Source: an uncultured bacterium
GTDB taxonomy: Bacteria > Patescibacteriota > JABMPQ01 > CAVVCK01
Assembly (NCBI GenBank): GCA_963746775.1
Contig: CAVVCK010000001.1
Span: 418,435 to 482,434, forward strand
DNA: 64,000 nucleotides
Reading direction: 5' to 3'
In this document: positions 1 through 64,000 of the stretch, piece after piece
Position numbering within the stretch: position 1 is the first letter of the stretch
How the letters are laid out: every line of letters starts with the position of its first letter
Position numbers and translations under genes: made by a program
The notes under the pieces: generated by a model
The model's input: only the letters and a program-made list of their open reading frames with translations
Databases searched by the model: none
What the model was told of the DNA's origin: nothing

Positions 1-459
1 CCTTTAATTTTTAAAGGTGGATAACCTTTTTTTTCTAAATATTCTATATTAGCACCCAATTCCATTAGAGCTTCAACTAATTCTTTAATGGGTCTCTCAC
101 GCATTCTCTCCGATCCATTTAAAATAATCTCTTCTGGTACTAAACAACAGAGAGACGCTGAAAATCGCATAGTAGTACCCGCCGCTCCTACATCTATTTT
201 TCCATCAAATTGAATAAATTTACCTCCATTGCCATAAACTATTATTTCTTTTTTATTCTTCTCAATTTTTATACTTAATTTATTTAAAGCTTCAATTAAA
301 ACTTTACTATCATCACTTTCCGAGTATTCTTTTATAACACTTTTTCCCCTACATAAAGCTGCCATAATCAAAGCTCGATTAGTATAGCTTTTGGAACCAG
401 GCATTACTACTTTGTTGCTATTTAATTTTTTTATTGGAATTATTTCTATTTTTTTCATA
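1..459 (-). CDS. aroA: 3-phosphoshikimate 1-carboxyvinyltransferase (EPSP synthase), N-terminal ~153 aa only; gene continues past window start
   Basis: Reverse translation from ATG at 459 gives MKKIEIIPIKKLNSNKVVMPGSKSYTNRALIMAAL..., the characteristic EPSP synthase N-terminus. The reading frame stays open to position 1. Confidence 0.75.
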
Positions 460-480
460 ATTCATATTTCTCTATTTTTT

Positions 481-513
481 CCGTAGGGGCAGAACAATGT
501 TCTGCCCCTACGG
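481..513. repeat. GC-rich 16-bp-stem palindrome CCGTAGGGGCAGAACA-A-TGTTCTGCCCCTACGG; second copy at 30719-30753
   Basis: Perfect inverted repeat read directly from the sequence. The same 31-bp core CGTAGGGGCAGAACAATGTTCTGCCCCTACG recurs at 30722-30752. It lies between convergently arranged minus-strand genes. Confidence 0.8.
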
Positions 514-519
514 AAAAAA

Positions 520-1836
520 TTATTTCTTTATCAAAGCAAAACTAGTCTCATTATTTTTACTATCCTGTAAATCTGAAGCTAGAATATCCAATCCAAACAA
601 TTCAGCACAAATTCTAGGTGCAATCACACCCACTGATTTTGGTAGTTTATTTTGTGATAAGAGTTTAGCTACCGTAGCTTGATCAGTTAATTTCCCCTTG
701 CCATCTTTTTTTGTAATATTGGGAAATTTTTTTCTCAAAGTATCTTTGCATTGCCGCAAGGTCTGTTCATGAGAAATTATTTTTTTGATTTCTGATAATT
801 TAACACCTCTTCTCACCATTAAATGATGAGATATTACATGATCTATAATTTTTACTACCTTACATTCATACTGAGCCAAGGCTTCCATGCTCTCTGTTAC
901 CGCTCCGCCAACAGAATTATATAAAGCCATCACACCATAGTCTGTCTTACCTTTTTCTAAATTCTTTAAAACATTATCCGAATTATATAAATATTTTATT
1001 TTATACTTTTTCAAACCAAACTCTTCACTATATTTTCTTGCTACTTCTTCATTAAAACTCCCCTTACCCCCCTGAATTCCAATAATTGGAATTTTATGTT
1101 TCTCCTTTAATAATTTGTAATTTATTTTTTTAAATGATTTTTCTATTTTCCTTCGTACTTTCTCACCATAAGGATTTTTAGTTTGCAAATCATAAAAAAG
1201 CTGTTCGCTATCATTACAAGTCTGATTAATAATTTCATTTAATTTTTTAAAACCTAGCGTATCAATCTTAGTTTCTTTTAAATTTAATTCTCCTAAAACC
1301 CGACCAATATAATGTGCTATACTTTGTGACTGGGAAGCAAGTTTGTCGTGCATATCAGCAGATAATTCTACTACTTTTAAATTTCTCCTTTTAAAATATT
1401 TTTTCCAAAAATTATAACTATCCTTTCTCTGCTTTACTTTGCATAAAGTTATTTTTAAATTCTCTACTCCTTCCTTAATACTATCAGGCCCGAACATAGG
1501 ATGAGTACCAATTATTTCACATGATTTTGGCAAATATTTTTTCATTAAATCAATTGGATATACTTTCACCGAACAAGTATCTAAAATTAGAGCTTTGTCA
1601 TTAATATTTTTTGAATTTTTCTTTAAAAATTGTTCAAAAGCCGATATGGGAATACATAAAAATATCACTTCTTTTTTCAAAGCTTCTTTTATATTCACAA
1701 AATTTACACCTTCGACTCTTTCCTTTGGCACAATTTTGCTTTTATTGGCAACATATACATTAAAATCTTTCTTTAAAAATTCCGCCCAGACTTTGCCGAA
1801 TCTTCCGTAGCCTATTATTGAGATGTTTTTTTTCAT
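520..1836 (-). CDS. bifunctional prephenate dehydrogenase (TyrA-like, N-terminal) / prephenate dehydratase (PheA PDT domain, C-terminal) fusion
   Basis: The N-terminus IIGYGRFGKVWAEFL is the Rossmann motif of prephenate/arogenate dehydrogenases. The C-terminal ~200 aa (KIPIIGIQGGKGSFNEEVA...ALYNSVGGAV...) matches the PDT domain. No ACT domain is evident. Confidence 0.6.
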   Translation of the reverse strand: MKKNISIIGYGRFGKVWAEFLKKDFNVYVANKSKIVPKERVEGVNFVNIKEALKKEVIFLCIPISAFEQFLKKNSKNINDKALILDTCSVKVYPIDLMKKYLPKSCEIIGTHPMFGPDSIKEGVENLKITLCKVKQRKDSYNFWKKYFKRRNLKVVELSADMHDKLASQSQSIAHYIGRVLGELNLKETKIDTLGFKKLNEIINQTCNDSEQLFYDLQTKNPYGEKVRRKIEKSFKKINYKLLKEKHKIPIIGIQGGKGSFNEEVARKYSEEFGLKKYKIKYLYNSDNVLKNLEKGKTDYGVMALYNSVGGAVTESMEALAQYECKVVKIIDHVISHHLMVRRGVKLSEIKKIISHEQTLRQCKDTLRKKFPNITKKDGKGKLTDQATVAKLLSQNKLPKSVGVIAPRICAELFGLDILASDLQDSKNNETSFALIKK

Positions 1837-1954
1837 ATATTTTCATGTCTCCCCTTTAATAAGGGGAGATTAAGAGGGGTTTCGTGGGAAAAATAACAGT
1901 ATTTTTATGCCCACAAAACCTCCCCTACCCCTCCTGATTACAAGAGAGGAAATT

Positions 1955-3112
1955 CTAATATTTCTTACAAAACTCATTAAACTCCCCTAACCCTTCTCTC
2001 AAATCTTTCTCCGAACTTGCAAAAGAAATCCTCACATACCCTTCCATCCCAAAGGCTATACCGGGCACCATTGCAACTTTCTTTTTATTCAATAATTTCT
2101 TACAAAATCTAGTCGAATCCTTATCTATTTTAGAAATATCTATAAAAAAATAAAAGGCACCTTTGGGTTTATTAAAACTAATTTTATTGTTATTATTTAA
2201 AATTTTCTCTACTAAATTTCTTCTCTTTTCAAAAATATTGACCATTTTATTAACAAAATCATTACCGTTTTTTAAAACATCTTCCGCTACGACCTGTGCC
2301 AAAGAACAAACATTGCCAGTTTGATGACTTTGCAATTTGCTTATTAAACTAATTATATCTTTTGAAGTTGCCACATAACCTATGCGCAAACCAGTTAGAG
2401 CATGAGATTTAGAAATGCCATTAACCACAATTACTTTATTCTTTTTCTTCTTCATAAATTGAGCAATAGTGTAAAATTTCTCACCAAAAACTAGCTTTTC
2501 ATAAACATCATCAGTAATCACATAAATATTTTCTTTTATGAAAAACTTGGATAATTCTTGTAATTTCTTTCTAGAATAAACTGCTCCTGTCGGATTATTA
2601 GGTGAATTTAGGATTACTGCTCGAGTTTTATTATTAATAGCTTTTTTTGTTTCTTCTAAATCTGGTCCAAAGTTTTTATCAGTTTTAACTATTTTTATTT
2701 TACCCCCAGCTAATTCAATTTGAGCTTGATAACTTACCCAATAAGGAGAATAAACAATCACCTCGTCTCCGGAATTTAAAATGCATTGAAAAATATTATA
2801 TAAAGCTTGCTTACAACCATTAGTTACGACAATATTTTCCGGTCTATAGGATAATCCATTGTCTTTTTTTAATTTCTTACATATTCCATTTTTCAGAGAA
2901 ACTTCTCCTGTAGTTGCTCCATACCTGGTTTTACCATCATCAAAAGCGGTAGTTAGGCTTTTTTTAATAAATTCAGGAGGCGCCAAATCAGGTTCTCCGG
3001 CTGAAAAATTATAGACCCTAAAACCGAAAGATTTAAGTCTCTTAGCTTCAGCATCTATTTCTAACGTTTTTGATGGCTCTATTTTGGTTACTTTATTGTT
3101 TATTCTTTTCAT
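1955..3112 (-). CDS. class I/II PLP-dependent aminotransferase (aspartate/aromatic/prephenate aminotransferase-like)
   Basis: Motifs NSPNNPTGAVYS and SKSHALTGLRIGY (PLP-lysine region). The 385-aa length is typical for this fold. Confidence 0.75.
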   Translation of the reverse strand: MKRINNKVTKIEPSKTLEIDAEAKRLKSFGFRVYNFSAGEPDLAPPEFIKKSLTTAFDDGKTRYGATTGEVSLKNGICKKLKKDNGLSYRPENIVVTNGCKQALYNIFQCILNSGDEVIVYSPYWVSYQAQIELAGGKIKIVKTDKNFGPDLEETKKAINNKTRAVILNSPNNPTGAVYSRKKLQELSKFFIKENIYVITDDVYEKLVFGEKFYTIAQFMKKKKNKVIVVNGISKSHALTGLRIGYVATSKDIISLISKLQSHQTGNVCSLAQVVAEDVLKNGNDFVNKMVNIFEKRRNLVEKILNNNNKISFNKPKGAFYFFIDISKIDKDSTRFCKKLLNKKKVAMVPGIAFGMEGYVRISFASSEKDLREGLGEFNEFCKKY

Positions 3113-3127
3113 TCTTTAAAAATAAAA

Positions 3128-3148
3128 TACCGGCTATATAAGCCGGTA
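3128..3148 (-). terminator. hairpin TACCGGCT-ATATA-AGCCGGTA with T-rich tract on the minus strand, downstream of the RelA/SpoT-like gene
   Basis: 8-bp GC-rich stem seen in the sequence. On the minus strand it is followed by TTTTATTTTT. Confidence 0.4.
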
Positions 3149-3264
3149 TAATAATAAATTTAAAACAAACCGGCTTAGTCGGTAAAAAAATAGAATTTAA
3201 AAATATTTGAAATTATATTTTTCATAATCTTATTATAATTTTTTATATATTAAAGTCAATTATT

Positions 3265-4611
3265 TTATCTTCCGTTTATTGGCTCATATATATATCCCTT
3301 GGGCAATAATCCTGCTTTTTCTAACCTTTTAAGTTGGTCCGTAGAACCATATCTTTTTATTGGTTTTTTGATTTTTTTATCCGGAATAATTTCACTAAGA
3401 AAATTAGTTTTAATATATTCTTTTATATCATCCTCATTTAGACCGGTCTCCTTGCTTGCCTGTTTGCAAATTAAACACAAATAATACTCTGTAAAAGAAC
3501 CAAACAATCTAGTAAAGGCTGATAATTTTTGTACCCCTTTATAAACAGAATGGTTAGCCATACCTCTTTCATTTTCATTACCGGTAATAACAACTTGTAC
3601 CTCAAAAGACCTTTGCACTCTTACATTTTTTTCTTCCCCATTTTTAGGTAGTTTAATGCGTCCTCTTAATTTTAAAGCTCTAAAATTTTTATTAGAAGTA
3701 TTATTTATTTTAGATATTATTATAGGAATATCTAATTCTTGATCTAAAAATATTTTCTCTAATTGTTTAGTCTGCTCTTCGTTCAAAAACTCTACATTCT
3801 GCACATATTCAGTCTCTGCACCATACTCATCTTTAAAATGACTACCTAAGAAACTTATAAGCTCATAAGCATCTTTTTCCGTTTCAACTTCAAATTTTAA
3901 ACCAATACCATCCCTAACAACTTCATCAGCATTTATTTCGGGATATCTGGCAAACTTAGTTATAATACTATCTCGATTCTTTCCCCTAAAACTAATATCA
4001 ACATCGTTTATCCAATTATTATCAGTCAAAATACTATATTCTTCATATTCTGCATCGGGCGATAATTTTTTGTAAAAATGAGTAACTCCATTGCTATCTT
4101 CTCTAAGTATTCTTCTAAATAAATAATCACTTTCATTGATAAAACCATTCATTTCAGCACTATTAAATTCTCTTTCCGCTAAAACTAAAAAAGATAGCGC
4201 ACAATAATAAGGTGCTAATTTTCTGGAAGAACGAGCGTTTTTCAAAAAATTAACCACCTCAATACCCTTCTTAAATCTTTCTATATTAGTTATATTATCC
4301 GGTAAGCTTAAGTTAAGATAATCAGTCAAATATTCTCTTGCTTCTCCAAAACATCTATTTATTTCATCAATCGCTTCTTCCGTATTATCTACATTGAATT
4401 TCCTTGCCACTAAGTCTGCTAAGTTTTTGTCTTTTATGTCCCCGGGTATAAAATAAGCATCCCCTTCACTAACACTTACTCCTTCTATTGCTATACCATG
4501 ACTTTGAACAACTTTTTTAACTTTTCCTTTATTAAATGCACTAGCATCACGTAACCTTTTATCTGGTTGTATTTCATTTAAAGATATTCTGCTGCTTTCT
4601 CTTTCACCCAT
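3265..4611 (-). CDS. RelA/SpoT-domain (nucleotidyltransferase, small-alarmone-synthetase-like) protein with unique N- and C-terminal extensions
   Basis: Motif order matches the RSH synthetase domain:
- ISFRGKNRDSIITKFAR
- VVRDGIGLKFEVETEKDAYELISFL (compare DLIAIRCVMETQSDVY)
- FKDEYGAETEY
- FEVQVVITGNENERGMANH (compare IEIQIRTxxMHxxAE)
No HD, TGS or ACT domains are present. Confidence 0.5.
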   Translation of the reverse strand: MGERESSRISLNEIQPDKRLRDASAFNKGKVKKVVQSHGIAIEGVSVSEGDAYFIPGDIKDKNLADLVARKFNVDNTEEAIDEINRCFGEAREYLTDYLNLSLPDNITNIERFKKGIEVVNFLKNARSSRKLAPYYCALSFLVLAEREFNSAEMNGFINESDYLFRRILREDSNGVTHFYKKLSPDAEYEEYSILTDNNWINDVDISFRGKNRDSIITKFARYPEINADEVVRDGIGLKFEVETEKDAYELISFLGSHFKDEYGAETEYVQNVEFLNEEQTKQLEKIFLDQELDIPIIISKINNTSNKNFRALKLRGRIKLPKNGEEKNVRVQRSFEVQVVITGNENERGMANHSVYKGVQKLSAFTRLFGSFTEYYLCLICKQASKETGLNEDDIKEYIKTNFLSEIIPDKKIKKPIKRYGSTDQLKRLEKAGLLPKGYIYEPINGR

Positions 4612-4615
4612 ATAT

Positions 4616-4993
4616 TTAATTTATAAAAGCTACCGCTTCAATTTCTACTCTGGCTTCTTTAGGTAAGGCTGCTACTTGCACAGTTGCTCTTGCTGGCGGT
4701 TCATTTTCAAAATATGATCCATAAATTTCATTCACTTTTTCGAAATCAACAAGGTCGGTTAAATAAATAGTAGTTTTAACTATTGATCGCATTTTTGTGT
4801 CCGTAGTCTCTAATATTGCTTTTATATTCTCCATTACTTGACGAGTTTGATTTTCTATAGATCCTTCCACCATATTTCCATCTGGTTTCAAAGGAATTTG
4901 ACCTGATACAAATACTAAATCTCCTCCTAAAACAGATTGTGAGTAAGGACCTATAGCTTGTGGCGCCTTATCAGTTGTAAATACTCTTTTCAT
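4616..4993 (-). CDS. ridA: RidA/YjgF family reactive-intermediate deaminase
   Basis: 125 aa. MKRVFTTDKAPQAIGPYSQSV... and the conserved C-terminal RATVQVAALPKEARVEIEAVA are typical of this family. Confidence 0.85.
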   Translation of the reverse strand: MKRVFTTDKAPQAIGPYSQSVLGGDLVFVSGQIPLKPDGNMVEGSIENQTRQVMENIKAILETTDTKMRSIVKTTIYLTDLVDFEKVNEIYGSYFENEPPARATVQVAALPKEARVEIEAVAFIN

Positions 4994-5011
4994 TTGTTTT
5001 AAATTATTTTT

Positions 5012-5815
5012 TTATACCGCAATATCCCTCTTATTAAACCAAACAGCCCCCACAACAGTACAAACCACAGCTACTCCAATAAATACATAAATAGACAAAT
5101 TATCTATATTATTTTCAATTAAAGCGCTATTTGTATTGTAGTAATAGAAAAATGAGGTATATTTTAAATTTTCCAAATTTTCCTTCAAAGAAGCTGCTAA
5201 ATTTAAAACATACATTAAAATTAATAACCCTCCCGCTAAAGCATAAGCTCTACTTTTTTCTGAAAACATGCCAGAGAACATATAGGATACAGAAAATACT
5301 GCCCAGCCTAACAATAAATTTAAAATAAAAATCTTTACATGATGATCGAAAACATAATCAACCTTGAAAATTTCTGCCAAAGGAATTACTGAAAATACAG
5401 ACATAAAATCAAATACCAATAATATGGCCAAACCTGCTATATACTTTGAAAAATATATTTTTAAACGAGAAATAGGCTTAGCTAATAAAATTTCCGCTGT
5501 GCCTTTTTCAATTTCCCTAGCAATACCGAAACCTGCTAACGATACCATCATAAATATAGCCATCAATGGCCAAACTATACTATAATTTTCTAAAGCTAGA
5601 AAATTTTCAATTTTATCAAAAGAAATAGTTTGGATATTAAAAGCTTTAAAAAATTCCTGAGGATAACTTTCTAATAATTGATTAAATTCAACTGCCTTGT
5701 CTCGAATCGAAGGATACATACTAACATACATCAGCATCATTAAAATTGCGAATAAACAATAGAATATTATAAATACTTTTTTGTCTTTAATTGTCCGCCA
5801 GAAAATAGTGAACAT
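5012..5815 (-). CDS. ABC-2 family transporter permease (6 TM)
   Basis: Hydrophobic multi-span protein. The likely start is MFTIFWRTIKDKK, since the upstream part of the ORF (to 5875) overlaps higA. Partner ATPase at 7076-7951. Confidence 0.55.
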   Translation of the reverse strand: MFTIFWRTIKDKKVFIIFYCLFAILMMLMYVSMYPSIRDKAVEFNQLLESYPQEFFKAFNIQTISFDKIENFLALENYSIVWPLMAIFMMVSLAGFGIAREIEKGTAEILLAKPISRLKIYFSKYIAGLAILLVFDFMSVFSVIPLAEIFKVDYVFDHHVKIFILNLLLGWAVFSVSYMFSGMFSEKSRAYALAGGLLILMYVLNLAASLKENLENLKYTSFFYYYNTNSALIENNIDNLSIYVFIGVAVVCTVVGAVWFNKRDIAV

Positions 5816-5831
5816 AATTTTATTAAAACTA

Positions 5832-6104
5832 TTATGAAAAAGAAATATGTAAATCCGTGCCAAGCGCCTTAGCAAGATGACGTAAAAAAGCTACTGTAGG
5901 ATTATAAGTACCTCTCTCTAAACGTGAAATAGCTGATTGTTTTGTGCCAATTTTTTTAGCCAATTCTGCCTGAGTATAGCCTTTTTCAATCCTTTTTTCT
6001 ATAATCATTTCAATTAATTCAAACTCTGGGCCTAATTCATTATAGGCTTTTTCTATTTTTCTATTTTTGAGTAATTGATCTTTTAATGTTTTATATGATT
6101 TCAT
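5832..6104 (-). CDS. higA: HigA-type antitoxin / XRE-family HTH transcriptional regulator
   Basis: HTH motif GYTQAELAKKIGTKQSAISRLERG. 90 aa. Sits immediately downstream of a decayed HigB/Gp49-like toxin ORF. Confidence 0.7.
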   Translation of the reverse strand: MKSYKTLKDQLLKNRKIEKAYNELGPEFELIEMIIEKRIEKGYTQAELAKKIGTKQSAISRLERGTYNPTVAFLRHLAKALGTDLHISFS

Positions 6105-6181
6105 AGATTTTATTATTATTAACCTCTACAATAGTATAACGTATATGTTATATTTAGTCAATAATATTTTTAGGCATAAGA

Positions 6182-6464
6182 CTACTCTACATTTTTTTTC
6201 AAAGCCTGCTTTAACTCTTTTGAAGGTGTTTTTTGTGATTTTTTAATAAACCCGTGAAGAAGAACTATTTCTCCCTTCTTGAAAATATAAAAAATCCTCA
6301 CCTCTTACTTCCCTCGAATACGAAGTTCAAAAAGTCCTGTTCTAATTTTTTTACTATGAGGTAAACCTAATTTATTGCTAAATTGTTCGTAAAACTTTAG
6401 CAATAGTTTTCTCTTCAAGCTTGGTAATAAATTTTTCAACACTACTTTCAATTTTTATCCTCAT
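6182..6464 (-). pseudogene. higB: HigB/RelE-ParE (Gp49-like) toxin pseudogene: one frameshift plus one in-frame TAA
   Basis: Manual translation of the minus strand gives three pieces:
- MRIKIESSVEKFITKLEEKTIAKVLRTI, then a frameshift.
- QFSNKLGLPHSKKIRTGLFELRIRGK, then TAA.
- EVRIFYIFKKGEIVLLHGFIKKSQKTPSKELKQALKKNVE*
Together they reconstitute a full HigB-like toxin. Confidence 0.65.
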
Positions 6465-6495
6465 AAAAGTATCTGTGTTAGCTAAACTCTACGCT

Positions 6496-6954
6496 CTATT
6501 TATAAATTACAATGACTTCCTTTACTAAAAGATTATTCCTAGAGGCTGGACCAATAAAATCAAACCACCTGTCCTCAAACCAATTAATTTTATACTTTTT
6601 TATTTCTCCAAAATGCGGATCTGCTAAAATTATTTTATCTTTTTCAAATCCCACTATTACAGAATAATGGCTACCTTCTTCGGGAGAAAACCAATTAACA
6701 ATTACAGGTATCTTCTTTTTTACTAACTGTTCTATTTCTTTTATTGAGGAATTTTGTTTCACATAACCCTTTAATCCAAGTTTTTCGGAAGCTTCAACTA
6801 TATTCTTTTCATAACACCCTTTCGTCCTACTCGTTTTAGTTAGTTTTGCTAAATATTTTTCTGACTTATTAATTCCATAACTAGATAAAACCATTTTCAA
6901 TGATGCTGGACCACAACATCCTTTCGATTGTTTAAATAATTTTAATTTTATCAT
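6496..6954 (-). CDS. standalone C39-like papain-fold cysteine peptidase domain protein
   Basis: Catalytic Cys motif KGCCGPASLKMVLSSYG (compare DCGxAxLxMilxyyG) and His motif GSHYSVIVGF, 152 aa. Lies between the ABC ATPase and permease. Confidence 0.55.
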   Translation of the reverse strand: MIKLKLFKQSKGCCGPASLKMVLSSYGINKSEKYLAKLTKTSRTKGCYEKNIVEASEKLGLKGYVKQNSSIKEIEQLVKKKIPVIVNWFSPEEGSHYSVIVGFEKDKIILADPHFGEIKKYKINWFEDRWFDFIGPASRNNLLVKEVIVIYK

Positions 6955-7075
6955 ATATGTCAGTCATTATTAATTATCCGCCAAATTCGCTCTATCCGCA
7001 TATCCGCAATAAATGCATCCAGATAAATCAGTCATTAATCTTACAAATTCAAACTAAAAAAGTAAAAACGTGAAT

Positions 7076-7951
7076 TCAATTCTCATAAAATTCTAAAAAT
7101 ATATCCTCTAAACTAGCCCTCTCGATATTTAAATCCCTCAATTTATACTGACTTAACTTTTGAATTACAGGATTAATATCACCTTTTGCTTTTAAAATTA
7201 AACAACTAGGTAATTCTTGAGCTACTTCTAAACCATTCTTCTTTAGCTCTTCCAAATCAACTTTTTCTTCAAAACAAACCTTAATATCATATAACTTTTT
7301 ATCTTTTAATTTTAAAATATCCTCTTCGGCTACCATTTTACCCTTTTTTATAATGCCTACCTTACTACAAACTCGTTCTATTTCCGGTAAATTATGAGAA
7401 GACATAAAAACAGTTGCCCCTTTCTTAACTTGCTCTTCTATTAATTCATAAACTTCATTCTGTAATAGTGGATCAAGGGCATTGGTCGGCTCATCAAATA
7501 TTAATAACTTTGGTTCGAACATAAAAGCTAGGATAATACCCAATTTCTGACGATTTCCTGATGATAAATTCTTAGCCTTCACCTTTGGATTAAAATCAAA
7601 ACGATTTATTAATTCTTTGGCGATATTATGCTTTCCATTTAACTTCTTAAAATAGTCAATATGCATTTGTCCTGTCCATTTATCATATACTTTCACGCTT
7701 CCTGATAAATAGCCTATGTCTTTCTTTAATTCCACTGAATCTTTTTGTGCATCTTTCCCTAATATTTTAATATTTCCTTCATTAGGTCTCAAGAAATCCA
7801 TTAGACATCTTATAGTAGTAGTCTTCCCAGCTCCATTAGGCCCTAAGAAACCAAAAACTTCCCCTTCTTCTACTGAAAAAGAAACATCATCAATGGCCTT
7901 TGTCTTACCAAAGTATTTCTTTAAATTTTTTACTTCAATTACTTTATCCAT
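7076..7951 (-). CDS. ABC transporter ATP-binding protein
   Basis: Walker A LGPNGAGKTTT, signature LSSGNRQKLGIILA, Walker B LLIFDEPTNALD. Confidence 0.9.
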   Translation of the reverse strand: MDKVIEVKNLKKYFGKTKAIDDVSFSVEEGEVFGFLGPNGAGKTTTIRCLMDFLRPNEGNIKILGKDAQKDSVELKKDIGYLSGSVKVYDKWTGQMHIDYFKKLNGKHNIAKELINRFDFNPKVKAKNLSSGNRQKLGIILAFMFEPKLLIFDEPTNALDPLLQNEVYELIEEQVKKGATVFMSSHNLPEIERVCSKVGIIKKGKMVAEEDILKLKDKKLYDIKVCFEEKVDLEELKKNGLEVAQELPSCLILKAKGDINPVIQKLSQYKLRDLNIERASLEDIFLEFYEN

Positions 7952-8034
7952 AGATTACATTATAGCAAAAATCTTTATTATTTAAAAAGCGATATTTAAA
8001 ATACCGTTTTTTATAATTTTATATTTTTAGTTTT

Positions 8035-9087
8035 TTATTTCTTTAAATTCTCCGGCCTTAACTCTCTCACTTTTTTCCCAGCCTGCCACATTTCCGATTC
8101 TTTTATTTCTTTCAATTCTTCTTCCAATTTTTCCCTATATTTTGGATCGGAATTGGCTTCAAGAGTTATTCTAGTTTCTGTGCCATTTTTAACACTTTCG
8201 TATAAATCCTCAAAAACAGGTTCGACTGCCTCTCGAAATTTTCCCTTCCAATCAAGCGCTCCTCGCTGCGCCGTAGTTGAACAATTAGCATACATCCAAT
8301 CCATACCATTTTCAGCAATCAAAGGAATTAAACTTTGAGTTGCTTCTTCTACTGTTTCGTTAAATGCTTCTGATGGGCTATGACCATTTTTTCGAAGCAA
8401 ATTATATTGCGCTTCCATTATGCCTGCCATCGCCCCCATTAATACTCCTCTCTCACCAGTTAAATCAGACCACACTTCTTTCTCAAAGGTTGTAGAAAAT
8501 AAAAACCCAGAGCCGATAACAATACCCATCGCCTTTACTCTATCTTGCGCCCTACCAGTAGCATCTTGAAAAACAGCATAACTGGAATTAATACCACTAC
8601 CCTTTAAAAAATTTTGCCTAACTGACCTACCAGATCCTTTTGGTGCTACTAATATAACATCAATATCTTTAGGTGGAATAACCTTAGTTTGATCTTTATA
8701 AACGATTGAGAAACCATGAGAAAAACATAGAGCTTTACCGGCTGTTAAATATTTCTTAACATTTTCCCATTGATCCTTTTGTCCTGCATCAGATAATAAA
8801 TAACAAATAATTGATCCTCTCAAACATGCTTCTTCTATTTCAAATAACGTTTCTCCCTCAACCCAACCATCCTTGATAGCTTTATCCCAAGATTTTCCAC
8901 CTTTTCTCTGTCCTACAATTACATTTATTCCATTATCTTTCATATTATTGGCTTGTCCTGGACCTTGTACGCCATAGCCGATTACCGCTACAGTTTCATT
9001 TTTTAATACTTCTTTTGCTTTTTCCAAAGAAAATTCTTTCCTGGTAACAACTTCTTCTTCTGTACCACCGAAATTCATTTTTGACAT
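8035..9087 (-). CDS. ilvC: ketol-acid reductoisomerase (class I KARI)
   Basis: AVIGYGVQGPGQANNMKDNG Rossmann motif, SHGFSIVY, GERG. 350 aa. Confidence 0.8.
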   Translation of the reverse strand: MSKMNFGGTEEEVVTRKEFSLEKAKEVLKNETVAVIGYGVQGPGQANNMKDNGINVIVGQRKGGKSWDKAIKDGWVEGETLFEIEEACLRGSIICYLLSDAGQKDQWENVKKYLTAGKALCFSHGFSIVYKDQTKVIPPKDIDVILVAPKGSGRSVRQNFLKGSGINSSYAVFQDATGRAQDRVKAMGIVIGSGFLFSTTFEKEVWSDLTGERGVLMGAMAGIMEAQYNLLRKNGHSPSEAFNETVEEATQSLIPLIAENGMDWMYANCSTTAQRGALDWKGKFREAVEPVFEDLYESVKNGTETRITLEANSDPKYREKLEEELKEIKESEMWQAGKKVRELRPENLKK

Positions 9088-9129
9088 AGGTTTTAAATTT
9101 ATAATTTATATAGTATTTTACTTTCTACA

Positions 9130-10173
9130 TTATACCTTCTTATTATAGCCTTTAGTTAAACTCCGATATGACCAAAATCCTATGGGCATAGGCAGCCACA
9201 ATGCTAAAAACCTAAAAATTAAAACAGCCAATATAGCTAATTCCAGAGGAACTCCAAAACCAGAATAAATAAGAGCTAAGGATGCTTCAAATATTATAAA
9301 TCCCGAAGGAACAAGAGAAACAAAAGAAAAAACATCCGCTAAAACAAACCCGATAATTAATATTGCTATGGAAATTTCATAATTTAGGGCTTTAAAAATA
9401 AAAAATACAGTCAAAATATCAAAGACATGGACTAAAATAGCATAAAGTAACGATTTAAACATTTGTTTCTTCCTGCCTTTTACCTCTCTCCAGCCACGAT
9501 AGAATTCTTCTATCATCATAAATATTTCTTCTTCCTCTAGCAACTCTCTTTTTATCAATCTTCTAGAAATTCTATTTAATTTAGAAAGGATGAAACGCAA
9601 AACTTTTTCGAAAAGAGTGCGCTTGCGAAAAAATAGGTACACCCCCACAGTTAATATTACCGTTACTAAAAATCCAAGGCCAGAAGCAATAAATTCTTCT
9701 ACATTAATTTCATTCCTGGCTACCAAATAAATTATTACTCCGATAAGGAAAAAATAAAAACTTAAATTATTAAATAAATAATATAAGACAACTACTACAG
9801 CGCTAATACCTTTCTTTATCTTTTCCTTGCTAAAAAAATAGAATAAAAAAGAAGTCCCGGATAACCCACCAGAAGGAAAAGCAACATTTAAAAAATTTAT
9901 AGAAAGTACAGCTTTAAAAGACTTAAAAAATTTTATTTTTGTATGCTGTATTAAGAGCAAATTATTAATAAAAAGTACGACAGAAATATAAGTTAAAATT
10001 TGAGTAAATAATGCTAAAACTATAAAAATTATTTTTGCTTCTTTTACAGCTTCAACAACTTTTTGAAAATCAGAAAACTTTAGAAAAATTAAAATAATAA
10101 CGGAAAAAATAGCAGCAATCAGTATCACCTGCGACCAATGAAATTTTTTAATATTATTTCTCTTCTCTAACAA
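9130..10173 (-). CDS. polytopic integral membrane protein (flippase-like / UPF0104-like)
   Basis: About 8 predicted TM helices with Lys/Arg-rich loops. No catalytic motif recognised. Confidence 0.3.
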   Translation of the reverse strand: MLEKRNNIKKFHWSQVILIAAIFSVIILIFLKFSDFQKVVEAVKEAKIIFIVLALFTQILTYISVVLFINNLLLIQHTKIKFFKSFKAVLSINFLNVAFPSGGLSGTSFLFYFFSKEKIKKGISAVVVVLYYLFNNLSFYFFLIGVIIYLVARNEINVEEFIASGLGFLVTVILTVGVYLFFRKRTLFEKVLRFILSKLNRISRRLIKRELLEEEEIFMMIEEFYRGWREVKGRKKQMFKSLLYAILVHVFDILTVFFIFKALNYEISIAILIIGFVLADVFSFVSLVPSGFIIFEASLALIYSGFGVPLELAILAVLIFRFLALWLPMPIGFWSYRSLTKGYNKKV

Positions 10174-10247
10174 GGGTTTATTTTATATAATAAGATAAGC
10201 TAAGATAAACTTATTACATCTTACCTCAATTTTAACATTTTTCAATA

Positions 10248-12776
10248 ATGATCTTCTCTCGATATACAAAATTAGACACTGCTAATGCCCTAAAAGATTT
10301 AAAAGCCAGGCAAACAGGACTTTCCTCATCTGAAGCCAAAAAAAGACTCAATCAATTTGGTTTAAATGAAATAGCTGCCAAGGAAACAAAAATCTGGCAA
10401 ATCTTTCTCAGACAATTCAAAACTTCTTTTATTTATCTTTTACTCTTTGCAGTTATTGTTTCATTCTTATTAAACGAAACAATGAATGGAATTGTTATTT
10501 TAATTTTTGTTTTAGTCAATGCTGCTTTGGGCTTTATACAAGAATACCGTTCACATCGGACACTTAGCATTTTAAAAAAATATTTAAAAAAAGAGGCTCT
10601 TGTTTTACGTAACGATAAAGAGCTTACAATTAACAAAAAAAATCTAGTCCCCGGCGATATTGTTATTTTAAACCCAGGCGATATTATCCCGGCTGATTTA
10701 AGAATGATTTATGAACATAATTTAATTGTTAACGAGGAAACCTTAACTGGTGAATCAAAAGCAGTTAATAAAGTTACTGCTTCATTAAAAAATGAAGCTA
10801 AAGAAATTTATCAAGCTAAAAATATTCTTTTTTCTGGAACAGAAGTAATTTCCGGCCAAGCTCGCGGTCTTGTTATAACTACCAGAAATGATACTGCTTT
10901 CGGAAAAATTGCCAAATTGACTACAGAAACAGAGAGAGAAAGCCCTTTTGAAAAAGAACTGCTGCAATTTAGCCGATTTATATTAAAAGTAGTCATTATT
11001 ACTTTAGTTTTAGTCTTTTTGGCAAATCTAGTTATAAAGGGAAAACCAGAACAAGCTGGCGATTTTTTACTTTTTTCCATTGCCTTAGCTGTTAGCATTA
11101 TTCCAGAAGTTTTACCAACAATTACTAGCATTTCCCTGTCCAGAGGAGCTCTAAAATTAGCTCGAAAAAAAATTGTTATAAAAAGACTGGCTTCAATCCA
11201 TGATTTAGGCAGTATTGAAATATTATGCACAGACAAAACCGGAACTATTACAGAAAATAAATTAAAAGTTGCCAATATCAATTCCTTTGACAAAGAAAAA
11301 TGCCTCCTGAATTCAATTTTAGCTTACGAGCAAAATAATACACAGAAAAATTCTTTTGACGAAGCCTTACTAGCAGAACAAGATAAAAAAATTATAGAAA
11401 AAACAAAAGAATTTAAAAAAATTGATGAGATTCCTTTTGATTCCGAAAGAAGGAAAAATAGCGTTTTGGTATCTAATGAAAAAGATACCTTTATTATTGC
11501 CCGTGGTGCACCGGAAAATATTTTAAAAATCTGCCGTAAGATATTTATCGATCATCAAGAAGAAAACTTAACTCCCCTCGTAGAAAATATAAAAAAACAA
11601 ATTAAAGAAGAGGGACTCTTGGGCAGAAGAGTAATAGCCTTAGCTATAAAAAAATTTAACCGTCAAACTTATATCGAAAAAGATGAAAACGAAATGACTT
11701 TCCTAGGCTTTATTTCTTTTACCGATCCTCTCAAGCCAACCTCTATGAAAGCTATTAAATTAGCCAAAAAATTAGGAGTAAAGGTTAAAATATTAACTGG
11801 TGACAGTCCAAGCGTTGCTTTCGCTGTAGGCAAAGAAATCGGATTAGTTAATAGCCCACAAGAGGTTATGACTGGGAATGAGCTCGATGTCTTGAAAAAT
11901 CATGAATTCAGTAAGGCAGCAGAAAAATTTGATATTTTTGCTAGAATTTCACCAGAACAAAAATATAAAATAATTAAAAGCTTGCAAGAAAAAAAAGAAG
12001 TTGGCTTCTTGGGAGAAGGAGTAAATGATGCCCCCGCTTTAAAAATAGCTAATACAGCTTTAGTCGTTCCCTCAGCAGCTGATATTGCTAAAGACGCCGC
12101 CGATATACTCTTACTTCAGAAAAGCTTGTTAGTAATAATTGATGGTATAAAAGAAGGACGCAATATTTTCACTAATATTATTAAATATATAAAAATAACT
12201 TTAGTTTCTAACTTTGGAAATTTCTATTCCTTAGCCATAATTTCTTTAATGCTGAATTTCTTACCTATGCTGCCAATCCAAATTCTTTTAATCAACTTGA
12301 TTTCCGATGCGCCAATGATTGCTATATCAGCTGATAGCGTAGATGTAGCTGAATTAAAAAAACCAAAACATTACAAAATAAAAACCATTGTTGTGCTGAT
12401 TTTTATTTTGGGATTTGTCAGTTCTATTTTTGATTTTATTTTTTTTGGTATTTTTGGAAAAATGCCAGAGGAAACCTTACAAACACTTTGGTTTATCGAA
12501 AGCATTTTAACGGAAATTATCTTAATCTTTTCTCTAAGAACTAACCTCTTTTCATTAAAAGCAAAAATGCCTTCCAAAATTTTATCCTTACTTTCTTTGA
12601 GCGCCTTCCTTGTTACTATCGGCTTACCTTATACTTCTTTTGGACAAAATATCTTTCATTTTTCTGCGCCCCTACCTTGGATGATTATAACTATTATTAT
12701 AATAGTTACTTTCTATTTTATCACTAATGAAGCAATAAAACTTATTTATTATAGGATGCAGAAAAAAACAGATTAA
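10248..12776 (+). CDS. cation-transporting P-type ATPase (MgtA/Ca-ATPase-like)
   Basis: Phosphorylation motif ICTDKTGTITENK. TGDSPSVA. Hinge GEGVNDAPALK. N-terminal GLSSSEAKKRLNQFGLNE. 842 aa. Confidence 0.85.
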   Translation: MIFSRYTKLDTANALKDLKARQTGLSSSEAKKRLNQFGLNEIAAKETKIWQIFLRQFKTSFIYLLLFAVIVSFLLNETMNGIVILIFVLVNAALGFIQEYRSHRTLSILKKYLKKEALVLRNDKELTINKKNLVPGDIVILNPGDIIPADLRMIYEHNLIVNEETLTGESKAVNKVTASLKNEAKEIYQAKNILFSGTEVISGQARGLVITTRNDTAFGKIAKLTTETERESPFEKELLQFSRFILKVVIITLVLVFLANLVIKGKPEQAGDFLLFSIALAVSIIPEVLPTITSISLSRGALKLARKKIVIKRLASIHDLGSIEILCTDKTGTITENKLKVANINSFDKEKCLLNSILAYEQNNTQKNSFDEALLAEQDKKIIEKTKEFKKIDEIPFDSERRKNSVLVSNEKDTFIIARGAPENILKICRKIFIDHQEENLTPLVENIKKQIKEEGLLGRRVIALAIKKFNRQTYIEKDENEMTFLGFISFTDPLKPTSMKAIKLAKKLGVKVKILTGDSPSVAFAVGKEIGLVNSPQEVMTGNELDVLKNHEFSKAAEKFDIFARISPEQKYKIIKSLQEKKEVGFLGEGVNDAPALKIANTALVVPSAADIAKDAADILLLQKSLLVIIDGIKEGRNIFTNIIKYIKITLVSNFGNFYSLAIISLMLNFLPMLPIQILLINLISDAPMIAISADSVDVAELKKPKHYKIKTIVVLIFILGFVSSIFDFIFFGIFGKMPEETLQTLWFIESILTEIILIFSLRTNLFSLKAKMPSKILSLLSLSAFLVTIGLPYTSFGQNIFHFSAPLPWMIITIIIIVTFYFITNEAIKLIYYRMQKKTD

Positions 12777-12792
12777 AATAAATCTTAGAATT

Positions 12793-13272
12793 TTAGATAT
12801 TTTTTTTAACTGTAGTAAGTCCTGTTCTCACTAATTCCAAAATGTTTTTATTTTTAATTTTGGATATAATCTTATCGACATTAATATGAGTAGTGGTTAT
12901 TTCTAAAACAATTTCTTTTTTATTTTTTTCTAAAATATTCAAATTACCTCTTTTTTCTATATATTGAGCTAAAACCTTATTGAATCCCTTACTTAAAATT
13001 CTTAAAATTAGCAGCTCTCTTACGTTTACTTTTCTTAAATCAACCTGCTCTATCTTCACGACTTCAATTAATTTATTAATCTGGTTAATAACTTGATCCA
13101 TGCGAGTTCCCCTAACAACTAAAGTAATTAAAGTTCGATCTTTGATGTGAGTTTTCCCAGCTGTAATAGTTTCAATATTAAAATTGCGTCTTCTACAAAT
13201 TGAAGAAATTTTACCTAACACCCCCGGCCTATTTTCCACCCAAATATTAATTATTTCTTTTTTTTGTTTCAT
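12793..13272 (-). CDS. ilvN: acetolactate synthase small (regulatory) subunit
   Basis: ACT domain start IINIWVENRPGVLGKISSICRRRNFNIETI. 4-bp overlap with ilvB. Confidence 0.8.
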   Translation of the reverse strand: MKQKKEIINIWVENRPGVLGKISSICRRRNFNIETITAGKTHIKDRTLITLVVRGTRMDQVINQINKLIEVVKIEQVDLRKVNVRELLILRILSKGFNKVLAQYIEKRGNLNILEKNKKEIVLEITTTHINVDKIISKIKNKNILELVRTGLTTVKKNI

Positions 13273-14942
13273 ACCATTGTTTCATTTAATGAAGCACCAG
13301 GTGAAACCATAGGAAAAACGTTATCTTCACTTTTAATCACAAATTCATTTATAATCGGACCTTTTCTATTTCTTGATTTTCTAATATTTTCACAAGCTTC
13401 TTTCAAATTTTTTGATTTGTAAAATGGGATTTTATAACCTTGAGCAATTTTTCCAAAATCAGGATTCAGGAGCTTAGTTCCTGAATAATTTTTATTATAA
13501 AACATTTCTTGCCACTGGCGCACCATGCCTAAATAGCCATTATTGAAAACAGCTATTTTTACATCTAGATTTTCCTGCATTATGGTTCCCAACTCTTGGA
13601 TATTCATTTGAAATCCGCCATCACCCATTAAAGCCCATACTTCTGATCGAGGCTTAGCAAATTTAGCTCCGACTGAAGCCGGCAGACTATAGCCCATACA
13701 ACCAAGACCGCCAGAAGATAATAACTTTGGCTTGGAAAATTGATAATGTTGAGCAGTCCACATTTGATTTTGACCAACATCAGAAACAACTAAAGCTTCT
13801 CCTATGGTTTGTTTATAAATTTCATTAATAACATGCTTAGCCCGCATCTGACCTTTTTTATCTTCTCTGTCGTCAAAAGCTTTAATTGGATTTTTCTTTT
13901 GCCAATCCTTTATTTTCTTAAACCAATCAGCATTTTTATTTGATTTAACTTCCTTATTAATTTCTCTTAATGCTCGCTTGGCATCACATAAAATTGGTAC
14001 ATCAACTACAGTATTTTTACCAATTTCAGCAGCATCGATATCTATATGAATTACTTTGGCATCCTTGGCAAATTCTTCTAGTCTTCCGGTAATTCTGTCA
14101 TCAAATCGCAAGCCAATTCCCATAATAAGATCGGCGTTATGAACAGCAAAATTAGCATAAGCCATGCCATGCATGCCTAGCATACCAAAATTTAATTTAT
14201 GGCTGTCGGGAAAAGCTCCCATACCAAGTAAAGTAGTAATTACTGGAATATTAGCCTTTTCAGCTAAATTTTTTAATTTCTTTTCAGCCCCAGATATAAC
14301 TACTCCATGCCCAGTTAATATAATGGGGCGTTTTGATTGGTTAATTAATTTAGCAGTTTTATTAATTATGTCTTTAGTTATTACATGGCAAGGATTATAG
14401 CCTGGTAAATTTATATTTTTGGGATATAAAAATGATTTTACTTCTTCCTTAGAAACATCAACTGGAATATCAATTAAAACTGGTCCAGGCCTGCCCGAAT
14501 TCGCAATATAGAAAGCCTCTTTGATAACGCGGGGTAGGTCACGAACTGAGTCAACATAATAATTATGTTTAGTGATAGGCTGAGTAATACCAGTTATATC
14601 TACTTCTTGAAAAGCATCAGTACCACCAACAGAAGTTGCCACCTGGCCGGTAATAGCTACCATAGGCACAGAGTCCAAATAAGCATTAGCAATACCCGAT
14701 ACTAAATTAGTAGCTCCGGGACCAGAGGTAGATAGGCATACTCCAACTTTTTTTGATGCCCGAGCATATCCATCAGCCGCCATAGCAGCACCTTGCTCAT
14801 TTCTAACTAAAACATGCTTTATTTTCTTAGCATATTTAGGCAAAACATCATAAATAGGAATAACTACTCCGCCTGGATAGCCAAAAATAACCTCCACTCC
14901 TTCTTTGATTAATGATTTTAATAATATATCTGCGCCGATCAT
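13269..14942 (-). CDS. ilvB: acetolactate synthase large subunit (ThDP-dependent)
   Basis: MIGADILLKSLIKEGVEVIFGYPGG N-terminus. ThDP motif GLGCMGYSLPASVGA...GDGGFQMN. 557 aa. Confidence 0.85.
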   Translation of the reverse strand: MIGADILLKSLIKEGVEVIFGYPGGVVIPIYDVLPKYAKKIKHVLVRNEQGAAMAADGYARASKKVGVCLSTSGPGATNLVSGIANAYLDSVPMVAITGQVATSVGGTDAFQEVDITGITQPITKHNYYVDSVRDLPRVIKEAFYIANSGRPGPVLIDIPVDVSKEEVKSFLYPKNINLPGYNPCHVITKDIINKTAKLINQSKRPIILTGHGVVISGAEKKLKNLAEKANIPVITTLLGMGAFPDSHKLNFGMLGMHGMAYANFAVHNADLIMGIGLRFDDRITGRLEEFAKDAKVIHIDIDAAEIGKNTVVDVPILCDAKRALREINKEVKSNKNADWFKKIKDWQKKNPIKAFDDREDKKGQMRAKHVINEIYKQTIGEALVVSDVGQNQMWTAQHYQFSKPKLLSSGGLGCMGYSLPASVGAKFAKPRSEVWALMGDGGFQMNIQELGTIMQENLDVKIAVFNNGYLGMVRQWQEMFYNKNYSGTKLLNPDFGKIAQGYKIPFYKSKNLKEACENIRKSRNRKGPIINEFVIKSEDNVFPMVSPGASLNETMV

Positions 14943-14986
14943 GAGTTAGTTATTAGTTTATAGTTTTTATAATTAGTTAATATTTT

Positions 14987-15172
14987 CTATTCCTCCCCTC
15001 CTCAGCTGAGGAGGGGTGTCTCAAGGGCTAATGCCCGAAGAGACGGAGTGGTGTTAAACGTGTTAGTTTAAATAAGACTTTATTATTTACCACTATCCAC
15101 GAACAACACCCCTATGTCTCCACACTTTTATTAAAAAGTGGGAGACATCTCCCCTCAGCTGAGGGGAGAAGG
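14987..15172 (-). promoter_or_regulatory. structured intergenic leader between ilvD and ilvB: two CAGCTG-centred GC palindromes plus two further hairpins
   Basis: Read from the sequence:
- 14995-15016 CCCCTCCTCAGCTGAGGAGGGG.
- 15148-15169 TCTCCCCTCAGCTGAGGGGAGA.
- 15027-15038 GGGC-TAAT-GCCC.
- An imperfect hairpin ATGTCTCCACAC...GTGGGAGACAT.
All lie within an otherwise ~25% GC spacer. Confidence 0.5.
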
Positions 15173-15184
15173 AATATATAAATA

Positions 15185-16799
15185 TTATTTTGTATAATTC
15201 TTCCTAAATTTCTCCATAAAAGGAGTTGTCTCTCTCTTTGGCACTTTCATTTTCTTCAATCTTTTCTCAATTTCAGCCTGTGATAATTTAACATTCAATC
15301 TTCTTTTAGATATATTAATTTCAATCACATCACCATTTTTTATAATTCCAATTACTCCACTATTATATCCTTCAGGCTCAATGTGACCAATACAAGCTCC
15401 TCTAGTTCCACCGGAAAAACGGCCATCTGTAAGCAAAGCTACTTTGAGACCTGCACCAGAAATCACTGAGGTAGGTGTCAACATCTCCGGCATACCAGGA
15501 GCACCAGCCGGCCCCATAAAATTAACTACTACTACATCACCATTTTTAATATTTTTATTTTCTACCGCCTTCATTACTGCTTCTTCAGTATTGAATACCT
15601 TGGCTGGTCCGCTAAATTCTAGCATATCTTTCTCTACTGCTGTTTGTTTTATAACCGATGAATTGCAAATATTTCCTTTCAAAACGGCAATACCTCCTTC
15701 TTTGTAATAAGGATTATTCAATGGTCGAATTACATCATTATTTTTAATTTTACCCTTTTGAGCTATTTCTTTTATATTTTTTCCATTTACAGTCTCTGAT
15801 GATTTTAAATATTTTTTTAATCTATTTAAAACTGCTGGAATTCCTCCTGCCTTATCCAAATCTTCCATTACATGCTCACCTGCTGGTCTTATTTTACAAA
15901 TATTGAGCGTAGTTTTAGATATTTTATCAAATAATTCCAATGGCAAATCAATATTCATCTCATTTGCTATAGCAGGTAAATGTAGAGCGGTGTTAGTTGA
16001 CCCCCCAATAGCCATATCAACTCTGATTGCGTTTTCAAAAGCAGCTTTAGTCATAATCTTCCGGGGGTAAATATTTTTCTTTACTAACTGCACAATTTTC
16101 TTGCCGGTCTGATAAGCTTGTTTTTTCTTTTTAGGATCTAGGGCTAGAGTTGTGGCACAACCAGTCAGGGACATACCCAAAACTTCTGTCATACAAGCCA
16201 TAGAATTAGCAGTAAATAATCCTGCGCAAGAACCAGCCCCAGGACAAGCCCGGCATTCTATTTTATAGGCTTCTTTCAAATCCATTTTACCAGCCTTAAC
16301 TTTTCCAACAGCTTCAAAAGCGCCAGATACTAAATCTATGCCTTTCCCGTCAATGCTCCCTTCTTTCATTGCTCCGCCAGTAAGAATTATAGCTGGTAAA
16401 TTTAACCTGCCAGCTGCCATAAGCATACCCGGTGTAATTTTATCGCAATTAGTTACCCCCCACCCAACCGTCCAAAGAATGAGATAACATCATAATTTCT
16501 ATATTATCAGCAATATGATCACGAGAGGGCAGTGACAATCTCATTTCCACATGCATAGCGATACCGTCACACACACCCGGCACTCCCCATTCAAATGGCA
16601 CTCCTCCTCCATCTACAATCCCTCTTTTAACTTCCTTAGTTAATTCATTTAAATGAATATGGCCTGGAATTATATCGTTATAGGAATTGGCAATACCAAT
16701 AAAAGGTTTTTTGAAATCATTATCTCTTAAACCTGTGGCACGAAGTAAGGATCTATGAGGCATTGTTTCAATGCCCTTTTTTAGTTTTTCACTTCTCAT
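15185..16799 (-). CDS. ilvD: dihydroxy-acid dehydratase, split into two ORFs by a +1 frameshift in a C6 (G6 on the coding strand) homopolymer at 16455-16460
   Basis: ORF 16449-16799 encodes the IlvD N-terminus ([23 protein letters not shown]...GIAMHVEM...[10 protein letters not shown]). ORF 15185-16426 continues it ([13 protein letters not shown]...). Removing one G restores [21 protein letters not shown], the conserved [12 protein letters not shown] motif. Confidence 0.8.
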
Positions 16800-17699
16800 T
16801 TAATTAACAAAAGTTAGCCATTTATAATATTTTTTATTTTTTCCATTAATAATCTGACTAAATTCTTCTTTTAGTTTTCTAGTAACAATTCCTAAATCAT
16901 TTTTTAATTTCTTCCCATTAATTTGCCCCACTGGTGATACTTCAGCCGCCGTACCAGTTAGGAAACATTCATCCGCTTCCTGTATATTTTTTAATTTTAA
17001 TTTCTTTTCTAATATTTTATAACCTAAATCTCGAGCTAGTTGCATAATAGACTCTCTGGTAATACCAGCCAAAATAGTGCCCAAAGGCGGAGTATAAATT
17101 ATATTATTTTTAACAATAAAAATATTCTCAGCTGACCCTTCGGCTACATAACCTTTATAATCAAGCATAATGGCCTCAGTATAACCTGCCTTCGTTGCTT
17201 CCATTACAGCTAACATAGCATTAACATAGTGCCCTGTTATTTTAGCATCAGCGAAGGTAGACTCCGGATGAATACGCACAAACCGCGATACTTTTAACCG
17301 AGCTGATTCTTCGCCAAGATATGAACCCCAAGACCAACAAGCAATAGCCACATCAACAGGTAAGCCTGTAGGATTTACGCGCAAAGGACCGTGACCATAA
17401 TAAGCAATAGGTCTAATATAGCCGGATTTAATTTTGTTCTTTTTAATTAAATTAACAATTGCCTCTTTCAGTTCTTTCTTGTTATAAGGCATTTTCATAT
17501 GTATGCACTTAGCCGAATAAAGCCATCTATTGATATGCTTGTCTAATTGAAAAATTGCCTGACCCTGTTTAGTATTATAAAATCGTATACCTTCAAAAGC
17601 ACCGGTTCCATAGTGCATGGTATGATTTAAAACATGGACTTGAGCTTTGTTCCAATCAACCAGTTTGCCATTAAACCAAATTTTTGATGTTTTTTGCAT
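16800..17699 (-). CDS. ilvE: branched-chain amino acid aminotransferase (fold type IV)
   Basis: MQKTSKIWFNGKLVDWNKAQVHVLNHTMHYGTGAFEGIRFY. 299 aa. Confidence 0.85.
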   Translation of the reverse strand: MQKTSKIWFNGKLVDWNKAQVHVLNHTMHYGTGAFEGIRFYNTKQGQAIFQLDKHINRWLYSAKCIHMKMPYNKKELKEAIVNLIKKNKIKSGYIRPIAYYGHGPLRVNPTGLPVDVAIACWSWGSYLGEESARLKVSRFVRIHPESTFADAKITGHYVNAMLAVMEATKAGYTEAIMLDYKGYVAEGSAENIFIVKNNIIYTPPLGTILAGITRESIMQLARDLGYKILEKKLKLKNIQEADECFLTGTAAEVSPVGQINGKKLKNDLGIVTRKLKEEFSQIINGKNKKYYKWLTFVN

Positions 17700-17700
17700 T

Positions 17701-18288
17701 TTATTCCAAATTAGTATGCTTTCCTTTCATATACTTTTCCGAAATACCAAACTCGCTCATTAGAATGGGAATTATAGAATCAAAATAAATCATAGTGCTC
17801 AATTCAAATAATGTCCCCATGGGCATAATCTTTTTATTCTTTTCAACTAATTGTCTAGCCAAATAATTTTCTGTATCTGATTCTTCTACTTTAGTTTTTA
17901 ATTTAATTTTCACATCAGAAATCTTTCCTATAGAGGAATTTTCATTACTAGTTATAGTTATTATTTTTGATTTTTGGCTTTTGGCCGCTTGAGCTACATG
18001 TAAAACAGAGCTAGTTTCACCAGAACCACTGACAACTAATAAAACATCATTTCGTGAAATAGCCGGCGTAATAGTATCACCCACAAAATATACTTCCTTA
18101 CCTAAATGAACTAAGCGCATAGCAAATGATTTAGCTACCAATCCAGATCGACCTGCTCCAAAAACAAAAACTTTTTGTGAATTTTCAATTATTTCTACAG
18201 CAGCTTTAGTATCTCTCTTAGAAGATTTTGATATAATTGTCTCAATGTTCTTGGTAATTTTCTTGGCATTTTTTATAAAATCCGGCAT
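17701..18288 (-). CDS. hxlB: 6-phospho-3-hexuloisomerase (SIS domain)
   Basis: VFVFGAGRSGLVAKSFAMRLVHLG and SGSGETSS SIS motifs. 195 aa. Adjacent to the HPS gene. Confidence 0.7.
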   Translation of the reverse strand: MPDFIKNAKKITKNIETIISKSSKRDTKAAVEIIENSQKVFVFGAGRSGLVAKSFAMRLVHLGKEVYFVGDTITPAISRNDVLLVVSGSGETSSVLHVAQAAKSQKSKIITITSNENSSIGKISDVKIKLKTKVEESDTENYLARQLVEKNKKIMPMGTLFELSTMIYFDSIIPILMSEFGISEKYMKGKHTNLE

Positions 18289-18306
18289 TTGTTATGAATT
18301 TATAAT

Positions 18307-18963
18307 TTATAATGTAAAATTTTGAATTGATTCTTTAATACTTTTTGCAGCCTCGACTGGATCATCTACCCCTGTAATCCCTCCACCAACTATCACTATA
18401 TCTATATTTTTAATTCCTTCTAACTGGCTTATATTTTCTTGTTTAATTCCTCCGGCAACCACCAATTTCCCACCTAAACCTGATATAGCCTCTGATATTT
18501 CTCTGGTTTTAGAAAAAGTTGTTTTACCCTGTCTTTGCTCACTTATGCCACAATGCACTCCTAATAATTTCACTCCCATCTTAATTAATTCTTTAGACCT
18601 TTCAATATAGTCCCTAACACCAATTAAATCAACTACCGCAATTAAACCATTCTTATTAGCAAATTTTAAGCCATCCTCAATATTCTCTATAGGGGATGCC
18701 CCAAGCATAGTTACATAAGTCGCTCCACATTCCATAGCTACTTGAAATTCAATGTCAGCTACATCAGCTGCTTTTAAATCGGCTACTAAGGGCTTTTTTG
18801 TTTTTTCACTAAACGCTTTTAAAACATCTCTCATCCCACAAGCCTTAAGCAAGGGTGTACCAGCTTCGATAAGATCTACTTCAGATTCTACTTTTTCTAT
18901 CATCTTCAGCGGATCTTCTAAGCTTACATAGTCGAGTGCTAATTGTAATTTTGGTTTTTCCAT
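18307..18963 (-). CDS. hxlA: 3-hexulose-6-phosphate synthase (OMP decarboxylase fold)
   Basis: LQLALDYVSLEDPLKMIEKV...DLIEAGTPL. 218 aa. Confidence 0.7.
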   Translation of the reverse strand: MEKPKLQLALDYVSLEDPLKMIEKVESEVDLIEAGTPLLKACGMRDVLKAFSEKTKKPLVADLKAADVADIEFQVAMECGATYVTMLGASPIENIEDGLKFANKNGLIAVVDLIGVRDYIERSKELIKMGVKLLGVHCGISEQRQGKTTFSKTREISEAISGLGGKLVVAGGIKQENISQLEGIKNIDIVIVGGGITGVDDPVEAAKSIKESIQNFTL

Positions 18964-19403
18964 TATTTATAATTATTTATTTTATTAACTCTATCCTTGT
19001 GTCTTCCACCTTCAAATTCACTTCCCAAAAATCTATCAACTATTTTAGTCGCTAAATCATAATCAATAATTCTTGCACCTAAACATAAAACATTAGCATT
19101 ATTATGTTTTCTTGTCATTTCTGCTTCTTTTTCTATATTACAATGCGCTGCCCTAATGCCTTTTACTTTATTAGCCGCTATACACATTCCAATCCCTGTC
19201 CCACAAATTAAAATTCCTAAACTATTTTCTTCACTTGCTACTTTTTTCCCTAATTTAAAAGCGTAATCAGGATAATCAACTGAATCAATGTTATTTGTCC
19301 CTAAATCTTCAATTTCAATATTTTTATCTTTTAAATAATTTTTTACTTTTTCTTTTAGTTCAAATCCGGCATGATCTGAAGCTATATATATTTTTTTAGA
19401 CAT
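18963..19403 (-). CDS. rpiB: ribose-5-phosphate isomerase B
   Basis: MSKKIYIASDHAGFELKEKV...CGTGIGMCIAANK. 146 aa. Confidence 0.85.
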   Translation of the reverse strand: MSKKIYIASDHAGFELKEKVKNYLKDKNIEIEDLGTNNIDSVDYPDYAFKLGKKVASEENSLGILICGTGIGMCIAANKVKGIRAAHCNIEKEAEMTRKHNNANVLCLGARIIDYDLATKIVDRFLGSEFEGGRHKDRVNKINNYK

Positions 19404-19774
19404 AATTAAATAAATTATTTATAAAATATCAACTTTGTTAGGTTTAATCTTTGGTTTCTCAGTCCCATAAACAGATGGTGGCATATTACTTACTATTCCT
19501 TTAAAAGTACCAAATGATAAGGAAATAATCAAATCGATATTATTTCATAACATTTTACCGTTTTGTTTTCCCTGGTAATAACAATCAAAATAATCAATAA
19601 AATTTAAATGATGTAAATAAAATATATCTTTTTTTGCTGATGTTGGATATTCGGAAAAACAGATAGAAACTATTTTACCAATTCCTAATTGTTTTTTATA
19701 GATTGTATTCATGATTTATATTATTTCAAAAATTGTCTAAATCTGTTAATATTTATCTACATTAATAAATTATT

Positions 19775-22348
19775 ATGGAAAATACCTCTGGTCTCTCTCA
19801 AAAAAGAGCTGAAATGCTCCTAAAAAATAATGGTTATAATGAATTACCTTCACAAAAAAATAAAAATAGTTTTTTAATTTTACTAAAGGTAATTTCCGAA
19901 CCGATGCTGCTTCTTTTAATTATAAGTGGTCTTATTTACTTTTTTTTGGGTGAAATACAAGATTCTTTAATGCTTCTAAGTTTCGTCTTAGTGGTTATAG
20001 GCATTACTTTTTATCAAGAAAGAAAAACAGAAAAAACCTTAATTGCCTTAAAAGAACTATCCAGCCCTAGAGTTTTAGTAATTAGAGATAATGAGCAGAA
20101 GATAGTTCCAGGGCGTGAAATAGTAAAAAATGACATTATTATTCTTCACGAAGGCAATAGAGTACCAGCCGATGCCGTTATTTTAGATTGTGAAAATTTA
20201 GCCATCGATGAATCCCTACTTACCGGAGAATCCATTCCTGTTAGAAAAACAAAATGGGATATGAAACTGAAAATACAAAGACCAGGAGGTAATGATTTAC
20301 CATTTATTTATTCTGGATCAATGGTAGTAAGCGGACAAGGAATAGCTAGAATTATTGCTACTGGTTCTAACACAGAGATAGGAAAAATTGGCAGAAGTAT
20401 TGAAGCAATCAAAGAAGAAGATACTCTCTTACACAAAGAAACAGCTAAAATAGTTCGTTTAATAGTTATTTTTGGCGCCCTACTTTGTTTATTAGTACTC
20501 TTAATTTATATTTTTATAAAAGACAATATTGTTCAGGGTTTATTAGCAAGCTTAACACTAGGCATGGCTATTCTTCCGGAAGAGTTTCCTGTCGTTTTGA
20601 TTATTTTCTTAACATTAGGAGCTTGGCGCATTTCAAAAAACAAAGTACTTACCAGACATCCGGCAGCCATAGAAACATTAGGAGCTACTACCATACTTTG
20701 TACTGATAAAACCGGTACTCTAACACTGAATAAAATGAGATTAATTAGTTTATATTCTCAAAACTCATTTTGTGGAATTAAAAATTATTCTACAGCTTAT
20801 AATTTGCCTGAAAAATTTCATAGCCTTTTAGAATATGGCATTTTAGCTAGTCAAAAAGATCCCTTTGACCCAATTGAAAAAGAACTAAATAAAACAGGTA
20901 ATTTATTTCTTAAAAATACTAAACATTTACATCAAAGTTGGTCTCTGAAGAAAGAATATCCTTTATCTAAAAACTTATTAGCAATATCACGTGTTTGGCA
21001 ATCTCCTGACCAGAAAAATTTCATCATTGCTTCCAAAGGAGCACCAGAAGCAATTTTTAATCTTTGCCATTTTAACTCTGCTCAAAAAAAAGAAGTGCTT
21101 CAAGAAGTAATAAAAATGTCTAATCAAGGTTTACGAATTTTAGGAGTGGCTAGAGCAAAATTTTCTCAAGATAGTCTTCCTAAAAATCAGCATGATTTCT
21201 CTTTTCAATTTATAGGTTTACTGGGTTTTATAGATCCAGCTCGTACCACTGCCCCCCAGGCAATAAAAGAAGCCTACAATGCTGGTATACGCGTTATTAT
21301 GATTACGGGTGATTATCCAGGAACTGCTCAATTCATAGCCAAAAAAATAGGCATTAATAATCCAGAACTATATATTACCGGCGAAGAATTAGAAAAAATG
21401 AATCATCTTGAATTAAGAAAAAGAATTAAGAAAACTAATATTTTTGCCCGAGTCATCCCTGAACAAAAGTTATTGATTGTTAACGCCCTAAAAGCAAATA
21501 ATGAAATAGTAACCATGACCGGCGATGGTGTTAATGATGCTCCAGCCCTAAAATCTGCTCATGTCGGCATTGCTATGGGAGAGCGTGGAACAGATGTTGC
21601 CCGCGAAGCATCCTCGCTAGTTCTTTTAAATGATGATTTTTCTTCAATTATAACCGCCGTAAGGTTAGGAAGAAGAATCTTTGATAATATTAAAAGAGCT
21701 ATGGGCTATATCTTAGCTGTTCACATACCTATCGCTGGCATTTCAATTCTTCCTCTTTTTTTTGACCTACCGATTATTTTGCTGCCAGCTCATATTGCTT
21801 TTTTAGAATTAATTATAGATCCAGCCTGCTCGGTTGTTTTTGAATCAGCTAAAGAAGATAAACAAATAATGAATAGGCCGCCCCGCAATCTTCACCATTC
21901 AATATTTAATTTTAAAACAGTTTCTATTAATATTTTACAAGGATTGGGTATATTACTGGCAATTTTTCTCTTGTTTCTCTTTACAATAAAATCAGGTATG
22001 GGAGAATACGAAGCTCGTTCTTTTGCTTTTACATCCTTAGTTTTGGCTAATATAGCACTTATTATAACTAATCTTTCTTGGGAAAAAAATATTTACCAAA
22101 TACTACGATCAGCTAATAAAACTTTATTTATAATTATTGGTAGTGCACTTATCTGTCTGCTTGGAATATTATACATACCCTTTTTAAATAATATTTTCCA
22201 TTTGGTTCCTCTTCATTTAAATGATCTTGCTCTTGTTGGTTTGATTGTTTTTGTTAGTTTAGCTTGGTTCGAAATATTTAAATACTACAAATATAAATTA
22301 AATCTTAATAATTATTTATCAAATAAAATTAAGAACTTAAACATTTAA
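19775..22348 (+). CDS. calcium/cation-translocating P-type ATPase (P2-type)
   Basis: ILCTDKTGTLTLNKM, TGDYPGTA, GDGVNDAPALKSAHVGIAMG. N-terminal GLSQKRAEMLLKNNGYNEL. 857 aa. Confidence 0.85.
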   Translation: MENTSGLSQKRAEMLLKNNGYNELPSQKNKNSFLILLKVISEPMLLLLIISGLIYFFLGEIQDSLMLLSFVLVVIGITFYQERKTEKTLIALKELSSPRVLVIRDNEQKIVPGREIVKNDIIILHEGNRVPADAVILDCENLAIDESLLTGESIPVRKTKWDMKLKIQRPGGNDLPFIYSGSMVVSGQGIARIIATGSNTEIGKIGRSIEAIKEEDTLLHKETAKIVRLIVIFGALLCLLVLLIYIFIKDNIVQGLLASLTLGMAILPEEFPVVLIIFLTLGAWRISKNKVLTRHPAAIETLGATTILCTDKTGTLTLNKMRLISLYSQNSFCGIKNYSTAYNLPEKFHSLLEYGILASQKDPFDPIEKELNKTGNLFLKNTKHLHQSWSLKKEYPLSKNLLAISRVWQSPDQKNFIIASKGAPEAIFNLCHFNSAQKKEVLQEVIKMSNQGLRILGVARAKFSQDSLPKNQHDFSFQFIGLLGFIDPARTTAPQAIKEAYNAGIRVIMITGDYPGTAQFIAKKIGINNPELYITGEELEKMNHLELRKRIKKTNIFARVIPEQKLLIVNALKANNEIVTMTGDGVNDAPALKSAHVGIAMGERGTDVAREASSLVLLNDDFSSIITAVRLGRRIFDNIKRAMGYILAVHIPIAGISILPLFFDLPIILLPAHIAFLELIIDPACSVVFESAKEDKQIMNRPPRNLHHSIFNFKTVSINILQGLGILLAIFLLFLFTIKSGMGEYEARSFAFTSLVLANIALIITNLSWEKNIYQILRSANKTLFIIIGSALICLLGILYIPFLNNIFHLVPLHLNDLALVGLIVFVSLAWFEIFKYYKYKLNLNNYLSNKIKNLNI

Positions 22349-22383
22349 TATTTGTAACTTATCTCTAGCCTATATTATAAATT

Positions 22384-24234
22384 CTATTTTCCATTTCTCT
22401 TATTATAAAGTATATTGTATCCCCTCTCAAAAGCCTCAATCGAGGCTACTATTACATCTGGAGAAGTAGCGGTCGCAATAACTCTGTTGTCCTTATCATC
22501 TTTCAAACTCATGGAAACTTCCACCGTCGCATCAGTTCCTTTCTGATCAATTTTTACATCAAAATCTGTTAACCAATATTTCATTAACTTTTCTTTTTTA
22601 ATAACTGCCCGAACTGCTCTCATTATAGCATCAACCGGGCCTACACCTTTAGCTTTGTCCGTACTTACACATTTATTTTTTATACAAACTTTAACTTCTG
22701 CTACTGCCTTATCATTTTTAGAAGTAGATACTTCAAAATCTTCTATCTTAATTAATTTCTTTGAATCCGGTACAGTTTTTAGAACATCTTCTATAATATG
22801 TTGCAAATCTGACCCTACCATTTCTTTTCCTTTCTTGAAAAAACTCTCTATTTCATTATATGTGGCACTTAAATACTCTTTATTTAAATCCAGGCCAAAA
22901 TCTTTATTTATTACTCTCTTTAATTGTCCCAAACTAGGTTTCTTAGACCAAAGTTCTTTTACTTTATCTTTTTCTACCGTTCCTTTAATATTATATAATT
23001 TCATTTTCAAATAGCTATCTACTTCAGACATCTTTGGTTCAATCGAGGGTGGAGAAGGCAAAATTTTCAACATAGTTAAAGGATCTTTTAATCCATTGCC
23101 AGTACAAACACAAACAACCACGTCATCTTTTTTAATTTTCTTTTGTTTCACCATTTTATGTAGTGCAGCTAGAGGCAACGCTGCCGAAGGTTCAACAAAA
23201 ATTGATTCTTTCTCCGCTAATTCTTTTTCAGCATTTAGCGTATCTTCATCTGTTACTTCAATTGCCTCACCACGAGTTCCATAAATAGCCTTTAATAACT
23301 TTAAGCCATCCAGGGGCATACTAACCGCTACTGCCGATGACACGGTACTAGGTTTTTCTATAGCTTTCATTGTTTTAGATTTTCTCTTAAATGCCTCAAC
23401 TACTACATTGGCACCCTCAGGTTGCACACCAACAACTTTGGGCAACTTATCAATAAATCCTAATTCATACATTTCTCTAAATCCTTTATAGATAGCTGAC
23501 AAATTTGTACCACAACCAACCGGAGCTATCACCCAATCAGGAGACTTCCAGTAAAGCTGTTCGGCTATTTCATAGCCTTGCGATTTCTGTCCTTCTCCGC
23601 GAAAAACATAATCTCCAGCTAAATAAAATCCATATTTATGAGCAATTTCTTCAGTTAATTTAGCACACTCAGTATAAGTTCCCCTCACCTGAATTACTCT
23701 GGCACCATAAGCTAGAGTTTGAGCTAGTTTTCCCAAGGGAGTTCCTTCAGGTACTACAATATAAGCGGGAATTCCTGCTTGAGCGGCATAAGCAGCCACA
23801 GATGCTGCCATATTCCCAGTTGAGGCGGTAATAATAGCTTCTGCCCCCATTTCCATAGCCTTAGTCATTTCTACCATCGTTCCTCTATCTTTAAAGCCCC
23901 CTGTAGGATTAGAAGTTTCATCTTTAAAATATAATTTATTTAAACCAAGTTTCTTACCTATTTGTTTGCTTCTTTTTAAGGGCGTTCCTCCTTCATTAAG
24001 GCTGACTAATTTATTTAAATCCATAATAGGATAAAAACTCATATATTTAGCCGATGAAAGTGGTGTATTTTTTAGTGAATAAAAATTAAGCCTGCTCTTT
24101 ATATATTCATAATCATATTCAACATCCAAGGGTCCGCCACACTTCAGACAATGAGAAGTTGTTTCCTCTTCTTTAAAATATTTTCCACAGTTTGCACACT
24201 TTAATTTATAAAATTTTTCTTGTTTGGTTGTCAT
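22384..24234 (-). CDS. thrC: threonine synthase with N-terminal Zn-ribbon and a C-terminal LeuA-dimerisation/regulatory-like domain (unusual fusion)
   Basis: PLP-lysine motif NPTGGFKDRGTMV and Cys4 N-terminus (CANCG...CLKCGG). The C-terminal ~150 aa (KAKGVGPVDAIMRAVRAV...TDFDVKI...GTDATVEVSMSL...SPDVIVASIEAFERGYN) resemble the LeuA_dimer allosteric domain. Confidence 0.7.
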   Translation of the reverse strand: MTTKQEKFYKLKCANCGKYFKEEETTSHCLKCGGPLDVEYDYEYIKSRLNFYSLKNTPLSSAKYMSFYPIMDLNKLVSLNEGGTPLKRSKQIGKKLGLNKLYFKDETSNPTGGFKDRGTMVEMTKAMEMGAEAIITASTGNMAASVAAYAAQAGIPAYIVVPEGTPLGKLAQTLAYGARVIQVRGTYTECAKLTEEIAHKYGFYLAGDYVFRGEGQKSQGYEIAEQLYWKSPDWVIAPVGCGTNLSAIYKGFREMYELGFIDKLPKVVGVQPEGANVVVEAFKRKSKTMKAIEKPSTVSSAVAVSMPLDGLKLLKAIYGTRGEAIEVTDEDTLNAEKELAEKESIFVEPSAALPLAALHKMVKQKKIKKDDVVVCVCTGNGLKDPLTMLKILPSPPSIEPKMSEVDSYLKMKLYNIKGTVEKDKVKELWSKKPSLGQLKRVINKDFGLDLNKEYLSATYNEIESFFKKGKEMVGSDLQHIIEDVLKTVPDSKKLIKIEDFEVSTSKNDKAVAEVKVCIKNKCVSTDKAKGVGPVDAIMRAVRAVIKKEKLMKYWLTDFDVKIDQKGTDATVEVSMSLKDDKDNRVIATATSPDVIVASIEAFERGYNILYNKRNGK

Positions 24235-24599
24235 AATTTTTTTAGTAGTTGAAATTGGTTATTTGGAAGATAGATATTAGTAATAGAAATTAGATAACAG
24301 AAAATGGTAAACAAATTTCCAATCTCTATTTTCTATTACCATTTTCTAATTTTTAAACAGCAATTTACTTGTATATTTATTAATATTATTCATATTAATT
24401 AGCATATTGGCATTGTGTTATTAGTATATAAAAATGCCACCTATTACGGTGGCTTATACTAAACAAAAAATTCCAGGTAAGCCACCTAGGCAGCAATAAT
24501 AATTAAATTTATAATCCAAAATATTCTTTTCAACTTTTTTCTAATATTTCATTATCTTCTTCTATACCTTACACATTATTTTATCCATCGTCAAGAAAT

Positions 24600-24628
24600 A
24601 TTGAAACTAGCACTAATATATGCTATAA
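24600..24628 (+). promoter_or_regulatory. sigma70-type promoter TTGAAA-17-TGcTATAAT (extended -10) upstream of the M23 peptidase gene
   Basis: TTGAAA at 24600-24605. TATAAT at 24623-24628, preceded by TG. The start codon is 83 bp downstream. Confidence 0.55.
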
Positions 24629-24710
24629 TATTAATAAGTAATATGCTTCCAGTACTTAACAAAATTTTTAAGTACAAATATGCCCTTACAGGGTATAAAA
24701 CAAAAATAAA

Positions 24711-26243
24711 ATGAAATTTAATTTTTTATCTAAATTAAGCTTTAAATCGGTTGTATTTTTATTGTTTTCTTTGTCTTTTTTCCCTTTAATAACTATTAAA
24801 GCCAGTGATCTTCCCTCTAATATGGCTTATCCAGTTGATAATTGGAGAATTGTCCAAGATGGAGGAGAATTTGGTTATGAGAGAGAAGATAAAACATTCC
24901 ATTTGGGCGCAGATTGTCCTAAATCTGCCGGAGAAGCGGTATATGCTTTTATGGATGGTGTAGTAAAACACGTTGGAATTCATAGCCGTTTTGGTACTGT
25001 AATTTTAATAGAACACACTCTAAACGAAGAAAAAATAGTTTCCCTTTATGGCCATTTACGTGGAATTGACGTTGAAGTAACTGAAGGCCAGAAAGTAACC
25101 AAAGGTCAATTAATCGGACATATTGGCGCTTCAGGTCCTGAAAATGGCTATTGGTCGGAACATTTACATTTTGGAATTAGAAAAGGTGAATATGTTAATG
25201 TTAAATCACAGTGGGTTTATTGGGGCTTAGGGAGTGAAGAAGAGTTAGCTAATTGGTATAATCCTGCTATATTTTTAGGAGAAGGTTATAAAAATTTAAT
25301 AGACATTAAACAGACAAGTAGAATTGTTACCATTCCAGGGCTTGGAGGTAATACTCAAGCTAAATTATTTGATAAATATGGTAATAAAATAGAAAATTCT
25401 GATATTTATGCCTCTAGCCATAATTTTGATGGAGGAGGAGATGCTGTCTTCGGTAAAACTGACGGTAATGATAATGTTGAAGAAATTATTATTGGAGCTG
25501 GTGTAGGAGACAAGCCTTATGTTAAAATATATGATAAAAGTACTAAAGAACTCATTAGAAAATTTTTAGCCTATAATGAGAGTTTTATGGGTGGTGTTAG
25601 AGTAGCTTCTGGTGATTTAGATGGAGATGGAATAGATGAAATTATTACCGGAGCTGGTCCTGGCGGAGCACCTCATGTTAGAGTTTTTGATAATTTAGGA
25701 AATGTTATTTATGGAAAATTATTTCCTTTTGGTGAAAATCTAAAAACTGGTGCTGATGTTGCTACAGGAGATATAGATGGTGACGGTCGAGATGAAATTG
25801 TTGCCTCTCAAGGTCCAGGTAATGAACCAAAAGTAGCCATCATTAACGAAAATGGAAAAACTGAAAATGAATTCCTAGCTTATAATAAAAATTTCAAGGG
25901 CGGAGTAAGAGTAGCTACTGGTGATATTGACCGTGATAGCGAAGATGAAATTATAACTGGTGCTGGTCCCGGCGGCGGACCTCACGTGAGAATTTTTGAG
26001 GCTGATGGTAAACCGAGAGGTATAGATTTTTTCCCTTTTTCCCCTAGCTTCAGAGGTGGTGTAGATGTAAGTTCTATTGATTATGATCAAGACGGTAAAG
26101 ATGAAATAATTATGACACAAGCATCAGGAGGACAAGCTTGGGTCAAAATATATAGATATAATGATGAGAAAACTGTTTACGCAAATTTTTTAGCCTACCC
26201 GGAATATTTTGAAGGCGGAACTTATGTTTCAGGTTTAGAATAA
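24711..26243 (+). CDS. secreted M23 (LytM-type) metallopeptidase with C-terminal FG-GAP repeat beta-propeller
   Basis: Signal peptide. M23 motifs HLGADCP...YGHL...GHIGASG...HLHFGI. At least five repeats of the form GDxDGDGxDEIITGAGPGGxPHVRxF (FG-GAP). Confidence 0.75.
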   Translation: MKFNFLSKLSFKSVVFLLFSLSFFPLITIKASDLPSNMAYPVDNWRIVQDGGEFGYEREDKTFHLGADCPKSAGEAVYAFMDGVVKHVGIHSRFGTVILIEHTLNEEKIVSLYGHLRGIDVEVTEGQKVTKGQLIGHIGASGPENGYWSEHLHFGIRKGEYVNVKSQWVYWGLGSEEELANWYNPAIFLGEGYKNLIDIKQTSRIVTIPGLGGNTQAKLFDKYGNKIENSDIYASSHNFDGGGDAVFGKTDGNDNVEEIIIGAGVGDKPYVKIYDKSTKELIRKFLAYNESFMGGVRVASGDLDGDGIDEIITGAGPGGAPHVRVFDNLGNVIYGKLFPFGENLKTGADVATGDIDGDGRDEIVASQGPGNEPKVAIINENGKTENEFLAYNKNFKGGVRVATGDIDRDSEDEIITGAGPGGGPHVRIFEADGKPRGIDFFPFSPSFRGGVDVSSIDYDQDGKDEIIMTQASGGQAWVKIYRYNDEKTVYANFLAYPEYFEGGTYVSGLE

Positions 26244-26289
26244 TTCTTCTAAAAATTATTCTATAAAATAAAAATAAAAATCCATAAAA

Positions 26290-27537
26290 ATGAAAATAAA
26301 AATCTCTTTATTCCTACTTCTAAACTTACTAGCCATATTTACTTTAATAAATTTGACTTCAGCTTCAACCATTGATCAATTACAGCCTGCCGCTTATACA
26401 ATCAATGAAGATTTAACAGTAAATGGAACTGGTATCTTTAATTCCATTAAAATAGGTAAACAAAACGAAGGAGGTGTAACTTTCTTTAATGGTTCTATTG
26501 TTAACGCTACAACTACTGACGGAATCGATAATCCTATAGCTTTTGCCGATAATATAAGGATAGATGGCATTTTATTCAGAACAGAAGAAGGTGGTAATAA
26601 CCCTTTAAAAATAGGTGATACTCTGAAACCTAATAGTGATAATAGTTATGATATAGGACAAACAGACTCTCAGTGGAGAAATGCTTACTTCACCGGCACT
26701 GTTAGTGTTGGCAATTTACAAGGATCAAAAATAATTCATCCAGACAATCTAGCTACTTCTAATTCTGCTTCCTCAGGACAAGTTTTGTCATATAATTCCG
26801 AGGGTAATCTAGAATGGATTCCAGTCGCAGGAAATAGCGGTGATATAACTGCAGTTAGCGCCGGTTCTGGTTTATCGGGCGGTGGAACATCAGGTGATGT
26901 ATCTTTAAGCGTCTCTAGCACTGGCATAACTAATACTATGCTAGCAAACAATGCGGTAACTTCAGCTAAAATACAGGATGGCACCATAGCAGGAGCCGAT
27001 CTTACTTCTAGTTATCAATCAGGTTCTGCCTATGATAGTCGATTCGTAACCCAATCTTCTCCTTCCTGGAGTTCTAGAACTGGTTATGTAAGTGTGGCTC
27101 CCGGCGCCTTCACCCCTAAAAAGAACTATTATGATACTGATCCAGGAGGAAGTACTGATTATAATTATACACATCTAGGATATAAGTTAACTGGTACAAA
27201 TGTTGCCGCTGAAAAATATTATGCCCAAGTTGATCTCCCTCATGGATCTACTATAGCAAGATTAGATTTTTATTACGATGATGACGATGCTTCTAAACAA
27301 GCTAGGTTAGACTTATTAGCACATAGCAGAGTAGCTGCTGCACCTAGTTATTTAGCTACTGTACAATCACCAACAGGAACTGATAGTGATGGTAGCAGTT
27401 ATGACGATACTATTTTAGATGTTTTGAAAACTATTGATAATAGTAGTTATAGTTATTATTTAGAATTAGGATTATCCTCTACAAACCTAAGTTATTATGG
27501 TGCTACTATAACTTATACTTATACAGAACCTTATTAA
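26290..27537 (+). CDS. secreted fibre/adhesin-like protein, paralog 1 of 3
   Basis: Signal peptide. Conserved N-module (DLTVNGT...GGVTFFNG...RIDG...W..AYF.G.V.VGNL.G). Tail-fibre-like ITNTMLANNAVTSAKIQDGTIAGADL repeats. C-terminal ITYTYTEPY. Confidence 0.6.
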   Translation: MKIKISLFLLLNLLAIFTLINLTSASTIDQLQPAAYTINEDLTVNGTGIFNSIKIGKQNEGGVTFFNGSIVNATTTDGIDNPIAFADNIRIDGILFRTEEGGNNPLKIGDTLKPNSDNSYDIGQTDSQWRNAYFTGTVSVGNLQGSKIIHPDNLATSNSASSGQVLSYNSEGNLEWIPVAGNSGDITAVSAGSGLSGGGTSGDVSLSVSSTGITNTMLANNAVTSAKIQDGTIAGADLTSSYQSGSAYDSRFVTQSSPSWSSRTGYVSVAPGAFTPKKNYYDTDPGGSTDYNYTHLGYKLTGTNVAAEKYYAQVDLPHGSTIARLDFYYDDDDASKQARLDLLAHSRVAAAPSYLATVQSPTGTDSDGSSYDDTILDVLKTIDNSSYSYYLELGLSSTNLSYYGATITYTYTEPY

Positions 27538-27616
27538 TAAAATGATTTTTAAAATTATAAAATTTTTGTTATAATAAATAATAATTTAAAAAGACTCTGC
27601 CAGATAAAAAAACAAA

Positions 27617-28690
27617 ATGAAAAAACTATTGCCTTTCCTAACAATTTTAGGCATCTTCGCTTTGGTGGATCTAGCCTCTGCTTCCCCCGCTACCGATCTT
27701 CAACCAGCTCAAACTATTACCTACAACGAGGATCTAACAGTTAATGGTACTGCCAGGTTTGATTCTGCTTACATTGGTAAAACTACCGGCGAAGGCGGAG
27801 TAACTTTTTTCAATGGTACCATGATTAATAATTCAGCAGGTAGTGTTCCTCTGACTATGGGTGATGACTTAAGAGTAGATGGTATGATTTGGAGAGGGCC
27901 TTCTAAAGGAACAGCTGATGATATGCCTTTAAAGATAGCCGATACGCTAATGCCTGCTCTAAATAATGTTAACGATATAGGGACGGAAGATAATCAGTGG
28001 AAAGATGCCTATTTTGCTGGTGAGGTAACTGTAGGTAATTTGTTAGGAACAGGAGTAATTCATACTAATAACCTAGCTACTACTAATGCTGCTTCAACTA
28101 ATCAAGTACTATCCTATAACGGAGAGGCTTTAGAATGGGTAAATGGAGGTGATATTACCGGAATTACTGCTGGAACAGGATTATCTGGCGGAGGAACAAG
28201 TGGAGAGGTGACGTTGAGGGTGGATGATGATTATGTTGTAACCCAGTCTTCACCTGAATGGGATGCTAGAACAGGAGAAGTAAATGTTGCACCAGCCGAT
28301 TGCACAGGAGGAAGTAATTCATCTAATTTTACTCTAGATGCCACACGTTTCTATGCAGGATCTGTAGCATTTTTCTACTGCCCAGTACATTTACCTAACG
28401 GGGCTAATATTACTAGTTTTACCGCTAATGTGGAAGACACACACGCATCAAATTTGACAATAACATTACAAAGAAATCAATTGACAGATGGTTCTCCTGT
28501 TACTCAAAATCTCGCTTCTGTAAATTCAAGTTCTAGCTCTGGAAAAGTATTGTTAACAGATTCTACTATTGATAATGCCACAGTTGATAATGATTATACT
28601 TATACGATTTGGTTAAACTTCGGTGCTGCTTCTTCATTATTATCCTTTGATGGAGCAAAAATCACTTATACCTATACAGAACCTTATTAA
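27617..28690 (+). CDS. secreted fibre/adhesin-like protein, paralog 2 of 3
   Basis: Same N-module and C-terminal KITYTYTEPY as paralog 1, with a divergent middle region. The signal-peptide coding sequence is near-identical to that of paralog 3. Confidence 0.6.
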   Translation: MKKLLPFLTILGIFALVDLASASPATDLQPAQTITYNEDLTVNGTARFDSAYIGKTTGEGGVTFFNGTMINNSAGSVPLTMGDDLRVDGMIWRGPSKGTADDMPLKIADTLMPALNNVNDIGTEDNQWKDAYFAGEVTVGNLLGTGVIHTNNLATTNAASTNQVLSYNGEALEWVNGGDITGITAGTGLSGGGTSGEVTLRVDDDYVVTQSSPEWDARTGEVNVAPADCTGGSNSSNFTLDATRFYAGSVAFFYCPVHLPNGANITSFTANVEDTHASNLTITLQRNQLTDGSPVTQNLASVNSSSSSGKVLLTDSTIDNATVDNDYTYTIWLNFGAASSLLSFDGAKITYTYTEPY

Positions 28691-28720
28691 TAAAAATATA
28701 AAATAATATAAAAAAACAAA

Positions 28721-29602
28721 ATGAAAAAACTATTGCCTTTCCTAACAATTTTGGGCATCTTTGTCTTAGCTGGTTTTGCTTCTGCCTCTACCGCTAATGA
28801 ATTACAACCTGCCTCATCACTTGTTGTTGATAAAGAACTACGAGTGCTTGGTACCGCTAGAGCCTATTCAATTCGTATCGGTGCTCAGGGATATGGTGGT
28901 GTAACTTTTTTTAATGGAACAATTATCAACGAAACCACGGATACAGATACAGGAACAGAAATGCCAGTAACTTTTGGTGATGATGTCAGAATAGATGGAC
29001 GTATTTGGAGAGGAGAAAATGCCGGACCAGGATTAAATGATGATCGTGAGCTTATTGTTAATGATGATATGGAGATAACTGGTGATTTAACTGTTAACAA
29101 TTTAGTTGGTACAGGAGTAGTAAATAGTAATAATATATTAGATGGGACAATAACTACTGCTGATTTGGCTGATAGTTCAATTACTAGTGCTAAACTTACT
29201 GATGGAACTATAATGGGTAGTGATATTTCAAGTTCTGCTGATTTAAGTGTAGCTACTGGTACTTTTTCGGGAGATATAACTGCCCACGGAGATATTATTC
29301 AGGATTTAGCTGACCATGGAGCAGCGAAAGCGTTAACTGTTATACATGAGGATGGAACATGCCCAACTCAATGGACATATAATGATAGTACTATAACTTG
29401 TGCAAGCATTGGTGCTGGAAATTATACTGCAACATTCACTTTTAATGTTTATAATAGATATAACCAGTTAACTGGATTACAATCTGATCCGCATTTCCTT
29501 AATTATAATGTAAACCTAGCTACACCAAAAGTTCTCTATATACGTAGCTACGATATTGCAGGAAATCCAGAAAATTCTAATGTTGTAATTTCTGTTTTCT
29601 AA
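28721..29602 (+). CDS. secreted fibre/adhesin-like protein, paralog 3 of 3 (shorter, divergent C-terminus)
   Basis: MKKLLPFLTILGIFVLAGFASAS signal peptide. Conserved GGVTFFNGTIINE...RIDGRIWRG module. ILDGTITTADLADSSITSAKLTDGTIMGSDI repeats. Confidence 0.6.
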   Translation: MKKLLPFLTILGIFVLAGFASASTANELQPASSLVVDKELRVLGTARAYSIRIGAQGYGGVTFFNGTIINETTDTDTGTEMPVTFGDDVRIDGRIWRGENAGPGLNDDRELIVNDDMEITGDLTVNNLVGTGVVNSNNILDGTITTADLADSSITSAKLTDGTIMGSDISSSADLSVATGTFSGDITAHGDIIQDLADHGAAKALTVIHEDGTCPTQWTYNDSTITCASIGAGNYTATFTFNVYNRYNQLTGLQSDPHFLNYNVNLATPKVLYIRSYDIAGNPENSNVVISVF

Positions 29603-29620
29603 ATAACTCACAAAAATATA

Positions 29621-29647
29621 AACCGTCTTCTTTAGACGGTTTTTTAT
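29621..29647 (+). terminator. rho-independent terminator ACCGTC-TTCTTTA-GACGGT + TTTTTATTT
   Basis: 6-bp GC stem plus T-run immediately after the third fibre-like gene. Confidence 0.8.
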
Positions 29648-29698
29648 TTCCAAATATAAAAATATAGTTATAATATAAGCATAAACTAAATAAAATTT

Positions 29699-30712
29699 AT
29701 GCTTATTTTAGCTATAGAAACGTTTTGCGATGAAACTTCAATTGCAATATTAAAAGACGGCAAGAAATTATTGTCTAATATTGTTTATTCTCAAGAAAAA
29801 ATGCACGCAAAGTTCGGTGGAATAGTACCAGAAATCGCTGCCCGTAAACATATTGAAACTGTAATTCCCACTATTGATAAAGCCTTAACTAAAGCTAATG
29901 TTAAGTTAAATAAGATGGACTATATTGCCGTAACTAATGGTCCAGGATTAATTACATCACTAATGATTGGCATAGACACAGCCAAATCTCTATCCTTTGC
30001 TCTAAAAATTCCCATAATACCTATCCATCACACAGAATCTCATATTTATTCTAATTTCATTGAAAATAGTGAAATTGAATTCCCTGCTCTAGCTTTAGTT
30101 GTCTCTGGTGGACATACTAATCTTATTTTAATAAAAGATCATGGCCAATACCAAGAAATAGGCTCAACCAGAGATGATGCCGCTGGCGAGGCTTTCGATA
30201 AAGTCGCTAAATTGTTAAATATTGGTTATCCCGGGGGCCCTGTTATTTCAGAAAAAGCTGACATGGGAAATTCCCGAGCTTATTCCTTCCCTAGACCTAT
30301 GATCAATAGTAATAATTTTGATTTTTCTTTTTCCGGACTTAAAACAGAGGTGCTATATTTAGTCCAGAAAAAACATAATAAATTTTCTCCCCAAGAAATA
30401 AATAATATCTGCGCTTCTTTCCAGATAGCTGTCGTGGATGTACTAGTCTCTAAAACTATTAAAGCAGCGACTAAATATAACGTAAAATCAGTTCTACTCG
30501 CTGGCGGTGTATCAGCTAATAAATTATTAAGAAGAAAATTAAAAACAGCTGTCAATCAAGAATTAGAAAAAACTGAATTTTATTATCCAGACTTCCAATA
30601 TTGCACTGATAATGCCGCTATGGTAGCTCAAGCTGCTTATTACCATGTTTTAAATAAAAATTATACGACCTGGGATAAGGTTATAGTTGATCCGAATTTG
30701 AAATTGAACTAA
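29699..30712 (+). CDS. tsaD: tRNA N6-adenosine threonylcarbamoyltransferase
   Basis: MLILAIETFCDETSIAILKDGKKLLSNIVYSQ...HIETV. Kae1/TsaD ASKHA fold, 337 aa. Confidence 0.85.
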   Translation: MLILAIETFCDETSIAILKDGKKLLSNIVYSQEKMHAKFGGIVPEIAARKHIETVIPTIDKALTKANVKLNKMDYIAVTNGPGLITSLMIGIDTAKSLSFALKIPIIPIHHTESHIYSNFIENSEIEFPALALVVSGGHTNLILIKDHGQYQEIGSTRDDAAGEAFDKVAKLLNIGYPGGPVISEKADMGNSRAYSFPRPMINSNNFDFSFSGLKTEVLYLVQKKHNKFSPQEINNICASFQIAVVDVLVSKTIKAATKYNVKSVLLAGGVSANKLLRRKLKTAVNQELEKTEFYYPDFQYCTDNAAMVAQAAYYHVLNKNYTTWDKVIVDPNLKLN

Positions 30713-30718
30713 AAAATT

Positions 30719-30753
30719 ACGTAGGGGCAGAACAATGTTCTGCCCCTACGTAA
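30719..30753. repeat. second copy of the 31-bp GC palindrome (TTACGTAGGGGCAGAACAATGTTCTGCCCCTACGTAA)
   Basis: Core identical to 481-513. Lies between tsaD and valS. Confidence 0.8.
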
Positions 30754-30817
30754 TCAATCTTTACACTCCCTCCTTTATCCGCAATAATAACTTTATAATT
30801 TAAAATAAAATATATTT

Positions 30818-33229
30818 ATGAAACTAGATAAAAAATACAATCACCTCGAATCAGAGAAAAAATGGCATAAATTCTGGGAAGAAGAAAAAATTTACCAATT
30901 TGATGAAAAATCTGACAAGCCTATTTATTCAGTAGATACTCCACCTCCCTATGTATCCGCTGATCACCTTCATCAAGGCCATATTATGAGCTACTCTCAG
31001 GCAGAATTTATTGTGCGCTATAAAAGAATGAAAGGCTTTAATGTCTATTACCCTATGGGTTTTGATGATAATGGTTTGCCGACTGAAAGATTTGTAGAAA
31101 AAAAATATAAAGTAAATAAAAAAAATATTTCTCGGCCGGAATTTATAGACCTTTGCCTTAAAGAAACCAAAAAAGGAGCGGAGACTTATAGAAAACTTTG
31201 GACAGATTTAGGAATTTCCGTTGATTGGTCTAAAACTTATAGTACTATCAATCCCCTTTGTCAGAGCCGATCTCAATGGAGTTTTTTGGATTTATATAAT
31301 AAAGGCAAAATTTATAGAGCGAATAAACCAATTCTTTGGTGTACGACTTGCCAGACTGCTATCGCTCAAGCAGATTTGGAACCTGAAGAAAGAAAGACTA
31401 AATTAGTTCATATAAAAGTTAAAATAAAAGACACGGGTGAAAACTTAGTATTTGCTACCACTAGACCAGAACTTCTACCCGCTTGTATGGGAATATCAGT
31501 CAATCCTACTGATAAGCGCTACAAAAACTTAATCGGCAAAACCGTTATTATGCCTCTAACTGGAGCTGAAGTAGAACTAACAGCCGATAACGAAGGTGTA
31601 GATCCTAGATATGGCTCAGGCGTTGTCTATTTCTGCTCCTATGGCGGTGGCGAGTGTATTGAATGGCTTTCCAGACACAAGGAAGCCAAGCCTATTCATA
31701 TTCTAAATCCAGACGGCAAATTCAATGATAAGGCCGGAAATTACCAAGGCCTAAGCATTGGTGAAGCCCGTAAAAAAATTATAGAAGACTTAAATAAAGC
31801 AGGCGCTATTGAAAAAATAGAAAAACTAAACAATGTTACTCACGTTCATGAACGCTGCGGTACTGATGTCGAATACATTCCCACTAAACAATGGTTTATA
31901 AGACTCCTAGATGATAAAGAAGCTTTCCTAGAATATGGCAAGAAATTAAATTGGTACCCTGAATCCATGCATAAAAAATACATTGACTGGGTGGAGAGCC
32001 TTAAGTGGGATTGGTGTATCTCCAGACAGCGATATTATGGCGTCCCCTTCCCTCTTTGGTATTGTGCTGATTGTGGTGAAGTAATTCTACCCGAAGAAAA
32101 AGATTTGCCCATTGATCCATCTGTAAATAAACCAAATAAACCTTGCCCTAAATGTGGATCAACTAATACAAAACCTGAATTAGATGTTATGGATACCTGG
32201 ATGACTTCATCTATGACCCCCTATATCGTTCGAGATTTAATTGGAAATGATAAGGTATTCCCTACTTCACTCCGCCCCCAAGCCTTTGAAATTATTCGCA
32301 CTTGGCTATTTTATAGCGTAGTTAAAGCTTATTTTCATAATCAATCTATTCCATTCCAAGACGTTATGATTTCTGGACATGGGCTAGATCAACACGGCAG
32401 AAAAATATCTAAAAGATTAGGTAATTATGTTGATCCTAATATTATAATTGAACAATACGGAGCTGACTCTATGCGCTATTGGAGCTGCGGTGCAAACTTA
32501 GGAAGCAATTTAAGATTCCAAGAAGAAGAAGTAAAAGAAGGAAAGAAACTATTAAATAAGCTATTCAATGTTGCCAAATTTTCCTTAATGCACCTCGAAG
32601 AATCAGGAATTAAGAATCAGGAATCAGGAGAATTAAAACCTATAGATAAATGGATATTAACCAAATTGCAAAATACAATTAAAGAATGCACCAAAGCCTT
32701 TGATACTTACGAGTATTCTCGGGTAAAAAAGATTGTTTATGATTTCTTTTGGAAAGATTTGGCTGATAATTATTTAGAAATGGTTAAATACAGGCTCTAC
32801 CAAGAAGATGAAAAAGATCAGGCTGCACTCTACACACTCTATACTTGTCTATTGAATATTGTAAAATTATGGGCTCCCCTTCTTCCTCATATTACAGAAG
32901 AAATCTGGCAAGCTTACTTCAAAGATACCGAGAGTGACAAAAGTGTTCATATAAGCAAATGGCCAGAAGTAAATAAAGATTTAATTGATAAAGAAAATGA
33001 AAAATTAGGCGACTTAGCTATCTTAATCTTATCTCACGTCCGCAAAGAAAAATCTGATAATAATATTTCTTTGGCTAAGGAAATTAAAGAAGTAATAATT
33101 GATTCCAAAGAAAAAGGATTAGAGAATTTTTTTGAGGATTTGAAGGAGACTAGTAAGGCTGGGAGGGTTGAATTTGGGGAGGGCGGAATGGAAGTTGTGA
33201 AGGATGTAAAAATTAAGGTTGGATTATAG
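30818..33229 (+). CDS. valS: class I aminoacyl-tRNA synthetase of the Val/Ile/Leu subfamily, most consistent with valyl-tRNA synthetase (compact, 803 aa)
   Basis: TPPPYVSADHLHQGH (PPP-x-HxGH). ATTRPELLP (ValRS ATTRPETLLGD). WCISRQRYYGVPFP. KMSKS-like GRKISKRLGNYVDP. Assignment to Val rather than Ile/Leu is by motif resemblance only. Confidence 0.55.
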   Translation: MKLDKKYNHLESEKKWHKFWEEEKIYQFDEKSDKPIYSVDTPPPYVSADHLHQGHIMSYSQAEFIVRYKRMKGFNVYYPMGFDDNGLPTERFVEKKYKVNKKNISRPEFIDLCLKETKKGAETYRKLWTDLGISVDWSKTYSTINPLCQSRSQWSFLDLYNKGKIYRANKPILWCTTCQTAIAQADLEPEERKTKLVHIKVKIKDTGENLVFATTRPELLPACMGISVNPTDKRYKNLIGKTVIMPLTGAEVELTADNEGVDPRYGSGVVYFCSYGGGECIEWLSRHKEAKPIHILNPDGKFNDKAGNYQGLSIGEARKKIIEDLNKAGAIEKIEKLNNVTHVHERCGTDVEYIPTKQWFIRLLDDKEAFLEYGKKLNWYPESMHKKYIDWVESLKWDWCISRQRYYGVPFPLWYCADCGEVILPEEKDLPIDPSVNKPNKPCPKCGSTNTKPELDVMDTWMTSSMTPYIVRDLIGNDKVFPTSLRPQAFEIIRTWLFYSVVKAYFHNQSIPFQDVMISGHGLDQHGRKISKRLGNYVDPNIIIEQYGADSMRYWSCGANLGSNLRFQEEEVKEGKKLLNKLFNVAKFSLMHLEESGIKNQESGELKPIDKWILTKLQNTIKECTKAFDTYEYSRVKKIVYDFFWKDLADNYLEMVKYRLYQEDEKDQAALYTLYTCLLNIVKLWAPLLPHITEEIWQAYFKDTESDKSVHISKWPEVNKDLIDKENEKLGDLAILILSHVRKEKSDNNISLAKEIKEVIIDSKEKGLENFFEDLKETSKAGRVEFGEGGMEVVKDVKIKVGL

Positions 33230-33260
33230 TTTTTATATCATTAAGTATCAAAATTAATAA

Positions 33261-33290
33261 AAAAATTGCTTAAAATAGCAATTTTTTTTA
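33261..33290 (+). terminator. rho-independent terminator ATTGCT-TAAAAT-AGCAAT + TTTTTTT
   Basis: Hairpin plus T7 run, 32 bp after the valS stop. Confidence 0.7.
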
Positions 33291-33420
33291 TTAAAAAAGC
33301 TACCATTTTGTAATTATTGCCTATAATCAGCTATTTCAAAAAGTTAAATAGTAACTTAATCTCTTGACAACAACAAACAGACGTGATAGGCTAGAATAAT
33401 GTTAATAATCTTAATAAAAT

Positions 33421-33657
33421 ATGGATACTCAAGACAAAACTAAATTCTTAAATCAACGTACAGACATTATAATATCATTATTAATCCACATATTAGAATC
33501 TAAGTCGAAAGAATTCAAAACTCTTAGAAGTAAAATCACCTTTCTCTACTCTTTTGGCCTCAAATCCAAAGAAATAGGACAAATATTAAATAAAAAAGAT
33601 AGTCATATTCGCAAAGAAATTGCTATCGTTCGTAAACTAAATAATAAAAATAACTAA
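33421..33657 (+). CDS. small HTH protein (sigma-70 region-4-like / LuxR-like), paralog 1 of 3
   Basis: 78 aa. Helix-turn-helix-like LYSFGLKSKEIGQILNKKDSHIRKEIAIV. Confidence 0.4.
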   Translation: MDTQDKTKFLNQRTDIIISLLIHILESKSKEFKTLRSKITFLYSFGLKSKEIGQILNKKDSHIRKEIAIVRKLNNKNN

Positions 33658-33663
33658 AATCAT

Positions 33664-33876
33664 ATGGAAACTGAAAAACTATTAGCAGACATATCCAACA
33701 AATTAAGTGTTTTAATTTCTATGTCTCTAGAAAGGGGAAATAAACAGGCAACAAATAAAGACAAAATTAAGTTTTTAAATAGATTTAGCCTTACAAATAA
33801 GCAAATAGCCGAAATCATTGGAACTTCTAAAAACTCAATAGAAGTAACGTTAAGTAAGTTAAAAAATAAATCTTAA
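33664..33876 (+). CDS. small HTH protein, paralog 2 of 3
   Basis: 70 aa. FLNRFSLTNKQIAEIIGTSKNSIEVTLSKL. Confidence 0.4.
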   Translation: METEKLLADISNKLSVLISMSLERGNKQATNKDKIKFLNRFSLTNKQIAEIIGTSKNSIEVTLSKLKNKS

Positions 33877-33887
33877 TATTAAAATAT

Positions 33888-34061
33888 ATGCCGAAAAAGG
33901 AAAATACAAATAGTTCAACAGAGCTCTTAGAACTGCTTCTTATAGTAGAATTACTGAAACTAGGAACTACTCAACTTGATATTCGTAAATTAATTGGTTG
34001 CGATATATATAAAATAAATAAACTAGCAAAATTAATAAAAAAAGGTAAGAAGAATAATTAA
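33888..34061 (+). CDS. small HTH protein, paralog 3 of 3 (57 aa, below ORF-track cutoff)
   Basis: Manual translation MPKKENTNSSTELLELLLIVELLKLGTTQLDIRKLIGCDIYKINKLAKLIKKGKKNN. Same L..xLG.....I....G architecture as its neighbours. Confidence 0.35.
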   Translation: MPKKENTNSSTELLELLLIVELLKLGTTQLDIRKLIGCDIYKINKLAKLIKKGKKNN

Positions 34062-34062
34062 A

Positions 34063-34758
34063 ATGAAAAAGCTAAATCAGGAAATAGTTGAAAAACTAGC
34101 AAATGAACTTAATATTTCAGAAAGAACAGTTAAAAAAAATATTTATAATTTAGTTAAAGATTACTCAGGACTAACAAAAAATGCAGTAGCCCAAATATAT
34201 GCAAGACAAAACGGTAAGACAGTCTTCCGAAAACTAGATAACGAAGATAAGGCAACACTACCCTCTATGGAAGTAATTCCTGAAAAAATTAAAATAAAAA
34301 GTATAAAAACTAGCAAAACAAAGAAACAAATTCTTTTTAATTACGAAACAGATGATTATTTTAAAAAGGAACACATAGATGAACTTCATAGAGCATATAA
34401 TAATAACTGTTACACAGCTGTCTTTATTTTAGCTCGTAAAATTATTGAAAATCTTATTATTGATATATTAAGAAAAAAATATCCTGAAAAAAAGAAAGAA
34501 AATAAAGAACTTTATTTTGATATAAATAAAAGACGTTTCAAAGATTTTGGTATTATACTCGACAATTTATATAAAAAAAGAAATGATTTTGGCACAGAAA
34601 ACAGAGCAGTTGAAAGATTATACACTCTGGCTAAAAAGTTAAAAGACAATTCAAATCATAAAACACATTCATGGTATCATCTTGTTAAACGTAAGATAGA
34701 AATAGAGGATCTAGATATTAATCAAATAATTAATATTATAAAAAAACTAGAAAAATAA
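34063..34758 (+). CDS. hypothetical protein with N-terminal HTH and uncharacterised C-terminal helical domain
   Basis: 231 aa. EKLANELNISERTVKKNIYNL HTH-like start. No catalytic motif recognised. Confidence 0.4.
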   Translation: MKKLNQEIVEKLANELNISERTVKKNIYNLVKDYSGLTKNAVAQIYARQNGKTVFRKLDNEDKATLPSMEVIPEKIKIKSIKTSKTKKQILFNYETDDYFKKEHIDELHRAYNNNCYTAVFILARKIIENLIIDILRKKYPEKKKENKELYFDINKRRFKDFGIILDNLYKKRNDFGTENRAVERLYTLAKKLKDNSNHKTHSWYHLVKRKIEIEDLDINQIINIIKKLEK

Positions 34759-34809
34759 CACTAGCAGTAAATTTAATTAAGTAAAACATAAAATTACCAA
34801 TCTATGTAC

Positions 34810-35080
34810 ACATTTAAATTTAACTGCTGCCACATGAACGGCAGTCAATATTAATTAACATTACAACATGTTAATAGAAAAATTGACTGTTGCACGTCTG
34901 TGAAGTATTAATATCTTTAACCGAGGATTTATAAGACCTGGCTTAAATTACAGTTAATATATTAGCTTACACGGAGTAGGAAGAAAAAAGTTTCTTCTGA
35001 TAGATGCGCACTCATTTGTAAACTAACCAGGTATTAGTAAATGAACACGTAATTCCGTGTGGCAGCAATTAGATCTAAGA
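34810..35080. other. structured noncoding segment with nested inverted repeats, bounded by an imperfect ~15-bp inverted repeat (AACTGCTGCCACATG / CGTGTGGCAGCAATT)
   Basis: Read from the sequence:
- CTGCCACATGAACGGCAG hairpin.
- CAGTCAAT...ATTGACTG.
- TTAACAT-TACAAC-ATGTTAA.
- The terminal inverted copies lie about 235 bp apart. Confidence 0.4.
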
Positions 35081-35105
35081 TTAATAATATTTAATTTATA
35101 TTACT

Positions 35106-35315
35106 ATGAATATTGTCGGTTATATATTAATTATCTTCGGAGGATTTTGGATCTTAAGCCGCCTATTAAACCAGCCCGTTATGTTTCGTTTAGTACGAGA
35201 TCAAATACAAGCTGGCGGATTTTTATATGGTATTTGGTGTTATATTAGAGGAGAAATATTCGGACTTGGACTAGGTATGTCACTAATAATATTAGGTATT
35301 TATCTTATAAAGTAG
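35106..35315 (+). CDS. small membrane protein (2 TM, 69 aa)
   Basis: Two hydrophobic helices. Preferred over the overlapping ORF 35057-35248 because of its clean TM architecture. Confidence 0.35.
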   Translation: MNIVGYILIIFGGFWILSRLLNQPVMFRLVRDQIQAGGFLYGIWCYIRGEIFGLGLGMSLIILGIYLIK

Positions 35316-35378
35316 ATTAGATTTGATAGCTACAAATATTCATCTATAGCGAAATAAATTATTTTTTAACCAAAAAAT

Positions 35379-35582
35379 ATGATTAATTTATCAGACTTAC
35401 CAAAAACATTATTTTCTCCGTTTAAAACACTCTTCATTGGTTATATTTTACTTATCGCTATCGGTAAAATTACTATTGCAGGATTCTGGGAATTTTTTGG
35501 AATTTCTATTATTATTATAATTTTTGAAATTTTTCACAATGATTTTCTTAGAATAATACTCAATAAACAAGCAAATAAGTAA
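35379..35582 (+). CDS. small membrane protein (2 TM, 67 aa)
   Basis: Hydrophobic helices LFIGYILLIAIGKITIAGFW and ISIIIIIFEIF. Confidence 0.35.
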   Translation: MINLSDLPKTLFSPFKTLFIGYILLIAIGKITIAGFWEFFGISIIIIIFEIFHNDFLRIILNKQANK

Positions 35583-35594
35583 AAATAAATATTC

Positions 35595-35626
35595 CGATCG
35601 CTACAGATATTAATCTGTAGCGATCG
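35595..35626. promoter_or_regulatory. perfect 14-bp-stem palindrome CGATCGCTACAGAT-ATTA-ATCTGTAGCGATCG; half-site ATCTATAGCGA also at ~35342
   Basis: Seen directly. Lies between the small membrane protein genes and could be an operator or a terminator hairpin. Confidence 0.45.
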
Positions 35627-35646
35627 TTAATAATTAAAACAAAAAA

Positions 35647-36030
35647 ATGCCCGAAAAAAAGAAAAAAACAATCCTAAATACCCTTCTCTGGGGATTTTTA
35701 CTCTGGTTATTCGGCTACATCCTAGGAATAATCTTCTTTGCTTTCATTCCCGAAAATCTCCTGGGTTGGGTTATTGCCCCCTTCGGCTGGCTAGTTACAA
35801 TTTTAATTTTATTCAAAAAGGTCAAAAGAGATTCTCTTGGTTGTTACCTAGTCGTCGGTATAATCTGGACAATAATAGCTATAATTTTAGATTATGCCTT
35901 TATAGTCAAACTCTTTGGCTCAAATAATTATTATAAACTTGATGTCTATTTCTATTATTTCTCTACTATAATATTGCCAGTAGCAATTGGTTGGTACAAG
36001 CTTAAGAAAGATAAAAATATTGCAAAATAG
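35647..36030 (+). CDS. membrane protein (4 TM, 127 aa)
   Basis: Four hydrophobic segments. Lys-rich N-terminus. Confidence 0.4.
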   Translation: MPEKKKKTILNTLLWGFLLWLFGYILGIIFFAFIPENLLGWVIAPFGWLVTILILFKKVKRDSLGCYLVVGIIWTIIAIILDYAFIVKLFGSNNYYKLDVYFYYFSTIILPVAIGWYKLKKDKNIAK

Positions 36031-36031
36031 A

Positions 36032-37483
36032 TTATAAAATTCCCAAATCCAATTCCTCATCAAATTTTATTTGCTCTACAAAATCAGGCATATGGCTAAC
36101 CATTATCAGCGCGCCTTTGTAATCATTAATTGCTTTAGCGATTATGGGTAAATGACGAAAATTAATATGATTAGTTGGCTCATCTAGGATCAAAACTCCC
36201 GGCTGCATTAAAGTCAAGCGCGCAAAATTCAATAATCCTTTCTGCCCTTCCGATAAATCAGCCACTTTATGGCTCATCAAATCTCCATTAATCAAAAATC
36301 CTGAGGCAACCGAACGCAGCTCTTGCTCACCTAATCCGCTAGCCAAAATACTTGAAAGAGAGTCATAAACAGTTTGATCAAAATCCAAATTAGAAAAATC
36401 CTGACTATAATAACCAACTCGCACATCTTCTAAAATTTTAGCATTTTCATCTTTATTATTTACCAGCGTCCGCAATAATGTGCTTTTGCCTATCCCATTT
36501 GGTCCAATAATTAAAAGATGCATTCTCTTGCGAATAATTATTTCAACTTTTTTAATAATTGGCTCATGATTTTTAATAACTTTGACCGCGCTAATTTTAA
36601 CAATCTCTCCGGTAATATCTTGCACTGGGATATTAAATTCTCTAATCGTCTTGTCCTCTTTCCGAACATTAACCATATTTTCTTCCATCTCCGCTGCTTC
36701 TAATTTCAATTTTTTGGCTAGTTGCCTCATCTTACCGCCTTTATTGGCAAAAAAATTAACTTTTTCCTTACGATCAGCAATTGATTTTTTAAGCTGAGCA
36801 TTTTTTCTTTGCTCGCGTTCTACTCTATTTTTAATCTCTTCCACCACAGAATAATAATCACCAACATAAGTCTCAGTTTTATGAGTAAAAACATCTAAAT
36901 AAATAACGCCTTCAGTAAAACAATTCAAAAAATCCGCATCATGTGAAATTACAATTACGGTTTTGTCATACATAATAAGAAATTCGATTAGATGATCTAT
37001 GCCAGCCTGATCAAGGTTATTGGTCGGTTCATCAAGTAAAAGAATATCAGAATTTTGAATCAAGGCATACGCCAATAAAAGTCTCGCTTGCTGTCCGCCA
37101 GAGAGATCTCCAACTTTTCTGTCAGTTGGTACATCTAAATTTACCACTTGTAAAACTTTAAAAATTCGACTAGCCAAATTAGCTGGAGGAATCTCAAAAG
37201 CTTTTTCAAAATATTCCGTAATCGACAAAACAAAATCTTCGCGCTTTATCACTTGGCGGGCTGTAGCAATGCTAGCTTTATTAGAAATATTTACCTTACC
37301 AGATTTTGGCTGTAATTCACCCATGATTAAAGAAAATAAAGAGCTCTTGCCAGCGCCATTTTGTCCCATTAGAGTTATTTTTGCACCTTTGTGGACGCTA
37401 AAACTAGCCTCGTCTAAAATAGGCTTATGATAATCATATTCAAAATTTACTTGATCAAATCTTAAGATTACATCTTCTGCCAT
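36032..37483 (-). CDS. ABC-F family ATPase (tandem ABC domains, no TM domain)
   Basis: Two Walker A motifs (LMGQNGAGKSSLFS; IIGPNGIGKSTLLR). Two signatures (LSGGQQARL; LSEGQKGLL). Charged linker between the domains. Confidence 0.8.
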   Translation of the reverse strand: MAEDVILRFDQVNFEYDYHKPILDEASFSVHKGAKITLMGQNGAGKSSLFSLIMGELQPKSGKVNISNKASIATARQVIKREDFVLSITEYFEKAFEIPPANLASRIFKVLQVVNLDVPTDRKVGDLSGGQQARLLLAYALIQNSDILLLDEPTNNLDQAGIDHLIEFLIMYDKTVIVISHDADFLNCFTEGVIYLDVFTHKTETYVGDYYSVVEEIKNRVEREQRKNAQLKKSIADRKEKVNFFANKGGKMRQLAKKLKLEAAEMEENMVNVRKEDKTIREFNIPVQDITGEIVKISAVKVIKNHEPIIKKVEIIIRKRMHLLIIGPNGIGKSTLLRTLVNNKDENAKILEDVRVGYYSQDFSNLDFDQTVYDSLSSILASGLGEQELRSVASGFLINGDLMSHKVADLSEGQKGLLNFARLTLMQPGVLILDEPTNHINFRHLPIIAKAINDYKGALIMVSHMPDFVEQIKFDEELDLGIL

Positions 37484-37506
37484 AATATAAATACTATAAA
37501 ATAAAA

Positions 37507-37531
37507 AAGGCGCGAATCACGCCATTGCTGT
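37507..37531 (-). terminator. candidate intrinsic terminator on the minus strand (GGCGT-GATTC-GCGCC + TTTTTTATTTT)
   Basis: Short GC stem followed by a T-run when read on the minus strand. Downstream of tRNA-Leu and upstream of the ABC-F gene. Confidence 0.35.
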
Positions 37532-38045
37532 TAATATAACATATTATTTAAAAAAATCCAGGCCATTTGGTAATATCCACACACATATGGCGGTTTCTAC
37601 AGGATAGTATTATCCTGTTAGATGAGTACATATATCAAAAATAATTAAGTAGAAAAATAAGGTAGGTTTCTATTAAGTACTCTAAACCCAACAATTAATA
37701 AAAAAAATGCCTGAAAATTTAAATCAAAACGAAATAGAAGCCAACAAACAAGAAAAAATTGAAATATTAAAAGAAGCTCTAAAAAAACATTTACCGAAGG
37801 CCTAGAAGCTAGAACTGCTAATTTAGACGAAACTGCAGCTTATCTATACAATACCAACACACTTTATAATGAACAGCCTGATAAAGTATTCCAAAAAATT
37901 TTTCATTGGAGTTGCTAACAGATAAAGAATATTCAGCAATTGTTTGGGAACATAAAAATGAAGCGCCTGATGATCCTAGGAAAAAACATGTTACTGTTTT
38001 TGATAAATACACTAGAAAATATGATCAAAAATAAAGTGTTTTAAA

Positions 38046-38128
38046 ATGGGCACGGAGAGATTCGAACTCTCAAGAGATAAACCCATACGCTCCTGAAACG
38101 TACGCGTATACCAGTTCCGCCACGTGCC
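38046..38128 (-). tRNA. tRNA-Leu(CAG), class II with long variable arm, CCA not encoded
   Basis: Reverse complement GGGCACGTGGCGGAACTGGTATACGCGTACGTTTCAGGAGCGTA...GAGAGTTCGAATCTCTCCGTGCCCA. 7-bp acceptor, anticodon loop TTCAGGA, T-loop TTCGAAT. Aligns with E. coli tRNA-Leu(CAG). Confidence 0.85.
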
Positions 38129-38262
38129 CAAAATTATAGATATAATTTATAAATTAATAAAAAAAACGTCAATTGAATTCCTAAATATACATTTTAAATT
38201 ATAATATATTTATCTGGTCAAATTTAGTAAGAATGCTATAAGCTACAAAAACAAAATCTCTA

Positions 38263-38478
38263 TCAAACATTCAAAAGCCAACCATCAAAAATAAGCAAGA
38301 AAAAATCAGAATTATTAACTTTATAAAAATAAATTTGATTAGCTTCCCCATTTTTGAAAAAAACCATAATCCCTAGAGATTTCCATCTAGCTGAAATAAT
38401 TTTCTCAACTATTATTTCCTCCTCTGATTTCCTCAAAAAAATAAATACTATTTTCCTTGGCACCCAAAACAATTTCAC
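38263..38478 (-). CDS. hypothetical small protein (71 aa)
   Basis: ORF only. No recognisable motif. Confidence 0.2.
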   Translation of the reverse strand: MKLFWVPRKIVFIFLRKSEEEIIVEKIISARWKSLGIMVFFKNGEANQIYFYKVNNSDFFLLIFDGWLLNV

Positions 38479-38646
38479 TCCAACCTTTTTCTGGAACTAT
38501 TTTTTATTTAATATTTGACACCTGTCTTGAATTTAAAAAACATAAAAGACTAGTTTTTGCTTAAAAACATAATCAATTAAACTATTTACATAAATAGTTT
38601 AGTTAATACAGACAATATTATTAATAAACTATAATCTTCTATTAAT

Positions 38647-39201
38647 TTATATATCTCTTTCAGGATCAATTGCTACTTTCATTTTGTCCTTAGGATCAAT
38701 TTTAATAGCAAGCATATTGCCCGGTTGGAATTTAGGAACATCAAGTCTACCGATAATAGTTTTTATTTCTGTCTGATAAGGAGAGTTGCTACCATCATAG
38801 ACCTCTAATTTTAAAGAAACAAAAGGTTGATTATTAATAGTTACTACTCCTCGTCCACTTTCTCCCAATTCGATAATTTTAGCCTTAGCTAAACGACCAT
38901 TAGCTAAAATTTTTTTTCTATCATTGCTGTTGGTAACATATTTAAATAAACTCCTAAAAGAAAATGCAGTAATAACAACGGTTAACAAAGAAATAAGAGT
39001 AATAATAATTATATTACTGGAAGAATCTTCTGTTTCTTCTGTAGTCATATTTTCAACATTACTATTTTGTTCAGAAGATAAAGAAAAGTCTGAATTATTC
39101 TGGTCTTGAGAACTGCCAGAATTAAAATAAAACACAAATAACAAAATACCTCCCGTAATAATTAAATCTGCTATAATAAACCAGATTAATTTTTTATTCA
39201 T
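38647..39201 (-). CDS. DUF3592-like membrane-anchored protein (1 TM + beta domain)
   Basis: TM helix, then GRLAKAKIIELGESGRGVVTINNQPFVSLKLEVYDGSNSPYQTEIKTIIGRLDVPKFQPGNMLAIKIDP. The same module is duplicated in the neighbouring gene. Confidence 0.4.
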   Translation of the reverse strand: MNKKLIWFIIADLIITGGILLFVFYFNSGSSQDQNNSDFSLSSEQNSNVENMTTEETEDSSSNIIIITLISLLTVVITAFSFRSLFKYVTNSNDRKKILANGRLAKAKIIELGESGRGVVTINNQPFVSLKLEVYDGSNSPYQTEIKTIIGRLDVPKFQPGNMLAIKIDPKDKMKVAIDPERDI

Positions 39202-39219
39202 TTTTTTTATAATAATTTA

Positions 39220-40329
39220 TTATTTTTTTATTTTTATTTTCTTTAAAATCTCTTTACTAGAATCAAAAACAATTTTCAACTTATTATTTGGATCAATTTT
39301 AACACAAAATTTTTTACCAGGCTGAAATTTTGGTAAATCTAATCTCCTAATAATAGTCTCCAGTTCTGTTTTATATTTTTCTGCCCCATCATCAACCTCC
39401 ATTTCCAATGCTACTAAGGGTTGTCCATTAATAGTAACTATTCCTTCAGCACTTTCTTTAATGTTTAATATAGTAGCTAAGGCAGGCTTGCCTGTTTTTA
39501 AAATTCGCTTATCATCCTTCCCTAAAAACAGATGCTTAAATAATCCCTTAAAAGAACTAAACATGCTAGTAATTAAAGCCGTAATGGCAAAAATTGCTAT
39601 TATACTTCCATAAACATCTTTATTGAATGGAATTGCCTCAGGATAATAATTTTCTAAAGCTACGAGAATACCTAAAATTGGCAATATAAACCATATATAA
39701 AATAATTTTTTAGCTTTTTTGTTTTTTGTTTGGGAATTATTTGAACTGGCAATACTGTTTTTAGATGGATTAATGGAAAAACTCGTTTGATCTATAACCA
39801 CTTCATTTGGATCATTAGGACTGATTCTAACCTTTAAATACTTTCCTTCTTGAAATTGAGGTACATACAATCTTGAAATTATAGTCTTTAAATCAACTTG
39901 GTATGGCTTTTTATTACCATCATAAATTTCTAAAGTTAGAGAAACAAAAGGTTGATCATTAACTGTAACTACTGATTCATCATTTTCGTTTAGTTTAATT
40001 ATTTTAGCACGAGCTAATCTACCTTCTTTTAAAATTTTATCGTTCTTCCCACTATTCTTAAAACTTGATATTACATCTGAAAACATATAGCCTGTAAAAA
40101 ATAAAGTTCCAATAATTATTACAGCAGAAAAAACATAAACTATCCCATCATGACTTAAGGGAATAATATTGGGATCTACTTCATCTTCAATATAAATTAG
40201 AAAAATTAAAATACCAGACAAAATAAAAACCATTATCATATAAAAGAAAAATATTGTCCATTTTTTTATTTTAATCATTTTGTTGTTTGTTTTATATTTT
40301 TTTACTTTTATAATTCTAAATTTATACAC
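39220..40329 (-). CDS. DUF3592-like membrane protein with two tandem TM + beta-domain modules
   Basis: Two repeats of (TM)-GRLARAKII...VTVNDQPFVSLTLEIYDG...PQFQEGK...V.I.PND, paralogous to 38647-39201. Confidence 0.4.
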   Translation of the reverse strand: MYKFRIIKVKKYKTNNKMIKIKKWTIFFFYMIMVFILSGILIFLIYIEDEVDPNIIPLSHDGIVYVFSAVIIIGTLFFTGYMFSDVISSFKNSGKNDKILKEGRLARAKIIKLNENDESVVTVNDQPFVSLTLEIYDGNKKPYQVDLKTIISRLYVPQFQEGKYLKVRISPNDPNEVVIDQTSFSINPSKNSIASSNNSQTKNKKAKKLFYIWFILPILGILVALENYYPEAIPFNKDVYGSIIAIFAITALITSMFSSFKGLFKHLFLGKDDKRILKTGKPALATILNIKESAEGIVTINGQPLVALEMEVDDGAEKYKTELETIIRRLDLPKFQPGKKFCVKIDPNNKLKIVFDSSKEILKKIKIKK

Positions 40330-40500
40330 TGTCTGAATTTAACCTAAACATAAATAATAGTTTATCTTTTTATTATCAACCTACTTAAAACAATATTAGA
40401 TTTTTCTTCTTTTATTAAGTATAAATATCAAAATTTATATTCTTTTACATATTTATTATAGCATATTTTTCAATTCTAGTAAAGCAATGCTTTAAAAAAT

Positions 40501-40537
40501 AAAAAGGATCCTGATATTAGAATCCTTTTTATTTTTT
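40501..40537 (-). terminator. bidirectional intrinsic terminator AAAAAGGAT-(loop)-ATCCTTTTT flanked by an A-run and a T-run
   Basis: 9-bp stem. Both strands read hairpin plus a T-tract. Immediately after the pilB stop. Confidence 0.7.
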
Positions 40538-40549
40538 AAAATATAATTC

Positions 40550-42217
40550 TTAATCTACTACTCTTCTAACTTCATCCAAGTCAGTAACTCCCTCAATAAT
40601 TTTTAAAAGTCCATCTTGTTCCATAGTCATCATACCTTGTTCAACAGCGGCATGAAATATATCCTGAGAAGATGCCCTCTGATTAATTAAAGCTTCTATT
40701 TTTTCATCAACTTGAAATATTTCATAGATGCCCATTCGACCAGAGTAACCTGTTTCATGGCAATCATGGCATCCCTTCTCCTTGGCTTTGTATATTTCTT
40801 TTAAGCCTTCTTGGGGATAAAATTTACCTAGTTTATTTTTTAATTCTTCAATTAATTTTTCTTCTGGCTTATATGATTCTCTACATTTTTTACATAATTT
40901 TCTAACTAATCTCTGGCCTATTACCACAGATAAAGCTGGTCCTATAGTATAAGGCCTAACTCCCATATTTACCAAACGCGGAATAGCCCCGGCAGCATCA
41001 TTAGTATGTAGGGTTGAAAATACTATATGCCCAGTTAGAGCTGCTTGAGCAGCAATATCAGCTGTCTCATAATCACGAATTTCACCTACCATTATTATAT
41101 CTGGGTCTTGCCTTAGAATAGACCGTAAACCGTTGGCAAAAGTCATATCTTTTTCCTCATCAATTTGTGTCTGCACTATTCCCTCAAGTCTATATTCTAT
41201 AGGATTTTCTAGGGTTATAATTTTAATTTCTGAAGATTTAACTTCATTTAAACAAGAGTATAGAGTAGTGGTTTTACCAGAACCAGTAGGACCTGTAGTT
41301 AAAATCAATCCTGTAGGTTTAGCTATTTCTTTTTTTAATAGTTTTAATTCTCTCTCTCTGAATCCTAAGTCATCTAACTTTAATTTCATCGCCCCTACCC
41401 CCAAAAGACGCATTACTATTGATTCACCATATCCAGAAGGTAGAACTGAAACCCTAATATCTATTTCAAGATCACCTGAAGTTATAGTAAATCTGCCATC
41501 TTGCGGAATATCGGATACATTTAACTTTAATCTTGCTAAATATTTGATTCTAGATAATATTTTTGGATAAGCTTCCTGGGCAATCTTAGTTATTTCTTGC
41601 AAAACACCGTCAATACGATAACGCAAAACAATATCTTCTTCTGCTGGCTCAACATGTATATCTGAAGAATTAGTTAAAAGCGCCCCAGCAAAAATAATAT
41701 CAATAACTTCTGTAGTTGATACTTTTCTAATTAAAGATCTTAAATCAGATACATTTTTTACCATTTTTCTAGCTTCTTCAAGCTCCTTTTCGCTTATTTC
41801 AACTTTCTCGATAGTTTTTTTAGAAACTAATACCTGACTATAAAAATTATAAGCATATTTAAAACTGACTTCGGATATTAGAAAAATGGTAATTTCATAT
41901 TTTTTTTCTTTTAAATCTACTATAACCTTTTCTGCTTTTTTATTATTAACATCGACTATACCAATTTTGAGAATATTATCTTTTTCATAAAAAGGTATAA
42001 TTTTAGCCAATATAGCATCTTTTTTGGAAACCAAAAGCAGAGCCTCTTTATCAATAGGAAAGCCTTTTAAATTAATATAAGGTATCCCTAGTGTCTGGGA
42101 TTTTTCAATAGTCAGTCTTTCTAGAGCATCTTCATTTAAATTGGTTAACTTTTCTTTTAATCTTTTTTCTCTTTCTTCTTCTAATTCTTCATTGGTAACT
42201 ATTTTTGTTTTTACCAT
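40550..42217 (-). CDS. pilB: type IV pilus / type II secretion assembly ATPase (GspE/PilB family)
   Basis: Walker A ILTTGPTGSGKTTT. Asp/His boxes VGEIRD...TGHIVFSTLHTNDAAGAI. C-terminal tetracysteine CKKC...CHDCHETG. Confidence 0.85.
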   Translation of the reverse strand: MVKTKIVTNEELEEEREKRLKEKLTNLNEDALERLTIEKSQTLGIPYINLKGFPIDKEALLLVSKKDAILAKIIPFYEKDNILKIGIVDVNNKKAEKVIVDLKEKKYEITIFLISEVSFKYAYNFYSQVLVSKKTIEKVEISEKELEEARKMVKNVSDLRSLIRKVSTTEVIDIIFAGALLTNSSDIHVEPAEEDIVLRYRIDGVLQEITKIAQEAYPKILSRIKYLARLKLNVSDIPQDGRFTITSGDLEIDIRVSVLPSGYGESIVMRLLGVGAMKLKLDDLGFRERELKLLKKEIAKPTGLILTTGPTGSGKTTTLYSCLNEVKSSEIKIITLENPIEYRLEGIVQTQIDEEKDMTFANGLRSILRQDPDIIMVGEIRDYETADIAAQAALTGHIVFSTLHTNDAAGAIPRLVNMGVRPYTIGPALSVVIGQRLVRKLCKKCRESYKPEEKLIEELKNKLGKFYPQEGLKEIYKAKEKGCHDCHETGYSGRMGIYEIFQVDEKIEALINQRASSQDIFHAAVEQGMMTMEQDGLLKIIEGVTDLDEVRRVVD

Positions 42218-42240
42218 ATTTTTTAGCCGAGCTATAATTT

Positions 42241-42435
42241 TTATTCTTCTATGCTAATGCATTGTACTGGACAAGAATCTGCTGCCTGTTTATTACAGCC
42301 CAATTCTTCTACTTCAGTTTTTTTTGGATAAGCCTTGCCATTATCTTTCATTTCCCAATTGGAAGGACATAGGCTAACGCAAGTACCACAGCCTATGCAT
42401 TTTTCCATATCTTGTTTTATTTTATATTTCGCCAT
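42241..42435 (-). CDS. 4Fe-4S ferredoxin
   Basis: CIGCGTCVSLCP and CNKQAADSCPVQC cysteine clusters. 64 aa. Confidence 0.75.
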   Translation of the reverse strand: MAKYKIKQDMEKCIGCGTCVSLCPSNWEMKDNGKAYPKKTEVEELGCNKQAADSCPVQCISIEE

Positions 42436-42528
42436 TTTTTTAACTTGTTTATAAATATTTTATATTCTATCAAAAATAAAACAAAAATAAAACATTATCT
42501 TGAATTATGCTTAATCTTATACAAAATA

Positions 42529-43662
42529 CTATGATATTTTTGTTTTTATTTTTTCAAACACAAGCTGCTCTACTTCGAATAGTGTTTTATCTTTAAAACT
42601 AATATGTATTAAATCATTTTGAGCAGAAACATTAAAACGCTTTGATAAAATCTCCAAATTTGATTTCTTTAAAGTTTTAATTAATCCACTTATTTCATTT
42701 TCTTTTTCATACAAAATAATAATGATTTCGGCTTCGGTTATAGAAGCTGCTAACTCATCTTCTATACCCACTAAATCTTTTTCACTAGAATTAGTTTTTT
42801 TAAAATCATCACGAGTTATTAATGTCCAAACAATTTTATAATCATTATCAAATTTTATTCTGGCTAATGCCCTTCCCCATAGCTTTAAACTATCTAAAGA
42901 TTTATTTTTATACAGGCTTTGAATAATTTTTTGTTGATCAGCCCCTAGTGATATTAATTCAGAAGCCAGGTTAAATGCTTGAGGAGTAGTATTAGCTGCC
43001 TGAAAGCTTCTGGTTGAAAATATGATACTAGATAAAATGCAGGTAGCAATCTTAGAATCTATAGCATTTTTATCAAAAAACTCCAAAAATGGATACAAAA
43101 CTTCTGCCGTAGATGAAGCCTTTAAATCAACAATATTAACTTCCCCAAAGAGTTCATTAGCTGACTGATTATCAATATTAATAATAGGAGTTTCATAAAA
43201 AAGTTCGGTATTTTGATTATACACAGTTCCTATTGATTCTAAATCCAAGCTACCTATGCAAATTATTAAATCATATTGCGAACCAACTTTCTTGGTAGTA
43301 ATATGTTTTGAATCATAATCACCATTTTTAGGAGTGATGTAGATATTTAATTTATTACCATCATTATCAAAATCATAGCTGAATTGACCAATTTTTGTTT
43401 CGGAAGTATCCAGCGTAATTACAAAATTTTTATTATTCTTTAAATTATCTCTTACCTTGTCAAAATAAGGTAAAAATGAAAAAGCGGGATCTAATTTTCC
43501 ATTTGCCACCATATCAACTTCCTTATCTATTTTTTCCAAAGCAATTCCTAGGGCTAAAAGACTACCAATAGAATCAGCTTCTGGATTTTCTTTAGTTACT
43601 AATAAAATTTTTTTACTTTTTTGGATTAATTCAAATCCTTGCTGTTTTGGAGATAATTCCAT
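42529..43662 (-). CDS. DHH-family phosphoesterase-like protein (NrnA-like) with substituted catalytic motifs
   Basis: Motif I region PEADSIGS. Motif II LDTSE. Motif III reads IDNQ instead of DHH. Confidence 0.5.
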   Translation of the reverse strand: MELSPKQQGFELIQKSKKILLVTKENPEADSIGSLLALGIALEKIDKEVDMVANGKLDPAFSFLPYFDKVRDNLKNNKNFVITLDTSETKIGQFSYDFDNDGNKLNIYITPKNGDYDSKHITTKKVGSQYDLIICIGSLDLESIGTVYNQNTELFYETPIINIDNQSANELFGEVNIVDLKASSTAEVLYPFLEFFDKNAIDSKIATCILSSIIFSTRSFQAANTTPQAFNLASELISLGADQQKIIQSLYKNKSLDSLKLWGRALARIKFDNDYKIVWTLITRDDFKKTNSSEKDLVGIEDELAASITEAEIIIILYEKENEISGLIKTLKKSNLEILSKRFNVSAQNDLIHISFKDKTLFEVEQLVFEKIKTKIS

Positions 43663-43744
43663 GTAATTTGTTTAAGCTATAACCTACAGTATTTTTAAAC
43701 TGAATATTGTATTTTATATTAACCAAAAAAGTGTGTCAACATAG

Positions 43745-43847
43745 ATCACGTACGAAATTCCGTGGTTATTAAAAAAATTATATAAGTTAATAAGTATTTA
43801 TTTACCCCAAAAAACATTTCTTTTAACTTTAGAATTTCGTACGTGAT
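43745..43847. promoter_or_regulatory. pair of perfectly inverted 16-bp sites ATCACGTACGAAATTC / GAATTTCGTACGTGAT flanking a 71-bp AT-rich spacer; third copy (ACTTTCGTACGTAGT) at 44475-44489
   Basis: Exact inverted repeat read from the sequence. Motif WTTTCGTACGTRRT occurs three times in about 750 bp, upstream of tsaE and trxA. Confidence 0.5.
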
Positions 43848-43922
43848 GGATAAAATATAGTTTTGTGTTAATATAATATTAAGAAAAATGTAGCTTTTAT
43901 ATTTTCAATATATTTAATTATT

Positions 43923-44417
43923 TTGGTAATTTTTTTAAATACTTTATATTTTTATAGACAAATGAACTTAAAAATCTTATCTAAAGACAGAAAACAAACT
44001 CAAAATATTGCTATAAATTTAGCTAAAAGTTTGGATTACGGCTTAACTATAGCCTTCGAAGGTAATTTAGGCTCAGGTAAAACTACCTTTATCCAAGGAT
44101 TGGCTCTTGGTTTGAATATTAAGGAAAAAATATCAAGCCCAACTTTTGTAATTTTTAAAAAATACAAGGTTTTAAATCATAAAAAAATAAATTGGCTTTA
44201 TCATTTTGATTTATACAGAATTAAAAATATTGAAGAAATAATTGATTTAGATTTTGAAGAAATTATCAGTGATAGAAATTCAGTCGTAGCTATTGAATGG
44301 GCCGAAAAAATTCATAAATTACTACCGAAAAATACTTTAAAAATAAAGATAACCCATGTAAATAAAAACTCTAGAAAAATTATTTTTAGTGAACAGCATA
44401 CAAAAAAATATCTCTAG
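43923..44417 (+). CDS. tsaE: tRNA threonylcarbamoyladenosine biosynthesis ATPase TsaE
   Basis: P-loop AFEGNLGSGKTTFIQGL, SPTFVIFKKY, HFDLYR. The likely true start is MNLKILSK at 43962. Confidence 0.8.
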   Translation: MVIFLNTLYFYRQMNLKILSKDRKQTQNIAINLAKSLDYGLTIAFEGNLGSGKTTFIQGLALGLNIKEKISSPTFVIFKKYKVLNHKKINWLYHFDLYRIKNIEEIIDLDFEEIISDRNSVVAIEWAEKIHKLLPKNTLKIKITHVNKNSRKIIFSEQHTKKYL

Positions 44418-44563
44418 TAGATAGTTTGAACCATCTAATAGAATAAATATCTTAAATCTCTAATTATGTTAAAAACTTTCGTACGTAGTAAATAAATATA
44501 CGTTTGACCATAATTATTTAGTAAATTATAATAAAATAATATTATAATAATTAATTCAAAATT

Positions 44564-44890
44564 ATGTCTATTGTAAAATTGTCCGGTGAAAATTTTCAAG
44601 AAGAAGTTATGAATTCTGATTTACCAGTCCTAGTAGATTTCTACGCAGAATGGTGTGGTCCATGTAAAATGATTTCTCCTATTATCGATGAAATAGCCGA
44701 ATCTTATAGCGGAAAAATTAAAGTAGGAAAATTAGATATAGATCAAGCTCAAGATATCGCTTCAAGCCAAGGTGTTATGAGTATTCCCACTCTAATATTC
44801 TTTAAAAATGGACAAAAAGTAGAAGAGAATACGGGCGCCCTAGATAAGGGACAATTAGAAGAATTAATTCAAAAAGTAATTGAAGCATAG
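44564..44890 (+). CDS. trxA: thioredoxin
   Basis: WCGPCK active site. 108 aa. Confidence 0.9.
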   Translation: MSIVKLSGENFQEEVMNSDLPVLVDFYAEWCGPCKMISPIIDEIAESYSGKIKVGKLDIDQAQDIASSQGVMSIPTLIFFKNGQKVEENTGALDKGQLEELIQKVIEA

Positions 44891-44940
44891 CTTGATTTGA
44901 AATATTATAACTCAAAAAATAAAAATAAATTAAAAATATT

Positions 44941-45387
44941 ATGTCTGATTATTATACACTCATTCCAAATTTTAAAGATGAAATTAATGCTTTCTTAAAT
45001 CAATCAAAAAATATTGCTTTTATTGGAATTAATAAAGATCCTAAATCACTCAGTTATAAGATATTTGAAAATTTAAAAAATGATTTAAATGTACTACCGA
45101 TTAGTGAAGAAATAGAAATTTTAAATAAAAAGTGTTATGCCAATCTTTCCGAAATTAAATGTAAATTAGATGCAGCTATAATAGTAACAACTACCCAAAA
45201 AACACTTAAAGCCTGCCAGGAATGTTTTGAAAATAAAATTTTAAATGTCTGGATAGAAATTGGTAGTGAAAGTAAGGAGGCACTTGATTATTGTAAAGAT
45301 AAAAATATGAATGTTGTTTATTTACACTCTATCTTAAAAGAAAGAATAAATCCTTCTTCGAAGTATAAATCCAAAAAAGAAAGTTAA
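44941..45387 (+). CDS. CoA-binding domain protein (YccU-like)
   Basis: NIAFIGINKDPKSLSYKIF...AAIIVTTTQ...VWIEIGSES pattern. 148 aa. Confidence 0.5.
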   Translation: MSDYYTLIPNFKDEINAFLNQSKNIAFIGINKDPKSLSYKIFENLKNDLNVLPISEEIEILNKKCYANLSEIKCKLDAAIIVTTTQKTLKACQECFENKILNVWIEIGSESKEALDYCKDKNMNVVYLHSILKERINPSSKYKSKKES

Positions 45388-45399
45388 ATTAACAATTTA

Positions 45400-46107
45400 A
45401 TGACATTTTTAACCGTTATTTGGTATATAATTATTGCCCTAATCCCTGGGATATTTTGGATTTGGTTTTATCGAAGAAAAGATAAAAATCCTGAACCTAG
45501 AAAATTAATTATAAAGATATTTTTAGCTGGTATGGCTATAACCTTGCCAGCTATAGTTTTTGAATATGCCGCTGAATTTTTTTTCCCTTTTATTGATGCG
45601 GAAAATCTCTTAACTATTATTTTTGCTTCTTTATTTATAGTAGCTCCAATAGAAGAATATTTAAAATATTACGTAGTAAAAAAAGTAGCCTTTAAAAATA
45701 AAGCTTTTGATGAACCAATAGATGGGATAATCTATGGTGTAGTGGCTGGTTTGGGCTTTGCTTCTTTGGAAAATTTAATAGTAATATCAGCTGAAGGTCA
45801 GGGTATAATTGTCCTGCGCTTTGCCACCGCCACCCTAATGCATGCCATTACTACTGGTATGGTTGGCTACTACTTAAGCATAAATAAATTTTCTACTCAA
45901 GATGATAAAAAGAAAAATCCTATTTGGAAAGGTCTTATAATAGCAATTGCTATACATGGTATTTATAATTCTATTGTCTCTACTCAAACTATTCTAACTT
46001 TGTTTATTTTAATTGCCTTTTTAATTAGCATGTATATAATACTAGCATTTAGAATAAAAAAATTAAAAGATATGGATCATTTTTCAAAAAAAGTTACCAT
46101 TGCTTAA
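45400..46107 (+). CDS. PrsW-family intramembrane metalloprotease
   Basis: Polytopic. EEYLK (EExxK), ATATLMHAITTG (FxxxH-like), AIAIHGIYN (HxxxN). Confidence 0.6.
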   Translation: MTFLTVIWYIIIALIPGIFWIWFYRRKDKNPEPRKLIIKIFLAGMAITLPAIVFEYAAEFFFPFIDAENLLTIIFASLFIVAPIEEYLKYYVVKKVAFKNKAFDEPIDGIIYGVVAGLGFASLENLIVISAEGQGIIVLRFATATLMHAITTGMVGYYLSINKFSTQDDKKKNPIWKGLIIAIAIHGIYNSIVSTQTILTLFILIAFLISMYIILAFRIKKLKDMDHFSKKVTIA

Positions 46108-46159
46108 AATTAATTTTATTTTATAATAAAAGTATTAACTATCTATAATTTTAAAAAAT

Positions 46160-46642
46160 ATGTCAGAAAAAAACAAAAAATCTTTTTTTAGTAAATTACT
46201 TAAAAATAAAAATACTGAGGAAAAATTAGAAGATACTCAGTTTAATAATACTAAAAATATTCAAACAAAAACTAAACAAGATCAAGAAGAATGGGCAGCA
46301 GATTATGAGGGACAATTGACTATTGATGTTTATCAAACAGATGAAGATATTATCATTAAGTCTACTATTGCTGGAGTAACTCCAGAAGATATCGATATTA
46401 CTATCGATAATGATATGGTTATCATAAAAGGTGAAAGAAAAAATTGTACTACTGCCCGCGAAGAAGATTATTATTATCAAGAATGTTATTGGGGATCTTT
46501 TTCAAGATCAGTAATTCTACCTTGCGATATTGAAGCAGATAAAATACAAGCAGAATTAAAAAATGGCATCCTAACTGTTACACTACCAAAAGCACATAAA
46601 TCAAAATCAAAAAAAATATCTGTTAAATCCCTAGAAGAATAA
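46160..46642 (+). CDS. Hsp20/alpha-crystallin family small heat-shock protein
   Basis: Alpha-crystallin domain LTIDVYQTDEDIIIKSTIAGV...GSFSRSVILPCDIEADKIQAELKNGILTVTLPK. Confidence 0.8.
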   Translation: MSEKNKKSFFSKLLKNKNTEEKLEDTQFNNTKNIQTKTKQDQEEWAADYEGQLTIDVYQTDEDIIIKSTIAGVTPEDIDITIDNDMVIIKGERKNCTTAREEDYYYQECYWGSFSRSVILPCDIEADKIQAELKNGILTVTLPKAHKSKSKKISVKSLEE

Positions 46643-46670
46643 GCTAAAAAATAAATTAATAAATAATATA

Positions 46671-46703
46671 AAAAAATTCCAACAAATAGTTGGAATTTTT
46701 TAT
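46671..46703. terminator. bidirectional intrinsic terminator AATTCCAAC-AAATA-GTTGGAATT with flanking A6 and T5
   Basis: 9-bp stem between convergent genes hsp20 (+) and the first pilin-like gene (-). Confidence 0.75.
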
Positions 46704-46726
46704 TGTATACAATATAACAGTAATAA

Positions 46727-47143
46727 TTAGGCAACAAATAAAGCCTGAATTACATAACGACTGATAGCAAAGGCAATAGCGATAATAACTACACCAATAA
46801 TCGCATATAACATGATTTTCTTACCTGTTTCTATTCTCTCCTCATTACCTATTGAAGTTGCATAAACAACACCACCATAAACAAATAAAGCAACTAAAAC
46901 AACACCTAATATTCCTACTACCCAACTAATAATTCTAGCAACAAAATCTGGAAGATTTACATCTTGTGCTAAACCCGTATCTTGTACATCATCTAAAGTA
47001 GCTGCTGGATCACCTGCTGTTACGCCAGCACCATCACCAGGAGCAGCCAATACTGGAGTAAAAAGAGTAAACATTAAAGTTAAAGCAAATAAAAAACTGC
47101 CTATAACCATGTATAATTTAGCCATTTTTTTCATTCCATTCAC
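46727..47143 (-). CDS. VirB2/TrbC-like (T4SS-type) pilin-like protein, paralog 1 of 6
   Basis: Signal peptide. Conserved C-terminal module IISWVVGILGVVLVALFVYGGVVYATSIGNEERIETGKKIMLYAIIGVVIIAIAF (helix-loop-helix). Confidence 0.55.
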   Translation of the reverse strand: MNGMKKMAKLYMVIGSFLFALTLMFTLFTPVLAAPGDGAGVTAGDPAATLDDVQDTGLAQDVNLPDFVARIISWVVGILGVVLVALFVYGGVVYATSIGNEERIETGKKIMLYAIIGVVIIAIAFAISRYVIQALFVA

Positions 47144-47251
47144 CTCCTTTCAATATATTTTTATCATTTAATAAAATAAATGCCTTATTTTGTAAGTATA
47201 GCACAATTTATCATATAAATACAGACTTTCTCTAAATTATTCAGGTAAAAT

Positions 47252-47683
47252 TTATCTGCTGCCACTACTACCACTACTGCCACCACCATTATTTTGTGAC
47301 CAGTCACTTTGGTCAGTAAACAAGCCTTCAATAACATAATTAGTAATTGCAAAAGATAGGGCGACTACAACAATTCCTATAATAGCATAAGTTAAAACTT
47401 TTTTAGCCTTATCTATTTGCTCACCACCAGCTGAAGTAGCATATAACACACCTCCGTAAATTAATAAAACTAGAAATATAATCCCTATAATACCTACTAT
47501 TATATTTATTATCCTAATTATCGTTCCTGACAAACTTTGATTAGCTGAAAAAAAAGAATTATCTGAACTATTGTCAAAATTTTCTAATCCAAATTGAGCC
47601 AGTACTTGATTAGAAATTAATAAAAAACATGCTAAAAAAAACATAAAAATTAGACAAAATAAAACTGCTTTTTTTAACATCAA
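47252..47683 (-). CDS. VirB2/TrbC-like pilin-like protein, paralog 2 of 6, with Gly/Ser-rich C-terminal tail
   Basis: IYGGVLYATSAGGEQIDKAKKVLTYAIIGIVVVALSF module followed by NGGGSSGSSGSR. Confidence 0.55.
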   Translation of the reverse strand: MMLKKAVLFCLIFMFFLACFLLISNQVLAQFGLENFDNSSDNSFFSANQSLSGTIIRIINIIVGIIGIIFLVLLIYGGVLYATSAGGEQIDKAKKVLTYAIIGIVVVALSFAITNYVIEGLFTDQSDWSQNNGGGSSGSSGSR

Positions 47684-47708
47684 TTTTTAAATAATTTATA
47701 TTTACAAT

Positions 47709-48560
47709 TTAGGATCCTGAAGAGCCACTTCCAAGACTACCGCCCCCGCTACCAGTAAGGGCGCTAACTATAAACTGTGTAATAGCAAACGATAAAGCTA
47801 CTATTATAATTCCTATAATAGCATAAGTTAATACTTTTTTCGCTTTTCCAGCCTGTTCTTCGTTGCCAGCTGATGTCATATACATTACTCCGCCATAAAT
47901 AAGCATTACTAAAAGAATAATTCCTACCGCACCTGTAATATAACTAATAATTCTTACTATAACTGTAGCTATGTCATCCCGAGGAAGCTCACTAGGCACA
48001 GAATCTAATCCATAATTACTAGACGAACTTGGATTATTATTATTACGATTACTGCCTCCGCAGATATTATTAATACATTCTAAACCACCTGAGCAATCCT
48101 CATTATCTGTACAAGAAGCCCCACCACCAGTCCTATTAACACATGTACCACTTATACATTCAAGACTGCCTGAACAATCATTATCATCTGTGCAGATAGA
48201 ACCGCCGCCATTAATAACATCTGCGGGATCATTACCAGTTGGGCGATCACATGTTCCACTTCTGCAAACTAAACCCTCTGTACAATCAGAATTAATATTA
48301 CACGAATCTCCAAGTTCTGCTCTTAGTCTTGCTTCTTCGTCACTAGGTCCCTCACATATACCTGTAGTTGGGGGATCAACATCATCATTTGCTCCTACAC
48401 ATGTTTCTCTATTAGCTCTTTCACAATCTGAATCATAAGCACATTCATCACCTACTCTAGCATTTACGTCTCTAGTATTAAAATAAAAGACCAATCCCCA
48501 CGCAAGAATTACTCCAAAAAATAAAGGTAAAATTTTAAAAATTTGTTTTAAATTTTTCAT
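47709..48560 (-). CDS. VirB2/TrbC-like pilin-like protein, paralog 3 of 6, with large Cys-rich repeat ectodomain and Gly/Ser tail
   Basis: Repeats of C..D.DCSG.LEC..G.C. Then IYGGVMYMTSAGNEEQAGKAKKVLTYAIIGIIIVALSF. Ends GSGGGSLGSGSSGS. Confidence 0.55.
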   Translation of the reverse strand: MKNLKQIFKILPLFFGVILAWGLVFYFNTRDVNARVGDECAYDSDCERANRETCVGANDDVDPPTTGICEGPSDEEARLRAELGDSCNINSDCTEGLVCRSGTCDRPTGNDPADVINGGGSICTDDNDCSGSLECISGTCVNRTGGGASCTDNEDCSGGLECINNICGGSNRNNNNPSSSSNYGLDSVPSELPRDDIATVIVRIISYITGAVGIILLVMLIYGGVMYMTSAGNEEQAGKAKKVLTYAIIGIIIVALSFAITQFIVSALTGSGGGSLGSGSSGS

Positions 48561-48586
48561 TTTTTTATAATTTTATGTTTTCATAA

Positions 48587-48958
48587 TTATCCACTGATAA
48601 TATTAATAACCGTATTTACAATCACATAAGATAAAATAGAAACTATTAATCCCATAACAGAATACCCTAAAACTTTTTTTGCTTTATTTGATTGTTCTTC
48701 ATTGCCCGCTGAAGTCAAATATAATATTCCACCATAAACAAAGGAAGCAACTGCCAAAATTCCAATTAAACCTATAACAGCGCTTAGTACTTTGGCAACT
48801 AGTTCTGGAATTGTATTAACACCAGTTAAAGGATTAGTAATTCCCGTTCCGCCGCTACTAGCCTGTACCATATTGATTGTAAAAAAAATAAAAATACCAC
48901 TAATTAAAAATAGTATCTTAATACAAATAAGTTTAGACTTATAAATTGAAAATTTCAT
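48587..48958 (-). CDS. VirB2/TrbC-like pilin-like protein, paralog 4 of 6
   Basis: VYGGILYLTSAGNEEQSNKAKKVLGYSVMGLIVSILSY. Confidence 0.55.
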   Translation of the reverse strand: MKFSIYKSKLICIKILFLISGIFIFFTINMVQASSGGTGITNPLTGVNTIPELVAKVLSAVIGLIGILAVASFVYGGILYLTSAGNEEQSNKAKKVLGYSVMGLIVSILSYVIVNTVINIISG

Positions 48959-48961
48959 TTA

Positions 48962-49342
48962 TTATCCTCCAATAGCATTGATTAATGTATTAATAATTAC
49001 ATAAGATAAAATAGTAACTGCTAAACCTATTAGAGCATAAGTCATAGTTTTCTTGGCCTTACCAGCTTGTTCTTCGTTGCCTCCTGAAGTAAAATATAAA
49101 ATTCCAGCATAAACCATAGCCGCCACAGCCGCTAATCCAACAATAGCCGTAATAAAACGTACAACAGCTGCCGCTAATTCTGTTGGACTACTTATATTAA
49201 TAGGGCTTTGCAAACTGACTACATCCCCTGAACCTCCAGAAGAAGCCTGAACATTATTTATTTCAAATATTAAAAAAAACATTAAACATATATTCAAAAC
49301 CATAAAAACAGCTAAATATTTTGATAACATATTCATATTCAA
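48962..49342 (-). CDS. VirB2/TrbC-like pilin-like protein, paralog 5 of 6
   Basis: VYAGILYFTSGGNEEQAGKAKKTMTYALIGLAVTILSY. Confidence 0.55.
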   Translation of the reverse strand: MNMNMLSKYLAVFMVLNICLMFFLIFEINNVQASSGGSGDVVSLQSPINISSPTELAAAVVRFITAIVGLAAVAAMVYAGILYFTSGGNEEQAGKAKKTMTYALIGLAVTILSYVIINTLINAIGG

Positions 49343-49362
49343 TAAATATTAGTACATAGAAA

Positions 49363-50256
49363 TTAACAACTAGGATTCCACCAAGATCCACCCCCAGCAT
49401 TAAATCCGGTTATATTAAGAATAGTATTAATAATTACCCAAGCAGCAAAAACAACTACAGTACCCAGTACTGCAGCTGTTATTATCTTCTTGGCGGCTGC
49501 TATCGTTTCTTCAGACCCTCCAGACCTGACATAAGTAAATCCACCCAGAGTTATCACTGCTACCGCTACAATGCCTACTATTTCAAAAGCAAATCTAAAA
49601 ACGTTACCAATAACTTTTAAAATATCACAGGTATTACATTTACCAAAAGCCATGCATTCAGTAGTAAGTCCTTCTGTAAAAATCCCTCGCTCAGCTGAAT
49701 TAGCCGCATCTATCTGTCTTTGCTCCCAAGCACTATAATCTATACCGCCGCCGCTTCTTCCTGTAGATGGCACGGTATCATCAGGTGTGATTGTAACATC
49801 ACTTGGTAAAACGCATCTTCCATTTTGACATAATTTTCCACTACCACACGAAGTATCACCAGAGCAAGGAATACAATGATGGCTAGCACATATTTCACCA
49901 TTACAATCTTCATTACTGCTACAATTGCTTGTATCTGGGGTTGGAGCTGTATGTTCTGGCTCACCAGCCAGGCAAGTTTTCCCAGATATCCCTGATCCAA
50001 TATCATGACATTGAAATCCAGAAGGACAATCTGCATCAGCATTACATAATGCTACACAAGTTCCTGCACCATTATCTCCCCCTGATGGAATACACCTTTC
50101 ATTACTACCACATGGAGTACTATCACTACATGCACTCCCAGGAGTTGCCTTTGTTATTTTAATATTATATACAAAAAATAATCCTAAAAAAATAATAATA
50201 AATATTAAAATGGGAAAAATGTATAATAAATATTTACTAATACGTTTTATAGTCAT
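49363..50256 (-). CDS. VirB2/TrbC-like pilin-like protein, paralog 6 of 6, with Cys-rich ectodomain
   Basis: N-terminal TM. About 150 aa with ~24 Cys in C..DxDC..G..C spacing. Then ITLGGFTYVRSGGSEETIAAAKKIITAAVLGTVVVFAAW. Confidence 0.5.
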   Translation of the reverse strand: MTIKRISKYLLYIFPILIFIIIFLGLFFVYNIKITKATPGSACSDSTPCGSNERCIPSGGDNGAGTCVALCNADADCPSGFQCHDIGSGISGKTCLAGEPEHTAPTPDTSNCSSNEDCNGEICASHHCIPCSGDTSCGSGKLCQNGRCVLPSDVTITPDDTVPSTGRSGGGIDYSAWEQRQIDAANSAERGIFTEGLTTECMAFGKCNTCDILKVIGNVFRFAFEIVGIVAVAVITLGGFTYVRSGGSEETIAAAKKIITAAVLGTVVVFAAWVIINTILNITGFNAGGGSWWNPSC

Positions 50257-50295
50257 TATAATAATTACTTAGGTTTTATTTAAATAATCTCACTC

Positions 50296-51663
50296 TTATT
50301 TAACTTTCATTTGAGCTGTCACTTGATCTACAGCTTCATTCAAACCTTCTTCCGGATCTTTTTCCCCCAGAGCTACGGATTCTATTAAATTAGAAAATAT
50401 TTCCTCAATTGCGTCCGAATTCGCTTGATACCAGCTCGTAGCAGTAAGCGCTTGTTTAGAAAATATTTTTAATAAGGGGTCGTTTAATTGATTATTAACA
50501 ACATCCTTACGAGAAGCTGGTCGACCTGTCATTTCTGAATAATTTTGTATATTCTCTTGTTTAGCTAAATAATTTAAAAAATTCCAGGCTTCCCGTTGAT
50601 AAGGAGAAGTTCTAGAAACTACTTCTGCCCAGTAGTTAGCATAATTCACTTCTTTAGAACTTTCTTCTATTTGTGGCATAAAAGTAATACCATAATTTAA
50701 ATTAGGCGCTTTGGATTTAATAACCTCATCCTCATAAGAATAACTAAAGGCCATAGATGCCTTTTCTTCAATAAAGGCATCAATAGAATTATGTAGAGCA
50801 GGATTCCAAGTATAAACTGATTTCTTAGGATTGGCAAAATCAGTATAAAAAATTAAAGCATCAAGTCCTGGAGTATATACTTCCCCACCGGATGTTTTGG
50901 CTTTACTATTAAACATTGCTTTTTTATAACCTTCATCAGTCATTTGTGTCCCATTTTGTAACATTAATAGATATAAAATATCAACTGCCCGAGATACATT
51001 CTTAGAGGTACCCAGAGCTCCTCCAGCTATATCTATATTACCATAACTATCAACTTTATTTAATATCTTTACATCATCTACAAATTCCGTCCAATTAGCT
51101 GGCGGCGCAGTTATCCCGGCTGTATTAAAATAGTCTTTATTATAATATAGAGCTAGGGTATCTACACTGAAAGGTATGCCATAAATGTTTCCTTCTGTAT
51201 CCTGAAAATCACGCAAGGCAGTATCTACAAAAGTTTCTCCATAGACATCCGGTGCCATAATATCAGTTGGCATAGGAGCTAATTTGTCTTTGTGTTTTGG
51301 TAGCCAAGTATTATGTATAGACCAGATATCAGGTCCTTTTCCAGCTGCTAGAGCGCTTGTTATTTCATTTTCATATTCACCATAAGTCAATTTACGATAA
51401 TTTATTTTTATATTAGGGTAAGCTTTTTCATAGGCTTTAATTTCTTCTCTAAAAACATCCTGGCTATCCCAAAGTCGCCACCAATTAATTTCTATTTTTT
51501 CACTGGCAGAAGTTGTTCCACCCGAACCATCGCTAGTGCCGTTACTACCATTATCAGTAGTTTGCTTACAACCCAAACCTCCAAAAATCAAAGTTGTAAT
51601 CAATGAAAAAATTAGAAAAACACACTTTTTATTTCTAGATTTTACTTGAAATAAATTTTTCAT
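50296..51663 (-). CDS. extracellular solute-binding lipoprotein (ABC transporter family 1, sugar-type)
   Basis: Lipobox GGLGC. EKIEINWWRLWDSQ...YPNIKINY... typical of MalE-like SBPs. 455 aa. Confidence 0.7.
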   Translation of the reverse strand: MKNLFQVKSRNKKCVFLIFSLITTLIFGGLGCKQTTDNGSNGTSDGSGGTTSASEKIEINWWRLWDSQDVFREEIKAYEKAYPNIKINYRKLTYGEYENEITSALAAGKGPDIWSIHNTWLPKHKDKLAPMPTDIMAPDVYGETFVDTALRDFQDTEGNIYGIPFSVDTLALYYNKDYFNTAGITAPPANWTEFVDDVKILNKVDSYGNIDIAGGALGTSKNVSRAVDILYLLMLQNGTQMTDEGYKKAMFNSKAKTSGGEVYTPGLDALIFYTDFANPKKSVYTWNPALHNSIDAFIEEKASMAFSYSYEDEVIKSKAPNLNYGITFMPQIEESSKEVNYANYWAEVVSRTSPYQREAWNFLNYLAKQENIQNYSEMTGRPASRKDVVNNQLNDPLLKIFSKQALTATSWYQANSDAIEEIFSNLIESVALGEKDPEEGLNEAVDQVTAQMKVK

Positions 51664-51680
51664 TTTATTTTTAATAAATT

Positions 51681-52553
51681 TTATTTTATTATTTCTTTTA
51701 AATATTTTTTTAAACCTGCATTTAACTCCTTATCTTTTAAAGCAAAATCAATATTTGCCTTTAAATATTCTAACTTATTGCCAGTATCATAATATTTAGA
51801 ATTTTTTATTTCACAGGCATAAACTGCTCTTTTTTTCATTAAAGCATTAATAGCATCAACTAGCCACAATTCATTGTCCTTGCCAATTTTAGTATTTTCC
51901 AAATAATCAAATATTTCTGGATTAAAAATATACGCTCCATGTACTGCTAAATTAGAAGGAGCTTTATTGGGATTTGGTTTTTCAATAATTTTTTTAATTT
52001 CATATACTCCCTTTTCTACTTCATTGTAATCAGCAATACCATATTTAGAAACTGCTGATTTATTAGGTATTCTAACACCAGAAATAACACAATCTTCATA
52101 TTTATCATAAACATCCATCATCTGTTTTAATCTAGGTGGTTTAGCATAAATAAATTCATCACCCCAAAGCACAGCAAAGGGCTCATTGCCAATAACAGAT
52201 TTAGCATTTAAAACAGGTGTTCCATTGCCATACGGGCCTTTTTGTCTTATATAAATAAAATTAGCCATACTAGCTACTTTTCTTATTTCTTCTAGCTGTT
52301 TAAATTTACCTGCTTCTTCTAGTCTTTTTTCCAATTCAAATGGATAATCAAAGTGATCCTCAATGCTTCGTTTATGCCAACCGGTAATAATAATTATATC
52401 TTCAATCCCTGACGCTACCGCTTCTTCAACAACATATTGAATTATCGGTTTATCAACTACTGGCAACATTTCTTTTGGTTGAGCTTTGGTAGCAGGCAGA
52501 AATCTTGTTCCCATGCCTGCTGCTGGTATTACAACTTTTTTAATCTTGGACAT
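51681..52553 (-). CDS. galU: UTP--glucose-1-phosphate uridylyltransferase
   Basis: KKVVIPAAGMGTRFLPATKAQPKEMLPVVDKPIIQYVVEEA. Confidence 0.85.
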   Translation of the reverse strand: MSKIKKVVIPAAGMGTRFLPATKAQPKEMLPVVDKPIIQYVVEEAVASGIEDIIIITGWHKRSIEDHFDYPFELEKRLEEAGKFKQLEEIRKVASMANFIYIRQKGPYGNGTPVLNAKSVIGNEPFAVLWGDEFIYAKPPRLKQMMDVYDKYEDCVISGVRIPNKSAVSKYGIADYNEVEKGVYEIKKIIEKPNPNKAPSNLAVHGAYIFNPEIFDYLENTKIGKDNELWLVDAINALMKKRAVYACEIKNSKYYDTGNKLEYLKANIDFALKDKELNAGLKKYLKEIIK

Positions 52554-52610
52554 AATATAATAATAAATTAATTACATAATAACAAAAATAAATCTTTATT
52601 ACAATTTAAA

Positions 52611-53144
52611 TTACCTTAGATATAGAAAAATAGGAGTGCTTTTTCTGTCATTATTTTTTAAAACAATTTTTTTGTCTACTATCCAGTCTAGAAAAGAAAA
52701 TGCATACGATAATACTTTGGCTCCTTTTTTTAATTCTTTGGTTAATTTACTACTCAGTTTTTTATTAATTTCAGGCATTAAATAACAAAATACGATATCA
52801 GCTTTCGACAAATCGGCCTTAAAAAAATCTTTACAAAACACTTGGGCACTACTTTTATGAAAATAAATATTTAATTTAGCAATTAAAAAAGGTATTGGGG
52901 ATAATTCAAATCCGTAAGCTTTTACTCTATATTTTCTTTCAACCAAAACTAACAAATCACCTATTCCGCAACCTAAATCATATAATACATCATTTTCTTT
53001 AATACCAGCCACTTCTAATATTTTATTTTTAATCTTTTCGGGGCTTCTAATAAAAGGTACTCTGGTTATAAAAAAAGATAATATGGTCGATAAATATAGT
53101 AAAAGCAATATAAAGACAATAAACAAAAATAAATAATATACCAT
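52611..53144 (-). CDS. membrane-anchored class I SAM-dependent methyltransferase
   Basis: N-terminal TM. Motif I VLYDLGCGIGDL. Confidence 0.6.
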   Translation of the reverse strand: MVYYLFLFIVFILLLLYLSTILSFFITRVPFIRSPEKIKNKILEVAGIKENDVLYDLGCGIGDLLVLVERKYRVKAYGFELSPIPFLIAKLNIYFHKSSAQVFCKDFFKADLSKADIVFCYLMPEINKKLSSKLTKELKKGAKVLSYAFSFLDWIVDKKIVLKNNDRKSTPIFLYLR

Positions 53145-53240
53145 ATTTATCCAATATAATTATTCTAAAAATCTTTATAATATTATCACATAAAAACAAA
53201 AAAACCAACCCTCAGGCTGGCTTATTTTAAAGCTCATTAT

Positions 53241-53355
53241 GTTGGCGACGACCTACTTTCTCCTACCATAATAGTAGGGTAGCATCGGCGCTGGTAAGTT
53301 TTACTTCTGAGTTCGAGATGAGATCAGGTAGTTCCTTACCGCAAGAGCCACCAAC
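53241..53355 (-). rRNA. rrf: 5S ribosomal RNA
   Basis: Reverse complement GTTGGTGGCTCTTGCGGTAAGGAACTACCTGATCTCATCTCGAACTCAGAAGTAAAAC...CAGCGCCGATGCTACCC matches the 5S consensus. Flanked by the processing stem GCTCATTATGTTGG / CCAACATAATGAGC. Confidence 0.85.
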
Positions 53356-53479
53356 ATAATGAGCTCTAATTATCTTTAACAATTATAAAACGCTAGCCAA
53401 TTAGTACGTTGAAATGTTGAAAATGTTGGAATCAAAATGATTTCAACGGTTTCAACGATTACAACGAATTTTAATACTA

Positions 53480-56305
<2,826 letters not shown>

Positions 56306-56549
56306 TAATTGACTAGCAATTTATAATTGCTATTACGATATTTAATTGTAAAAAGTGCTTATCTTTAAAAAATCTATCAAACAAATCTTTGTCCGCCAAA
56401 GGCTTTGGCGTGGATGAAAGGTACTAAAAAAACCGCCCATCAAGCGGCTCATTCTGGCTAGTCTATAAAAACATCCACTACTTGTGCCGCTTTTTAAACA
56501 ATTCTTTTAAGTTGTCTTTTTGGTTTAAAATCATATATTGTTGATCACT

Positions 56550-56578
56550 CTTACCATATTACTTTTATTAAAAATCTT
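56550..56578 (-). promoter_or_regulatory. sigma70 consensus promoter TTGACA-16-TAATAT for the 23S-5S operon
   Basis: Minus strand reads CTTGACAAGATTTTTAATAAAAGTAATATGG, about 240 nt upstream of the mature 23S 5' end. Confidence 0.55.
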
Positions 56579-56622
56579 GTCAAGGATTAAATCTAGATAA
56601 TAAGTGGATTAAATGTTTATAA

Positions 56623-57699
56623 CTATTTAATCTTATTTAGATACTTGCCCCACTCTTTTTTTTCCCTATTTTTCCAATATCCTTGGTGATAAACATAGCT
56701 AGCTATAAGAGGTAAGACAGTCGTTGCTTCCGCATAAACCATTTGCTCATAAGTTGTCTCCACTTTCCCCCAAGATGAGGCCTCTTTTAGGGTTGAACTA
56801 GAACAAGCTCCGTCTCTAACATCCGCTACCGTTATTTGTATGGCATATTTATGCATAGGCACTTCTTTTCCTAAAACTTCTGCACAAACAACAATATCTT
56901 GAGCAAAATTTTTAGGAGTTCCGCCGCCTATCATTAATAAACCTGATGTTTTAGCTTTCATTTTAATCTGAGTTAATTCCATAAAATCCTTTACAGAATC
57001 TATAGAAACATGGCTTTTTTTATTTTCCCATTGATGTAGAACCAAACCGAAACCAGCACTAGAATCAGAAAAAGCTGGGCAAAAAATTGGTACGTTATTT
57101 TCATAAGCAGCCTGTACTAAAGAATTTTTCTTTTTGGAATTCTTTTTTAAATATTTACCCATTTCCCAAATAAATTCTCGAGAGGAATAAGGTCTATGCT
57201 CTAGACCATCTGCAATTTTTTTTATTATTTCATCACAAACCTGCAATTCTTTCTCATCAATAAAAGTATCATAAATTCTATCCACATAAAGCTCCCTTAA
57301 CTTTGCATCATCTATAAATTGAGTTCCTTTGTAATGTTTAAACCCTAGGGCTTCGAAAAAATCCATATCAACAATAGAAGCGCCAGTGGCCACAATCACA
57401 TCTACCATTTTGTTTTTCACCATATCTACATAAAGTTGCATACAACCTCCGGCACTAGTACTACCTGCCAAGGTTAAAATTACTGTGCATTTTTTATCTT
57501 TAATCATTTTATTAAAAATATCAGCCGCATTAGCTGTATCACGACTGGTAAAAGACATGTCGCGCATAGCATTGATTATTTTAGTTGAATCAAATGATTT
57601 GATATCAATGTGTTTTATAGTTTTCTTTAATAAATCTTTTTTATTCATTTTATTAGCATTATTAGTATAAATTAGTATATTAGCATCGGTTTTTCCCAA
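56623..57699 (-). CDS. deoxyhypusine synthase-like protein (DHS family NAD-dependent aminobutyl transferase)
   Basis: ILTLAGSTSAGGCMQ...VIVATGASIVDMDFF...GGGTPKNF motifs of the DHS fold. 358 aa. Its 5' end overlaps the agmatinase gene. Confidence 0.65.
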   Translation of the reverse strand: MGKTDANILIYTNNANKMNKKDLLKKTIKHIDIKSFDSTKIINAMRDMSFTSRDTANAADIFNKMIKDKKCTVILTLAGSTSAGGCMQLYVDMVKNKMVDVIVATGASIVDMDFFEALGFKHYKGTQFIDDAKLRELYVDRIYDTFIDEKELQVCDEIIKKIADGLEHRPYSSREFIWEMGKYLKKNSKKKNSLVQAAYENNVPIFCPAFSDSSAGFGLVLHQWENKKSHVSIDSVKDFMELTQIKMKAKTSGLLMIGGGTPKNFAQDIVVCAEVLGKEVPMHKYAIQITVADVRDGACSSSTLKEASSWGKVETTYEQMVYAEATTVLPLIASYVYHQGYWKNREKKEWGKYLNKIK

Positions 57700-58549
57700 A
57701 TTTATAACTTAATATTTTATAAATAAGCTTTGAGGCTAGAAAATCTGGAGCTTTATTATTTTTATTTGGACAAAGTTCAACAACATCAAATCCAACTAGT
57801 TCTTTTTTTTCTACAACCTTTTTTAATAAATCTAAAATTTCATACCAATATAGCCCCCCTGGCTCAGGTGTGCCAGTTGAAGGCATAATTGAGGGATCAA
57901 AAACATCAAGATCGAGGGTTAAATATACTCTTGAAGATAGGCTATCAATTACTTTATTTATCCAGTTTTTATCATTTTTAATTTGTTCGGCAAAAAATAT
58001 TGTTTTTTTGTTTATAGATTTTTTCTCGGCTATGTCTATGCTTCTTATACCCACTTGAACAACAGGACAACACTCTTTTGCTCTAGCCATTACACAAGCA
58101 TGATTATATTTTGAACCATCATAAGAATCTCTTAAATCAGAATGGGCATCGAGCTGCAAAATACATAGATCATTAAAATTTTTAGCATGAGCTTTAATCG
58201 ATCCAATGCTAATCGAATGCTCACCACCAATTAAAACTGTAAACTTGTCTTTTTTTATAAAATTATTTACTTTTTTTTCTACCGCCTTAACCATTTTCTC
58301 CGGAGAGGATTTTTCAGTTATAGGTCTGTCAGTATAAATCCCTTTTTTATAAACTTCGCTATCAGTCTCAATATCATAAAGCTCCATGTTAGCTGAGGCC
58401 TCTATGATAGCCAAAGGACCCTTATCTGCCCCCTTAATCCATGTACTTGTTTTATCATAAGGTACTGGAACTATAACTATTTTTGAATTTTTCTCACTGC
58501 TATATCTGGATGGAATATCTCCATAGTTTAACTTTTTCTTTCTAGTCAT
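57680..58549 (-). CDS. speB: agmatinase (ureohydrolase/arginase family)
   Basis: GGEHSISIG, LQLDAHSDLRD, DLDVFDPSIMPSTGTPEPGG (Mn-binding motifs). Confidence 0.8.
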   Translation of the reverse strand: MTRKKKLNYGDIPSRYSSEKNSKIVIVPVPYDKTSTWIKGADKGPLAIIEASANMELYDIETDSEVYKKGIYTDRPITEKSSPEKMVKAVEKKVNNFIKKDKFTVLIGGEHSISIGSIKAHAKNFNDLCILQLDAHSDLRDSYDGSKYNHACVMARAKECCPVVQVGIRSIDIAEKKSINKKTIFFAEQIKNDKNWINKVIDSLSSRVYLTLDLDVFDPSIMPSTGTPEPGGLYWYEILDLLKKVVEKKELVGFDVVELCPNKNNKAPDFLASKLIYKILSYKFGKNRC

Positions 58550-58550
58550 A

Positions 58551-59105
58551 TTATTTAAACTCCGGATAAATATAATTTATAAAACAAATAGCAACTAAAG
58601 CTGTGCCATATTTTTTTTTGGATACAAAACTCTCCAAAGTTATTTTTATATCCTGGAGAAAATATTTTTCTGAATAGCCATTAGTATAAAGTTCGTTTAA
58701 ACTTTGCTTAAGTTGATCTTCTGCTTCTCCCTTGGATAGCGAACCATTATATTCACAAACTAACCCGCCATACTTTTTATTATTTTTCTTACTATAAAGC
58801 CAACCGAAAATAATCCCAGCAGTACAAATTTCTCCTTTCTTTTTATTAGCTACAGCCATGATTGTTTCCATAACCGAACCATGAACAAATTCTCCAGGAA
58901 TGCTAACTTCTTTGGCTATCCCTGGCAGAATAGAAGAATAAGTAATTATATTGCACTGATGTATATTATCAGCATTTTTCAGAGCCAAATGATATGAACC
59001 AGCGTGAATGGTTATATCACTTTCACCCTTCCCTTTAGTTATAAAAAAATCTCTAGGTACTCTATTTCCATAAAGAACATTATTGCTTTGAGCTATATTG
59101 TTCAT
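58551..59105 (-). CDS. pdaD: pyruvoyl-dependent arginine decarboxylase
   Basis: VPRDFFITKGKGESD...NIITYSSILPG with SS self-cleavage site. 184 aa. Confidence 0.7.
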   Translation of the reverse strand: MNNIAQSNNVLYGNRVPRDFFITKGKGESDITIHAGSYHLALKNADNIHQCNIITYSSILPGIAKEVSIPGEFVHGSVMETIMAVANKKKGEICTAGIIFGWLYSKKNNKKYGGLVCEYNGSLSKGEAEDQLKQSLNELYTNGYSEKYFLQDIKITLESFVSKKKYGTALVAICFINYIYPEFK

Positions 59106-59109
59106 TTTA

Positions 59110-59160
59110 TTTTAAGTAAAATAAAAATCTATAATCTTTTTATTAGATTATAGAGTTTTT
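59110..59160. terminator. hairpin TCTATAATC-TTTTTATTA-GATTATAGA with T-runs on both strands
   Basis: Inverted repeat read from the sequence, between the pdaD start and the upstream minus-strand genes. Confidence 0.4.
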
Positions 59161-59394
59161 TTATTTCAAATTAAATAAATTTTATCCACTTTTTTTATTG
59201 CCATGCTAGAGATGGCTTTAGGTGATATTCTATAAAAATATTACCAGTAAATTTTGATTTAAAATTTTCTAAATTCACAGATAATAATTTCTTACTATTA
59301 CTTTTATCAATAATAATTTTTTTGTAAAGCTTATTATTCTTCGGCATGTTGATAACTTTTCTCCAAGAAATAATATTTGGATTTGCAATTACTA

Positions 59395-60078
59395 TCATAC
59401 GCTTCCTTTATTCTTCCACTTAGCAGCTATATACAAAAAAGGAGTATCACAAGCTGCTACAATCATCTTTATTATGAAAGTAGAAATAAATATTTGCCAA
59501 AAAATATTACTCTCAAAAACTCCCCAAAAAGCTATGCTAGAAAAAATTACACTATCAATTAACTGACTAGTCATAGTTGATAAATTATTCCTAATCCAGA
59601 TATTCCTAAAGCTGGGGAATTTTCGGCGCCAGAAATTATACGCCCAAATATCATGCATATTAGAAACTAAATAAGCAATAAGACTTGCAGCCGCAATCCT
59701 GGGCATTATAGAAAATATTGTTTCTAAGCTGCTTTGCGCAAAATCGCTCTCGTGAGGAATAAACCAAAGACAAATGGTCATTATAATTACAGTGGATATT
59801 AAACTGAAAAAACCTATCCAAACTCCTTTTTGTGCTTCTTCTTTATTATAATTCTCAGTTAATATATCCGTACAAAGAAACGACGTACCGTAAATTATAT
59901 TACCTAAAGTGGCTACCATGCCAAATAACTCTACTGTTTTTAGAACTTGAATATTAGCTAAAATAGCTGCTATCGCCATCCAGGAATAAAGACCGGCTTT
60001 ACCGAATAGGCGATAAGCAATTAAAATTAGCCCGAAATTTATAATTAACAATAAAATCCAGAGTAAAATGTTGGTCAT
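59395..60078 (-). CDS. queuosine-precursor transporter-like membrane protein (YhhQ/DUF165 family)
   Basis: 6 TM. AILANIQVLKTVELFG...GTSFLCTDILTENYNKEEAQKGVWIGF pattern typical of YhhQ. Confidence 0.45.
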   Translation of the reverse strand: MTNILLWILLLIINFGLILIAYRLFGKAGLYSWMAIAAILANIQVLKTVELFGMVATLGNIIYGTSFLCTDILTENYNKEEAQKGVWIGFFSLISTVIIMTICLWFIPHESDFAQSSLETIFSIMPRIAAASLIAYLVSNMHDIWAYNFWRRKFPSFRNIWIRNNLSTMTSQLIDSVIFSSIAFWGVFESNIFWQIFISTFIIKMIVAACDTPFLYIAAKWKNKGSV

Positions 60079-60085
60079 AAAAATA

Positions 60086-60715
60086 TTAAAATAAATTAGC
60101 TTTAATAATCAATCTCTTCCAACTCGTCCCCACCGGCCAGCAAGTAACTAAATTCAAAATTGATTTATCTTCTTCCTTAAATATTTCTTGATTTGCTTCT
60201 TTTAAACTCAAAACTTTATTTTCAAATATCGTATAATCATACCTTCTATTTTTAAAATAAACAAATATTTGATCTCCATTTTTTAGTTCAGATAAATTGG
60301 CAAAGATAGAATTATAATCCCCTTTTTCCCAAAAATAATTAGAACTGTGGCCGGATATTAAAATATTACCTGCTTCTCCTGGCATTGGAGTATTCGGATA
60401 ATGAGAAACACCTGACCGTAAATCTTCTTTTATATTTTCTTCTTTTTCAGAAAAAATAATTGGTGCCTTTATATTCAATTTTGGAATTATTAAAGTGTCT
60501 TCTATTTTAATTTCTGCTTGATTATTTTCTGCAATTAATTCTTTCTCAATTGATTCTATGCCTTTTTCTTTTGGTTTAGAAAATTTATATTTTGTAATTA
60601 ATGAAATGCTGGAATAATTAAATACCAAATACATTATGCAAAATATTATAATAAATAAGGCAATGAATTCAGAAATAATTTTTAATGTTTTTTTAAATTG
60701 CTGATTCATTGCCAT
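60086..60715 (-). CDS. sortase-family transpeptidase
   Basis: N-terminal TM anchor. Catalytic His ILISGHSS. TLxTC-type Cys LNLVTCWP. Downstream Arg WKRLIIKA. Confidence 0.6.
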   Translation of the reverse strand: MAMNQQFKKTLKIISEFIALFIIIFCIMYLVFNYSSISLITKYKFSKPKEKGIESIEKELIAENNQAEIKIEDTLIIPKLNIKAPIIFSEKEENIKEDLRSGVSHYPNTPMPGEAGNILISGHSSNYFWEKGDYNSIFANLSELKNGDQIFVYFKNRRYDYTIFENKVLSLKEANQEIFKEEDKSILNLVTCWPVGTSWKRLIIKANLF

Positions 60716-60717
60716 AT

Positions 60718-61347
60718 TTACATATATAAATTCCCCTTATTATTCCTGTCCCTCTGCCATTTGATGGGATTATTAATAATATACCTTCTGATATTATTTA
60801 AGGCAAATTCATTGCGAATAATATGGTCATAAAAACGCGGTTGCCATAATGGTATGCCCGGTGTATTTTGTAATTCATTTATCCTGCGCGCCGTAAATGT
60901 TTTAAATCCACGTATTATTTCGGACAATGAATAATATTTTGTATGTTGTTTATTGATTTGATTATGTTTGATGCGTTGATTGATATTCGTAGAGACAGGT
61001 TTGAAACCTATCTCTACGGGCGTACCATTCACGCCATACATATTATTAACATCATCACATTTTACACCCTTTATCCCATTATCAATAAATATCACCCCAT
61101 GAACATGATTGGGCATCACAATAAATTTATCCAAAACACAATTTGGATAATGATTGGGCAAATCAAACCAACATTTTTCAACAATTTGTGTTTGTTTTAT
61201 ATTGGATAATTTACCATTTATAATTTTACCAAAAAAATGTTGCTTATTTTTGGTGCAAATGGTAATAAAATACGCTCCGTCCGATGAATAATCATAATTG
61301 GGAAGACGCGTGGATTCTATTCGATATTTATTTTTAAATAAGGTCAT
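60718..61347 (-). mobile_element. REP-associated tyrosine transposase (RAYT, IS200/IS605-like Y1 HUH transposase)
   Basis: HUH motif MPNHVHGVIF and catalytic Tyr region WQPRFYDHIIRNEFALNNIRRYIINNP. Flanked by REP hairpins. Confidence 0.8.
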
Positions 61348-61359
61348 TATATATTTAAA

Positions 61360-61453
61360 GGCAGGTTTGACCCTGCCCCTCCTTCAAATTTTGTTGTACA
61401 GACAGGTTTTAAACCTGTCTTCTCGATTAGACAGGTTTTAAACCTGTCTGTAC
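61360..61453. repeat. REP-like palindromes adjacent to RAYT: GGCAGGTTTGACCCTGCC and two copies of GACAGGTTTTAAACCTGTC arranged as a larger palindrome
   Basis: Inverted repeats at 61360-61377, 61398-61420 and 61429-61453. A related palindrome, AGAGACAGGTTTGAAACCTATCTCT, lies inside the RAYT ORF at 60988-61018. Confidence 0.75.
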
Positions 61454-61463
61454 TACCTAAAAA

Positions 61464-64000
61464 TTAATCATGATATCGCACCGTCATCGTATAAGCAAAA
61501 CCAGCCCGGTCATCTGCTCCATTACTGGCCTGCACCGCTAATAAATTTTCTCCTCCCTGCATAAAAGTGGCCAAACCAAAGGTATGGGGATTATCACCTG
61601 ATCCCGCCTCCGGCACTTCACCGAAATAATGGCCATTAACATAGCCAATAAATCCCCAGGCTTCATTATCGGCTGACATTCGAATGGCTGCATCTGTTAT
61701 AATCACCCCAGATGGTATAGAAAATCTTTTCCTAAATAATGTGGTCTCATTAGGATCAACATGGCTGTCGCCCCAGAGCCATTCACAATTAGAACAAGGT
61801 CTTGAAATCGAATCGGGTGGCAGATTAGCATTATAAACTGCTCCATTCCAGGTACTATCGTTAAAGCTAGGATCCCACCAATTAGGCATAGGAATCTGAC
61901 CTCTGGTATATGGCCAATCTGGCACAATTGAAGTTCTATAAGTAGAATCTATTTGACTATGGAAGAAACTCGCCAATTGAACACTTAGAGACCAATTTTG
62001 TGTAGCCACATTACCAGCCATATCATAAATCGTCAGTTGAATATTATAAGTATGATTATCGCCACCCGGCGCTATCATCGCTTCTGCCGGAACTCATTCC
62101 TGGACCTCCCTCTCCTCTAATTCTATATTCTACTCGGCCATCAGTTATAGTTGCCAGCCGCGTCAAGCCATCAACTCGCAATGATACTCGGCTAGCATCA
62201 ATACCAGAACCTGCATCTTCATAATTAGCCCAAATAAGTTCCTCTTCATGATATATAGTGCCGGTTGGTCCAAAGCCGGTAATAATTGGACTCTGCGTAT
62301 CAATATTTATTGAAGTTTCATTTGAATAACTGGAAGTATTTGAAGCCGCATCGCGCGCTCTTGCTCTGTAAGACCACCCTCCATCTGCTAATCCCGATCC
62401 AAATTGATAAGAAAATGCACCACTATCATTAGTGTTAGTATAATAATGATACCCCCAAGCGCCTCCTCCTTGTTTTTTCTCTATTAAAACCCTTGAATTT
62501 CTTTCCGCTGTACCAGAAATAATCGGCCTATTATTGTTAGTTATTGAACCGTCCGAAGGTGAATTAATATGAGGAGCAGCCGGCGTAGTAATATCATTAA
62601 AAGTTACCTGCACATTGCCCGCAGCTGTCCCTAAAACGCTTTGCGCAGTAAGATGAGCTAAAGTTTGCGCCTCCCCGTAGCCGTTCCAGACAGATGATTT
62701 TAATTGAAATTCAATAAGCCCATTTTGGGTTAAAAGTTGGATGCCGGCTCTAGCCGCATTTTGGTCCGGCGTAATTATTGTTCCTAAATCAGTGCTAATG
62801 GTAATTTCCTGATTATTAGCCACAATATTGCCTGTTCTATCATAAATCACACCAGAATTAATTGTTGAAGTATAACTGCCATTAGCATCTAAGCTAATGG
62901 GCACAGCTGTCAAATTAATGGCACCCGCTGGATTGCCAGGTATCAAATTAATATTTCGAGAAACATTTTTAACAGACGCGCAATCTAAATCTGTGGCGGT
63001 AATTTCTATTTGCCCATCGCCAATTTTAGTAGCTGGTGTATAGACGGCCGTATATACACCATTGCCATGATCGGCCACGGCTGAAAGGCTGCCTGTCTCT
63101 CCTTCTATGCCATTATTATCAGTCATAGCAATTATTACCGGCTCACCAGCTAATTTAACACCAGTATTTCCTTCATGATCCAGCACCCTCGCTTCTAAAT
63201 TAACCATCTCTATCCCTTCAGCCGAAACTGTATCAGAAGAAGCTGTGAGAGTAATAGTATTAGCGGAAGTAGGTGTATAACCATTTACAATATTAGAAAT
63301 ACTAGACCAATTAGACACTTCATCAGAGGTTTTAATAGCTACATAATATGTTTCTTTTGGCTCTAAATTATCTAAAACAAGAGCTTGATGCGTCCCGGCT
63401 GCCTCAGGTAGAGGAGAATCAATTACTTGGGTAGCACTGTTAAAATTTTCTTCTGTAATAGCTGTTTTGGCATAGCGAATATCATAATCCTTGACCGTGC
63501 CAATATTCTCATCATCACCCACTGTGGTCCATTCTAAATTTAGAGAATGATAAGTTATTTCAGTAATAGCTAAATCAGAAATAGATAATGGCGCGATAGT
63601 ATCTAGGAAATATTTATAACTACCTGAGGTATTAGAATTGCCAGCGGCATCAAAAGCTTCTGCTTCTATAATATTTTCACCCTCCATTAAATTAATATTA
63701 GCTATCGCCCATTTGCCTTCAAGATCTGCCTGCCCGGCATAGTTTTTATGAATATCTTTTATATTAGTTAAAATAATTCTGCTCTCTGCTTCAGCTGTGC
63801 CACTAAAAGTTGCTTGCACACCTTCTAATTCTTCATTTTCATCAAAAGAAGCGTTAAAACTGACATTCCGCTCTGGAACCAAAATTACTGGTGGATCAGG
63901 AGCGGTAATATCAACTGTCGTTTGCGTATCCGACTCATCCGAATACTCTTCTAAATTTTCTGCCAAATCTTTGACTCTTGATCTAAAATAATAAGTAAGA
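61464..64000 (-). CDS. large secreted surface protein with Ig-like/fibronectin type III domains; 5' end beyond window; internal frameshift near 62056-62100
   Basis: FN3 segment SISDLAITEITYHSLNLEWTT...YDIRYAKT...ETYYVAIKTSD and Ig-like segments. The frame is open to the window end. ORFs 62056-63966 and 61464-62078 are consecutive parts in different frames. Confidence 0.6.

Follow-up and report, generated by a model that had tools for sequence, protein, structure and literature searches.

A conserved secreted M23-FG-GAP peptidase gene beside a variable island of putative mosaic surface fibres in a Patescibacteria genome

Four adjacent genes in a Patescibacteria/Parcubacteria genome of ~547 kb encode a secreted peptidase followed by three fibre-like proteins, and they raise the question of whether enzyme and fibres form a single unit aimed at other cells or a conserved enzyme gene standing beside a changeable set of adhesins. 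The window, that is, the whole stretch of DNA analysed, spans 64,000 nucleotides. A sequence-only reading had described the genes as a cassette for attack or attachment; what it observed was confirmed in part, and its interpretation was supported in part. The explanation that we favour, with somewhat better than even confidence, is a conserved secreted M23-FG-GAP enzyme next to a variable island of mosaic surface fibres serving as adhesins for contact with a partner or host.

The four open reading frames lie on one strand at exactly the positions given in the sequence-only reading, with gaps of 30 to 79 bp between them (Table 1), and are flanked in conserved synteny by genes for a P-type ATPase, ThrC, TsaD, and a tRNA synthetase. 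The site upstream of ORF1 (TTGAAA-17-TGcTATAAT) scores highest of all promoter-like sites in the region. Its earlier description as a consensus extended -10 promoter is right as to the match and the TG extension, but promoter-like sites are not enriched (32 found versus 25 +/- 5 in shuffled sequences), which leaves it a plausible promoter as judged by its match. The terminator expected after the third paralog is present as a hairpin that starts 18 nt past the ORF4 stop codon. The two 5' repeat copies, at ORF3 and ORF4, include an exact stretch of ~45 nt spanning the start codon. Logan contig L001 stops at 27633, inside the copy at ORF3. Each of the proteins shows the marks of a signal peptide, with a basic n-region, an h-region that is hydrophobic (Kyte-Doolittle mean of 2.4 to 2.7 over 12 aa), and a small-x-small site; the mature parts are acidic, and no transmembrane-like stretch was found beyond the signal peptide in any of the four.

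Table 1. Positions of genes, domains, and candidate control sites at the locus (window coordinates; res, residues)
Feature	Position	Strand	Details and basis
Promoter-like site TTGAAA-17 nt-TATAAT with TG extension	24601..24629	+	11/12 matches; 82 nt 5' of ORF1 start
ORF1, 510 aa, secreted M23 (LytM-type) metallopeptidase fused to FG-GAP/VCBS beta-propeller	24711..26243	+	Pfam, signal-peptide features
ORF1 M23 catalytic domain, res 63-162	24897..25196	+	Pfam PF01551, E 5.8e-20; HxxxD (H64, D68), HxH (151-153)
ORF1 FG-GAP repeat region, ~res 205-505	25323..26225	+	FG-GAP (4 stretches), FG-GAP_3 (5 stretches), Pfam
ORF2, 415 aa, fibre paralog 1	26290..27537	+	Signal peptide res 1-26, N-module 27-153, shaft 154-260, jelly-roll tip 261-415
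ORF2 conserved N-module (LQPA...VNGT...GGVTFFNG...RIDG...PLKIGDTL.P....YD.G....W.NAYF.G.V.VGNL.G)	26368..26748	+	Alignments
ORF2 shaft, phage-tail-fibre-type modules (GDITAV.AG.GLSGGGTSGDV.L.V; SAKIQDGTIAGADL)	26749..27069	+	phrog_38058 tail fibre protein, E 2.9e-7, res 154-259
ORF2 C-terminal tip, beta-sandwich jelly roll ending ITYTYTEPY, tip cluster 1	27070..27534	+	AF2, Foldseek
Internal promoter-like site TTTAAA-16-TATAAT with TG, ORF2/ORF3 gap	27548..27575	+	10/12 matches, sequence only
5' repeat copy A, ORF3 upstream region and signal-peptide codons	27604..27708	+	Pairs with 28708-28812, 81% over 105 nt
ORF3, 357 aa, fibre paralog 2	27617..28690	+	Res 1-205 signal peptide, N-module, and shaft; res 206-357 jelly-roll tip ending ITYTYTEPY
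ORF3 module junction, codons 205/206 (...RVDDD|YVV...)	28229..28234	+	ORF3/P0009 identity stops here
5' repeat copy B, ORF4 upstream region and signal-peptide codons	28708..28812	+	Pairs with 27604-27708
ORF4, 293 aa, fibre paralog 3	28721..29602	+	N-module variant 24-135, DGTI/SAKL repeats 136-190, two-Cys beta-sandwich tip 191-293
ORF4 tip, tip cluster 0	29291..29599	+	AF2 pLDDT above 95
Intrinsic-terminator-like hairpin, 9-bp stem, then T-run	29620..29642	+	Reads as terminator on both strands

The description of ORF1 as a secreted M23 peptidase fused to FG-GAP repeats held. All of its domains pass the Pfam cutoffs (FG-GAP, E 2.7e-15; FG-GAP_3, E 3.3e-12), the zinc motifs of the M23 domain are intact, and the propeller has five clear DxDxDGxDE-type blades and one degenerate blade at a periodicity of ~51 aa, with DNA repeats spaced 153, 156, and 309 nt apart. 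ORF1 is a conserved, Sec-secreted protein of predicted peptidoglycan endopeptidase activity, from a family found in many Patescibacteria. That family is not new: NCBI already names the orthologs "VCBS repeat domain-containing M23 family metallopeptidase," and ORF1 is an ordinary member in which nothing notable differs, with the same length and domain order as dozens of others at 40 to 79% identity.

The three genes that follow encode secreted paralogs with a common N-terminal module, as had been claimed. A phmmer search with the N-terminal part of ORF2 found ORF3 (E 3e-42), ORF4 (E 4e-23), and no further relatives in the window. The aligned module is ~125 aa long, with GGVTFFNG, D..R.DG, and NL.G invariant; it had no family match and no homologue of known function in Pfam, NCBIfam, or PDB, carries no recognizable lipobox, LPXTG, or SLH anchor motif, and shows weak matches to phage tail-fibre and tailspike segments in its second half. 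Two of the shared motifs reported earlier are less general than stated: AKIxDGTIxxADL-type repeats occur once in ORF2 and as about three half-units in ORF4 but not in ORF3, and the ITYTYTEPY terminus unites ORF2 and ORF3, whereas ORF4 ends in NSNVVISVF and has a tip of another class. Pfam and NCBIfam gave no match to S-layer, flagellin, or pilin proteins for any of the three. "Fibre-like" was an apt term for proteins that combine short shaft modules common to phage tail fibres with exchangeable C-terminal domains of binding type. The ORF2 shaft modules recur in the S74-bearing fibre proteins P0017, P0044, and P0047, and the same N-module is joined to a Peptidase_S74 intramolecular chaperone in relative P0016 (E 7.5e-11) and to YadA_head repeats in relative L077:6127-8205 (E 1.3e-12). 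To our knowledge, only trimeric fibres or adhesins carry these two domains. In AF2 monomer models, N-module and shaft are extended and free of DSSP-assigned secondary structure, the pattern expected if the proteins were intertwined trimers; block-mean pLDDT in these parts of the ORF4 model is 78 to 93 for residues 61 to 100 and 111 to 130.

The fibre family is small, nearly confined to Patescibacteria, multicopy, and often in tandem. Homologues numbered 81 and 175, nearly all from named Parcubacteria/Patescibacteria or without a taxon name; among 1.84 billion, the matching representative clusters numbered 354, 930, and 4619 at E<=1e-30, 1e-10, and 1e-3. The 122 confirmed stretches fall in 74 loci, nearly all in Patescibacteria MAGs, with copies per genome rising to at least 11 and the longest tandem arrays comprising six genes. 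In the ORF2 model, most blocks from about residue 310 onward have block-mean pLDDT above 90, with lower values (49 to 94) for residues 261 to 310. Foldseek matched this tip in PDB to CBMs, Cry domain III, an Eph LBD, and the Sf6 knob (E ~2e-4, TM up to 0.62). [quoted passage not shown]

Switching of C-terminal cassettes, which the sequence-only reading had anticipated, is evident across genomes. Compared as protein sequences, ORF3 and P0009 are identical at 205 of 205 residues and then fall to 22% identity. The P0009 genome is not a close strain: cluster-mates at >=90% were lacking for five proteins of the window, ORF1 and four with housekeeping roles. P0009 and P0100 have tips that are 80% identical on N-modules that are only 46% identical. 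At least 39 tip clusters exist among 291 proteins, the largest being cluster 0 (the ORF4 type, 105 members), while cluster 1 (ORF2) has 52; in 12 protein pairs the tips are unrelated although the N-modules are >=85% identical, and in 5 others it is the other way round. ORF4 and P0085 differ in repeat number. The claim of hypervariable C termini applies to the ORF3 and ORF4 tip types, for which N-modules are 70 to 100% identical to the nearest homologues and tips 14 to 40% (33 to 40% for ORF4 against homologues with N-modules 64 to 89% identical), but not to ORF2, whose tip is not fast evolving (74 to 89%, versus 73 to 75% for its N-module). A conserved N-terminal part, a swappable C terminus, tandem arrays, and recombination junctions also characterize polymorphic toxins, in which a trafficking module carries variable toxin domains. 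Such effectors are scarcely credible here: the tips are small beta-sandwich binding-type folds rather than nuclease, deaminase, or pore folds, immunity genes would not fit in the intergenic gaps, and Pfam, NCBIfam, and PADLOC gave no toxin or immunity match.

Gene order in the syntenic genomes compared is thrC, the M23-FG-GAP gene, three, two, one, or no fibre genes, tsaD, and an aminoacyl-tRNA synthetase gene. Orthologs of the M23-FG-GAP gene (63 to 77% identical) keep their position near tsaD with two, one, or no fibre genes, and the positional ortholog of ORF4 stays beside tsaD in L078 and L080. Since fibre number varies beside a conserved enzyme gene, enzyme and fibres are not an obligate unit; this, and the existence of M23-FG-GAP proteins as a family standing alone, runs against the dedicated cassette proposed earlier. 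An integrated attack cassette, in which the fibres attach the cell, or the enzyme itself, to a target wall that the enzyme cuts and the FG-GAP propeller might bind the conserved N-module, is in our view unlikely. The close packing of four co-oriented genes, with a strong promoter-like site before them and a single terminator after them, would suit it, but a further promoter-like site lies within the locus, 5' of ORF3. Elsewhere, 5 of 78 other arrays have an FG-GAP-type propeller gene directly upstream on the same strand, three of them fused to GH113, CE4 deacetylase, and GH18; the other two encode NHL-repeat propellers, and one alone passes the Pfam FG-GAP thresholds. Two of these five loci have, further upstream, an extra CE4-FG-GAP gene and a GDSL-lipase gene, the latter without FG-GAP by Pfam at E<=0.001. 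FG-GAP genes account for 17 of 917 genes in fibre-array loci and for none of 67 downstream neighbours, and secreted wall hydrolases are proposed tools of host attack in the CPR predator Vampirococcus (PMC8080830). Against this, the M23-FG-GAP family is far more widely spread than the fibre family, and the neighbours are housekeeping or unrelated genes in >90% of fibre arrays, with arrays other than this one mostly lying among housekeeping genes without M23. A weaker form of the link between FG-GAP propeller genes and fibre arrays survives.

Phage tail fibres and tailspikes (S74-chaperone fibres, T5 pb1, and Acinetobacter phage tailspike 6eu4) share with ORF2 to ORF4 the short modules GDITAV.AG.GLSGGG, SAKIxDGTI, and P..DN.YDLG....(W/F)(R/K).AY, along with a conserved proximal end, an exchangeable distal tip, and horizontal tip swapping. 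If the locus were a prophage or tailocin remnant, the fibre genes would be degenerate tail-fibre genes and the M23 protein a phage lysin. The phrog_38058 tail fibre matches ORF2 and ORF3 (E ~3e-7), ORF1 matches several M23 endolysin PHROGs, short tblastn matches lead to a Klebsiella jumbo-phage tail fibre and Gordonia phage minor tail proteins, and an rve transposase lies near arrays in L077 and L078. The similarity is nonetheless weak and partial (E ~1e-4, ranging to 1e-7, over just 13 to 25% of protein length), and 50,697 phage genomes yielded short shaft matches and, by tblastn, none for the tips. Remote homology to tail fibres and receptor-binding proteins therefore holds for the shaft modules and, weakly, for the second half of the N-module, but not for the tips. 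Capsid, portal, terminase, baseplate, and integrase genes are absent from the flanks, no virion genes lie nearby, each of the four proteins bears a Sec signal peptide, a feature not seen in virion proteins, and fibre copies are scattered through chromosomal housekeeping contexts. The earlier suggestion of a phage-tail-derived system was not sustained, and a prophage origin is very improbable, being largely refuted by the conserved housekeeping flanks, the signal peptides, and the partial nature of the phage matches.

Under the explanation favoured here, adhesins beside a conserved enzyme, a cleavable signal peptide would export each fibre protein, the N-module would hold it on the producer's surface and nucleate a trimer, and beyond a short shaft of phage-tail-fibre-type repeats, varying in number, an exchangeable C-terminal beta-sandwich tip would bind a ligand such as a surface glycan on a partner cell, host cell, or substrate. 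Diversity would arise as genes duplicate and as they recombine where modules meet, in some cases across distinct lineages, so that fibre number and tips differ among related genomes. The M23 enzyme may assist at the contact site but is no obligate partner.

By architecture, the closest analogue of ORF2 to ORF4 is the mosaic adhesive trimer (MAT) fibre superfamily of Bdellovibrio bacteriovorus, whose trimeric fibres are surface displayed and bind glycans (PMC10769870). Both have a signal peptide followed immediately by a conserved beta-rich N-domain (~130 aa in MATs), a phage-like shaft, and swappable tips, of which some in MATs have an S74 autochaperone and others are TNF-like, lectin, or beta-sandwich domains (PMC10769870). 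Many paralogs per genome add to the likeness, as would a life in contact with other bacteria; the crystallised MAT fragments had no sequence match to ORF2 to ORF4. The two differ in phylum and envelope type, in size (290 to 430 aa here, whereas MAT constructs reach beyond residue 1,000 [PMC10769870]), and in that surface display and glycan binding were shown for MATs but are predicted for the fibres described here. Trimeric surface fibres with jelly-roll heads (BclA of the Bacillus exosporium, and phage and giant-virus fibres whose heads are C1q/TNF-like) are likewise built of an attachment part at the N terminus, a repeat stalk that varies in length, and a jelly roll at the C terminus, but ORF2 to ORF4 lack a collagen-like stalk, and this likeness is architectural only. 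In BFVD, the ORF2 model matched fibres of the C1q/TNF-like headed type.

The tips could also bind noncellular polysaccharide or the cell's own envelope. Fibres of this kind would form a self-surface coat or capture environmental polysaccharides (mannan, chitin) rather than hosts, for nutrient capture, aggregation, or phage shielding, with tip turnover driven by substrate or phage pressure. In fold, the ORF2 tip comes nearest to the carbohydrate-binding modules found in glycoside hydrolases, the FG-GAP fusions adjoining arrays elsewhere are carbohydrate-active enzymes (GH113, GH18, and CE4), and dedicated host-contact machinery is absent beside the arrays. We consider this doubtful, because high copy number and rapid tip replacement, in part between lineages, fit phage receptor-binding proteins and Bdellovibrio MATs better, YadA-head and S74 modules, which typify cell-cell adhesins and phage receptor binders, occur in relatives, and cultivated Patescibacteria are obligate episymbionts without exception (PMC11623550). 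This lifestyle, together with the size and lineage of the genome, makes the epibiont setting suggested earlier plausible.

The four same-strand ORFs lie exactly where the sequence-only reading had placed them, separated by intergenic gaps of 30 to 79 bp, in an AT-rich window (~31% GC) that also contains bacterial 23S and 5S rRNA genes; the source, in which the locus proteins are assigned to a contig of 547,309 bp, is a tiny-genome member of the Patescibacteria (CPR). An extended -10 promoter had been proposed ahead of ORF1. The site exists and is the best in the region, but comparison with shuffles shows no enrichment of promoter-like hexamers in the AT-rich DNA of the window, so that an ORF1 promoter is plausible rather than demonstrated. 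The terminator proposed after ORF4 was recovered as a hairpin followed by a T-run. No Shine-Dalgarno sequence was recognizable before any of the four ATGs; the 25 nt ahead of each are A-rich (e.g., AAAAAAACAAA-ATG). thrC and ORF1 are divergent, and the 476-bp spacer between them contains minus-strand hairpins that could belong to a leader/attenuator or a small RNA. An Rfam search of the 476-bp region 5' of ORF1 returned no family at E<=1 except a chance match inside thrC.

Coordinates of features in the fibre locus and in the rest of the window
Feature	Position	Strand	Remark
Match to public short-read contig L001	16289-27633		99.99% identical
PALP enzyme, threonine-synthase-like	22384-24234	-	C-terminal LeuA_dimer domain
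thrC/ORF1 spacer	24235-24710		476 bp
Hairpin + T-run	24453-24436	-	upstream of thrC
Hairpin + T-run	24489-24473	-	upstream of thrC
Promoter-like site TTGAAA-17-TGcTATAAT	24601-24629	+	best in region, 82 nt 5' of ORF1
A-rich 25 nt ahead of each ATG	24686-24710, 26265-26289, 27592-27616, 28696-28720	+	ORF1, ORF2, ORF3, ORF4
ORF1	24711-26243	+	M23-FG-GAP
ORF2	26290-27537	+	fibre
Second promoter-like site			between ORF2 and ORF3
ORF3	27617-28690	+	fibre
ORF4	28721-29602	+	fibre
ORF3/ORF4 5' repeat pair	27604-27708 and 28708-28812
Hairpin + T-run	29620-29642	+	9-bp stem, 3' of ORF4
Six paralogous small secreted proteins	46727-50256	-	tandem
Paralogs with long Cys-rich inserts	47709-48560, 49363-50256	-	two of the six
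5S and 23S rRNA genes	53240-56299	-
Protein-coding ORF	56623-57699		follows the rRNA genes

ORF1 (510 amino acids) is, as had been read from the DNA, a secreted M23 peptidase fused to FG-GAP repeats. It matches Peptidase_M23 (PF01551) with 71.7 bits against a cut-off of 28.7 (E = 5.8e-20; profile positions 2 to 94 of 96) and FG-GAP/FG-GAP_3 well over the Pfam thresholds, carries a Sec-type signal peptide, and retains the zinc motifs HxxxD (H64-L-G-A-D68) and HxH (H151-L-H153). It is a member of the M23 family and a predicted peptidoglycan (LytM-type) endopeptidase. Its relatives form more than 50 clusters of 495 to 526 amino acids with PF01551 and PF01839/PF13517 in the same domain order and are 40 to 79% identical across 93 to 100% of ORF1; NCBI uses the name "VCBS repeat domain-containing M23 family metallopeptidase" for several. 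ORF1 is in no way unusual within this family, which has many members and is already known. Other matches in the ORF1 search joined the same type of propeller to S8 peptidases and YkuD transpeptidases, and FG-GAP-enzyme fusions are therefore a general theme in these bacteria.

The three fibre genes that follow are true paralogs, as alignment and a phmmer-type comparison within the window confirmed. ORF2 to ORF4 each encode a basic/hydrophobic/ASA-type signal peptide and an acidic mature part, with no lipobox and no second transmembrane-like segment, and about 290 relatives likewise begin with Sec-type signal peptides. Immediately behind the signal peptide is a conserved module of ~125 amino acids, termed here the N-module, with the pattern LQPA..(T)VNGT...IG.QG.GGVTFFNG(T/S)I.N.T....P.TF.D..RIDG..R, which continues in ORF2 and ORF3 as PLKI.DTL.P......D.G....W..AYF.G.V.VGNL.G. 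The N-module matched no Pfam, NCBIfam, PHROG, or PDB family. Only its second half is weakly similar to phage tailspike or tail-fibre segments (6eu4, E = 0.015), with 32% identity to a Klebsiella jumbo-phage tail fibre (E = 2e-4). NCBIfam and PADLOC returned nothing for ORF2 to ORF4.

The repeats behind the N-module, which make up the shaft, are modules common to phage tail fibres and to bacterial fibre proteins ending in Peptidase_S74 (E ~3e-7 over ~100 amino acids against phrog_38058). An AKIxDGTI-type repeat had been attributed to all three paralogs, but ORF3 lacks it. PDB profile matches were confined to the repeat motifs (orf16 of Legionella phage LME-1, 9eg4; tailspike 6eu4; T5 pb1). A direct PDB sequence search with ORF2 found only a DARPin, a chance match, and a bactofilin match (PF04519) on residues 83 to 143 of ORF4, under the Pfam cut-off at E = 5.5e-4, was read as generic beta-helix periodicity. 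In AlphaFold2 monomer models of ORF2 and ORF4, the N-module and shaft are extended and without assigned secondary structure, with several such stretches in ORF4 still of good confidence. Extended parts of this kind are usual when an intertwined trimer is predicted as a monomer, and the models may fit an intertwined homotrimer, although they are only suggestive. Three giant proteins (P0192, P0195, and P0226; 3733 to 4696 amino acids) match the shaft repeats 20 to 36 times each; the SAKIxDGTI-type repeat therefore also occurs in very long fibres elsewhere.

The C-terminal domain, or tip, of ORF2 (residues 261 to 415) is a beta-sandwich in AlphaFold2 predictions made with family alignments, with a block-mean pLDDT of >90 for most blocks from about residue 310 and of 49 to 94 over residues 261 to 310. 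Its nearest solved folds are the carbohydrate-binding modules (CBM) BT0996-C and CBM15/6/61, Cry toxin domain III, the Eph ligand-binding domain, and the Sf6 needle knob. With scores that are modest (E ~2e-4; TM up to 0.62), the modeled tip appears to be of the jelly-roll type found in carbohydrate-binding modules and related ligand-binding domains; the ORF2 model aligned to BFVD entries with very high rmsd, which counts as architectural resemblance only. The ORF4 tip (residues 191 to 293) is a small two-cysteine sandwich with pLDDT of >95, and a Foldseek search of the ORF4 model against the PDB gave no significant fold, the best being phage tailspike entries (E = 0.04). The ITYTYTEPY terminus thought to be shared by all three proteins is present in ORF2 and ORF3 but not in ORF4. 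As an observation, the sequence-only reading was largely correct, with two factual slips.

The family is small and restricted in its distribution. The number of clusters recovered by an exhaustive profile search of 1.84 billion representative proteins was 354 with E<=1e-30 and 930 with E<=1e-10. A scan for the motif GGVT[FY]FNG[TS] in one genome per species (GTDB representatives, a set without the window's own genome, in which the best match was 32% identical) yielded 122 confirmed stretches at 74 loci. Almost all of these loci are in Patescibacteria, Parcubacteria, Kerfeldbacteria, or WWE3 MAGs, with six of the 74 carrying other taxonomic labels as recorded; homologues of the locus proteins, where named, are from a Parcubacteria or Patescibacteria group bacterium. 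N-module copies reach at least 11 per genome, and the window genome has a fourth paralog (P0021). The N-module is also found ahead of the Peptidase_S74 intramolecular chaperone (PF13884) in the homologous protein P0016 and ahead of YadA-head repeats at locus L077. The Peptidase_S74 chaperone and the YadA head are hallmarks of trimeric fibres and adhesins.

Fibre genes are often tandem, and the longest array contains six. This array (L006:569-13051, Parcubacteria MAG JABMPQ010000005.1) begins with CE4-deacetylase-FG-GAP and GH113-FG-GAP genes, followed by the six N-module fibre genes, which are interrupted by a gene for a PEGA plus 7-bladed-propeller protein (7792-9282). The L077 array has a divergent N-module, with NGV(I/L)FANNTIVN in place of GGVTFFNG, and one of its fibres carries a further C-terminal domain in addition to the YadA-head repeats. 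Genes for rve-family transposases adjoin the fibre arrays at L077:6127-13433 and L078:5892-6497 (1.05-Mb genome, ENA ERZ1757541 contig_6554).

Tips and N-modules are combined as a mosaic. Clustering of the last 110 residues of 291 distinct N-module proteins gave at least 39 unrelated tip clusters, including three large ones (105, 52, and 52 members) and 25 singletons; the ORF4 tip is in the largest, and those of ORF2 and ORF3 are together in one of 52 members. Twelve pairs of proteins have N-modules at least 85% identical and unrelated tips; the reverse is seen in five pairs, with a tip identity of at least 70% and an N-module identity of <50%. A comparison across genomes for switching of C-terminal cassettes, which had been suggested as a check, found it, most clearly for ORF3. 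This protein matches the homologue P0009 without a single difference through signal peptide, N-module, and shaft (205 residues) and is unrelated to it beyond (22%); the P0009 tip is 80% identical to that of P0100, a protein of a 1.05-Mb genome with a different N-module. P0009, P0085, and P0125 are all encoded in a 547,535-bp genome. The possibility that this genome is a sister strain was dropped, as four housekeeping proteins of the window (TsaD, P-type ATPase, tRNA synthetase, and ThrC) and ORF1 have no >=90% cluster-mate on its contig; its other fibres are 39 to 58% identical to ORF4. The 205-residue identity therefore points, at the level of the proteins, to a fibre segment exchanged recently between lineages. 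An exact 42-mer scan of JGI metagenomes for the DNA of the 547,535-bp genome gave no match, and a protein-guided scan gave only ~65%-identical relatives.

The number of shaft repeats also varies, with two SAKI-type units in ORF4 versus about five in P0085. The hypervariability ascribed to the C termini applies to the ORF3 and ORF4 tip types, which diverge much faster than their own N-modules, but not to the ORF2 tip. A repeat search of the locus and the 64-kb window found no tip-related direct repeats of the DGR template/variable type. ORF3 and ORF4 have in common an exact stretch of ~45 nt that runs from the A-rich upstream region through the ATG into the start of the signal-peptide coding sequence, and contig L001 breaks there, 17 nt into ORF3. 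Gene conversion probably uses this stretch as a substrate, and assemblies probably break because of it.

A fixed cassette of wall-degrading enzyme and fibres is a tempting reading of the locus, which synteny corrects. Related genomes keep a backbone of thrC (minus strand), M23-FG-GAP, tsaD, and class I tRNA synthetase, with the fibre genes inserted between M23-FG-GAP and tsaD: three in the window, two at L078 (an ORF3-like gene that appears truncated and an ORF4-like gene), a single ORF4-like gene at L080, and none at L081 and L082, the ORF1 orthologs being 73% (L078), 77% (L080), and 63% (L081 and L082) identical. The M23-FG-GAP gene stays beside tsaD whatever the fibre number, and the fibres are therefore a variable island beside a conserved gene rather than its obligate partner. 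Fibre arrays elsewhere adjoin genes for GatB, RNase Y, GluRS, pyruvate kinase, H+-PPase, and others; no conserved partner gene was found up- or downstream of the arrays, the neighbours being mostly housekeeping. Of 78 arrays, 5 are directly preceded by a same-strand FG-GAP propeller gene, compared with 17 FG-GAP genes among 917 in the array loci and 0 among 67 downstream neighbours. Three of the five upstream propellers are fused to GH113, CE4 deacetylase, or GH18, and the other two are NHL-repeat propellers, only one over the Pfam FG-GAP thresholds. The enrichment is suggestive and leaves room for propeller-enzymes and fibres acting at one place. The LeuA_dimer domain of the PALP enzyme in the window is an allosteric domain (E = 6e-24), and the fusion is kept at the syntenic loci L078 and L080.

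A phage-tail-derived system had also been considered. Phage tail fibres do match in tblastn (E ~2e-4 over 13 to 25% of the protein), but phage genomes give short matches to the shaft only. The flanking genes (P-type ATPase, thrC, tsaD, and class I tRNA synthetase, in conserved order) are not those of a prophage or phage module, and the Sec signal peptides of ORF2 to ORF4 are unlike cytoplasmic assembly of a tail fibre onto a virion. A polymorphic toxin was rejected as well, since the tips are beta-sandwich binding folds and profile searches found no toxin or immunity families; there is also no room for immunity genes, because the gaps are only 30 to 79 bp. PADLOC defence profiles did not match the locus. 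The proteins do not belong to a housekeeping surface family either: Pfam and NCBIfam gave no SLH/S-layer, flagellin, or (pre)pilin match at E<=1, and the N termini are Sec-type, not prepilin-type. The fibre/adhesin part of the earlier interpretation was retained, and the fixed cassette and phage-derived system were not.

By analogy, the nearest described system would be the mosaic adhesive trimer (MAT) fibre superfamily of Bdellovibrio bacteriovorus (PMC10769870). Its members are surface-displayed and glycan-binding; behind the signal peptide, each has a conserved N-domain that is beta-rich and ~130 aa long, the fibre is trimeric and phage-like, and some tips contain S74 whereas others lack it. 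The architecture of the fibres in the window agrees with this feature for feature as far as sequence and monomer models show it: the ~125-aa module directly after the signal peptide parallels the MAT N-domain, and the 39 tip clusters include S74 (P0016) and non-S74 types, ORF2 to ORF4 being of the latter. The N-domains were compared by architecture only, and the family is therefore described as MAT-like in its working and not as a member of MAT. The available portion of the supplements of the MAT paper mentions no CPR homologues (PMC10769870). The Pam pilus of CPR, in which Ig-like pilins assemble by donor-strand exchange (bioRxiv 10.64898/2026.03.03.709456), is a different kind of filament. 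A literature search on CPR found no description of the N-module fibre family; ORF2 to ORF4 are an undescribed, lineage-restricted form of mosaic receptor-binding fibres, the fibre principle itself not being new.

Whereas architecture, distribution, mosaicism, and tip fold are shown by the data, we infer that the fibres trimerize, are anchored, and bind a ligand. In the most likely mechanism, ORF2 to ORF4 would be exported through Sec and their signal peptides cut at the ASA-type site; the N-module would nucleate the trimer and hold the fibre on the surface of the producer; the shaft would set its reach; and the beta-sandwich tips would recognize a ligand carried by a second cell or a surface, with a glycan being most plausible for the CBM-like tips of ORF2 and ORF3. 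The repertoire may arise from duplication, 5'-end gene conversion, and recombination at the junctions of N-module, shaft, and tip, including between lineages. To our knowledge, the means by which ultrasmall Patescibacteria locate their hosts and stay attached to them are for the most part unexplained, and we know of no cultured members of the Parcubacteria and of no comparable host-contact factor described in them. Two such factors have been described, the type IV pili of Saccharibacteria (PMC11623550) and the recent Pam pilus (bioRxiv 10.64898/2026.03.03.709456).

The fibre family is unannotated and lineage-restricted and shows the traits typical of receptor-binding fibres: the proteins are exported and have a conserved base, phage-like shafts, and many exchangeable tips, and the genes are amplified in tandem and exchanged between lineages. 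A tentative joint proposal, which we consider possible but rather doubtful as a whole, is that N-module fibres are host-recognition proteins of some Parcubacteria and related Patescibacteria, a cellular counterpart of phage receptor-binding proteins; that co-occurring lineages trade tips, and even N-module and shaft cassettes, with host range evolving through such swaps of modules; and that the upstream FG-GAP propeller-enzymes cut wall or glycan at the same contact site, possibly docked to the fibres. Members of the family are candidates that can be tested for a role in host recognition by uncultured Parcubacteria. The signature GGVT[FY]FNG...R.DG is a handle for finding fibre genes, the tip classes can be correlated with co-occurring hosts, and the tip domains are small and soluble enough to serve in glycan- or cell-binding tests.

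The small secreted proteins encoded in tandem elsewhere in the window have a conserved C-terminal segment in common and are a second amplified surface-protein family. The four that were scanned, of the six, matched a T4SS_pilin (PF18895, TrbC/VirB2-like) hairpin with E of 4e-10 to 6e-12, and one of the two with long Cys-rich inserts (47709-48560) matches EB/DUF7107. The 5S and 23S rRNA genes have no adjoining 16S rRNA gene within the window and are followed by a protein-coding ORF; the rRNA operon may be split.

Follow-up and report, generated by a model that had tools for sequence, protein, structure and literature searches.

In the Bacillus prophage SPbeta, the master repressor MrpR (YopR) binds a 15-bp element named SPBRE, of which there are copies in about ten promoter regions (PMC10516654). 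One short element, many promoters and one repressor: such an arrangement is the closest described concept for a set of phage palindromes discussed below. On a small scale, the same concept fits three copies of a short motif that we analysed in a 64-kb stretch of genomic DNA (hereafter, the window) from an uncultured bacterium, the likeness being one of concept. Besides, SPBRE is confined to a prophage, whereas the window sites lie in promoters of host housekeeping and stress genes, and no MrpR-like gene, i.e., one encoding a tyrosine-recombinase fold, was seen in the window.

Marboxes, the sites of MarA/SoxS/Rob, are asymmetric and orientation-dependent, vary in position from just upstream of the -35 box to overlap with it, and put several stress genes under one regulator. 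The window sites share with them the importance of orientation and the variable place near -35. However, there is no sequence relationship, the window showed no AraC-family gene, and the palindromic core of the window motif suggests a dimer rather than a monomer when set against the marbox. Thiol-stress regulons offer another parallel: they control trxA through Spx in Bacillus and through SigR/SigH in actinomycetes, with the Spx-responsive element lying at about -44. Herein, the likeness consists in the targeting of trxA along with protein-quality-control genes and in the position of the element, while the motif is a different one and no Spx-like or ECF-type architecture was detected at the window sites. 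Finally, a short AT-rich segment bounded by perfect inverted repeats, as found between two of the three copies, resembles a MITE.

The source genome belongs to Patescibacteria (CPR), has about 30% GC and carries arrays of PF18895 pilin genes; the closest named relatives of the window are Parcubacteria. To our knowledge, next to nothing is known of how Patescibacteria (CPR) regulate their genes.

Three copies of a 10-mer beside adjacent promoters

The core common to all three sites is the 10-mer TTTCGTACGT. Site 1 (43745-43760) reads GAATTTCGTACGTGAT on the minus strand and ATCACGTACGAAATTC on the plus strand, with the core at 43757-43748. Site 2 (43832-43847, core at 43835-43844) carries GAATTTCGTACGTGAT on the plus strand, and site 3 (44475-44489, core at 44477-44486), also on the plus strand, reads ACTTTCGTACGTAGT. 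Sites 1 and 2 form a perfect 16-bp inverted pair, whose arms do not extend past 16 bp, around an AT-rich spacer of 71 bp (43761-43831) without a strong promoter. All three sequences with their coordinates, as well as the inverted pair and its spacer, had been described in an earlier reading made by a model from the letters alone (the sequence-only reading), and we found each of them in the sequence exactly as given. Site 3 is identical to the 16-mer at 13 of 16 positions and, once the comparison is lengthened downstream, to site 2 at 16 of 20. Centre to centre, sites 1 and 2 are 87 bp apart, which corresponds to ~8.3 helical turns and would place them out of phase for the DNA looping that the sequence-only reading had also envisaged.

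The three exact copies of TTTCGTACGT in the 64-kb window all lie inside 750 bp, against an expectation of 0.07 copies from dinucleotide shuffles; not a single one out of 100 shuffled windows reached three copies. When one or two mismatches were allowed, no extra copies above chance appeared in the window, and the sole further CGTACG in the 64 kb is situated within tRNA-Leu. Accounting for the look-elsewhere effect, a cluster of any 10-mer having at least four G+C and at least three copies in 1 kb arises in 3-6% of Markov-simulated windows. The real window contains two such clusters, namely the three-site motif and the hairpins of an IS200-like element. Checked for frequency and positional bias, as had been advised with the first description, the motif proved strongly over-represented and positionally biased within the 64-kb window, i.e., ~10% of the genome, to which all of these statistics refer. 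In the Logan contig L006, an independent assembly from the same organism, the motif region has 100% identity to the window; thus, the motif is not an assembly artefact. The motif is a real, lineage-specific cis element, and statistically this is solid.

Each copy stands beside a promoter; the promoters are consensus predictions, and their transcription starts are inferred. Site 1 lies upstream of a predicted promoter on the minus strand (43711-43739, TTGACA-17-TAAAAT, 11/12), with 8 bp from the end of the site to the -35 box TTGACA. The first gene downstream of the site encodes a DHH-family phosphoesterase (NrnA-like; 42529-43662), followed by genes for a ferredoxin (42241-42435) and a T2SSE/PilB-like ATPase (40550-42217), all on the minus strand. 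Site 3 precedes the predicted trxA promoter on the plus strand (44504-44532, TTGACC-17-TATAAT, 11/12) and stops 17 bp short of its -35 box TTGACC. Downstream of this promoter, trxA and the genes for a CoA-binding protein, a PrsW-family protease and Hsp20 follow one another closely (44564-46642, plus strand), probably as one stress-type unit. Site 2 precedes tsaE, the gene for a t6A biosynthesis ATPase (43962-44417, plus strand), ancestrally bacA-tsaE. Its promoter region (43828-43877, plus strand) holds two candidates. If the -10 box is TATAAT at 43872-43877, which is conserved in the relative L005, the motif falls at about -49 to -40; if the promoter is TTTAGA-17-TAAAAT at 43828-43856 (9/12), the motif falls inside its spacer.

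The distance to the -35 box therefore differs by site, being 8 bp for site 1, about 4 bp for site 2 and 17 bp for site 3. The polarity does not: in all three copies, TTTCGTACGT reads toward its own downstream gene (the DHH gene, tsaE and trxA, respectively). The sites lie roughly at -40 to -62 from the inferred transcription starts, on the upstream edges of the promoters. Both hexamer regions of the DHH promoter are conserved in five species, and GTTTGACC together with the -10 box of the trxA promoter is conserved in the relatives L002, L007 and L008; the hexamer regions of these two promoters are kept across relatives, while their flanks are not. Such conservation of the -35 and -10 boxes across species supports the DHH and trxA promoters as real. 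Rfam covariance models gave no match in the region 43000-45200 at E-values up to 1. The sequence-only reading had assigned the copies to the promoter regions of tsaE and trxA. This stands for the two copies on the plus strand, but the left copy, on the minus strand, belongs to the divergent DHH-gene promoter and not to that of tsaE.

Among the ideas put forward in the sequence-only reading, a transcription-factor motif fits best, considering the promoter positions, the common polarity and the placement of the sites upstream of the core promoters. Our main reading, to which we would assign a probability of about 0.6, is that the three sites are candidate binding sites of a putative DNA-binding protein co-regulating three adjacent transcription units. 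TTTCGTACGT would then be a recently gained cis-regulatory word bound by a putative sequence-specific protein, and one factor could co-regulate the DHH-ferredoxin-ATPase unit, tsaE and the trxA-CoA-binding-PrsW-Hsp20 unit. Because the core CGTACG is itself palindromic, a single site could hold one small dimer. As to the sign of regulation, our guess is repression or modulation via the contact region of the RNA polymerase alpha subunit, since the core promoters are already near consensus. Protein binding, the co-regulation of the three units and its sign are all what we infer from the arrangement of the sites.

Origin of the motif in one lineage

Four relatives, whose DHH proteins are 88, 82, 78 and 67% identical to that of the window, were compared across the locus; a scan of a genome collection with the DHH protein added only one 45%-identical relative, which lacks the motif. 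At the three orthologous positions of L002, L004/L005, L007 and L008, CGTACG is never found, and AT-rich sequence stands there without any indel. At site 2, L005 has AAATTTTATACATAGT where the window has GAATTTCGTACGTGAT, the two differing by six transitions and no transversions; for TTTTATACATAGT in place of the window's TTTCGTACGTGAT, the difference is 6 transitions and 0 transversions. Between the equivalents of sites 1 and 2, 74 bp are alignable in L005 versus 71 bp in the window. As compared with these relatives, only the window genome has a G+C-containing word common to the three promoter regions.

By parsimony, the motif is a lineage-specific gain by substitution in otherwise unconstrained AT-rich DNA. 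Three convergent gains of one CpG-containing 10-mer in 27%-GC DNA argue for selection, and selection for a binding site explains the pattern more readily than drift does. Phylogenetic footprinting does not back the binding-site reading, as the motif is missing from the orthologous regions of all four relatives. For the same reason, the comparison of orthologous intergenic regions, proposed with the first description, speaks against a simple conserved regulon.

In the relatives, the gene order is DHH, divergently followed by bacA-tsaE-trxA-CoA-binding-PrsW-Hsp20. The undecaprenyl-diphosphatase gene bacA sits between the DHH gene and tsaE in five out of five related loci and is deleted in the window, where its remnant, starting with ATG TAG, is left at 43889-43961 on the plus strand.

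The same word in uncultivated phages

Our first viral scan looked for an inverted pair of the 10-mer with a gap of 40-70 bp, the window's own gap being 77 bp. It returned two low-GC contigs with 24 and 30 copies, which surfaced by copy density and not by matching architecture. In seven uncultivated phage contigs from IMG/VR, TTTCGTACGT serves as one arm of a palindrome of 23 bp, TTTCGTACGT-N3-ACGTACGAAA, whose three central nucleotides vary. Contigs of this uncultivated phage family are L145, L146 and L148-L153 (e.g., IMGVR_UViG_3300037400_002876 and IMGVR_UViG_3300032038_001072). If each arm may deviate by one base, 68 such palindromes are counted. A sigma-70-like promoter scoring at least 9/12 accompanies 64 of them on one side, and in 52 of these 64 only 5-6 bp separate the palindrome from the start of the -35 hexamer. 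For five further palindromes, the -35 box starts 14-16 bp after, about one helical turn more. Many of the palindromes inspected come after a terminator-like hairpin, and this succession of terminator, palindrome, -35 and -10 implies that almost every small, early-type gene in these regions is a unit of its own. Three control 10-mers, scanned in the viral collection in the same way, gave no iterated family.

The contigs belong to real phages; their gene products include the large subunit of a terminase, a sigma-factor-like protein and a deoxyribonucleotidase. The terminase is a distant relative, at 34-42% identity, of its counterparts in Geobacillus virus E3, SPbeta-like, Enterococcus and Brevibacillus phages. 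The host is probably Firmicutes-like. The terminase family is very abundant in metagenomes, on more than 2,600 contigs of up to about 120-145 kb that come without host names. None of the phages in GenBank carries the palindrome, and the conserved early proteins of these phages gave no match in Pfam.

The arm of the phage palindrome is identical, 10/10, to all three window sites, and at sites 1 and 2 the match extends over the arm plus a GAT loop (13/13). In the window and in the phages alike, the word is situated directly upstream of sigma-70-type -35 boxes in apparently untranscribed DNA. Nevertheless, the window has single arms, the would-be second arm matching at only 2, 4 and 4 of 10 positions, whereas the phages have the full 23-bp palindrome. 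The distances to -35 differ as well (8, about 4 and 17 bp from a single arm versus mostly 5-6 bp from the palindrome end), and so does the copy number, with three copies in the window against dozens in the phages. No phage genes are found near the window sites, and no homologues of the phage-locus ORFs in the window.

Judging by its placement, TTTCGTACGT seems to behave in the phages as a promoter-proximal, operator-like element. The same word in the same kind of promoter position, operator-like in phages, strengthens the protein-binding reading of the window sites. With CGTACG palindromic in itself, a single arm might take up one dimer, and the phage palindrome two. Still, the match between window and phages could be a coincidence, and a shared word is not proof of a shared factor.

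It is tempting to suppose that nothing but point mutations has placed three CPR promoters under an operator word of phage type, even if we consider this possibility rather improbable. Were it true, a regulator akin to the one controlling dozens of phage early promoters would read TTTCGTACGT and control trxA, tsaE and the DHH unit together; it might come from a resident prophage, be the product of a domesticated phage gene, or be a host factor that phages exploit. The locus would then represent a datable birth of a mini-regulon in a reduced genome and a link between the regulation of CPR hosts and phages. If, instead, the phage link is coincidental, the window motif is an ordinary putative operator. 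The phage palindrome with its fixed -35 distance may matter more than the window sites, being a testable operator-regulator system and a probe for the protein that reads the word.

Competing explanations, a putative regulator and other features of the window

The perfect 16-bp inverted repeats around an AT-rich 71-bp segment had led the sequence-only reading to suggest the terminal inverted repeats of a ~100-bp MITE (103 bp by coordinates), and the same pair might also be taken for a recombination site. The comparison with relatives decides against the former: they keep homologous sequence of similar length (74 versus 71 bp), nothing has been inserted, and the MITE is thereby refuted. The flanks (...CATAG before the left arm and GGATA... 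after the right one) contain no direct repeat, i.e., no target-site duplication, and within the window the 16-mer with up to three mismatches occurs only at the two arms. Nor does the 103-bp unit, whose recurrence had been suggested as a check, recur in the window, in the viral scan or among the metagenome matches listed. A metagenome scan with the 16-mer gave at least 120 loci (L010-L129), and a viral scan gave three single matches and no pair; no contig with two copies was seen in the latter or among the metagenome matches listed. We thus give the MITE virtually no credence. Were the copies recombination sites, inverted pairs 1+2 or 1+3 would invert the DNA between them, and sites 2 and 3, direct repeats bracketing tsaE, would excise that gene. 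For an inverton, the 71-bp spacer is very short and has no promoter-like site wholly within it, both neighbouring promoters lying outside the pair. Moreover, gene order and orientation are as in the relatives, the second assembly shows the same, single orientation, and the sites have no neighbouring recombinase gene; the window's sole transposase is of IS200/Y1 type (60718-61347), and its hairpins are unrelated. This leaves recombination sites a very improbable explanation.

Two further possibilities retain the promoter position of the copies and dispense with a dedicated regulator. The motif might be a non-functional by-product of mutation, in which a template switch across the quasi-palindromic region of the divergent promoters made a perfect inverted partner of a chance copy and short-tract conversion made the third. 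The perfect pair does sit in a region of extended dyad similarity between divergent promoters, the orthologous arms in L005 are already similar, the site 2 differences are all transitions, and the motif is not conserved in relatives. However, 640 bp lie between the pair and the third copy, which is a direct repeat without the flanking identity that conversion needs, while a third exact 10-mer by chance is expected at less than 0.07 in the whole window. That all three copies occupy the same place relative to promoters, and that phages carry this word as an operator arm of functional appearance, also speaks against a by-product, which we consider unlikely. Alternatively, the transcription machinery itself might read the motif, either as a promoter element of an alternative or ECF-type sigma factor or as a lineage-specific UP-like element. 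ECF sigma factors typically recognise -10 elements with a CGT, which the motif contains; PrsW is the protease that triggers sigma-W activation in Bacillus, and a PrsW is encoded in the trxA unit; in addition, the motif falls between -40 and -60, a stretch of DNA touched by the alpha subunits of RNA polymerase. Against this, the sites share no AAC-type -35 element at a spacing of 16-17 bp before CGTA (the nearest AAC stands 10, 10 and 3 bp away), good sigma-70-type promoters stand directly downstream, and UP elements are AT-rich rather than CpG-rich. Reading by the polymerase is, in our opinion, quite unlikely.

We thus return to candidate binding sites of a co-regulating protein. As a kind of thing, the motif is ordinary, a new, putative operator word; two features raise it above routine, namely a recent origin visible in four relatives and the exact match to an arm of the phage palindrome. 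With the ancestral state visible in these relatives, it offers a clean, testable example of recent regulatory rewiring, and it would link thioredoxin and chaperone genes, tRNA t6A modification and a nanoRNase-like gene.

Several other candidates for the role of the motif were tried and rejected. A replication terminus is unlikely given the monotonic cumulative GC skew, and so is a restriction-site effect, CGTACG not being avoided in the window. The 16-mer is not a palindrome, and no TGTTTCACGTGAAACA-like match with up to three mismatches, as would suit a parS/ParB site, occurs in the window. CCCCA in the spacer, which resembles a heat-shock-sigma -10 element, was considered by eye and discarded.

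Elsewhere, the exact 16-mer GAATTTCGTACGTGAT is embedded in a repeated AT-rich element (...tcggatGAATTTCGTACGTGATggaattgtagatagtttaatgg...) on contigs Ga03075xx and Ga03254xx. Among the metagenome matches listed, about 85 belong to this highly repeated AT-rich family, which looks eukaryotic, and the occurrence of the 16-mer there is probably a coincidence. The other matches listed are single copies in unrelated contigs, most of them of higher GC. A literature search for the motif string returned only primers.

No DNA-binding gene is adjacent to the sites. An XRE-type gene is found at 5832-6104 of the window, and three small HTH-like ORFs with a 231-aa protein form an HTH cassette at 33421-34758 (plus strand). 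The block 33421-36030 is missing from the syntenic interval of L002, the one relative that covers it. We rejected the cassette as the regulator, as the motif is present in none of seven homologous loci fetched (L134-L140). A 7-mer, ACGTGAT, which also occurs in the cassette's own promoter, has five copies versus two expected, which is not significant.

The HTH cassette is conserved and apparently mobile, with three or four small ORFs (57-87 aa) before a protein of ~235 aa that belongs to no Pfam family. About 190 homologues of this large protein, 45-67% identical, are distributed over several phyla, always after 3-4 small ORFs. Named homologues include those from Parcubacteria-group MAGs and from records labelled Planctomycetota, Chryseolinea and Hodarchaeota. 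The neighbourhoods of the cassette are unrelated to one another; in the one that four of the loci represent, an MmeI-type restriction enzyme and a HigB toxin are encoded close by. Adjoining the cassette in the window is a non-coding stretch of 340 bp (34760-35100) with locally higher GC and several hairpins (e.g., CTGCCACATGAACGGCAG), for which Rfam gave no match.

Finally, we would like to comment on some other features of the window. At 60718-61460 (minus strand), two hairpins in tandem, AGACAGGTTTAAAACCTGTCT, stand before a transposase-like gene of IS200/Y1 type (209 aa), and a third copy of the hairpin arm lies inside the gene; the whole looks like an element of REP/RAYT or IS200 type. Two adjacent membrane proteins of 184 and 369 aa (38647-40329, minus strand) have in common a repeated domain of ~90 aa (...GRLAKAKIIELGES...VTINNQPFVSLKLEVYDG...), which occurs twice in the 369-aa protein, has weaker matches in relatives and no significant match in Pfam. 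The 23S and 5S rRNA genes (53240-56299, minus strand) have no 16S gene in the 7.7 kb upstream, i.e., the rRNA arrangement is unlinked; the next gene is deoxyhypusine-synthase-like. The dihydroxy-acid dehydratase gene ilvD (15185-16799, minus strand) is split by a frameshift or a stop into two ORFs of 116 and 413 aa and sits among branched-chain amino-acid genes (ilvB/N, ilvC, ilvD and ilvE-like). Genes for prephenate dehydratase/dehydrogenase and for LeuA-domain proteins are also present in the window, and such branched-chain amino-acid and related genes are unusual in a CPR genome.

Follow-up and report, generated by a model that had tools for sequence, protein, structure and literature searches.

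Tandem arrays of VirB2-like pilin genes are already known from ultra-small, host-dependent Patescibacteria. A recent survey recorded 441 arrays of 2 to 11 pilins in 383 assemblies; both a pilin gene and virB4 were present in 1,948 assemblies, and only 1,135 had the two close together (Quinonero-Coronel et al. 2025, PMC12102498). In Candidatus Southlakia epibionticum ML1, the six pilins SEML1_0014-0019 and the Hsp20 that follows them (SEML1_0020) were scored essential by Tn-seq (Wang et al. 2023, PMC10633639), and a 'Sec-secreted array' was described in Nanosynbacter lyticus TM7x (McLean et al. 2020, PMC7427843). A T4SS pilus has never been seen in any Patescibacterium, and reviews, including PMC11665869, treat it as a possibility only. 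The VirB2 arrays of Bartonella and Anaplasma phagocytophilum, cited in PMC12102498, are alike in combining tandem amplification with divergence in host-associated bacteria, a process thought to vary the exposed surface. These pathogens are diderm and infect eukaryotic cells, and their paralogues are not known to carry added domains.

Against this background, the array analysed here, which lies in a 64-kb stretch of DNA (64,000 nucleotides, hereafter the window), is not new in kind and is in itself ordinary, since pilins of this sort have been published for such organisms. Like the Southlakia ML1 and TM7x arrays, it is a chromosomal series of six tandem, divergent PF18895 genes in a Patescibacterium, each coding for a signal peptide, and is followed by a convergent Hsp20 gene; like the surveyed VirB2 arrays, it is detected by the PF18895 profile and falls in the size range of 2 to 11 (PMC12102498). 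Two features set it apart. Saccharibacteria arrays abut VirB4, PrgI and VirB6, whereas the corresponding flank here is taken by galU and the gene of a solute-binding protein (SBP), and no gene for a T4SS ATPase is present in the 64 kb. Moreover, the members of the Saccharibacteria array (SEML1) look mostly short, judged from module positions, whereas two of the six members here bear Cys-rich ectodomains of about 160-175 aa. The main text of PMC12102498 is silent on a link of the arrays with galU and the SBP gene, on fusions with ectodomains, on giant proteins with a pilin module and on polyproteins of several modules. In the wider literature searched we found neither the galU-SBP-array operon order, nor Cys-rich ectodomains on either hairpin end that are swapped, gained or lost between orthologues, nor the hairpin as anchor of 2,300-3,500-aa adhesin-like proteins. 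We propose that the region is probably a chromosomal VirB2-like T4SS pilin array of Patescibacteria (CPR), encoding filament or stalk subunits and co-transcribed with galU and the SBP gene.

The six array genes and their products

The preliminary description, made from the DNA alone, had reported six consecutive minus-strand genes with a common C-terminal module, and we confirmed these open reading frames (p1-p6, 46727-50256), whose products have in common a signal peptide and, towards the C-terminus, a module of two helices. The quoted motif, Y(G/A)G..Y.TS.GNEE...KAKK, is correct, and the columns invariant among the six include G..Y..S.G..E...KK. Pairwise BLASTP gave E values of 1e-10 to 6e-35; identity within arrays is low, at 30-59% over the module here and about 25% in the arrays of PMC12102498. 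Each protein has three hydrophobic segments, the N-terminal signal and the two helices, and an AxA-type cleavage site follows the signal in all six (VQA/SS, VLA/AP, VLA/QF, VNA/RV and TKA/TP, the slash marking the cut).

Four members are minimal VirB2-like pilins: p1 (46727..47143, 138 aa as ORF, PF18895 42.7 bits), p2 (47252..47683, 143 aa, 38.1 bits), which ends in a C-terminal Gly/Ser tail, p4 (48587..48958, 123 aa, 40.0 bits) and p5 (48962..49342, 126 aa as ORF, 43.1 bits). Gene calls on the public copy of the contig suggest that translation probably starts at ATG 47134 in p1 (135 aa, with AGGAGG just upstream), at 47680 in p2 (142 aa) and at 49330 in p5 (122 aa). The other two are modular VirB2-like pilins, and the Cys-rich repeats attributed to them were borne out by counts of 16 and 20 Cys. 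In p3 (47709..48560, 283 aa, 45.9 bits), the signal peptide is followed by four 4-Cys mini-domains (16 Cys; spacing C-x5-C-x5-C-x4-C), a linker, the hairpin at residues 196-270 and a Gly/Ser tail; this protein also scores above threshold for the Pfam families EB module and DUF7107. In p6 (49363..50256, 297 aa, 39.5 bits), the signal peptide precedes a Cys-rich ectodomain, and the helical hairpin spans residues ~211-285. The 20 Cys comprise four 4-Cys units, a CxxxxxCxxC cluster just N-terminal of helix 1 and one Cys at the C-terminus.

Relationship to VirB2/TrbC pilins

All six paralogues passed the PF18895 (T4SS_pilin) profile, with 38.1-45.9 bits against a gathering score of 26.6 and matches running from profile positions 2-9 through 71 of the module of ~70 residues. 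The PF18895-type family is large, with about 70,000 representatives at 50% identity. The TrbC family PF04956 gave a weaker signal: p3 matched it with an E value of 7e-4, below threshold, over the same residues as its PF18895 match, and the best of the six window proteins reached 20.2 against a gathering score of 27.9. In eight database homologues, one and the same module exceeds the thresholds of PF18895 and PF04956 alike. The modules were then aligned by hhalign with seven genuine plasmid VirB2/TrbC genes, giving a co-linear alignment of 64 columns through helix 1, loop and helix 2. The six modules of the window reached a score of 24.6, and a set of 226 CPR modules 29.1 (P 4.7e-5), with an hhalign probability of only 27-68%; by comparison, 60 column shuffles scored 9.5 +/- 1.8 (maximum 15.5), reversed profiles 11-13 and swapped helices 18. 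Because this profile-profile score stands far above the composition-matched controls, the VirB2/TrbC pilin reading of the preliminary description is supported, together with the PF18895 matches and the dual-family homologues, and the comparison supports a putative remote homology of the modules to VirB2/TrbC.

The modules also resemble the 80-residue two-helix module of the Mbov_0395/ICE_MMCAP2_0565 family of Mycoplasma ICEs (NF045849, 'pilin-like conjugal transfer protein'). The conjugation system of that family is wall-less, monoderm and of MPF-FATA type, the class thought ancestral to the Patescibacteria T4SS, and the family occurs there in single copy on mobile elements. Five of the six window proteins match NF045849 at E 4e-6 to 5e-11; p3 passes its cut-off of 40 with 42.1, and the other five remain below (14.6-37.4).

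The expected fold, two helices with a short loop, was predicted by AlphaFold2 for p3 and p4 as a signal helix and a helical hairpin with a 5-residue loop. For p4 the predicted helices cover residues 3-34 (signal), 50-81 and 87-122 (mean pLDDT 80); for p3 small beta-hairpin units precede helices at 196-229 and 234-270 (pLDDT 75). Structural comparison was undiscriminating owing to the simplicity of this fold: a Foldseek search of the PDB gave no match with E below 0.1 and none significant to solved VirB2/TraA pilins, the best pilin being the archaeal conjugation pilus 8dfu (E 3.6, target-normalised TM 0.62) in a list dominated by generic hairpins. A PDB sequence search with the window proteins gave no match. 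Ectodomains occur at either hairpin end in homologues, and only an arrangement with both termini outside the cell fits this, which is the VirB2 topology. The products share with VirB2 (Agrobacterium T-pilin), TrbC (RP4) and F-type TraA a signal peptide, two helices, a short charged loop and both termini outside, with a remote profile-level similarity that runs co-linearly along the entire hairpin. The VirB2, TrbC and TraA systems belong to diderms and their pilus is demonstrated; the loop here has a conserved acidic-basic motif, GNEE..KAKK, unlike theirs, and we found no evidence here of cyclisation or of N- or C-terminal processing as in VirB2/TrbC/TraA. To our knowledge, classical VirB2 proteins have no large ectodomains.

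Two other identities of the six proteins were weighed. An identity as type IV pilins (T4P/T2SS) or as phage holins is barely credible: the proteins are small with hydrophobic segments and there is a PilB-type ATPase gene at a distance of 4.5 kb, but PF18895 is found in all six. As the preliminary description had held, the class III motif of type IV pilins and T2SS pseudopilins (G/F-T-L-x-E, same notation) is absent from all six, and the hairpin is C-terminal. Holins, which it had named in advance as an identity that would contradict its reading, were excluded, with no PHROG match at E <= 0.01 and a context that is not phage. McLean et al. 2020 likened arrays of 4-6 small signal-peptide proteins by the T4SS to Ptx subunits (PMC7427843). 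By this analogy with pertussis toxin and Ptl, the six could be soluble subunits of an effector or toxin that are exported through Sec and then discharged by a T4SS. This is very improbable, since the mature proteins, with two long hydrophobic helices and pilin-profile matches, would remain in the membrane rather than be soluble, and later work, including PMC12102498, reclassified such arrays as VirB2-like pilins.

Transcription unit, neighbouring genes and secretion machinery

The array had been placed in one transcriptional unit with a solute-binding lipoprotein, galU and a methyltransferase, which gene spacing and conserved synteny uphold. From the methyltransferase through the last pilin, gaps between genes are 3-108 nt, and terminator-like hairpins bound the unit: one at 53223-53202, immediately 3' of the 5S rRNA, and one at 46671..46701 (minus strand), with a 13-bp stem then a T run, 26 nt past the p1 stop and common to the array and the convergent Hsp20 gene. 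This spacing and these hairpins fit a single unit, although terminator-like sites in the region show no excess (4 observed against 3.5 in shuffles). The array was also said to be GC-rich; this holds for the two Cys-rich genes only (GC 0.374 and 0.379, against 0.327 +/- 0.036 for 30 other genes) and not for GC3, which is 0.158-0.189 in all six genes, at or below the window mean of 0.219 +/- 0.037. As GC3 is not raised, the GC excess reflects a Gly/Cys/Ala/Pro-rich composition and not foreign origin.

The unit begins on the minus strand with a membrane-anchored class I SAM methyltransferase (52611..53144; DOT1/Methyltransf matches), which shows a sub-threshold likeness to an archaeal protein-lysine methyltransferase. 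It is not kept at the other related loci compared, and in Moranbacteria another, different methyltransferase precedes the SBP gene; the link between methyltransferase and array is weak. The next gene, galU (51681..52553, minus strand), encodes a UTP-glucose-1-phosphate uridylyltransferase (TIGR01099, 343.7 bits against a cut-off of 326.8) and lies 17 nt upstream of the gene for a carbohydrate-type SBP_bac_1 lipoprotein (50296..51663, minus strand; 455 aa, lipobox GLGC, PF01547 and PF13416), itself 39 nt upstream of p6. This lipoprotein has distant matches only in NCBIfam. At the other end, an Hsp20 small heat-shock protein gene (46160..46642, plus strand; PF00011) is convergent with the array, as at the equivalent place in the locus L059 and in six Saccharibacteria loci; Hsp20 is thus a conserved neighbour of pilin arrays. 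The layout of array then convergent Hsp20 is shared with the Southlakia T4SS locus, an analogy that would favour a T4SS link here. The neighbours of the array in the window are housekeeping genes. The PilB-type ATPase gene is located at 40550-42217.

The association of the SBP lipoprotein with pilin arrays in one operon is conserved. Its homologues (26-76% identity) are encoded immediately ahead of the array in the same orientation, and without an adjacent ABC permease, in ~22 genome loci as well as L059 and L061/L062 (~25). The SBP-array operon, with or without galU, is spread over many Patescibacteria lineages; galU is upstream of the unit in 17 loci, and one such operon is inside a virB4 cluster (L041). 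This recurrent pairing favours a role in import of nutrients or macromolecules, in which a T4SS-like conduit made of these subunits would take up host material and the SBP would capture a host-derived carbohydrate at its mouth, and an uptake role for the Saccharibacteria T4SS has been proposed in a published perspective (PMC11665869). We consider such a role unlikely, as the Saccharibacteria arrays, the sole ones shown experimentally to be essential, are mostly without an SBP, none occurs in SEML1_0006-0020, and the SBP could be simply a co-regulated surface protein.

An HMM derived from the VirB4 sequences of nine CPR loci detected no VirB4-like ORF in the 64-kb window, and a domain search of its large ORFs returned no PrgI, VirB6 or other T4SS domain. 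A VirB4 profile search gave >8,000 matches, and among the 120 matches listed none was on the source contig. The closest relatives (L003-L010, L059) likewise have the array >10 kb from any VirB4. In nine Saccharibacteria/Berkelbacteria loci, VirB4, PrgI and a large membrane protein adjoin such arrays, and in L041 the order prgI-x-virB4-x-SBP-five pilins is consecutive on one strand.

Ectodomain turnover and a proposed model

The 57 related loci are all on Patescibacteria-type MAG contigs, a few of them under other labels, which fits the small-genome episymbiont suggested beforehand, as does the source contig of 547,309 bp. At least two pilins are present in 49 of these loci and at least four in 31, with a maximum of 12. 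Comparison with the positional orthologues in L059 revealed hairpins 71-80% identical and flanking genes 59-89% identical, while ectodomains were gained, lost, swapped or moved. The p6 orthologue r301 is 57% identical full-length and keeps the Cys pattern, the p5 positional orthologue r205 bears a 9-Cys ectodomain, and the p2 orthologue r312 has a 13-Cys C-terminal extension, so that Cys-rich ectodomains are found at either hairpin end. The same hairpin anchors giant adhesin-like relatives of 2,300-3,500 aa, where it is paired with TIG, Big_5 and Laminin_G_3 domains, and some polyproteins string together as many as 17 modules. Adhesin-like hairpin proteins of 660-3,500 aa adjoin signal peptidase I and HisRS genes, not T4SS genes. 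As major subunits, proteins with ectodomains of 150-3,400 aa are difficult to accommodate in a tightly packed VirB2-type helical filament.

These relatives raise the possibility, which we regard as doubtful, that the VirB2-derived hairpin serves generally to anchor proteins in the membrane or to display them at the surface, and that the proteins never polymerise and act independently of a T4SS as variable receptors or adhesins. The adhesin-like hairpin proteins beside signal peptidase I and HisRS, the polyproteins, the distance from or absence of VirB4 in the window and in its closest relatives, and the lack of any observed pilus are all in keeping with this. It is at odds with the arrays embedded in VirB4 clusters of Saccharibacteria and Berkelbacteria, with their co-essentiality with the T4SS in Southlakia, and with the strict conservation of the GNEE...KAKK loop across very divergent lineages, which suggests a specific interaction at the cytoplasmic face rather than a passive anchor.

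We therefore retain the T4SS pilin array as the probable reading and propose the following model. The products are predicted to be Sec-exported, with probable cleavage by signal peptidase I at the AxA site, leaving a predicted membrane helical hairpin with both ends outside and the conserved loop TS.GNEE...KAKK facing the cytoplasm. A machine of VirB4/VirB6/PrgI type, whose genes would lie outside the window, would extract the hairpins, which may be assembled into a surface filament or an envelope-spanning stalk contacting the host cell. The four minimal subunits would each present a short variable exposed N-terminus, and the two modular pilins would display disulfide-rich mini-domains on the outer face, probably as host-binding subunits (adhesin or minor); for the adhesin role we infer from the domains of the giant relatives and from the L059 orthologue comparison. 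The exposed parts would evolve by domain gain, loss and swapping while the hairpin is conserved. The SBP lipoprotein could sense or capture host-derived sugar at the contact site, or serve as an assembly factor.

Modular type IV pilins, such as PilB and PilC of Streptococcus sanguinis, carry adhesin modules. The present array is alike in that a conserved module for polymerisation or anchoring bears a variable adhesive domain and that plain pilins are encoded with it, and differs in its unrelated fold, that of type IV pilins having a class III signal and a single N-terminal helix, and in the assembly machine. The Cys-rich outer domains and the linkage to the SBP gene are useful leads on how these bacteria contact their hosts.

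An array of VirB2-like pilins of a known kind

The preliminary description had placed six consecutive ORFs on the minus strand at 46727-50256, and they are present as placed, encoding proteins of 297, 126, 123, 283, 143, and 138 aa in transcription order (pilins p6 to p1). For p1, p2, and p5, the genes called on an identical public contig, like the ribosome-binding site, suggest starts a few codons later. Pairwise BLASTP among the six (E values of 1e-10 to 6e-35) indicated paralogy far above chance. Each protein begins with a hydrophobic signal closing with an AxA-type site, and at its C-terminus the loop TS.GNEE...KAKK connects two long hydrophobic helices. The alignment of the six delimits a common C-terminal module of ~75 residues in which G, Y, S, G, E, KK, and G are invariant. 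p3 contains 16 cysteines in four 4-Cys units of spacing C-x5-C-x5-C-x4-C, and p6 contains 20. The expected two helices with a short loop were obtained by AlphaFold2 both for p4 (signal helix, then a hairpin with a 5-residue loop; pLDDT 80) and for p3 (four small disulfide-type units, then the hairpin; pLDDT 75). Altogether, Sec export, the AxA cleavage site, the helical hairpin, and the membership of the six pilins in PF18895 (Pfam T4SS_pilin) are either demonstrated or directly predicted. The array had also been described as more GC-rich than its surroundings, which holds for the two Cys/Gly-rich genes only (0.37 to 0.38 versus 0.327 ± 0.036), the rest not being raised. Since the GC3 of all six pilin genes (0.16 to 0.19, versus 0.219 ± 0.037 in other genes) is not raised either, we rejected GC content as a sign of horizontal or foreign origin.

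The assignment of the module to VirB2/TrbC was supported by two lines of evidence. None of the window proteins reached the threshold of PF04956 (Pfam TrbC; best E value of 7e-4), but eight database homologues passed both PF18895 and PF04956 over the same module. By hhalign, the window modules aligned co-linearly across 64 columns with seven annotated virB2/trbC genes taken from plasmids (score 24.6, P = 6.5e-4), and a 226-sequence module profile from Patescibacteria (CPR) scored 29.1 against them (probability 68%, P = 4.7e-5). The controls scored 9.5 ± 1.8 when column-shuffled (maximum 15.5, 0 of 60 reaching 24.6), 11 to 13 when reversed, and 18 when helix-swapped. Foldseek searches of the PDB with both AlphaFold2 models returned nothing beyond generic helical hairpins and weak matches to Cys-rich proteins (Dkk4, E value of 0.1), this fold being non-discriminating in that a helical hairpin weakly matches many things, and a PDB sequence profile search returned a single chance match (PsaL, E value of 0.5). 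Thus, remote homology of the module to VirB2/TrbC appears, from sequence comparison, to be well supported, although not proven. Other identities are disfavored or refuted: type IV pilins, as already stated in the preliminary description, since their signal motif is absent from the proteins; phage holins, a PHROGs scan having given no phage-family match; and an effector or toxin-subunit reading.

Outside Pfam, the nearest curated family is NF045849, the "pilin-like conjugal transfer protein" of Mycoplasma integrative and conjugative elements (ICEs), which matched five of the six pilins at E values of 4e-6 to 5e-11, p3 being above the cutoff. This match suggests that VirB2-like proteins occur in at least some monoderm systems of the MPF-FATA type, such as the Mycoplasma ICE, and bears on where the pilins of Patescibacteria originated.

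Arrays of this kind are already known, and ours is one further example. McLean et al. (2020; PMC7427843) described 4 to 6 small Sec-signal proteins arrayed beside type IV secretion system (T4SS) genes in Saccharibacteria and other CPR, and Wang et al. (2023; PMC10633639) found the six PF18895 pilins of "Candidatus Southlakia epibionticum" ML1 (SEML1_0014-0019) to be essential, together with VirB4, PrgI, and VirB6. Quinonero-Coronel et al. (2025; PMC12102498) reported VirB2-like pilins in 1,948 assemblies also having VirB4, of which only 1,135 have the two genes close together, with 441 arrays of 2 to 11 genes each, and a 2025 FEMS review highlighted such arrays as the possible first pilus of a monoderm T4SS. 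An exhaustive profile search gave 69,666 representatives of the PF18895-type family at 50% identity.

The galU-SBP-pilin operon and its surroundings

The six pilin genes follow a small methyltransferase gene, galU, and the gene of a carbohydrate-type solute-binding lipoprotein (SBP; 50296-51663, minus strand), with intergenic gaps of 3 to 108 nt. Terminator-like hairpins lie directly 3' of the upstream 5S rRNA gene and directly 3' of p1. Counts of promoter-like and terminator-like signals were not above those of shuffled sequences, only the positions of these two hairpins being informative. The short gaps and these positions make a single transcription unit from the methyltransferase to p1 plausible. 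The methyltransferase opening the operon (52611-53144, minus strand) is a small SAM-dependent enzyme with an N-terminal transmembrane helix and a sub-threshold likeness to an archaeal protein-lysine N-methyltransferase; in the Moranbacteria locus, another methyltransferase stands before the SBP (L061:7761-8318). That such an enzyme might act on the Lys-rich pilin loop is pure speculation.

A search of 57 related genome loci (L handles) with the module HMM retrieved 235 pilin-module ORFs. About 22 of these loci have a homologue of the window SBP (26 to 60% identity) immediately 5' of the first pilin gene and in the same orientation, -1 to 305 nt away, and 17 have galU upstream of the SBP. The order galU, SBP_bac_1 lipoprotein, pilin array (window 50296-52553; L003-L010, L025, L028, L029, L037, L038, L041, L053-L056, L059, L061, and L062) is kept across many Patescibacteria lineages, and the SBP-array linkage was confirmed independently in a close relative (L059) and in the Moranbacteria locus (L061/L062). 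It is not mentioned, with galU, in the T4SS survey PMC12102498. The related loci come nearly all from MAGs of Patescibacteria (Magasanik-, Falkow-, Uhr-, Doudna-, Buchanan-, Berkel-, Moran-, Sacchari-, Gracili-, and Peribacteria). Some contigs are labeled Pedobacter sp. (L002) or uncultured Gammaproteobacteria (L008, L011, L015, L020, L023, L024, L032-L034, and L048) and yet carry typical Patescibacteria pilin arrays and neighbors; their Bacteroidota and Gammaproteobacteria labels probably reflect mis-binning or mislabeling in public records.

Domain and profile searches found no VirB4, PrgI, or VirB6 within the 64-kb window. This distance from VirB4 leaves room for the main rival explanation, in which the hairpin is a mere membrane anchor of surface proteins that never polymerizes. 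Against it, arrays are embedded in the T4SS clusters of other lineages. In Berkelbacteria (L041), prgI, virB4, the SBP gene, and five pilin genes are contiguous on a single strand (prgI-x-virB4-x-SBP-five pilins), which physically ties the SBP-pilin unit to the T4SS.

Downstream of the array, an Hsp20 gene is convergent and immediately adjacent (46160-46642, plus strand), an arrangement found in the window clade and in Saccharibacteria (L059 and six Saccharibacteria loci, L039, L043, L044, L046, L049, and L050). Southlakia ML1 has the same convergent Hsp20, and SEML1_0020 was scored essential there. In nine other loci (L003-L006, L018, L023, L025, L028, and L029), the arrays are followed by convergent genes for proteins of 507 to 630 aa with 8 to 9 transmembrane segments, one family being DUF2079 and another having no Pfam match, with a GT2 glycosyltransferase alongside. 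Combined with galU upstream, these neighbors hint that surface or pilin proteins are glycosylated outside the cytoplasm. Several pilins bear exposed tails rich in Gly/Ser.

The window itself is a low-GC chromosomal stretch (about 32%) carrying 23S and 5S rRNA genes, ilv genes, ValRS, TsaD, P-type ATPases, and a PilB-type ATPase. Its proteins are also recorded on a public contig of 547,309 bp. The 23S and 5S rRNA genes adjoin (53240-56299, minus strand), the 16S gene is absent from the window, and a single tRNA gene (Leu-CAG, 38046-38130) occurs in the 64 kb. The rRNA genes appear not to be linked, a state often described for small-genome bacteria. Other surface functions are encoded nearby. 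On the plus strand (24711-29602), an M23 peptidase containing FG-GAP repeats (24711-26243) precedes a tandem of three secreted paralogues (415, 357, and 293 aa), a further paralogue array of surface proteins sharing the N-terminal region ...LQPA...NEDLTVNGTA.F.S..IGK...GGVTFFNGT...; two of them belong to no Pfam family, and the third matches only bactofilin, weakly and below threshold. On the minus strand (38647-42217), a PilB/T2SSE-type ATPase (40550-42217) and two membrane proteins without a Pfam family (369 and 184 aa), both only faintly similar to Mycoplasma membrane-protein families, may form a divergent type IV pilus module. Finally, the window edge (62056-63966, minus strand) encodes another candidate adhesin, a large surface protein containing Big_13, Invasin_D3, and fn3 domains.

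Modular, giant, and multi-module relatives

Modular pilins are common among the relatives. Minimal pilins of 160 aa or less account for 124 of the 235 ORFs; N-terminal extensions occur in 28 (Cys-rich in 24) and C-terminal extensions of >60 aa in 51 (Cys-rich in 44), and at least one extended Cys-rich member is found in 18 of the 35 loci having at least three pilin genes. That extensions occur at both ends is in keeping with a hairpin whose two termini lie outside the cell. In the close relative L059, the six genes are positional orthologues of those of the window, with hairpins 71 to 80% identical and flanking genes 59 to 89% identical. The counterpart of p5 (126 aa) nevertheless has 205 aa with a 9-Cys ectodomain, that of p3 (16 Cys) has 203 aa with 4 Cys, and that of p2 (143 aa) has 312 aa with a C-terminal Cys-rich domain. 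These alignments give clear evidence that the exposed parts have been swapped between orthologous pilins while the hairpin was kept, the signature expected of host-recognition modules.

About 15 loci (L011, L013-L017, L021, L022, L024, L026, L030-L032, L034, and L035) contain a pair of giant ORFs, of 660 to 860 aa (about 700) and then 2,300 to 3,500 aa or more (e.g., L014:7712-9742 and 9842-20219; L035:9845-18592). In each, TIG/IPT, Big_5, and Laminin_G_3 domains follow an initial signal peptide and PF18895 module (residues ~55 to 145), and the cysteines number up to 179; signal peptidase I (S26) and HisRS flank the pairs in 17 to 18 loci. An 18-residue HMM of the 4-Cys repeat, aimed at the repeats of the giant proteins and too short for this, scored only in the window, its duplicate contig, L002, and one giant protein. 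Moreover, many database homologues (among P0150-P0296) are polyproteins concatenating 2 to 17 pilin modules in one polypeptide, such as P0177 (1,775 aa, 17 modules) and P0187 (1,147 aa, 11 modules), with examples especially in Gracilibacteria and Saccharibacteria (L043, L045, L046, L049, L051, and L052). The T4SS-pilin hairpin appears to anchor giant adhesin-like proteins, and such fusions, like the fact that a pilus has never been observed, also leave room for an anchor that does not polymerize; the strict conservation of the loop motif argues against this explanation. In the searchable literature, we found no mention of the linkage of the SBP to the arrays, of T4SS pilins that are modular or Cys-rich, of ectodomain swapping, of giant pilin-anchored proteins, or of polyproteins, an absence that is no proof of novelty.

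A proposed model for host contact

We propose a model of subunit assembly drawn from homology and from the relatives. The pilin termini would face outward with the conserved loop toward the cytoplasm, and a VirB4/VirB6/PrgI machine would extract the subunits and build from them a filament or stalk where the cell touches its host. Structural roles would fall to the four minimal members, and the two Cys-rich members could be low-abundance host-binding subunits in the adhesin role of VirB5/PrgB, two adhesins that Patescibacteria do not have (PMC12102498). The SBP could act in ligand capture at the contact site, in sensing, or in assembly. Tentatively, and with more doubt than confidence, we extend this model to most non-Saccharibacteria Patescibacteria, in which the hairpin might serve as a universal and exchangeable platform displaying host-binding domains, from the 4-Cys mini-domains of p3 and p6 up to adhesins of 3,500 aa. 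Together with a dedicated carbohydrate-type SBP lipoprotein and a supply of UDP-glucose, as encoded in the galU-SBP-pilin operon, this platform would make up a functional unit that can be separated from the VirB4 cluster.

The function of the Patescibacteria T4SS has been called completely unknown (PMC11665869), and this system is essential for epibiotic growth in the sole species tested. The value of our analysis lies not in the array itself but in the SBP/galU linkage and in the fast-swapping modular ectodomains. The SBP partner with galU, the swapped exposed parts, and the reuse of the hairpin for giant adhesins are testable leads on this essential T4SS. If the display-platform reading is true, the SBP would belong to the core of the T4SS/pilin system of Patescibacteria as a partner not recognized before, and the modular T4SS pilins would supply the adhesins that have been missing from this secretion system, which has neither VirB5 nor PrgB.

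Follow-up and report, generated by a model that had tools for sequence, protein, structure and literature searches.

A pdaD-speB-speY gene cluster very probably dedicated to putrescine-independent homospermidine synthesis in a Patescibacteria (CPR) bacterium

A gene for a pyruvoyl-dependent arginine decarboxylase, a gene for a ureohydrolase and a gene for a protein of the deoxyhypusine synthase (DHS) family stand side by side in the window (the whole 64-kb stretch of DNA that was analysed), which raises the question of whether arginine is converted there into putrescine, into homospermidine or into a group for protein modification. The host is a mesophile-like Patescibacteria (CPR) bacterium with 30% GC, and the rRNA in the window is bacterial. 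Overall, the three genes very probably form an operon for putrescine-independent homospermidine synthesis, i.e. the SpeY or "diagmatine" pathway.

Three co-directional ORFs on the minus strand occupied positions 56623-59105 exactly in the ORF check. Their Pfam matches were far beyond chance, which confirmed the three-gene cluster of the preliminary description:

58551..59105, minus strand, pdaD-like gene for a pyruvoyl-dependent arginine decarboxylase proenzyme of 184 aa (PF01862)
57680..58549, minus strand, speB-like gene for a Mn-ureohydrolase of 289 aa with arginase fold (PF00491, TIGR01230)
56623..57648, minus strand, speY gene (CdmS-type, deoxyhypusine-synthase-family; PF01916, NF002699)

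The stop codon of pdaD (TAA, 58553-58551) was followed after 1 base by the ATG of speB (58549). An overlap of 20 nt between speB and the DHS-like ORF was obtained only with TTG 57699 as start of the latter. CdmS of T. thermophilus (MQKKELL...) and most relatives start at the position that corresponds to ATG 57648 of the window (MNKKDLL...), and most relatives were approximately 337-342 aa long with a minority called at 350-383 aa. The TTG, which gives the longest ORF, is probably not the real speY start. The "overlapping ends" described earlier resulted from this longest-ORF start call, and are replaced by a 1-nt gap between pdaD and speB and a 31-nt spacer between speB and speY as counted from ATG 57648.

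The protein of the third gene matched PF01916 with 330 bits (E 2e-98) and scored 596.4 bits with the NF002699 equivalog (cut-off 500) over profile positions 1-337 of 338. The scores with every DHS equivalog were under the cut-off, with 300 vs 434 for NF002006, 232 vs 304 for TIGR00321, 229 vs 364 for NF002630, 168 vs 350 for NF002294 and 144 vs 380 for NF003052. Alignment with T. thermophilus CdmS (sequence reconstructed from Suppl. Fig. 1 in PMC10981699, with the CsSpeY and DHS sequences taken from its supplement) showed 58% identity at full length over 338 aligned residues, and identity to eukaryotic and archaeal DHS and cyanobacterial SpeY was 25-32%. In a NJ tree with 100 bootstraps and a small reference set, the window SpeY was grouped with CdmS in 98/100 and with CsSpeY in 100/100 replicates, while plant HSS and the DHS of archaea and eukaryotes fell outside these groups. 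Membership of the DHS family, as first described, was thus retained, but not DHS function, as the protein is a CdmS orthologue below all DHS equivalog cut-offs.

The catalytic lysine was present as K295 in the motif SSWGK (CdmS K299, human K329) and was invariant in 120/120 closest relatives among the matches listed. Six of the seven CdmS residues named for agmatine binding or catalysis (PMC10981699) were identical in the window SpeY, where S63, E132, D139, F200, E289 and K295 correspond to S67, E136, D143, F204, E293 and K299 of CdmS. CdmS L286 was replaced by C282 in the window SpeY and in all of the 120 closest relatives among the matches listed; C282 is non-acidic, as in SpeY, while eukaryotic DHS has Asp at this position. 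In addition, the window SpeY and CdmS shared a KNF motif (instead of KHH) and an AQDIVV..AEVLG insertion.

The PdaD homologue matched PF01862 with 96.4 bits (cut-off 22.7, E 2e-27) over profile positions 1-161 of 161. With scores under both NCBIfam equivalog cut-offs (TIGR00286, 45 vs 107; NF009064, 41 vs 207), it belongs to a divergent subfamily. Self-cleavage was predicted at Ser57|Ser58 (YSSILP), which aligned with S52|S53 of the M. jannaschii enzyme, while Asn52 and Glu119 aligned with M. jannaschii Asn47 and Glu109; these positions were anchored by the mutant PDB sequences 1n2m (S53A) and 2qqd (N47A). M. jannaschii N47 and E109 are catalytic residues. From its active-site motifs and its neighbouring genes, the PdaD homologue would function as a decarboxylase specific for arginine.

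The SpeB homologue matched PF00491 (Arginase) with 231 bits and the agmatinase model TIGR01230 with 238 bits (cut-off 174), and was under the cut-off of the E. coli-type model NF002564 (143 vs 302). Its metal-ligand motifs GGEHS (108), DAHSD (134) and DLDVFDP (213) were intact and aligned with agmatinase 3pzl. In 30 of the 80 related loci, speY was immediately preceded by a gene 52-72% identical to the speB of the window. The full pdaD-speB-speY trio was found in six other loci of the 80 (L002, L023, L034, L044, L071 and L078, the last from Peregrinibacteria), which belong to different phyla and carry PdaD homologues 59-72% identical to that of the window at the same position. Overall, the gene identities, the orthology to characterised enzymes, the catalytic residues and the conserved synteny are established by these comparisons.

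In the published route, arginine is converted to agmatine, two agmatines are joined to bis-guanidino-homospermidine and a ureohydrolase releases homospermidine and two urea, so that putrescine is no intermediate. CdmS consumes only agmatine, yields N1,N9-bis(guanidino)homospermidine (G44G, also diagmatine or caldomycin) and uses neither putrescine nor spermidine, SpeB turns G44G into homospermidine, and deletion of cdmS in T. thermophilus abolishes homospermidine (PMC10981699). Seven SpeYs from diverse phyla all yielded G44G, with a ureohydrolase needed afterwards (PMC13625781). At the locus studied here, the PdaD-like proenzyme would self-cleave at Ser57|Ser58 to form its pyruvoyl group and would then turn L-arginine into agmatine without PLP. 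For the second and third steps the chemistry is carried over from the literature on orthologues, and for the imine mechanism the analogy is with human DHS. SpeY, with tightly bound NAD+, would oxidise one agmatine at its primary amine and take up the 4-guanidinobutyl unit on Lys295 as an imine with loss of NH3; the unit would then pass to a second agmatine, again at the primary amine, where the imine would be reduced by NADH to give G44G. Finally, the SpeB-like Mn-ureohydrolase would strip both amidino groups as urea to leave sym-homospermidine.

A dedicated, tightly linked polyamine operon starting from arginine, as had been proposed, is in agreement with the 1-nt and 31-nt spacers and the conserved synteny, and homospermidine as its likely product with the CdmS/SpeY orthology and the published conversion of G44G. 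The proposed course from arginine through agmatine to putrescine has to be given up, because SpeY/CdmS couple two agmatines (PMC10981699) and SpeY-linked SpeBs were without agmatine activity (PMC13625781). The SpeBs concerned, from Caldilinea aerophila and W. algicola, hydrolysed G44G in vitro with no detectable activity on agmatine, and SpeY-linked ureohydrolases act after SpeY (PMC13625781). By its linkage to speY and analogy with these enzymes, the SpeB homologue of the window would be a diagmatine (bis-guanidino-homospermidine) ureohydrolase and not a putrescine-forming agmatinase. We know of no published sequence signature that tells diagmatine-specific ureohydrolases from true agmatinases. 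For this reason, and since E. coli SpeB performs both reactions, on agmatine and on G44G (PMC13625781), the window SpeB could also yield some putrescine.

It is unlikely that SpeB is a true agmatinase which makes putrescine from the agmatine formed by PdaD, with the DHS-like enzyme converting putrescine, with or without spermidine, to homospermidine. The TIGR01230 "agmatinase" equivalog is passed, and homospermidine is indeed formed from spermidine and putrescine by eukaryotic DHS and by plant HSS (PMC13625781), but neither substrate was consumed by CdmS, which is 58% identical, seven of seven tested SpeYs gave G44G that needed a later ureohydrolase, and in vitro assays of two SpeY-linked SpeBs detected no agmatinase activity. 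A true agmatinase is also disfavoured because it would starve SpeY of its substrate agmatine. Moreover, the acidic D243 and D316 that bind the spermidine amines in human DHS are F and C in the window SpeY, and a search of the 64-kb window for speE and speD, which could provide spermidine, found none. The window covers 64 kb of a contig of at least 547 kb, and further polyamine genes may lie outside it.

Conservation within the subfamily with Cys282 in the substrate pocket was 75-93%, with members in CPR bacteria, DPANN archaeal MAGs and Bacteroidales. A use of this Cys for an altered specificity or product (for example with a protein lysine, or a different guanidino- or amino-alkyl group, as acceptor) is very unlikely, and so is a bifunctional SpeB homologue. 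In the first case the ultra-small CPR cell would make a product different from plain homospermidine, and in the second the operon would yield putrescine and homospermidine.

A most improbable reading is that diagmatine itself is the end product or is further modified, with the SpeB homologue serving another guanidino substrate. G44G occurs naturally in T. thermophilus, where it reaches measurable levels (PMC10981699), and the substrate range of ureohydrolases is not predictable from sequence; however, homospermidine rather than diagmatine is indicated as the product by the tight linkage of speB and speY (1-nt and 31-nt spacers; adjacent in 30/80 loci) and by the published finding that all SpeBs tested convert G44G to homospermidine (PMC13625781).

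A further reading is a hypusine-like protein modification, in which the DHS-like enzyme would transfer an aminobutyl or guanidinobutyl group, from a donor made by the operon, to a lysine residue in EF-P or in some other factor. In its favour are the conserved DHS fold and catalytic Lys, the homology of bacterial EF-P to IF5A, and the occasional lack of known enzymes for EF-P modification in reduced genomes. To our knowledge, bacteria have no IF5A. Such protein modification, which had been considered earlier for a target such as EF-P, is extremely improbable, as the orthologues of the window SpeY have been shown to make a small molecule, the window SpeY scores under all DHS equivalog cut-offs and has F, C and N for human D243, D316 and H288, cdmS deletion in T. 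thermophilus removes homospermidine, and no efp or IF5A-like gene was found in the 64-kb window or in the conserved module. In addition, hundreds of bacteria that are not related to one another have the module, always together with an ADC and either a ureohydrolase or an iminohydrolase, as would be expected of a metabolite pathway.

DHS-like enzymes had been called rare in bacteria, but at least 589 confirmed relatives were obtained in a scan of one genome per species, and the protein search gave at least 8000 candidates. Contigs labelled "DPANN archaeon" carried speY 75-82% identical to the window gene; the archaeal label is that of the record titles, and nothing diagnostic emerged from Pfam searches on the neighbours in L073 and L023 or from tRNA scans over 12 loci. 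That speY modules have spread in subsurface organisms, including CPR and DPANN, was already reported (PMC10407285).

Two elements were found on the flanks of the cluster:

56430..56450, minus strand, terminator-like GC-rich hairpin followed by a T-run (9-bp stem with 4 GC pairs, TTTTTAG)
59128..59154, minus strand, perfect 9-bp inverted repeat TCTATAATC-N9-GATTATAGA followed by a T-run, read from the sequence

The hairpin (MFE -11.6 kcal/mol) was located 173 nt 3' of the stop codon of speY, upstream of the 23S rRNA gene, and as a match to the consensus it probably marks the end of the operon transcript. The repeat was 23-49 nt 5' of the pdaD ATG, included a TATAAT hexamer and had a fold of -10.6 kcal/mol; it may serve as terminator for the gene upstream, or as promoter or operator for the operon. 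The promoter scan was uninformative (22 sites observed vs 21.2 expected), and the operon boundaries given here are putative. A functional tie to the upstream yhhQ-like queuosine-precursor transporter gene (59395-60078) was dismissed because this gene was absent from 80/80 related loci.

The cluster is a copy of a recently characterised, already known bacterial pathway from arginine to homospermidine through two joined agmatines. Its main value is annotation correction, as public records call the window protein and its relatives "deoxyhypusine synthase"; this name and the "agmatinase" score of the neighbouring gene easily lead to an incorrect pathway, with putrescine as intermediate or with hypusination of a protein. 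With the operon on a contig of approximately 0.55 Mb, the CPR/Patescibacteria host would retain a complete polyamine route from arginine that is sparing in cofactors, with a pyruvoyl enzyme, bound NAD+ and Mn and without PLP or S-adenosylmethionine. Putrescine should be scarce in cells with the SpeY route. The locus adds one further CPR example to the known spread of the speY module (PMC10407285) and opens no new question.

Among known systems, bacterial homospermidine synthase (HSS, EC 2.5.1.44) shares the homospermidine end product and the NAD+ prosthetic cofactor, but it has a non-homologous fold, uses two putrescines and proceeds without a catalytic Lys-imine or G44G (PMC13625781); nothing resembling HSS was found at the locus. 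Eukaryotic and archaeal DHS (EC 2.5.1.46) share the PF01916 fold and the NAD-dependent imine chemistry via Lys (human K329 = K295), and the equivalents of human T131, D238, GGG, D313, E323 and W327 are conserved in the window SpeY. In contrast, identity to DHS is 25-30%, human D243, D316, the catalytic H288 and N106 are replaced by F200, C282, N247 and S, and DHS acts on spermidine and a lysine of eIF5A whereas the substrate of SpeY is agmatine. Cyanobacterial SpeY (Anabaena/Cylindrospermum type) is required for homospermidine synthesis, forms a sister clade (100/100 bootstraps) and has the KNF motif, but with 32% identity the window protein reaches only 201 bits against the cut-off of 450 of its "homospermidine biosynthesis protein" model NF001980.

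The caldomycin pathway of T. thermophilus, with CdmS (TTHA1570)/SpeY and a SpeB ureohydrolase (Kobayashi et al. 2024, PMC10981699), has in common with the window the catalytic Lys, the guanidino-binding Ser and Glu, the second-site Glu and Asp, Phe for human D243, the KNF motif, the insertion and the NF002699 equivalog. It differs by Leu in place of Cys at 282, by a PLP-dependent AR-fold ADC, by genes not described as a pdaD-speB-speY operon (PMC10981699), by a SpeB that also serves N1-aminopropylagmatine and by its host, compared to the mesophile-like CPR bacterium with 30% GC. Finally, the pylADC-speB-speY cluster of C. aerophila has, by its described content, the same three gene families clustered (Li et al. 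2026, PMC13625781). The pylADC product of C. aerophila would be an arginine decarboxylase. The SpeY of this cluster yields G44G and its SpeB is a G44G-specific ureohydrolase (DUH) (PMC13625781), while the host is a Chloroflexota thermophile and that of the window belongs to Patescibacteria.

Three ORFs, all on the minus strand and in the same direction, were found in the interval 56623-59105. Their positions and domain matches bore out the three genes proposed in the preliminary description, which are as follows.

58551-59105, minus strand: pdaD homologue, 184 aa; PF01862 pyruvoyl-dependent arginine decarboxylase, 96 bits
57680-58549, minus strand: speB homologue, 289 aa; PF00491 arginase family, 231 bits; TIGR01230 (NCBIfam agmatinase equivalog, cut-off 174 bits), 238 bits
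56623-57699 (longest ORF), minus strand: speY, deoxyhypusine synthase (DHS)-like, 358 aa; PF01916 deoxyhypusine synthase, 330 bits

The genes had been described as having overlapping ends, but the pdaD stop codon (TAA) is separated by one base from the speB ATG, and the 20-nt overlap between speB and speY requires a TTG start at 57699, within the 3' end of speB. The ATG at 57648 (MNKKDLL...) is the counterpart of the start of Thermus thermophilus CdmS (MQKKELL...) and of most relatives, which are mostly about 337-342 aa with a minority called longer, and starting there leaves a 31-nt spacer after speB. Upstream of the pdaD start (23-49 nt), a perfect 9-bp inverted repeat with a T-run, TCTATAATC-N9-GATTATAGA, was located at 59128-59154 on the minus strand; it contains a TATAAT hexamer and may either terminate the upstream gene or serve the polyamine operon as operator/promoter. 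The 23S and 5S rRNA genes (53240-56299, minus strand) lie directly downstream, with only 323 nt between the end of speY and the 23S start. The rRNA operon appears unlinked because no 16S gene was present in the 7.7 kb upstream of them. Unlinked rRNA operons are common in reduced genomes.

In profile scoring, the window SpeY did not reach the thresholds of five deoxyhypusine synthase models or that of the cyanobacterial-type model named "homospermidine biosynthesis protein". It was then aligned with reference sequences rebuilt from Supplementary Figure 1 of Kobayashi et al. 2024 (PMC10981699): T. thermophilus CdmS (TTHA1570), human DHS, Arabidopsis DHS, Senecio homospermidine synthase (HSS) and Cylindrospermum SpeY (CsSpeY). 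Identity was 58% over 338 residues with CdmS, 32% with cyanobacterial SpeY, approximately 30% with two archaeal DHS structures (8put, 7cmc) and 25-28% with eukaryotic DHS and plant HSS. In a neighbour-joining tree, the window SpeY and its relatives clustered with CdmS (98/100 bootstraps) and next with CsSpeY (100/100), while archaeal and eukaryotic DHS and plant HSS fell outside.

Seven CdmS residues have been named, with K299 as catalytic, S67 and E293 as guanidino-binding, E136 and D143 as contacting the second agmatine, and F204 and L286 (PMC10981699). The numbering of that paper is the supplement sequence +5, after which all seven residue types agree. Six of the seven are the same in the window SpeY (K295, S63, E289, E132, D139 and F200 for K299, S67, E293, E136, D143 and F204), and the seventh, L286, is C282. 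The expected catalytic lysine was present, but two acidic spermidine-binding residues were not: F200 and C282 occupy the positions of human D243 and D316, which bind spermidine amines. As C282 did not vary among the 120 nearest relatives in the database, it is a subfamily trait and not a lesion. Human H288 is replaced by Asn within a KNF motif common to CdmS and CsSpeY, and CdmS has the same insertion, AQDIVV.AEVLG. Human T131, D238, the GGG loop, D313, E323 and W327 are kept; E137 and N106 are not.

Purified CdmS uses up agmatine, and neither putrescine nor spermidine; its product is N1,N9-diamidino-homospermidine (caldomycin), which SpeB turns into homospermidine, and knockout of cdmS abolished homospermidine (PMC10981699). 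The same compound, G44G or diagmatine, was made by all seven SpeY homologues from diverse phyla but not by human or plant DHS or bacterial HSS, and homospermidine was formed only when a ureohydrolase was present (Li et al. 2026, PMC13625781). The SpeY-associated SpeB of Caldilinea aerophila and Winogradskyella algicola hydrolysed G44G without detectable agmatine activity; a true agmatinase would take agmatine away from SpeY (PMC13625781). Since the chemistry is settled for these orthologues (PMC10981699, PMC13625781), a three-step route was assigned to the window locus: arginine would be converted to agmatine, two agmatine to G44G and NH3, and G44G with two H2O to homospermidine and two urea. 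The preliminary description read the cluster as arginine to agmatine to putrescine, which is natural from the gene names, but by analogy with the orthologues putrescine would not be an intermediate. Its proposal of a dedicated polyamine operon held, with homospermidine as the likely product.

The PdaD homologue fell below both NCBIfam equivalog cut-offs and is divergent. Its Ser-Ser self-cleavage site (S57|S58 in YSSILP) is retained, as are the Asn and Glu aligned with Methanocaldococcus jannaschii N47 and E109, positions being anchored by the mutant PDB sequences 1n2m (S53A) and 2qqd (N47A). The SpeB homologue aligned lengthwise with agmatinase 3pzl with its Mn-ligand motifs GGEHS, DAHSD and DLDVFDP intact; genomic context and the literature suggest that it would prefer G44G over agmatine. 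The alternative that EF-P or IF5A is modified found no support, as SpeY is orthologous to small-molecule pathway enzymes and no gene for EF-P or an IF5A-like protein was found within the 64-kb window. The window likewise had no gene for SpeE, SpeD or HSS.

The window DNA is bacterial, with approximately 30% GC. Its valyl-tRNA synthetase was closest to proteins of Parcubacteria (85%, 69%) and Moranbacteria (57-61%), and T4SS-type pilins and a sortase are also encoded; in combination these features indicate a Patescibacteria/CPR bacterium. At 26290-29602 (plus strand) and 46727-50256 (minus strand), secreted proteins that are tandem paralogues and whose signal peptides are nearly identical (MKKLLPFLTILGIF...), and a series of small proteins with signal peptides, one of them matching the T4SS_pilin family, resemble the surface and pilus gene arrays typical of CPR. 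A 209-aa protein resembling REP-associated tyrosine transposases (60718-61347, minus strand) matched the IS200-like Y1 transposase family weakly; its gene separates the sortase gene from that of a large surface protein with higher GC (approximately 40% vs 30%). In the otherwise complete ilvBNCDE cluster, ilvD (dihydroxy-acid dehydratase; 15185-16799, minus strand) is interrupted: its two ORFs (16449-16799 and 15185-16426) are in different frames and meet at a run of six G, where a frame shift restores a conserved motif. The split reflects either a sequencing error in the homopolymer or recent pseudogene formation. Adjoining the branched-chain amino-acid genes, an unusual 616-aa protein (22384-24234, minus strand) has a zinc-ribbon-like, Cys-rich region at its N-terminus, fused to a PALP domain (PLP-dependent) and, at the C-terminus, to a LeuA allosteric (dimerisation) domain. 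It may be an enzyme resembling threonine dehydratase or synthase that has borrowed its regulatory domain.

DHS-like enzymes had been called rare in bacteria, but a scan covering a single genome for each species gave at least 589 speY relatives. The best 80 of these were 75-82% identical to the window SpeY and were labelled as Bacteroidales, DPANN archaeal MAGs, CPR (Moraniibacteriota L042 and Peregrinibacteria L078), Deltaproteobacteria, Spirochaetota and others. Among these 80 loci, speB was immediately upstream of speY in 30, and the complete trio was present in six (L002, L023, L034, L044, L071 and L078, the last with PF01862 confirmed). In L042 (3747-5214), pdaD and speB are replaced by an AdoMet-decarboxylase homologue immediately upstream of speY, and a SET-domain protein gene follows speY; the homologue is probably a speDA-type arginine decarboxylase, in the gene order of Li et al. 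2023 (PMC10407285). Compared with the pdaD loci, this gives at least two arginine decarboxylase solutions with speY within CPR. DPANN-labelled MAGs (Aenigmatarchaeota, Woesearchaeota and Micrarchaeota; L001, L006, L023 with the full trio, L041, L056, L062, L068, L069 and L073-L075), on contigs of 33% to 58% GC, carry CdmS-type speY at the same 75-82% identity. With archaeal origin taken as labelled, they bear on the question of whether agmatine-dependent DHS homologues occur in archaea (PMC13625781).

Because genomes of CPR and DPANN had been reported to carry speY clusters, with horizontal transfer between the two groups (Li et al. 2023, PMC10407285), speY is not rare in bacteria and its occurrence in a CPR genome is not new in kind. 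The locus is plainly orthologous to a pathway that has been published and validated by experiment, and is named by a curated equivalog model. Its gene content is the same as that of the pylADC-speB-speY cluster of Caldilinea aerophila (PMC13625781).
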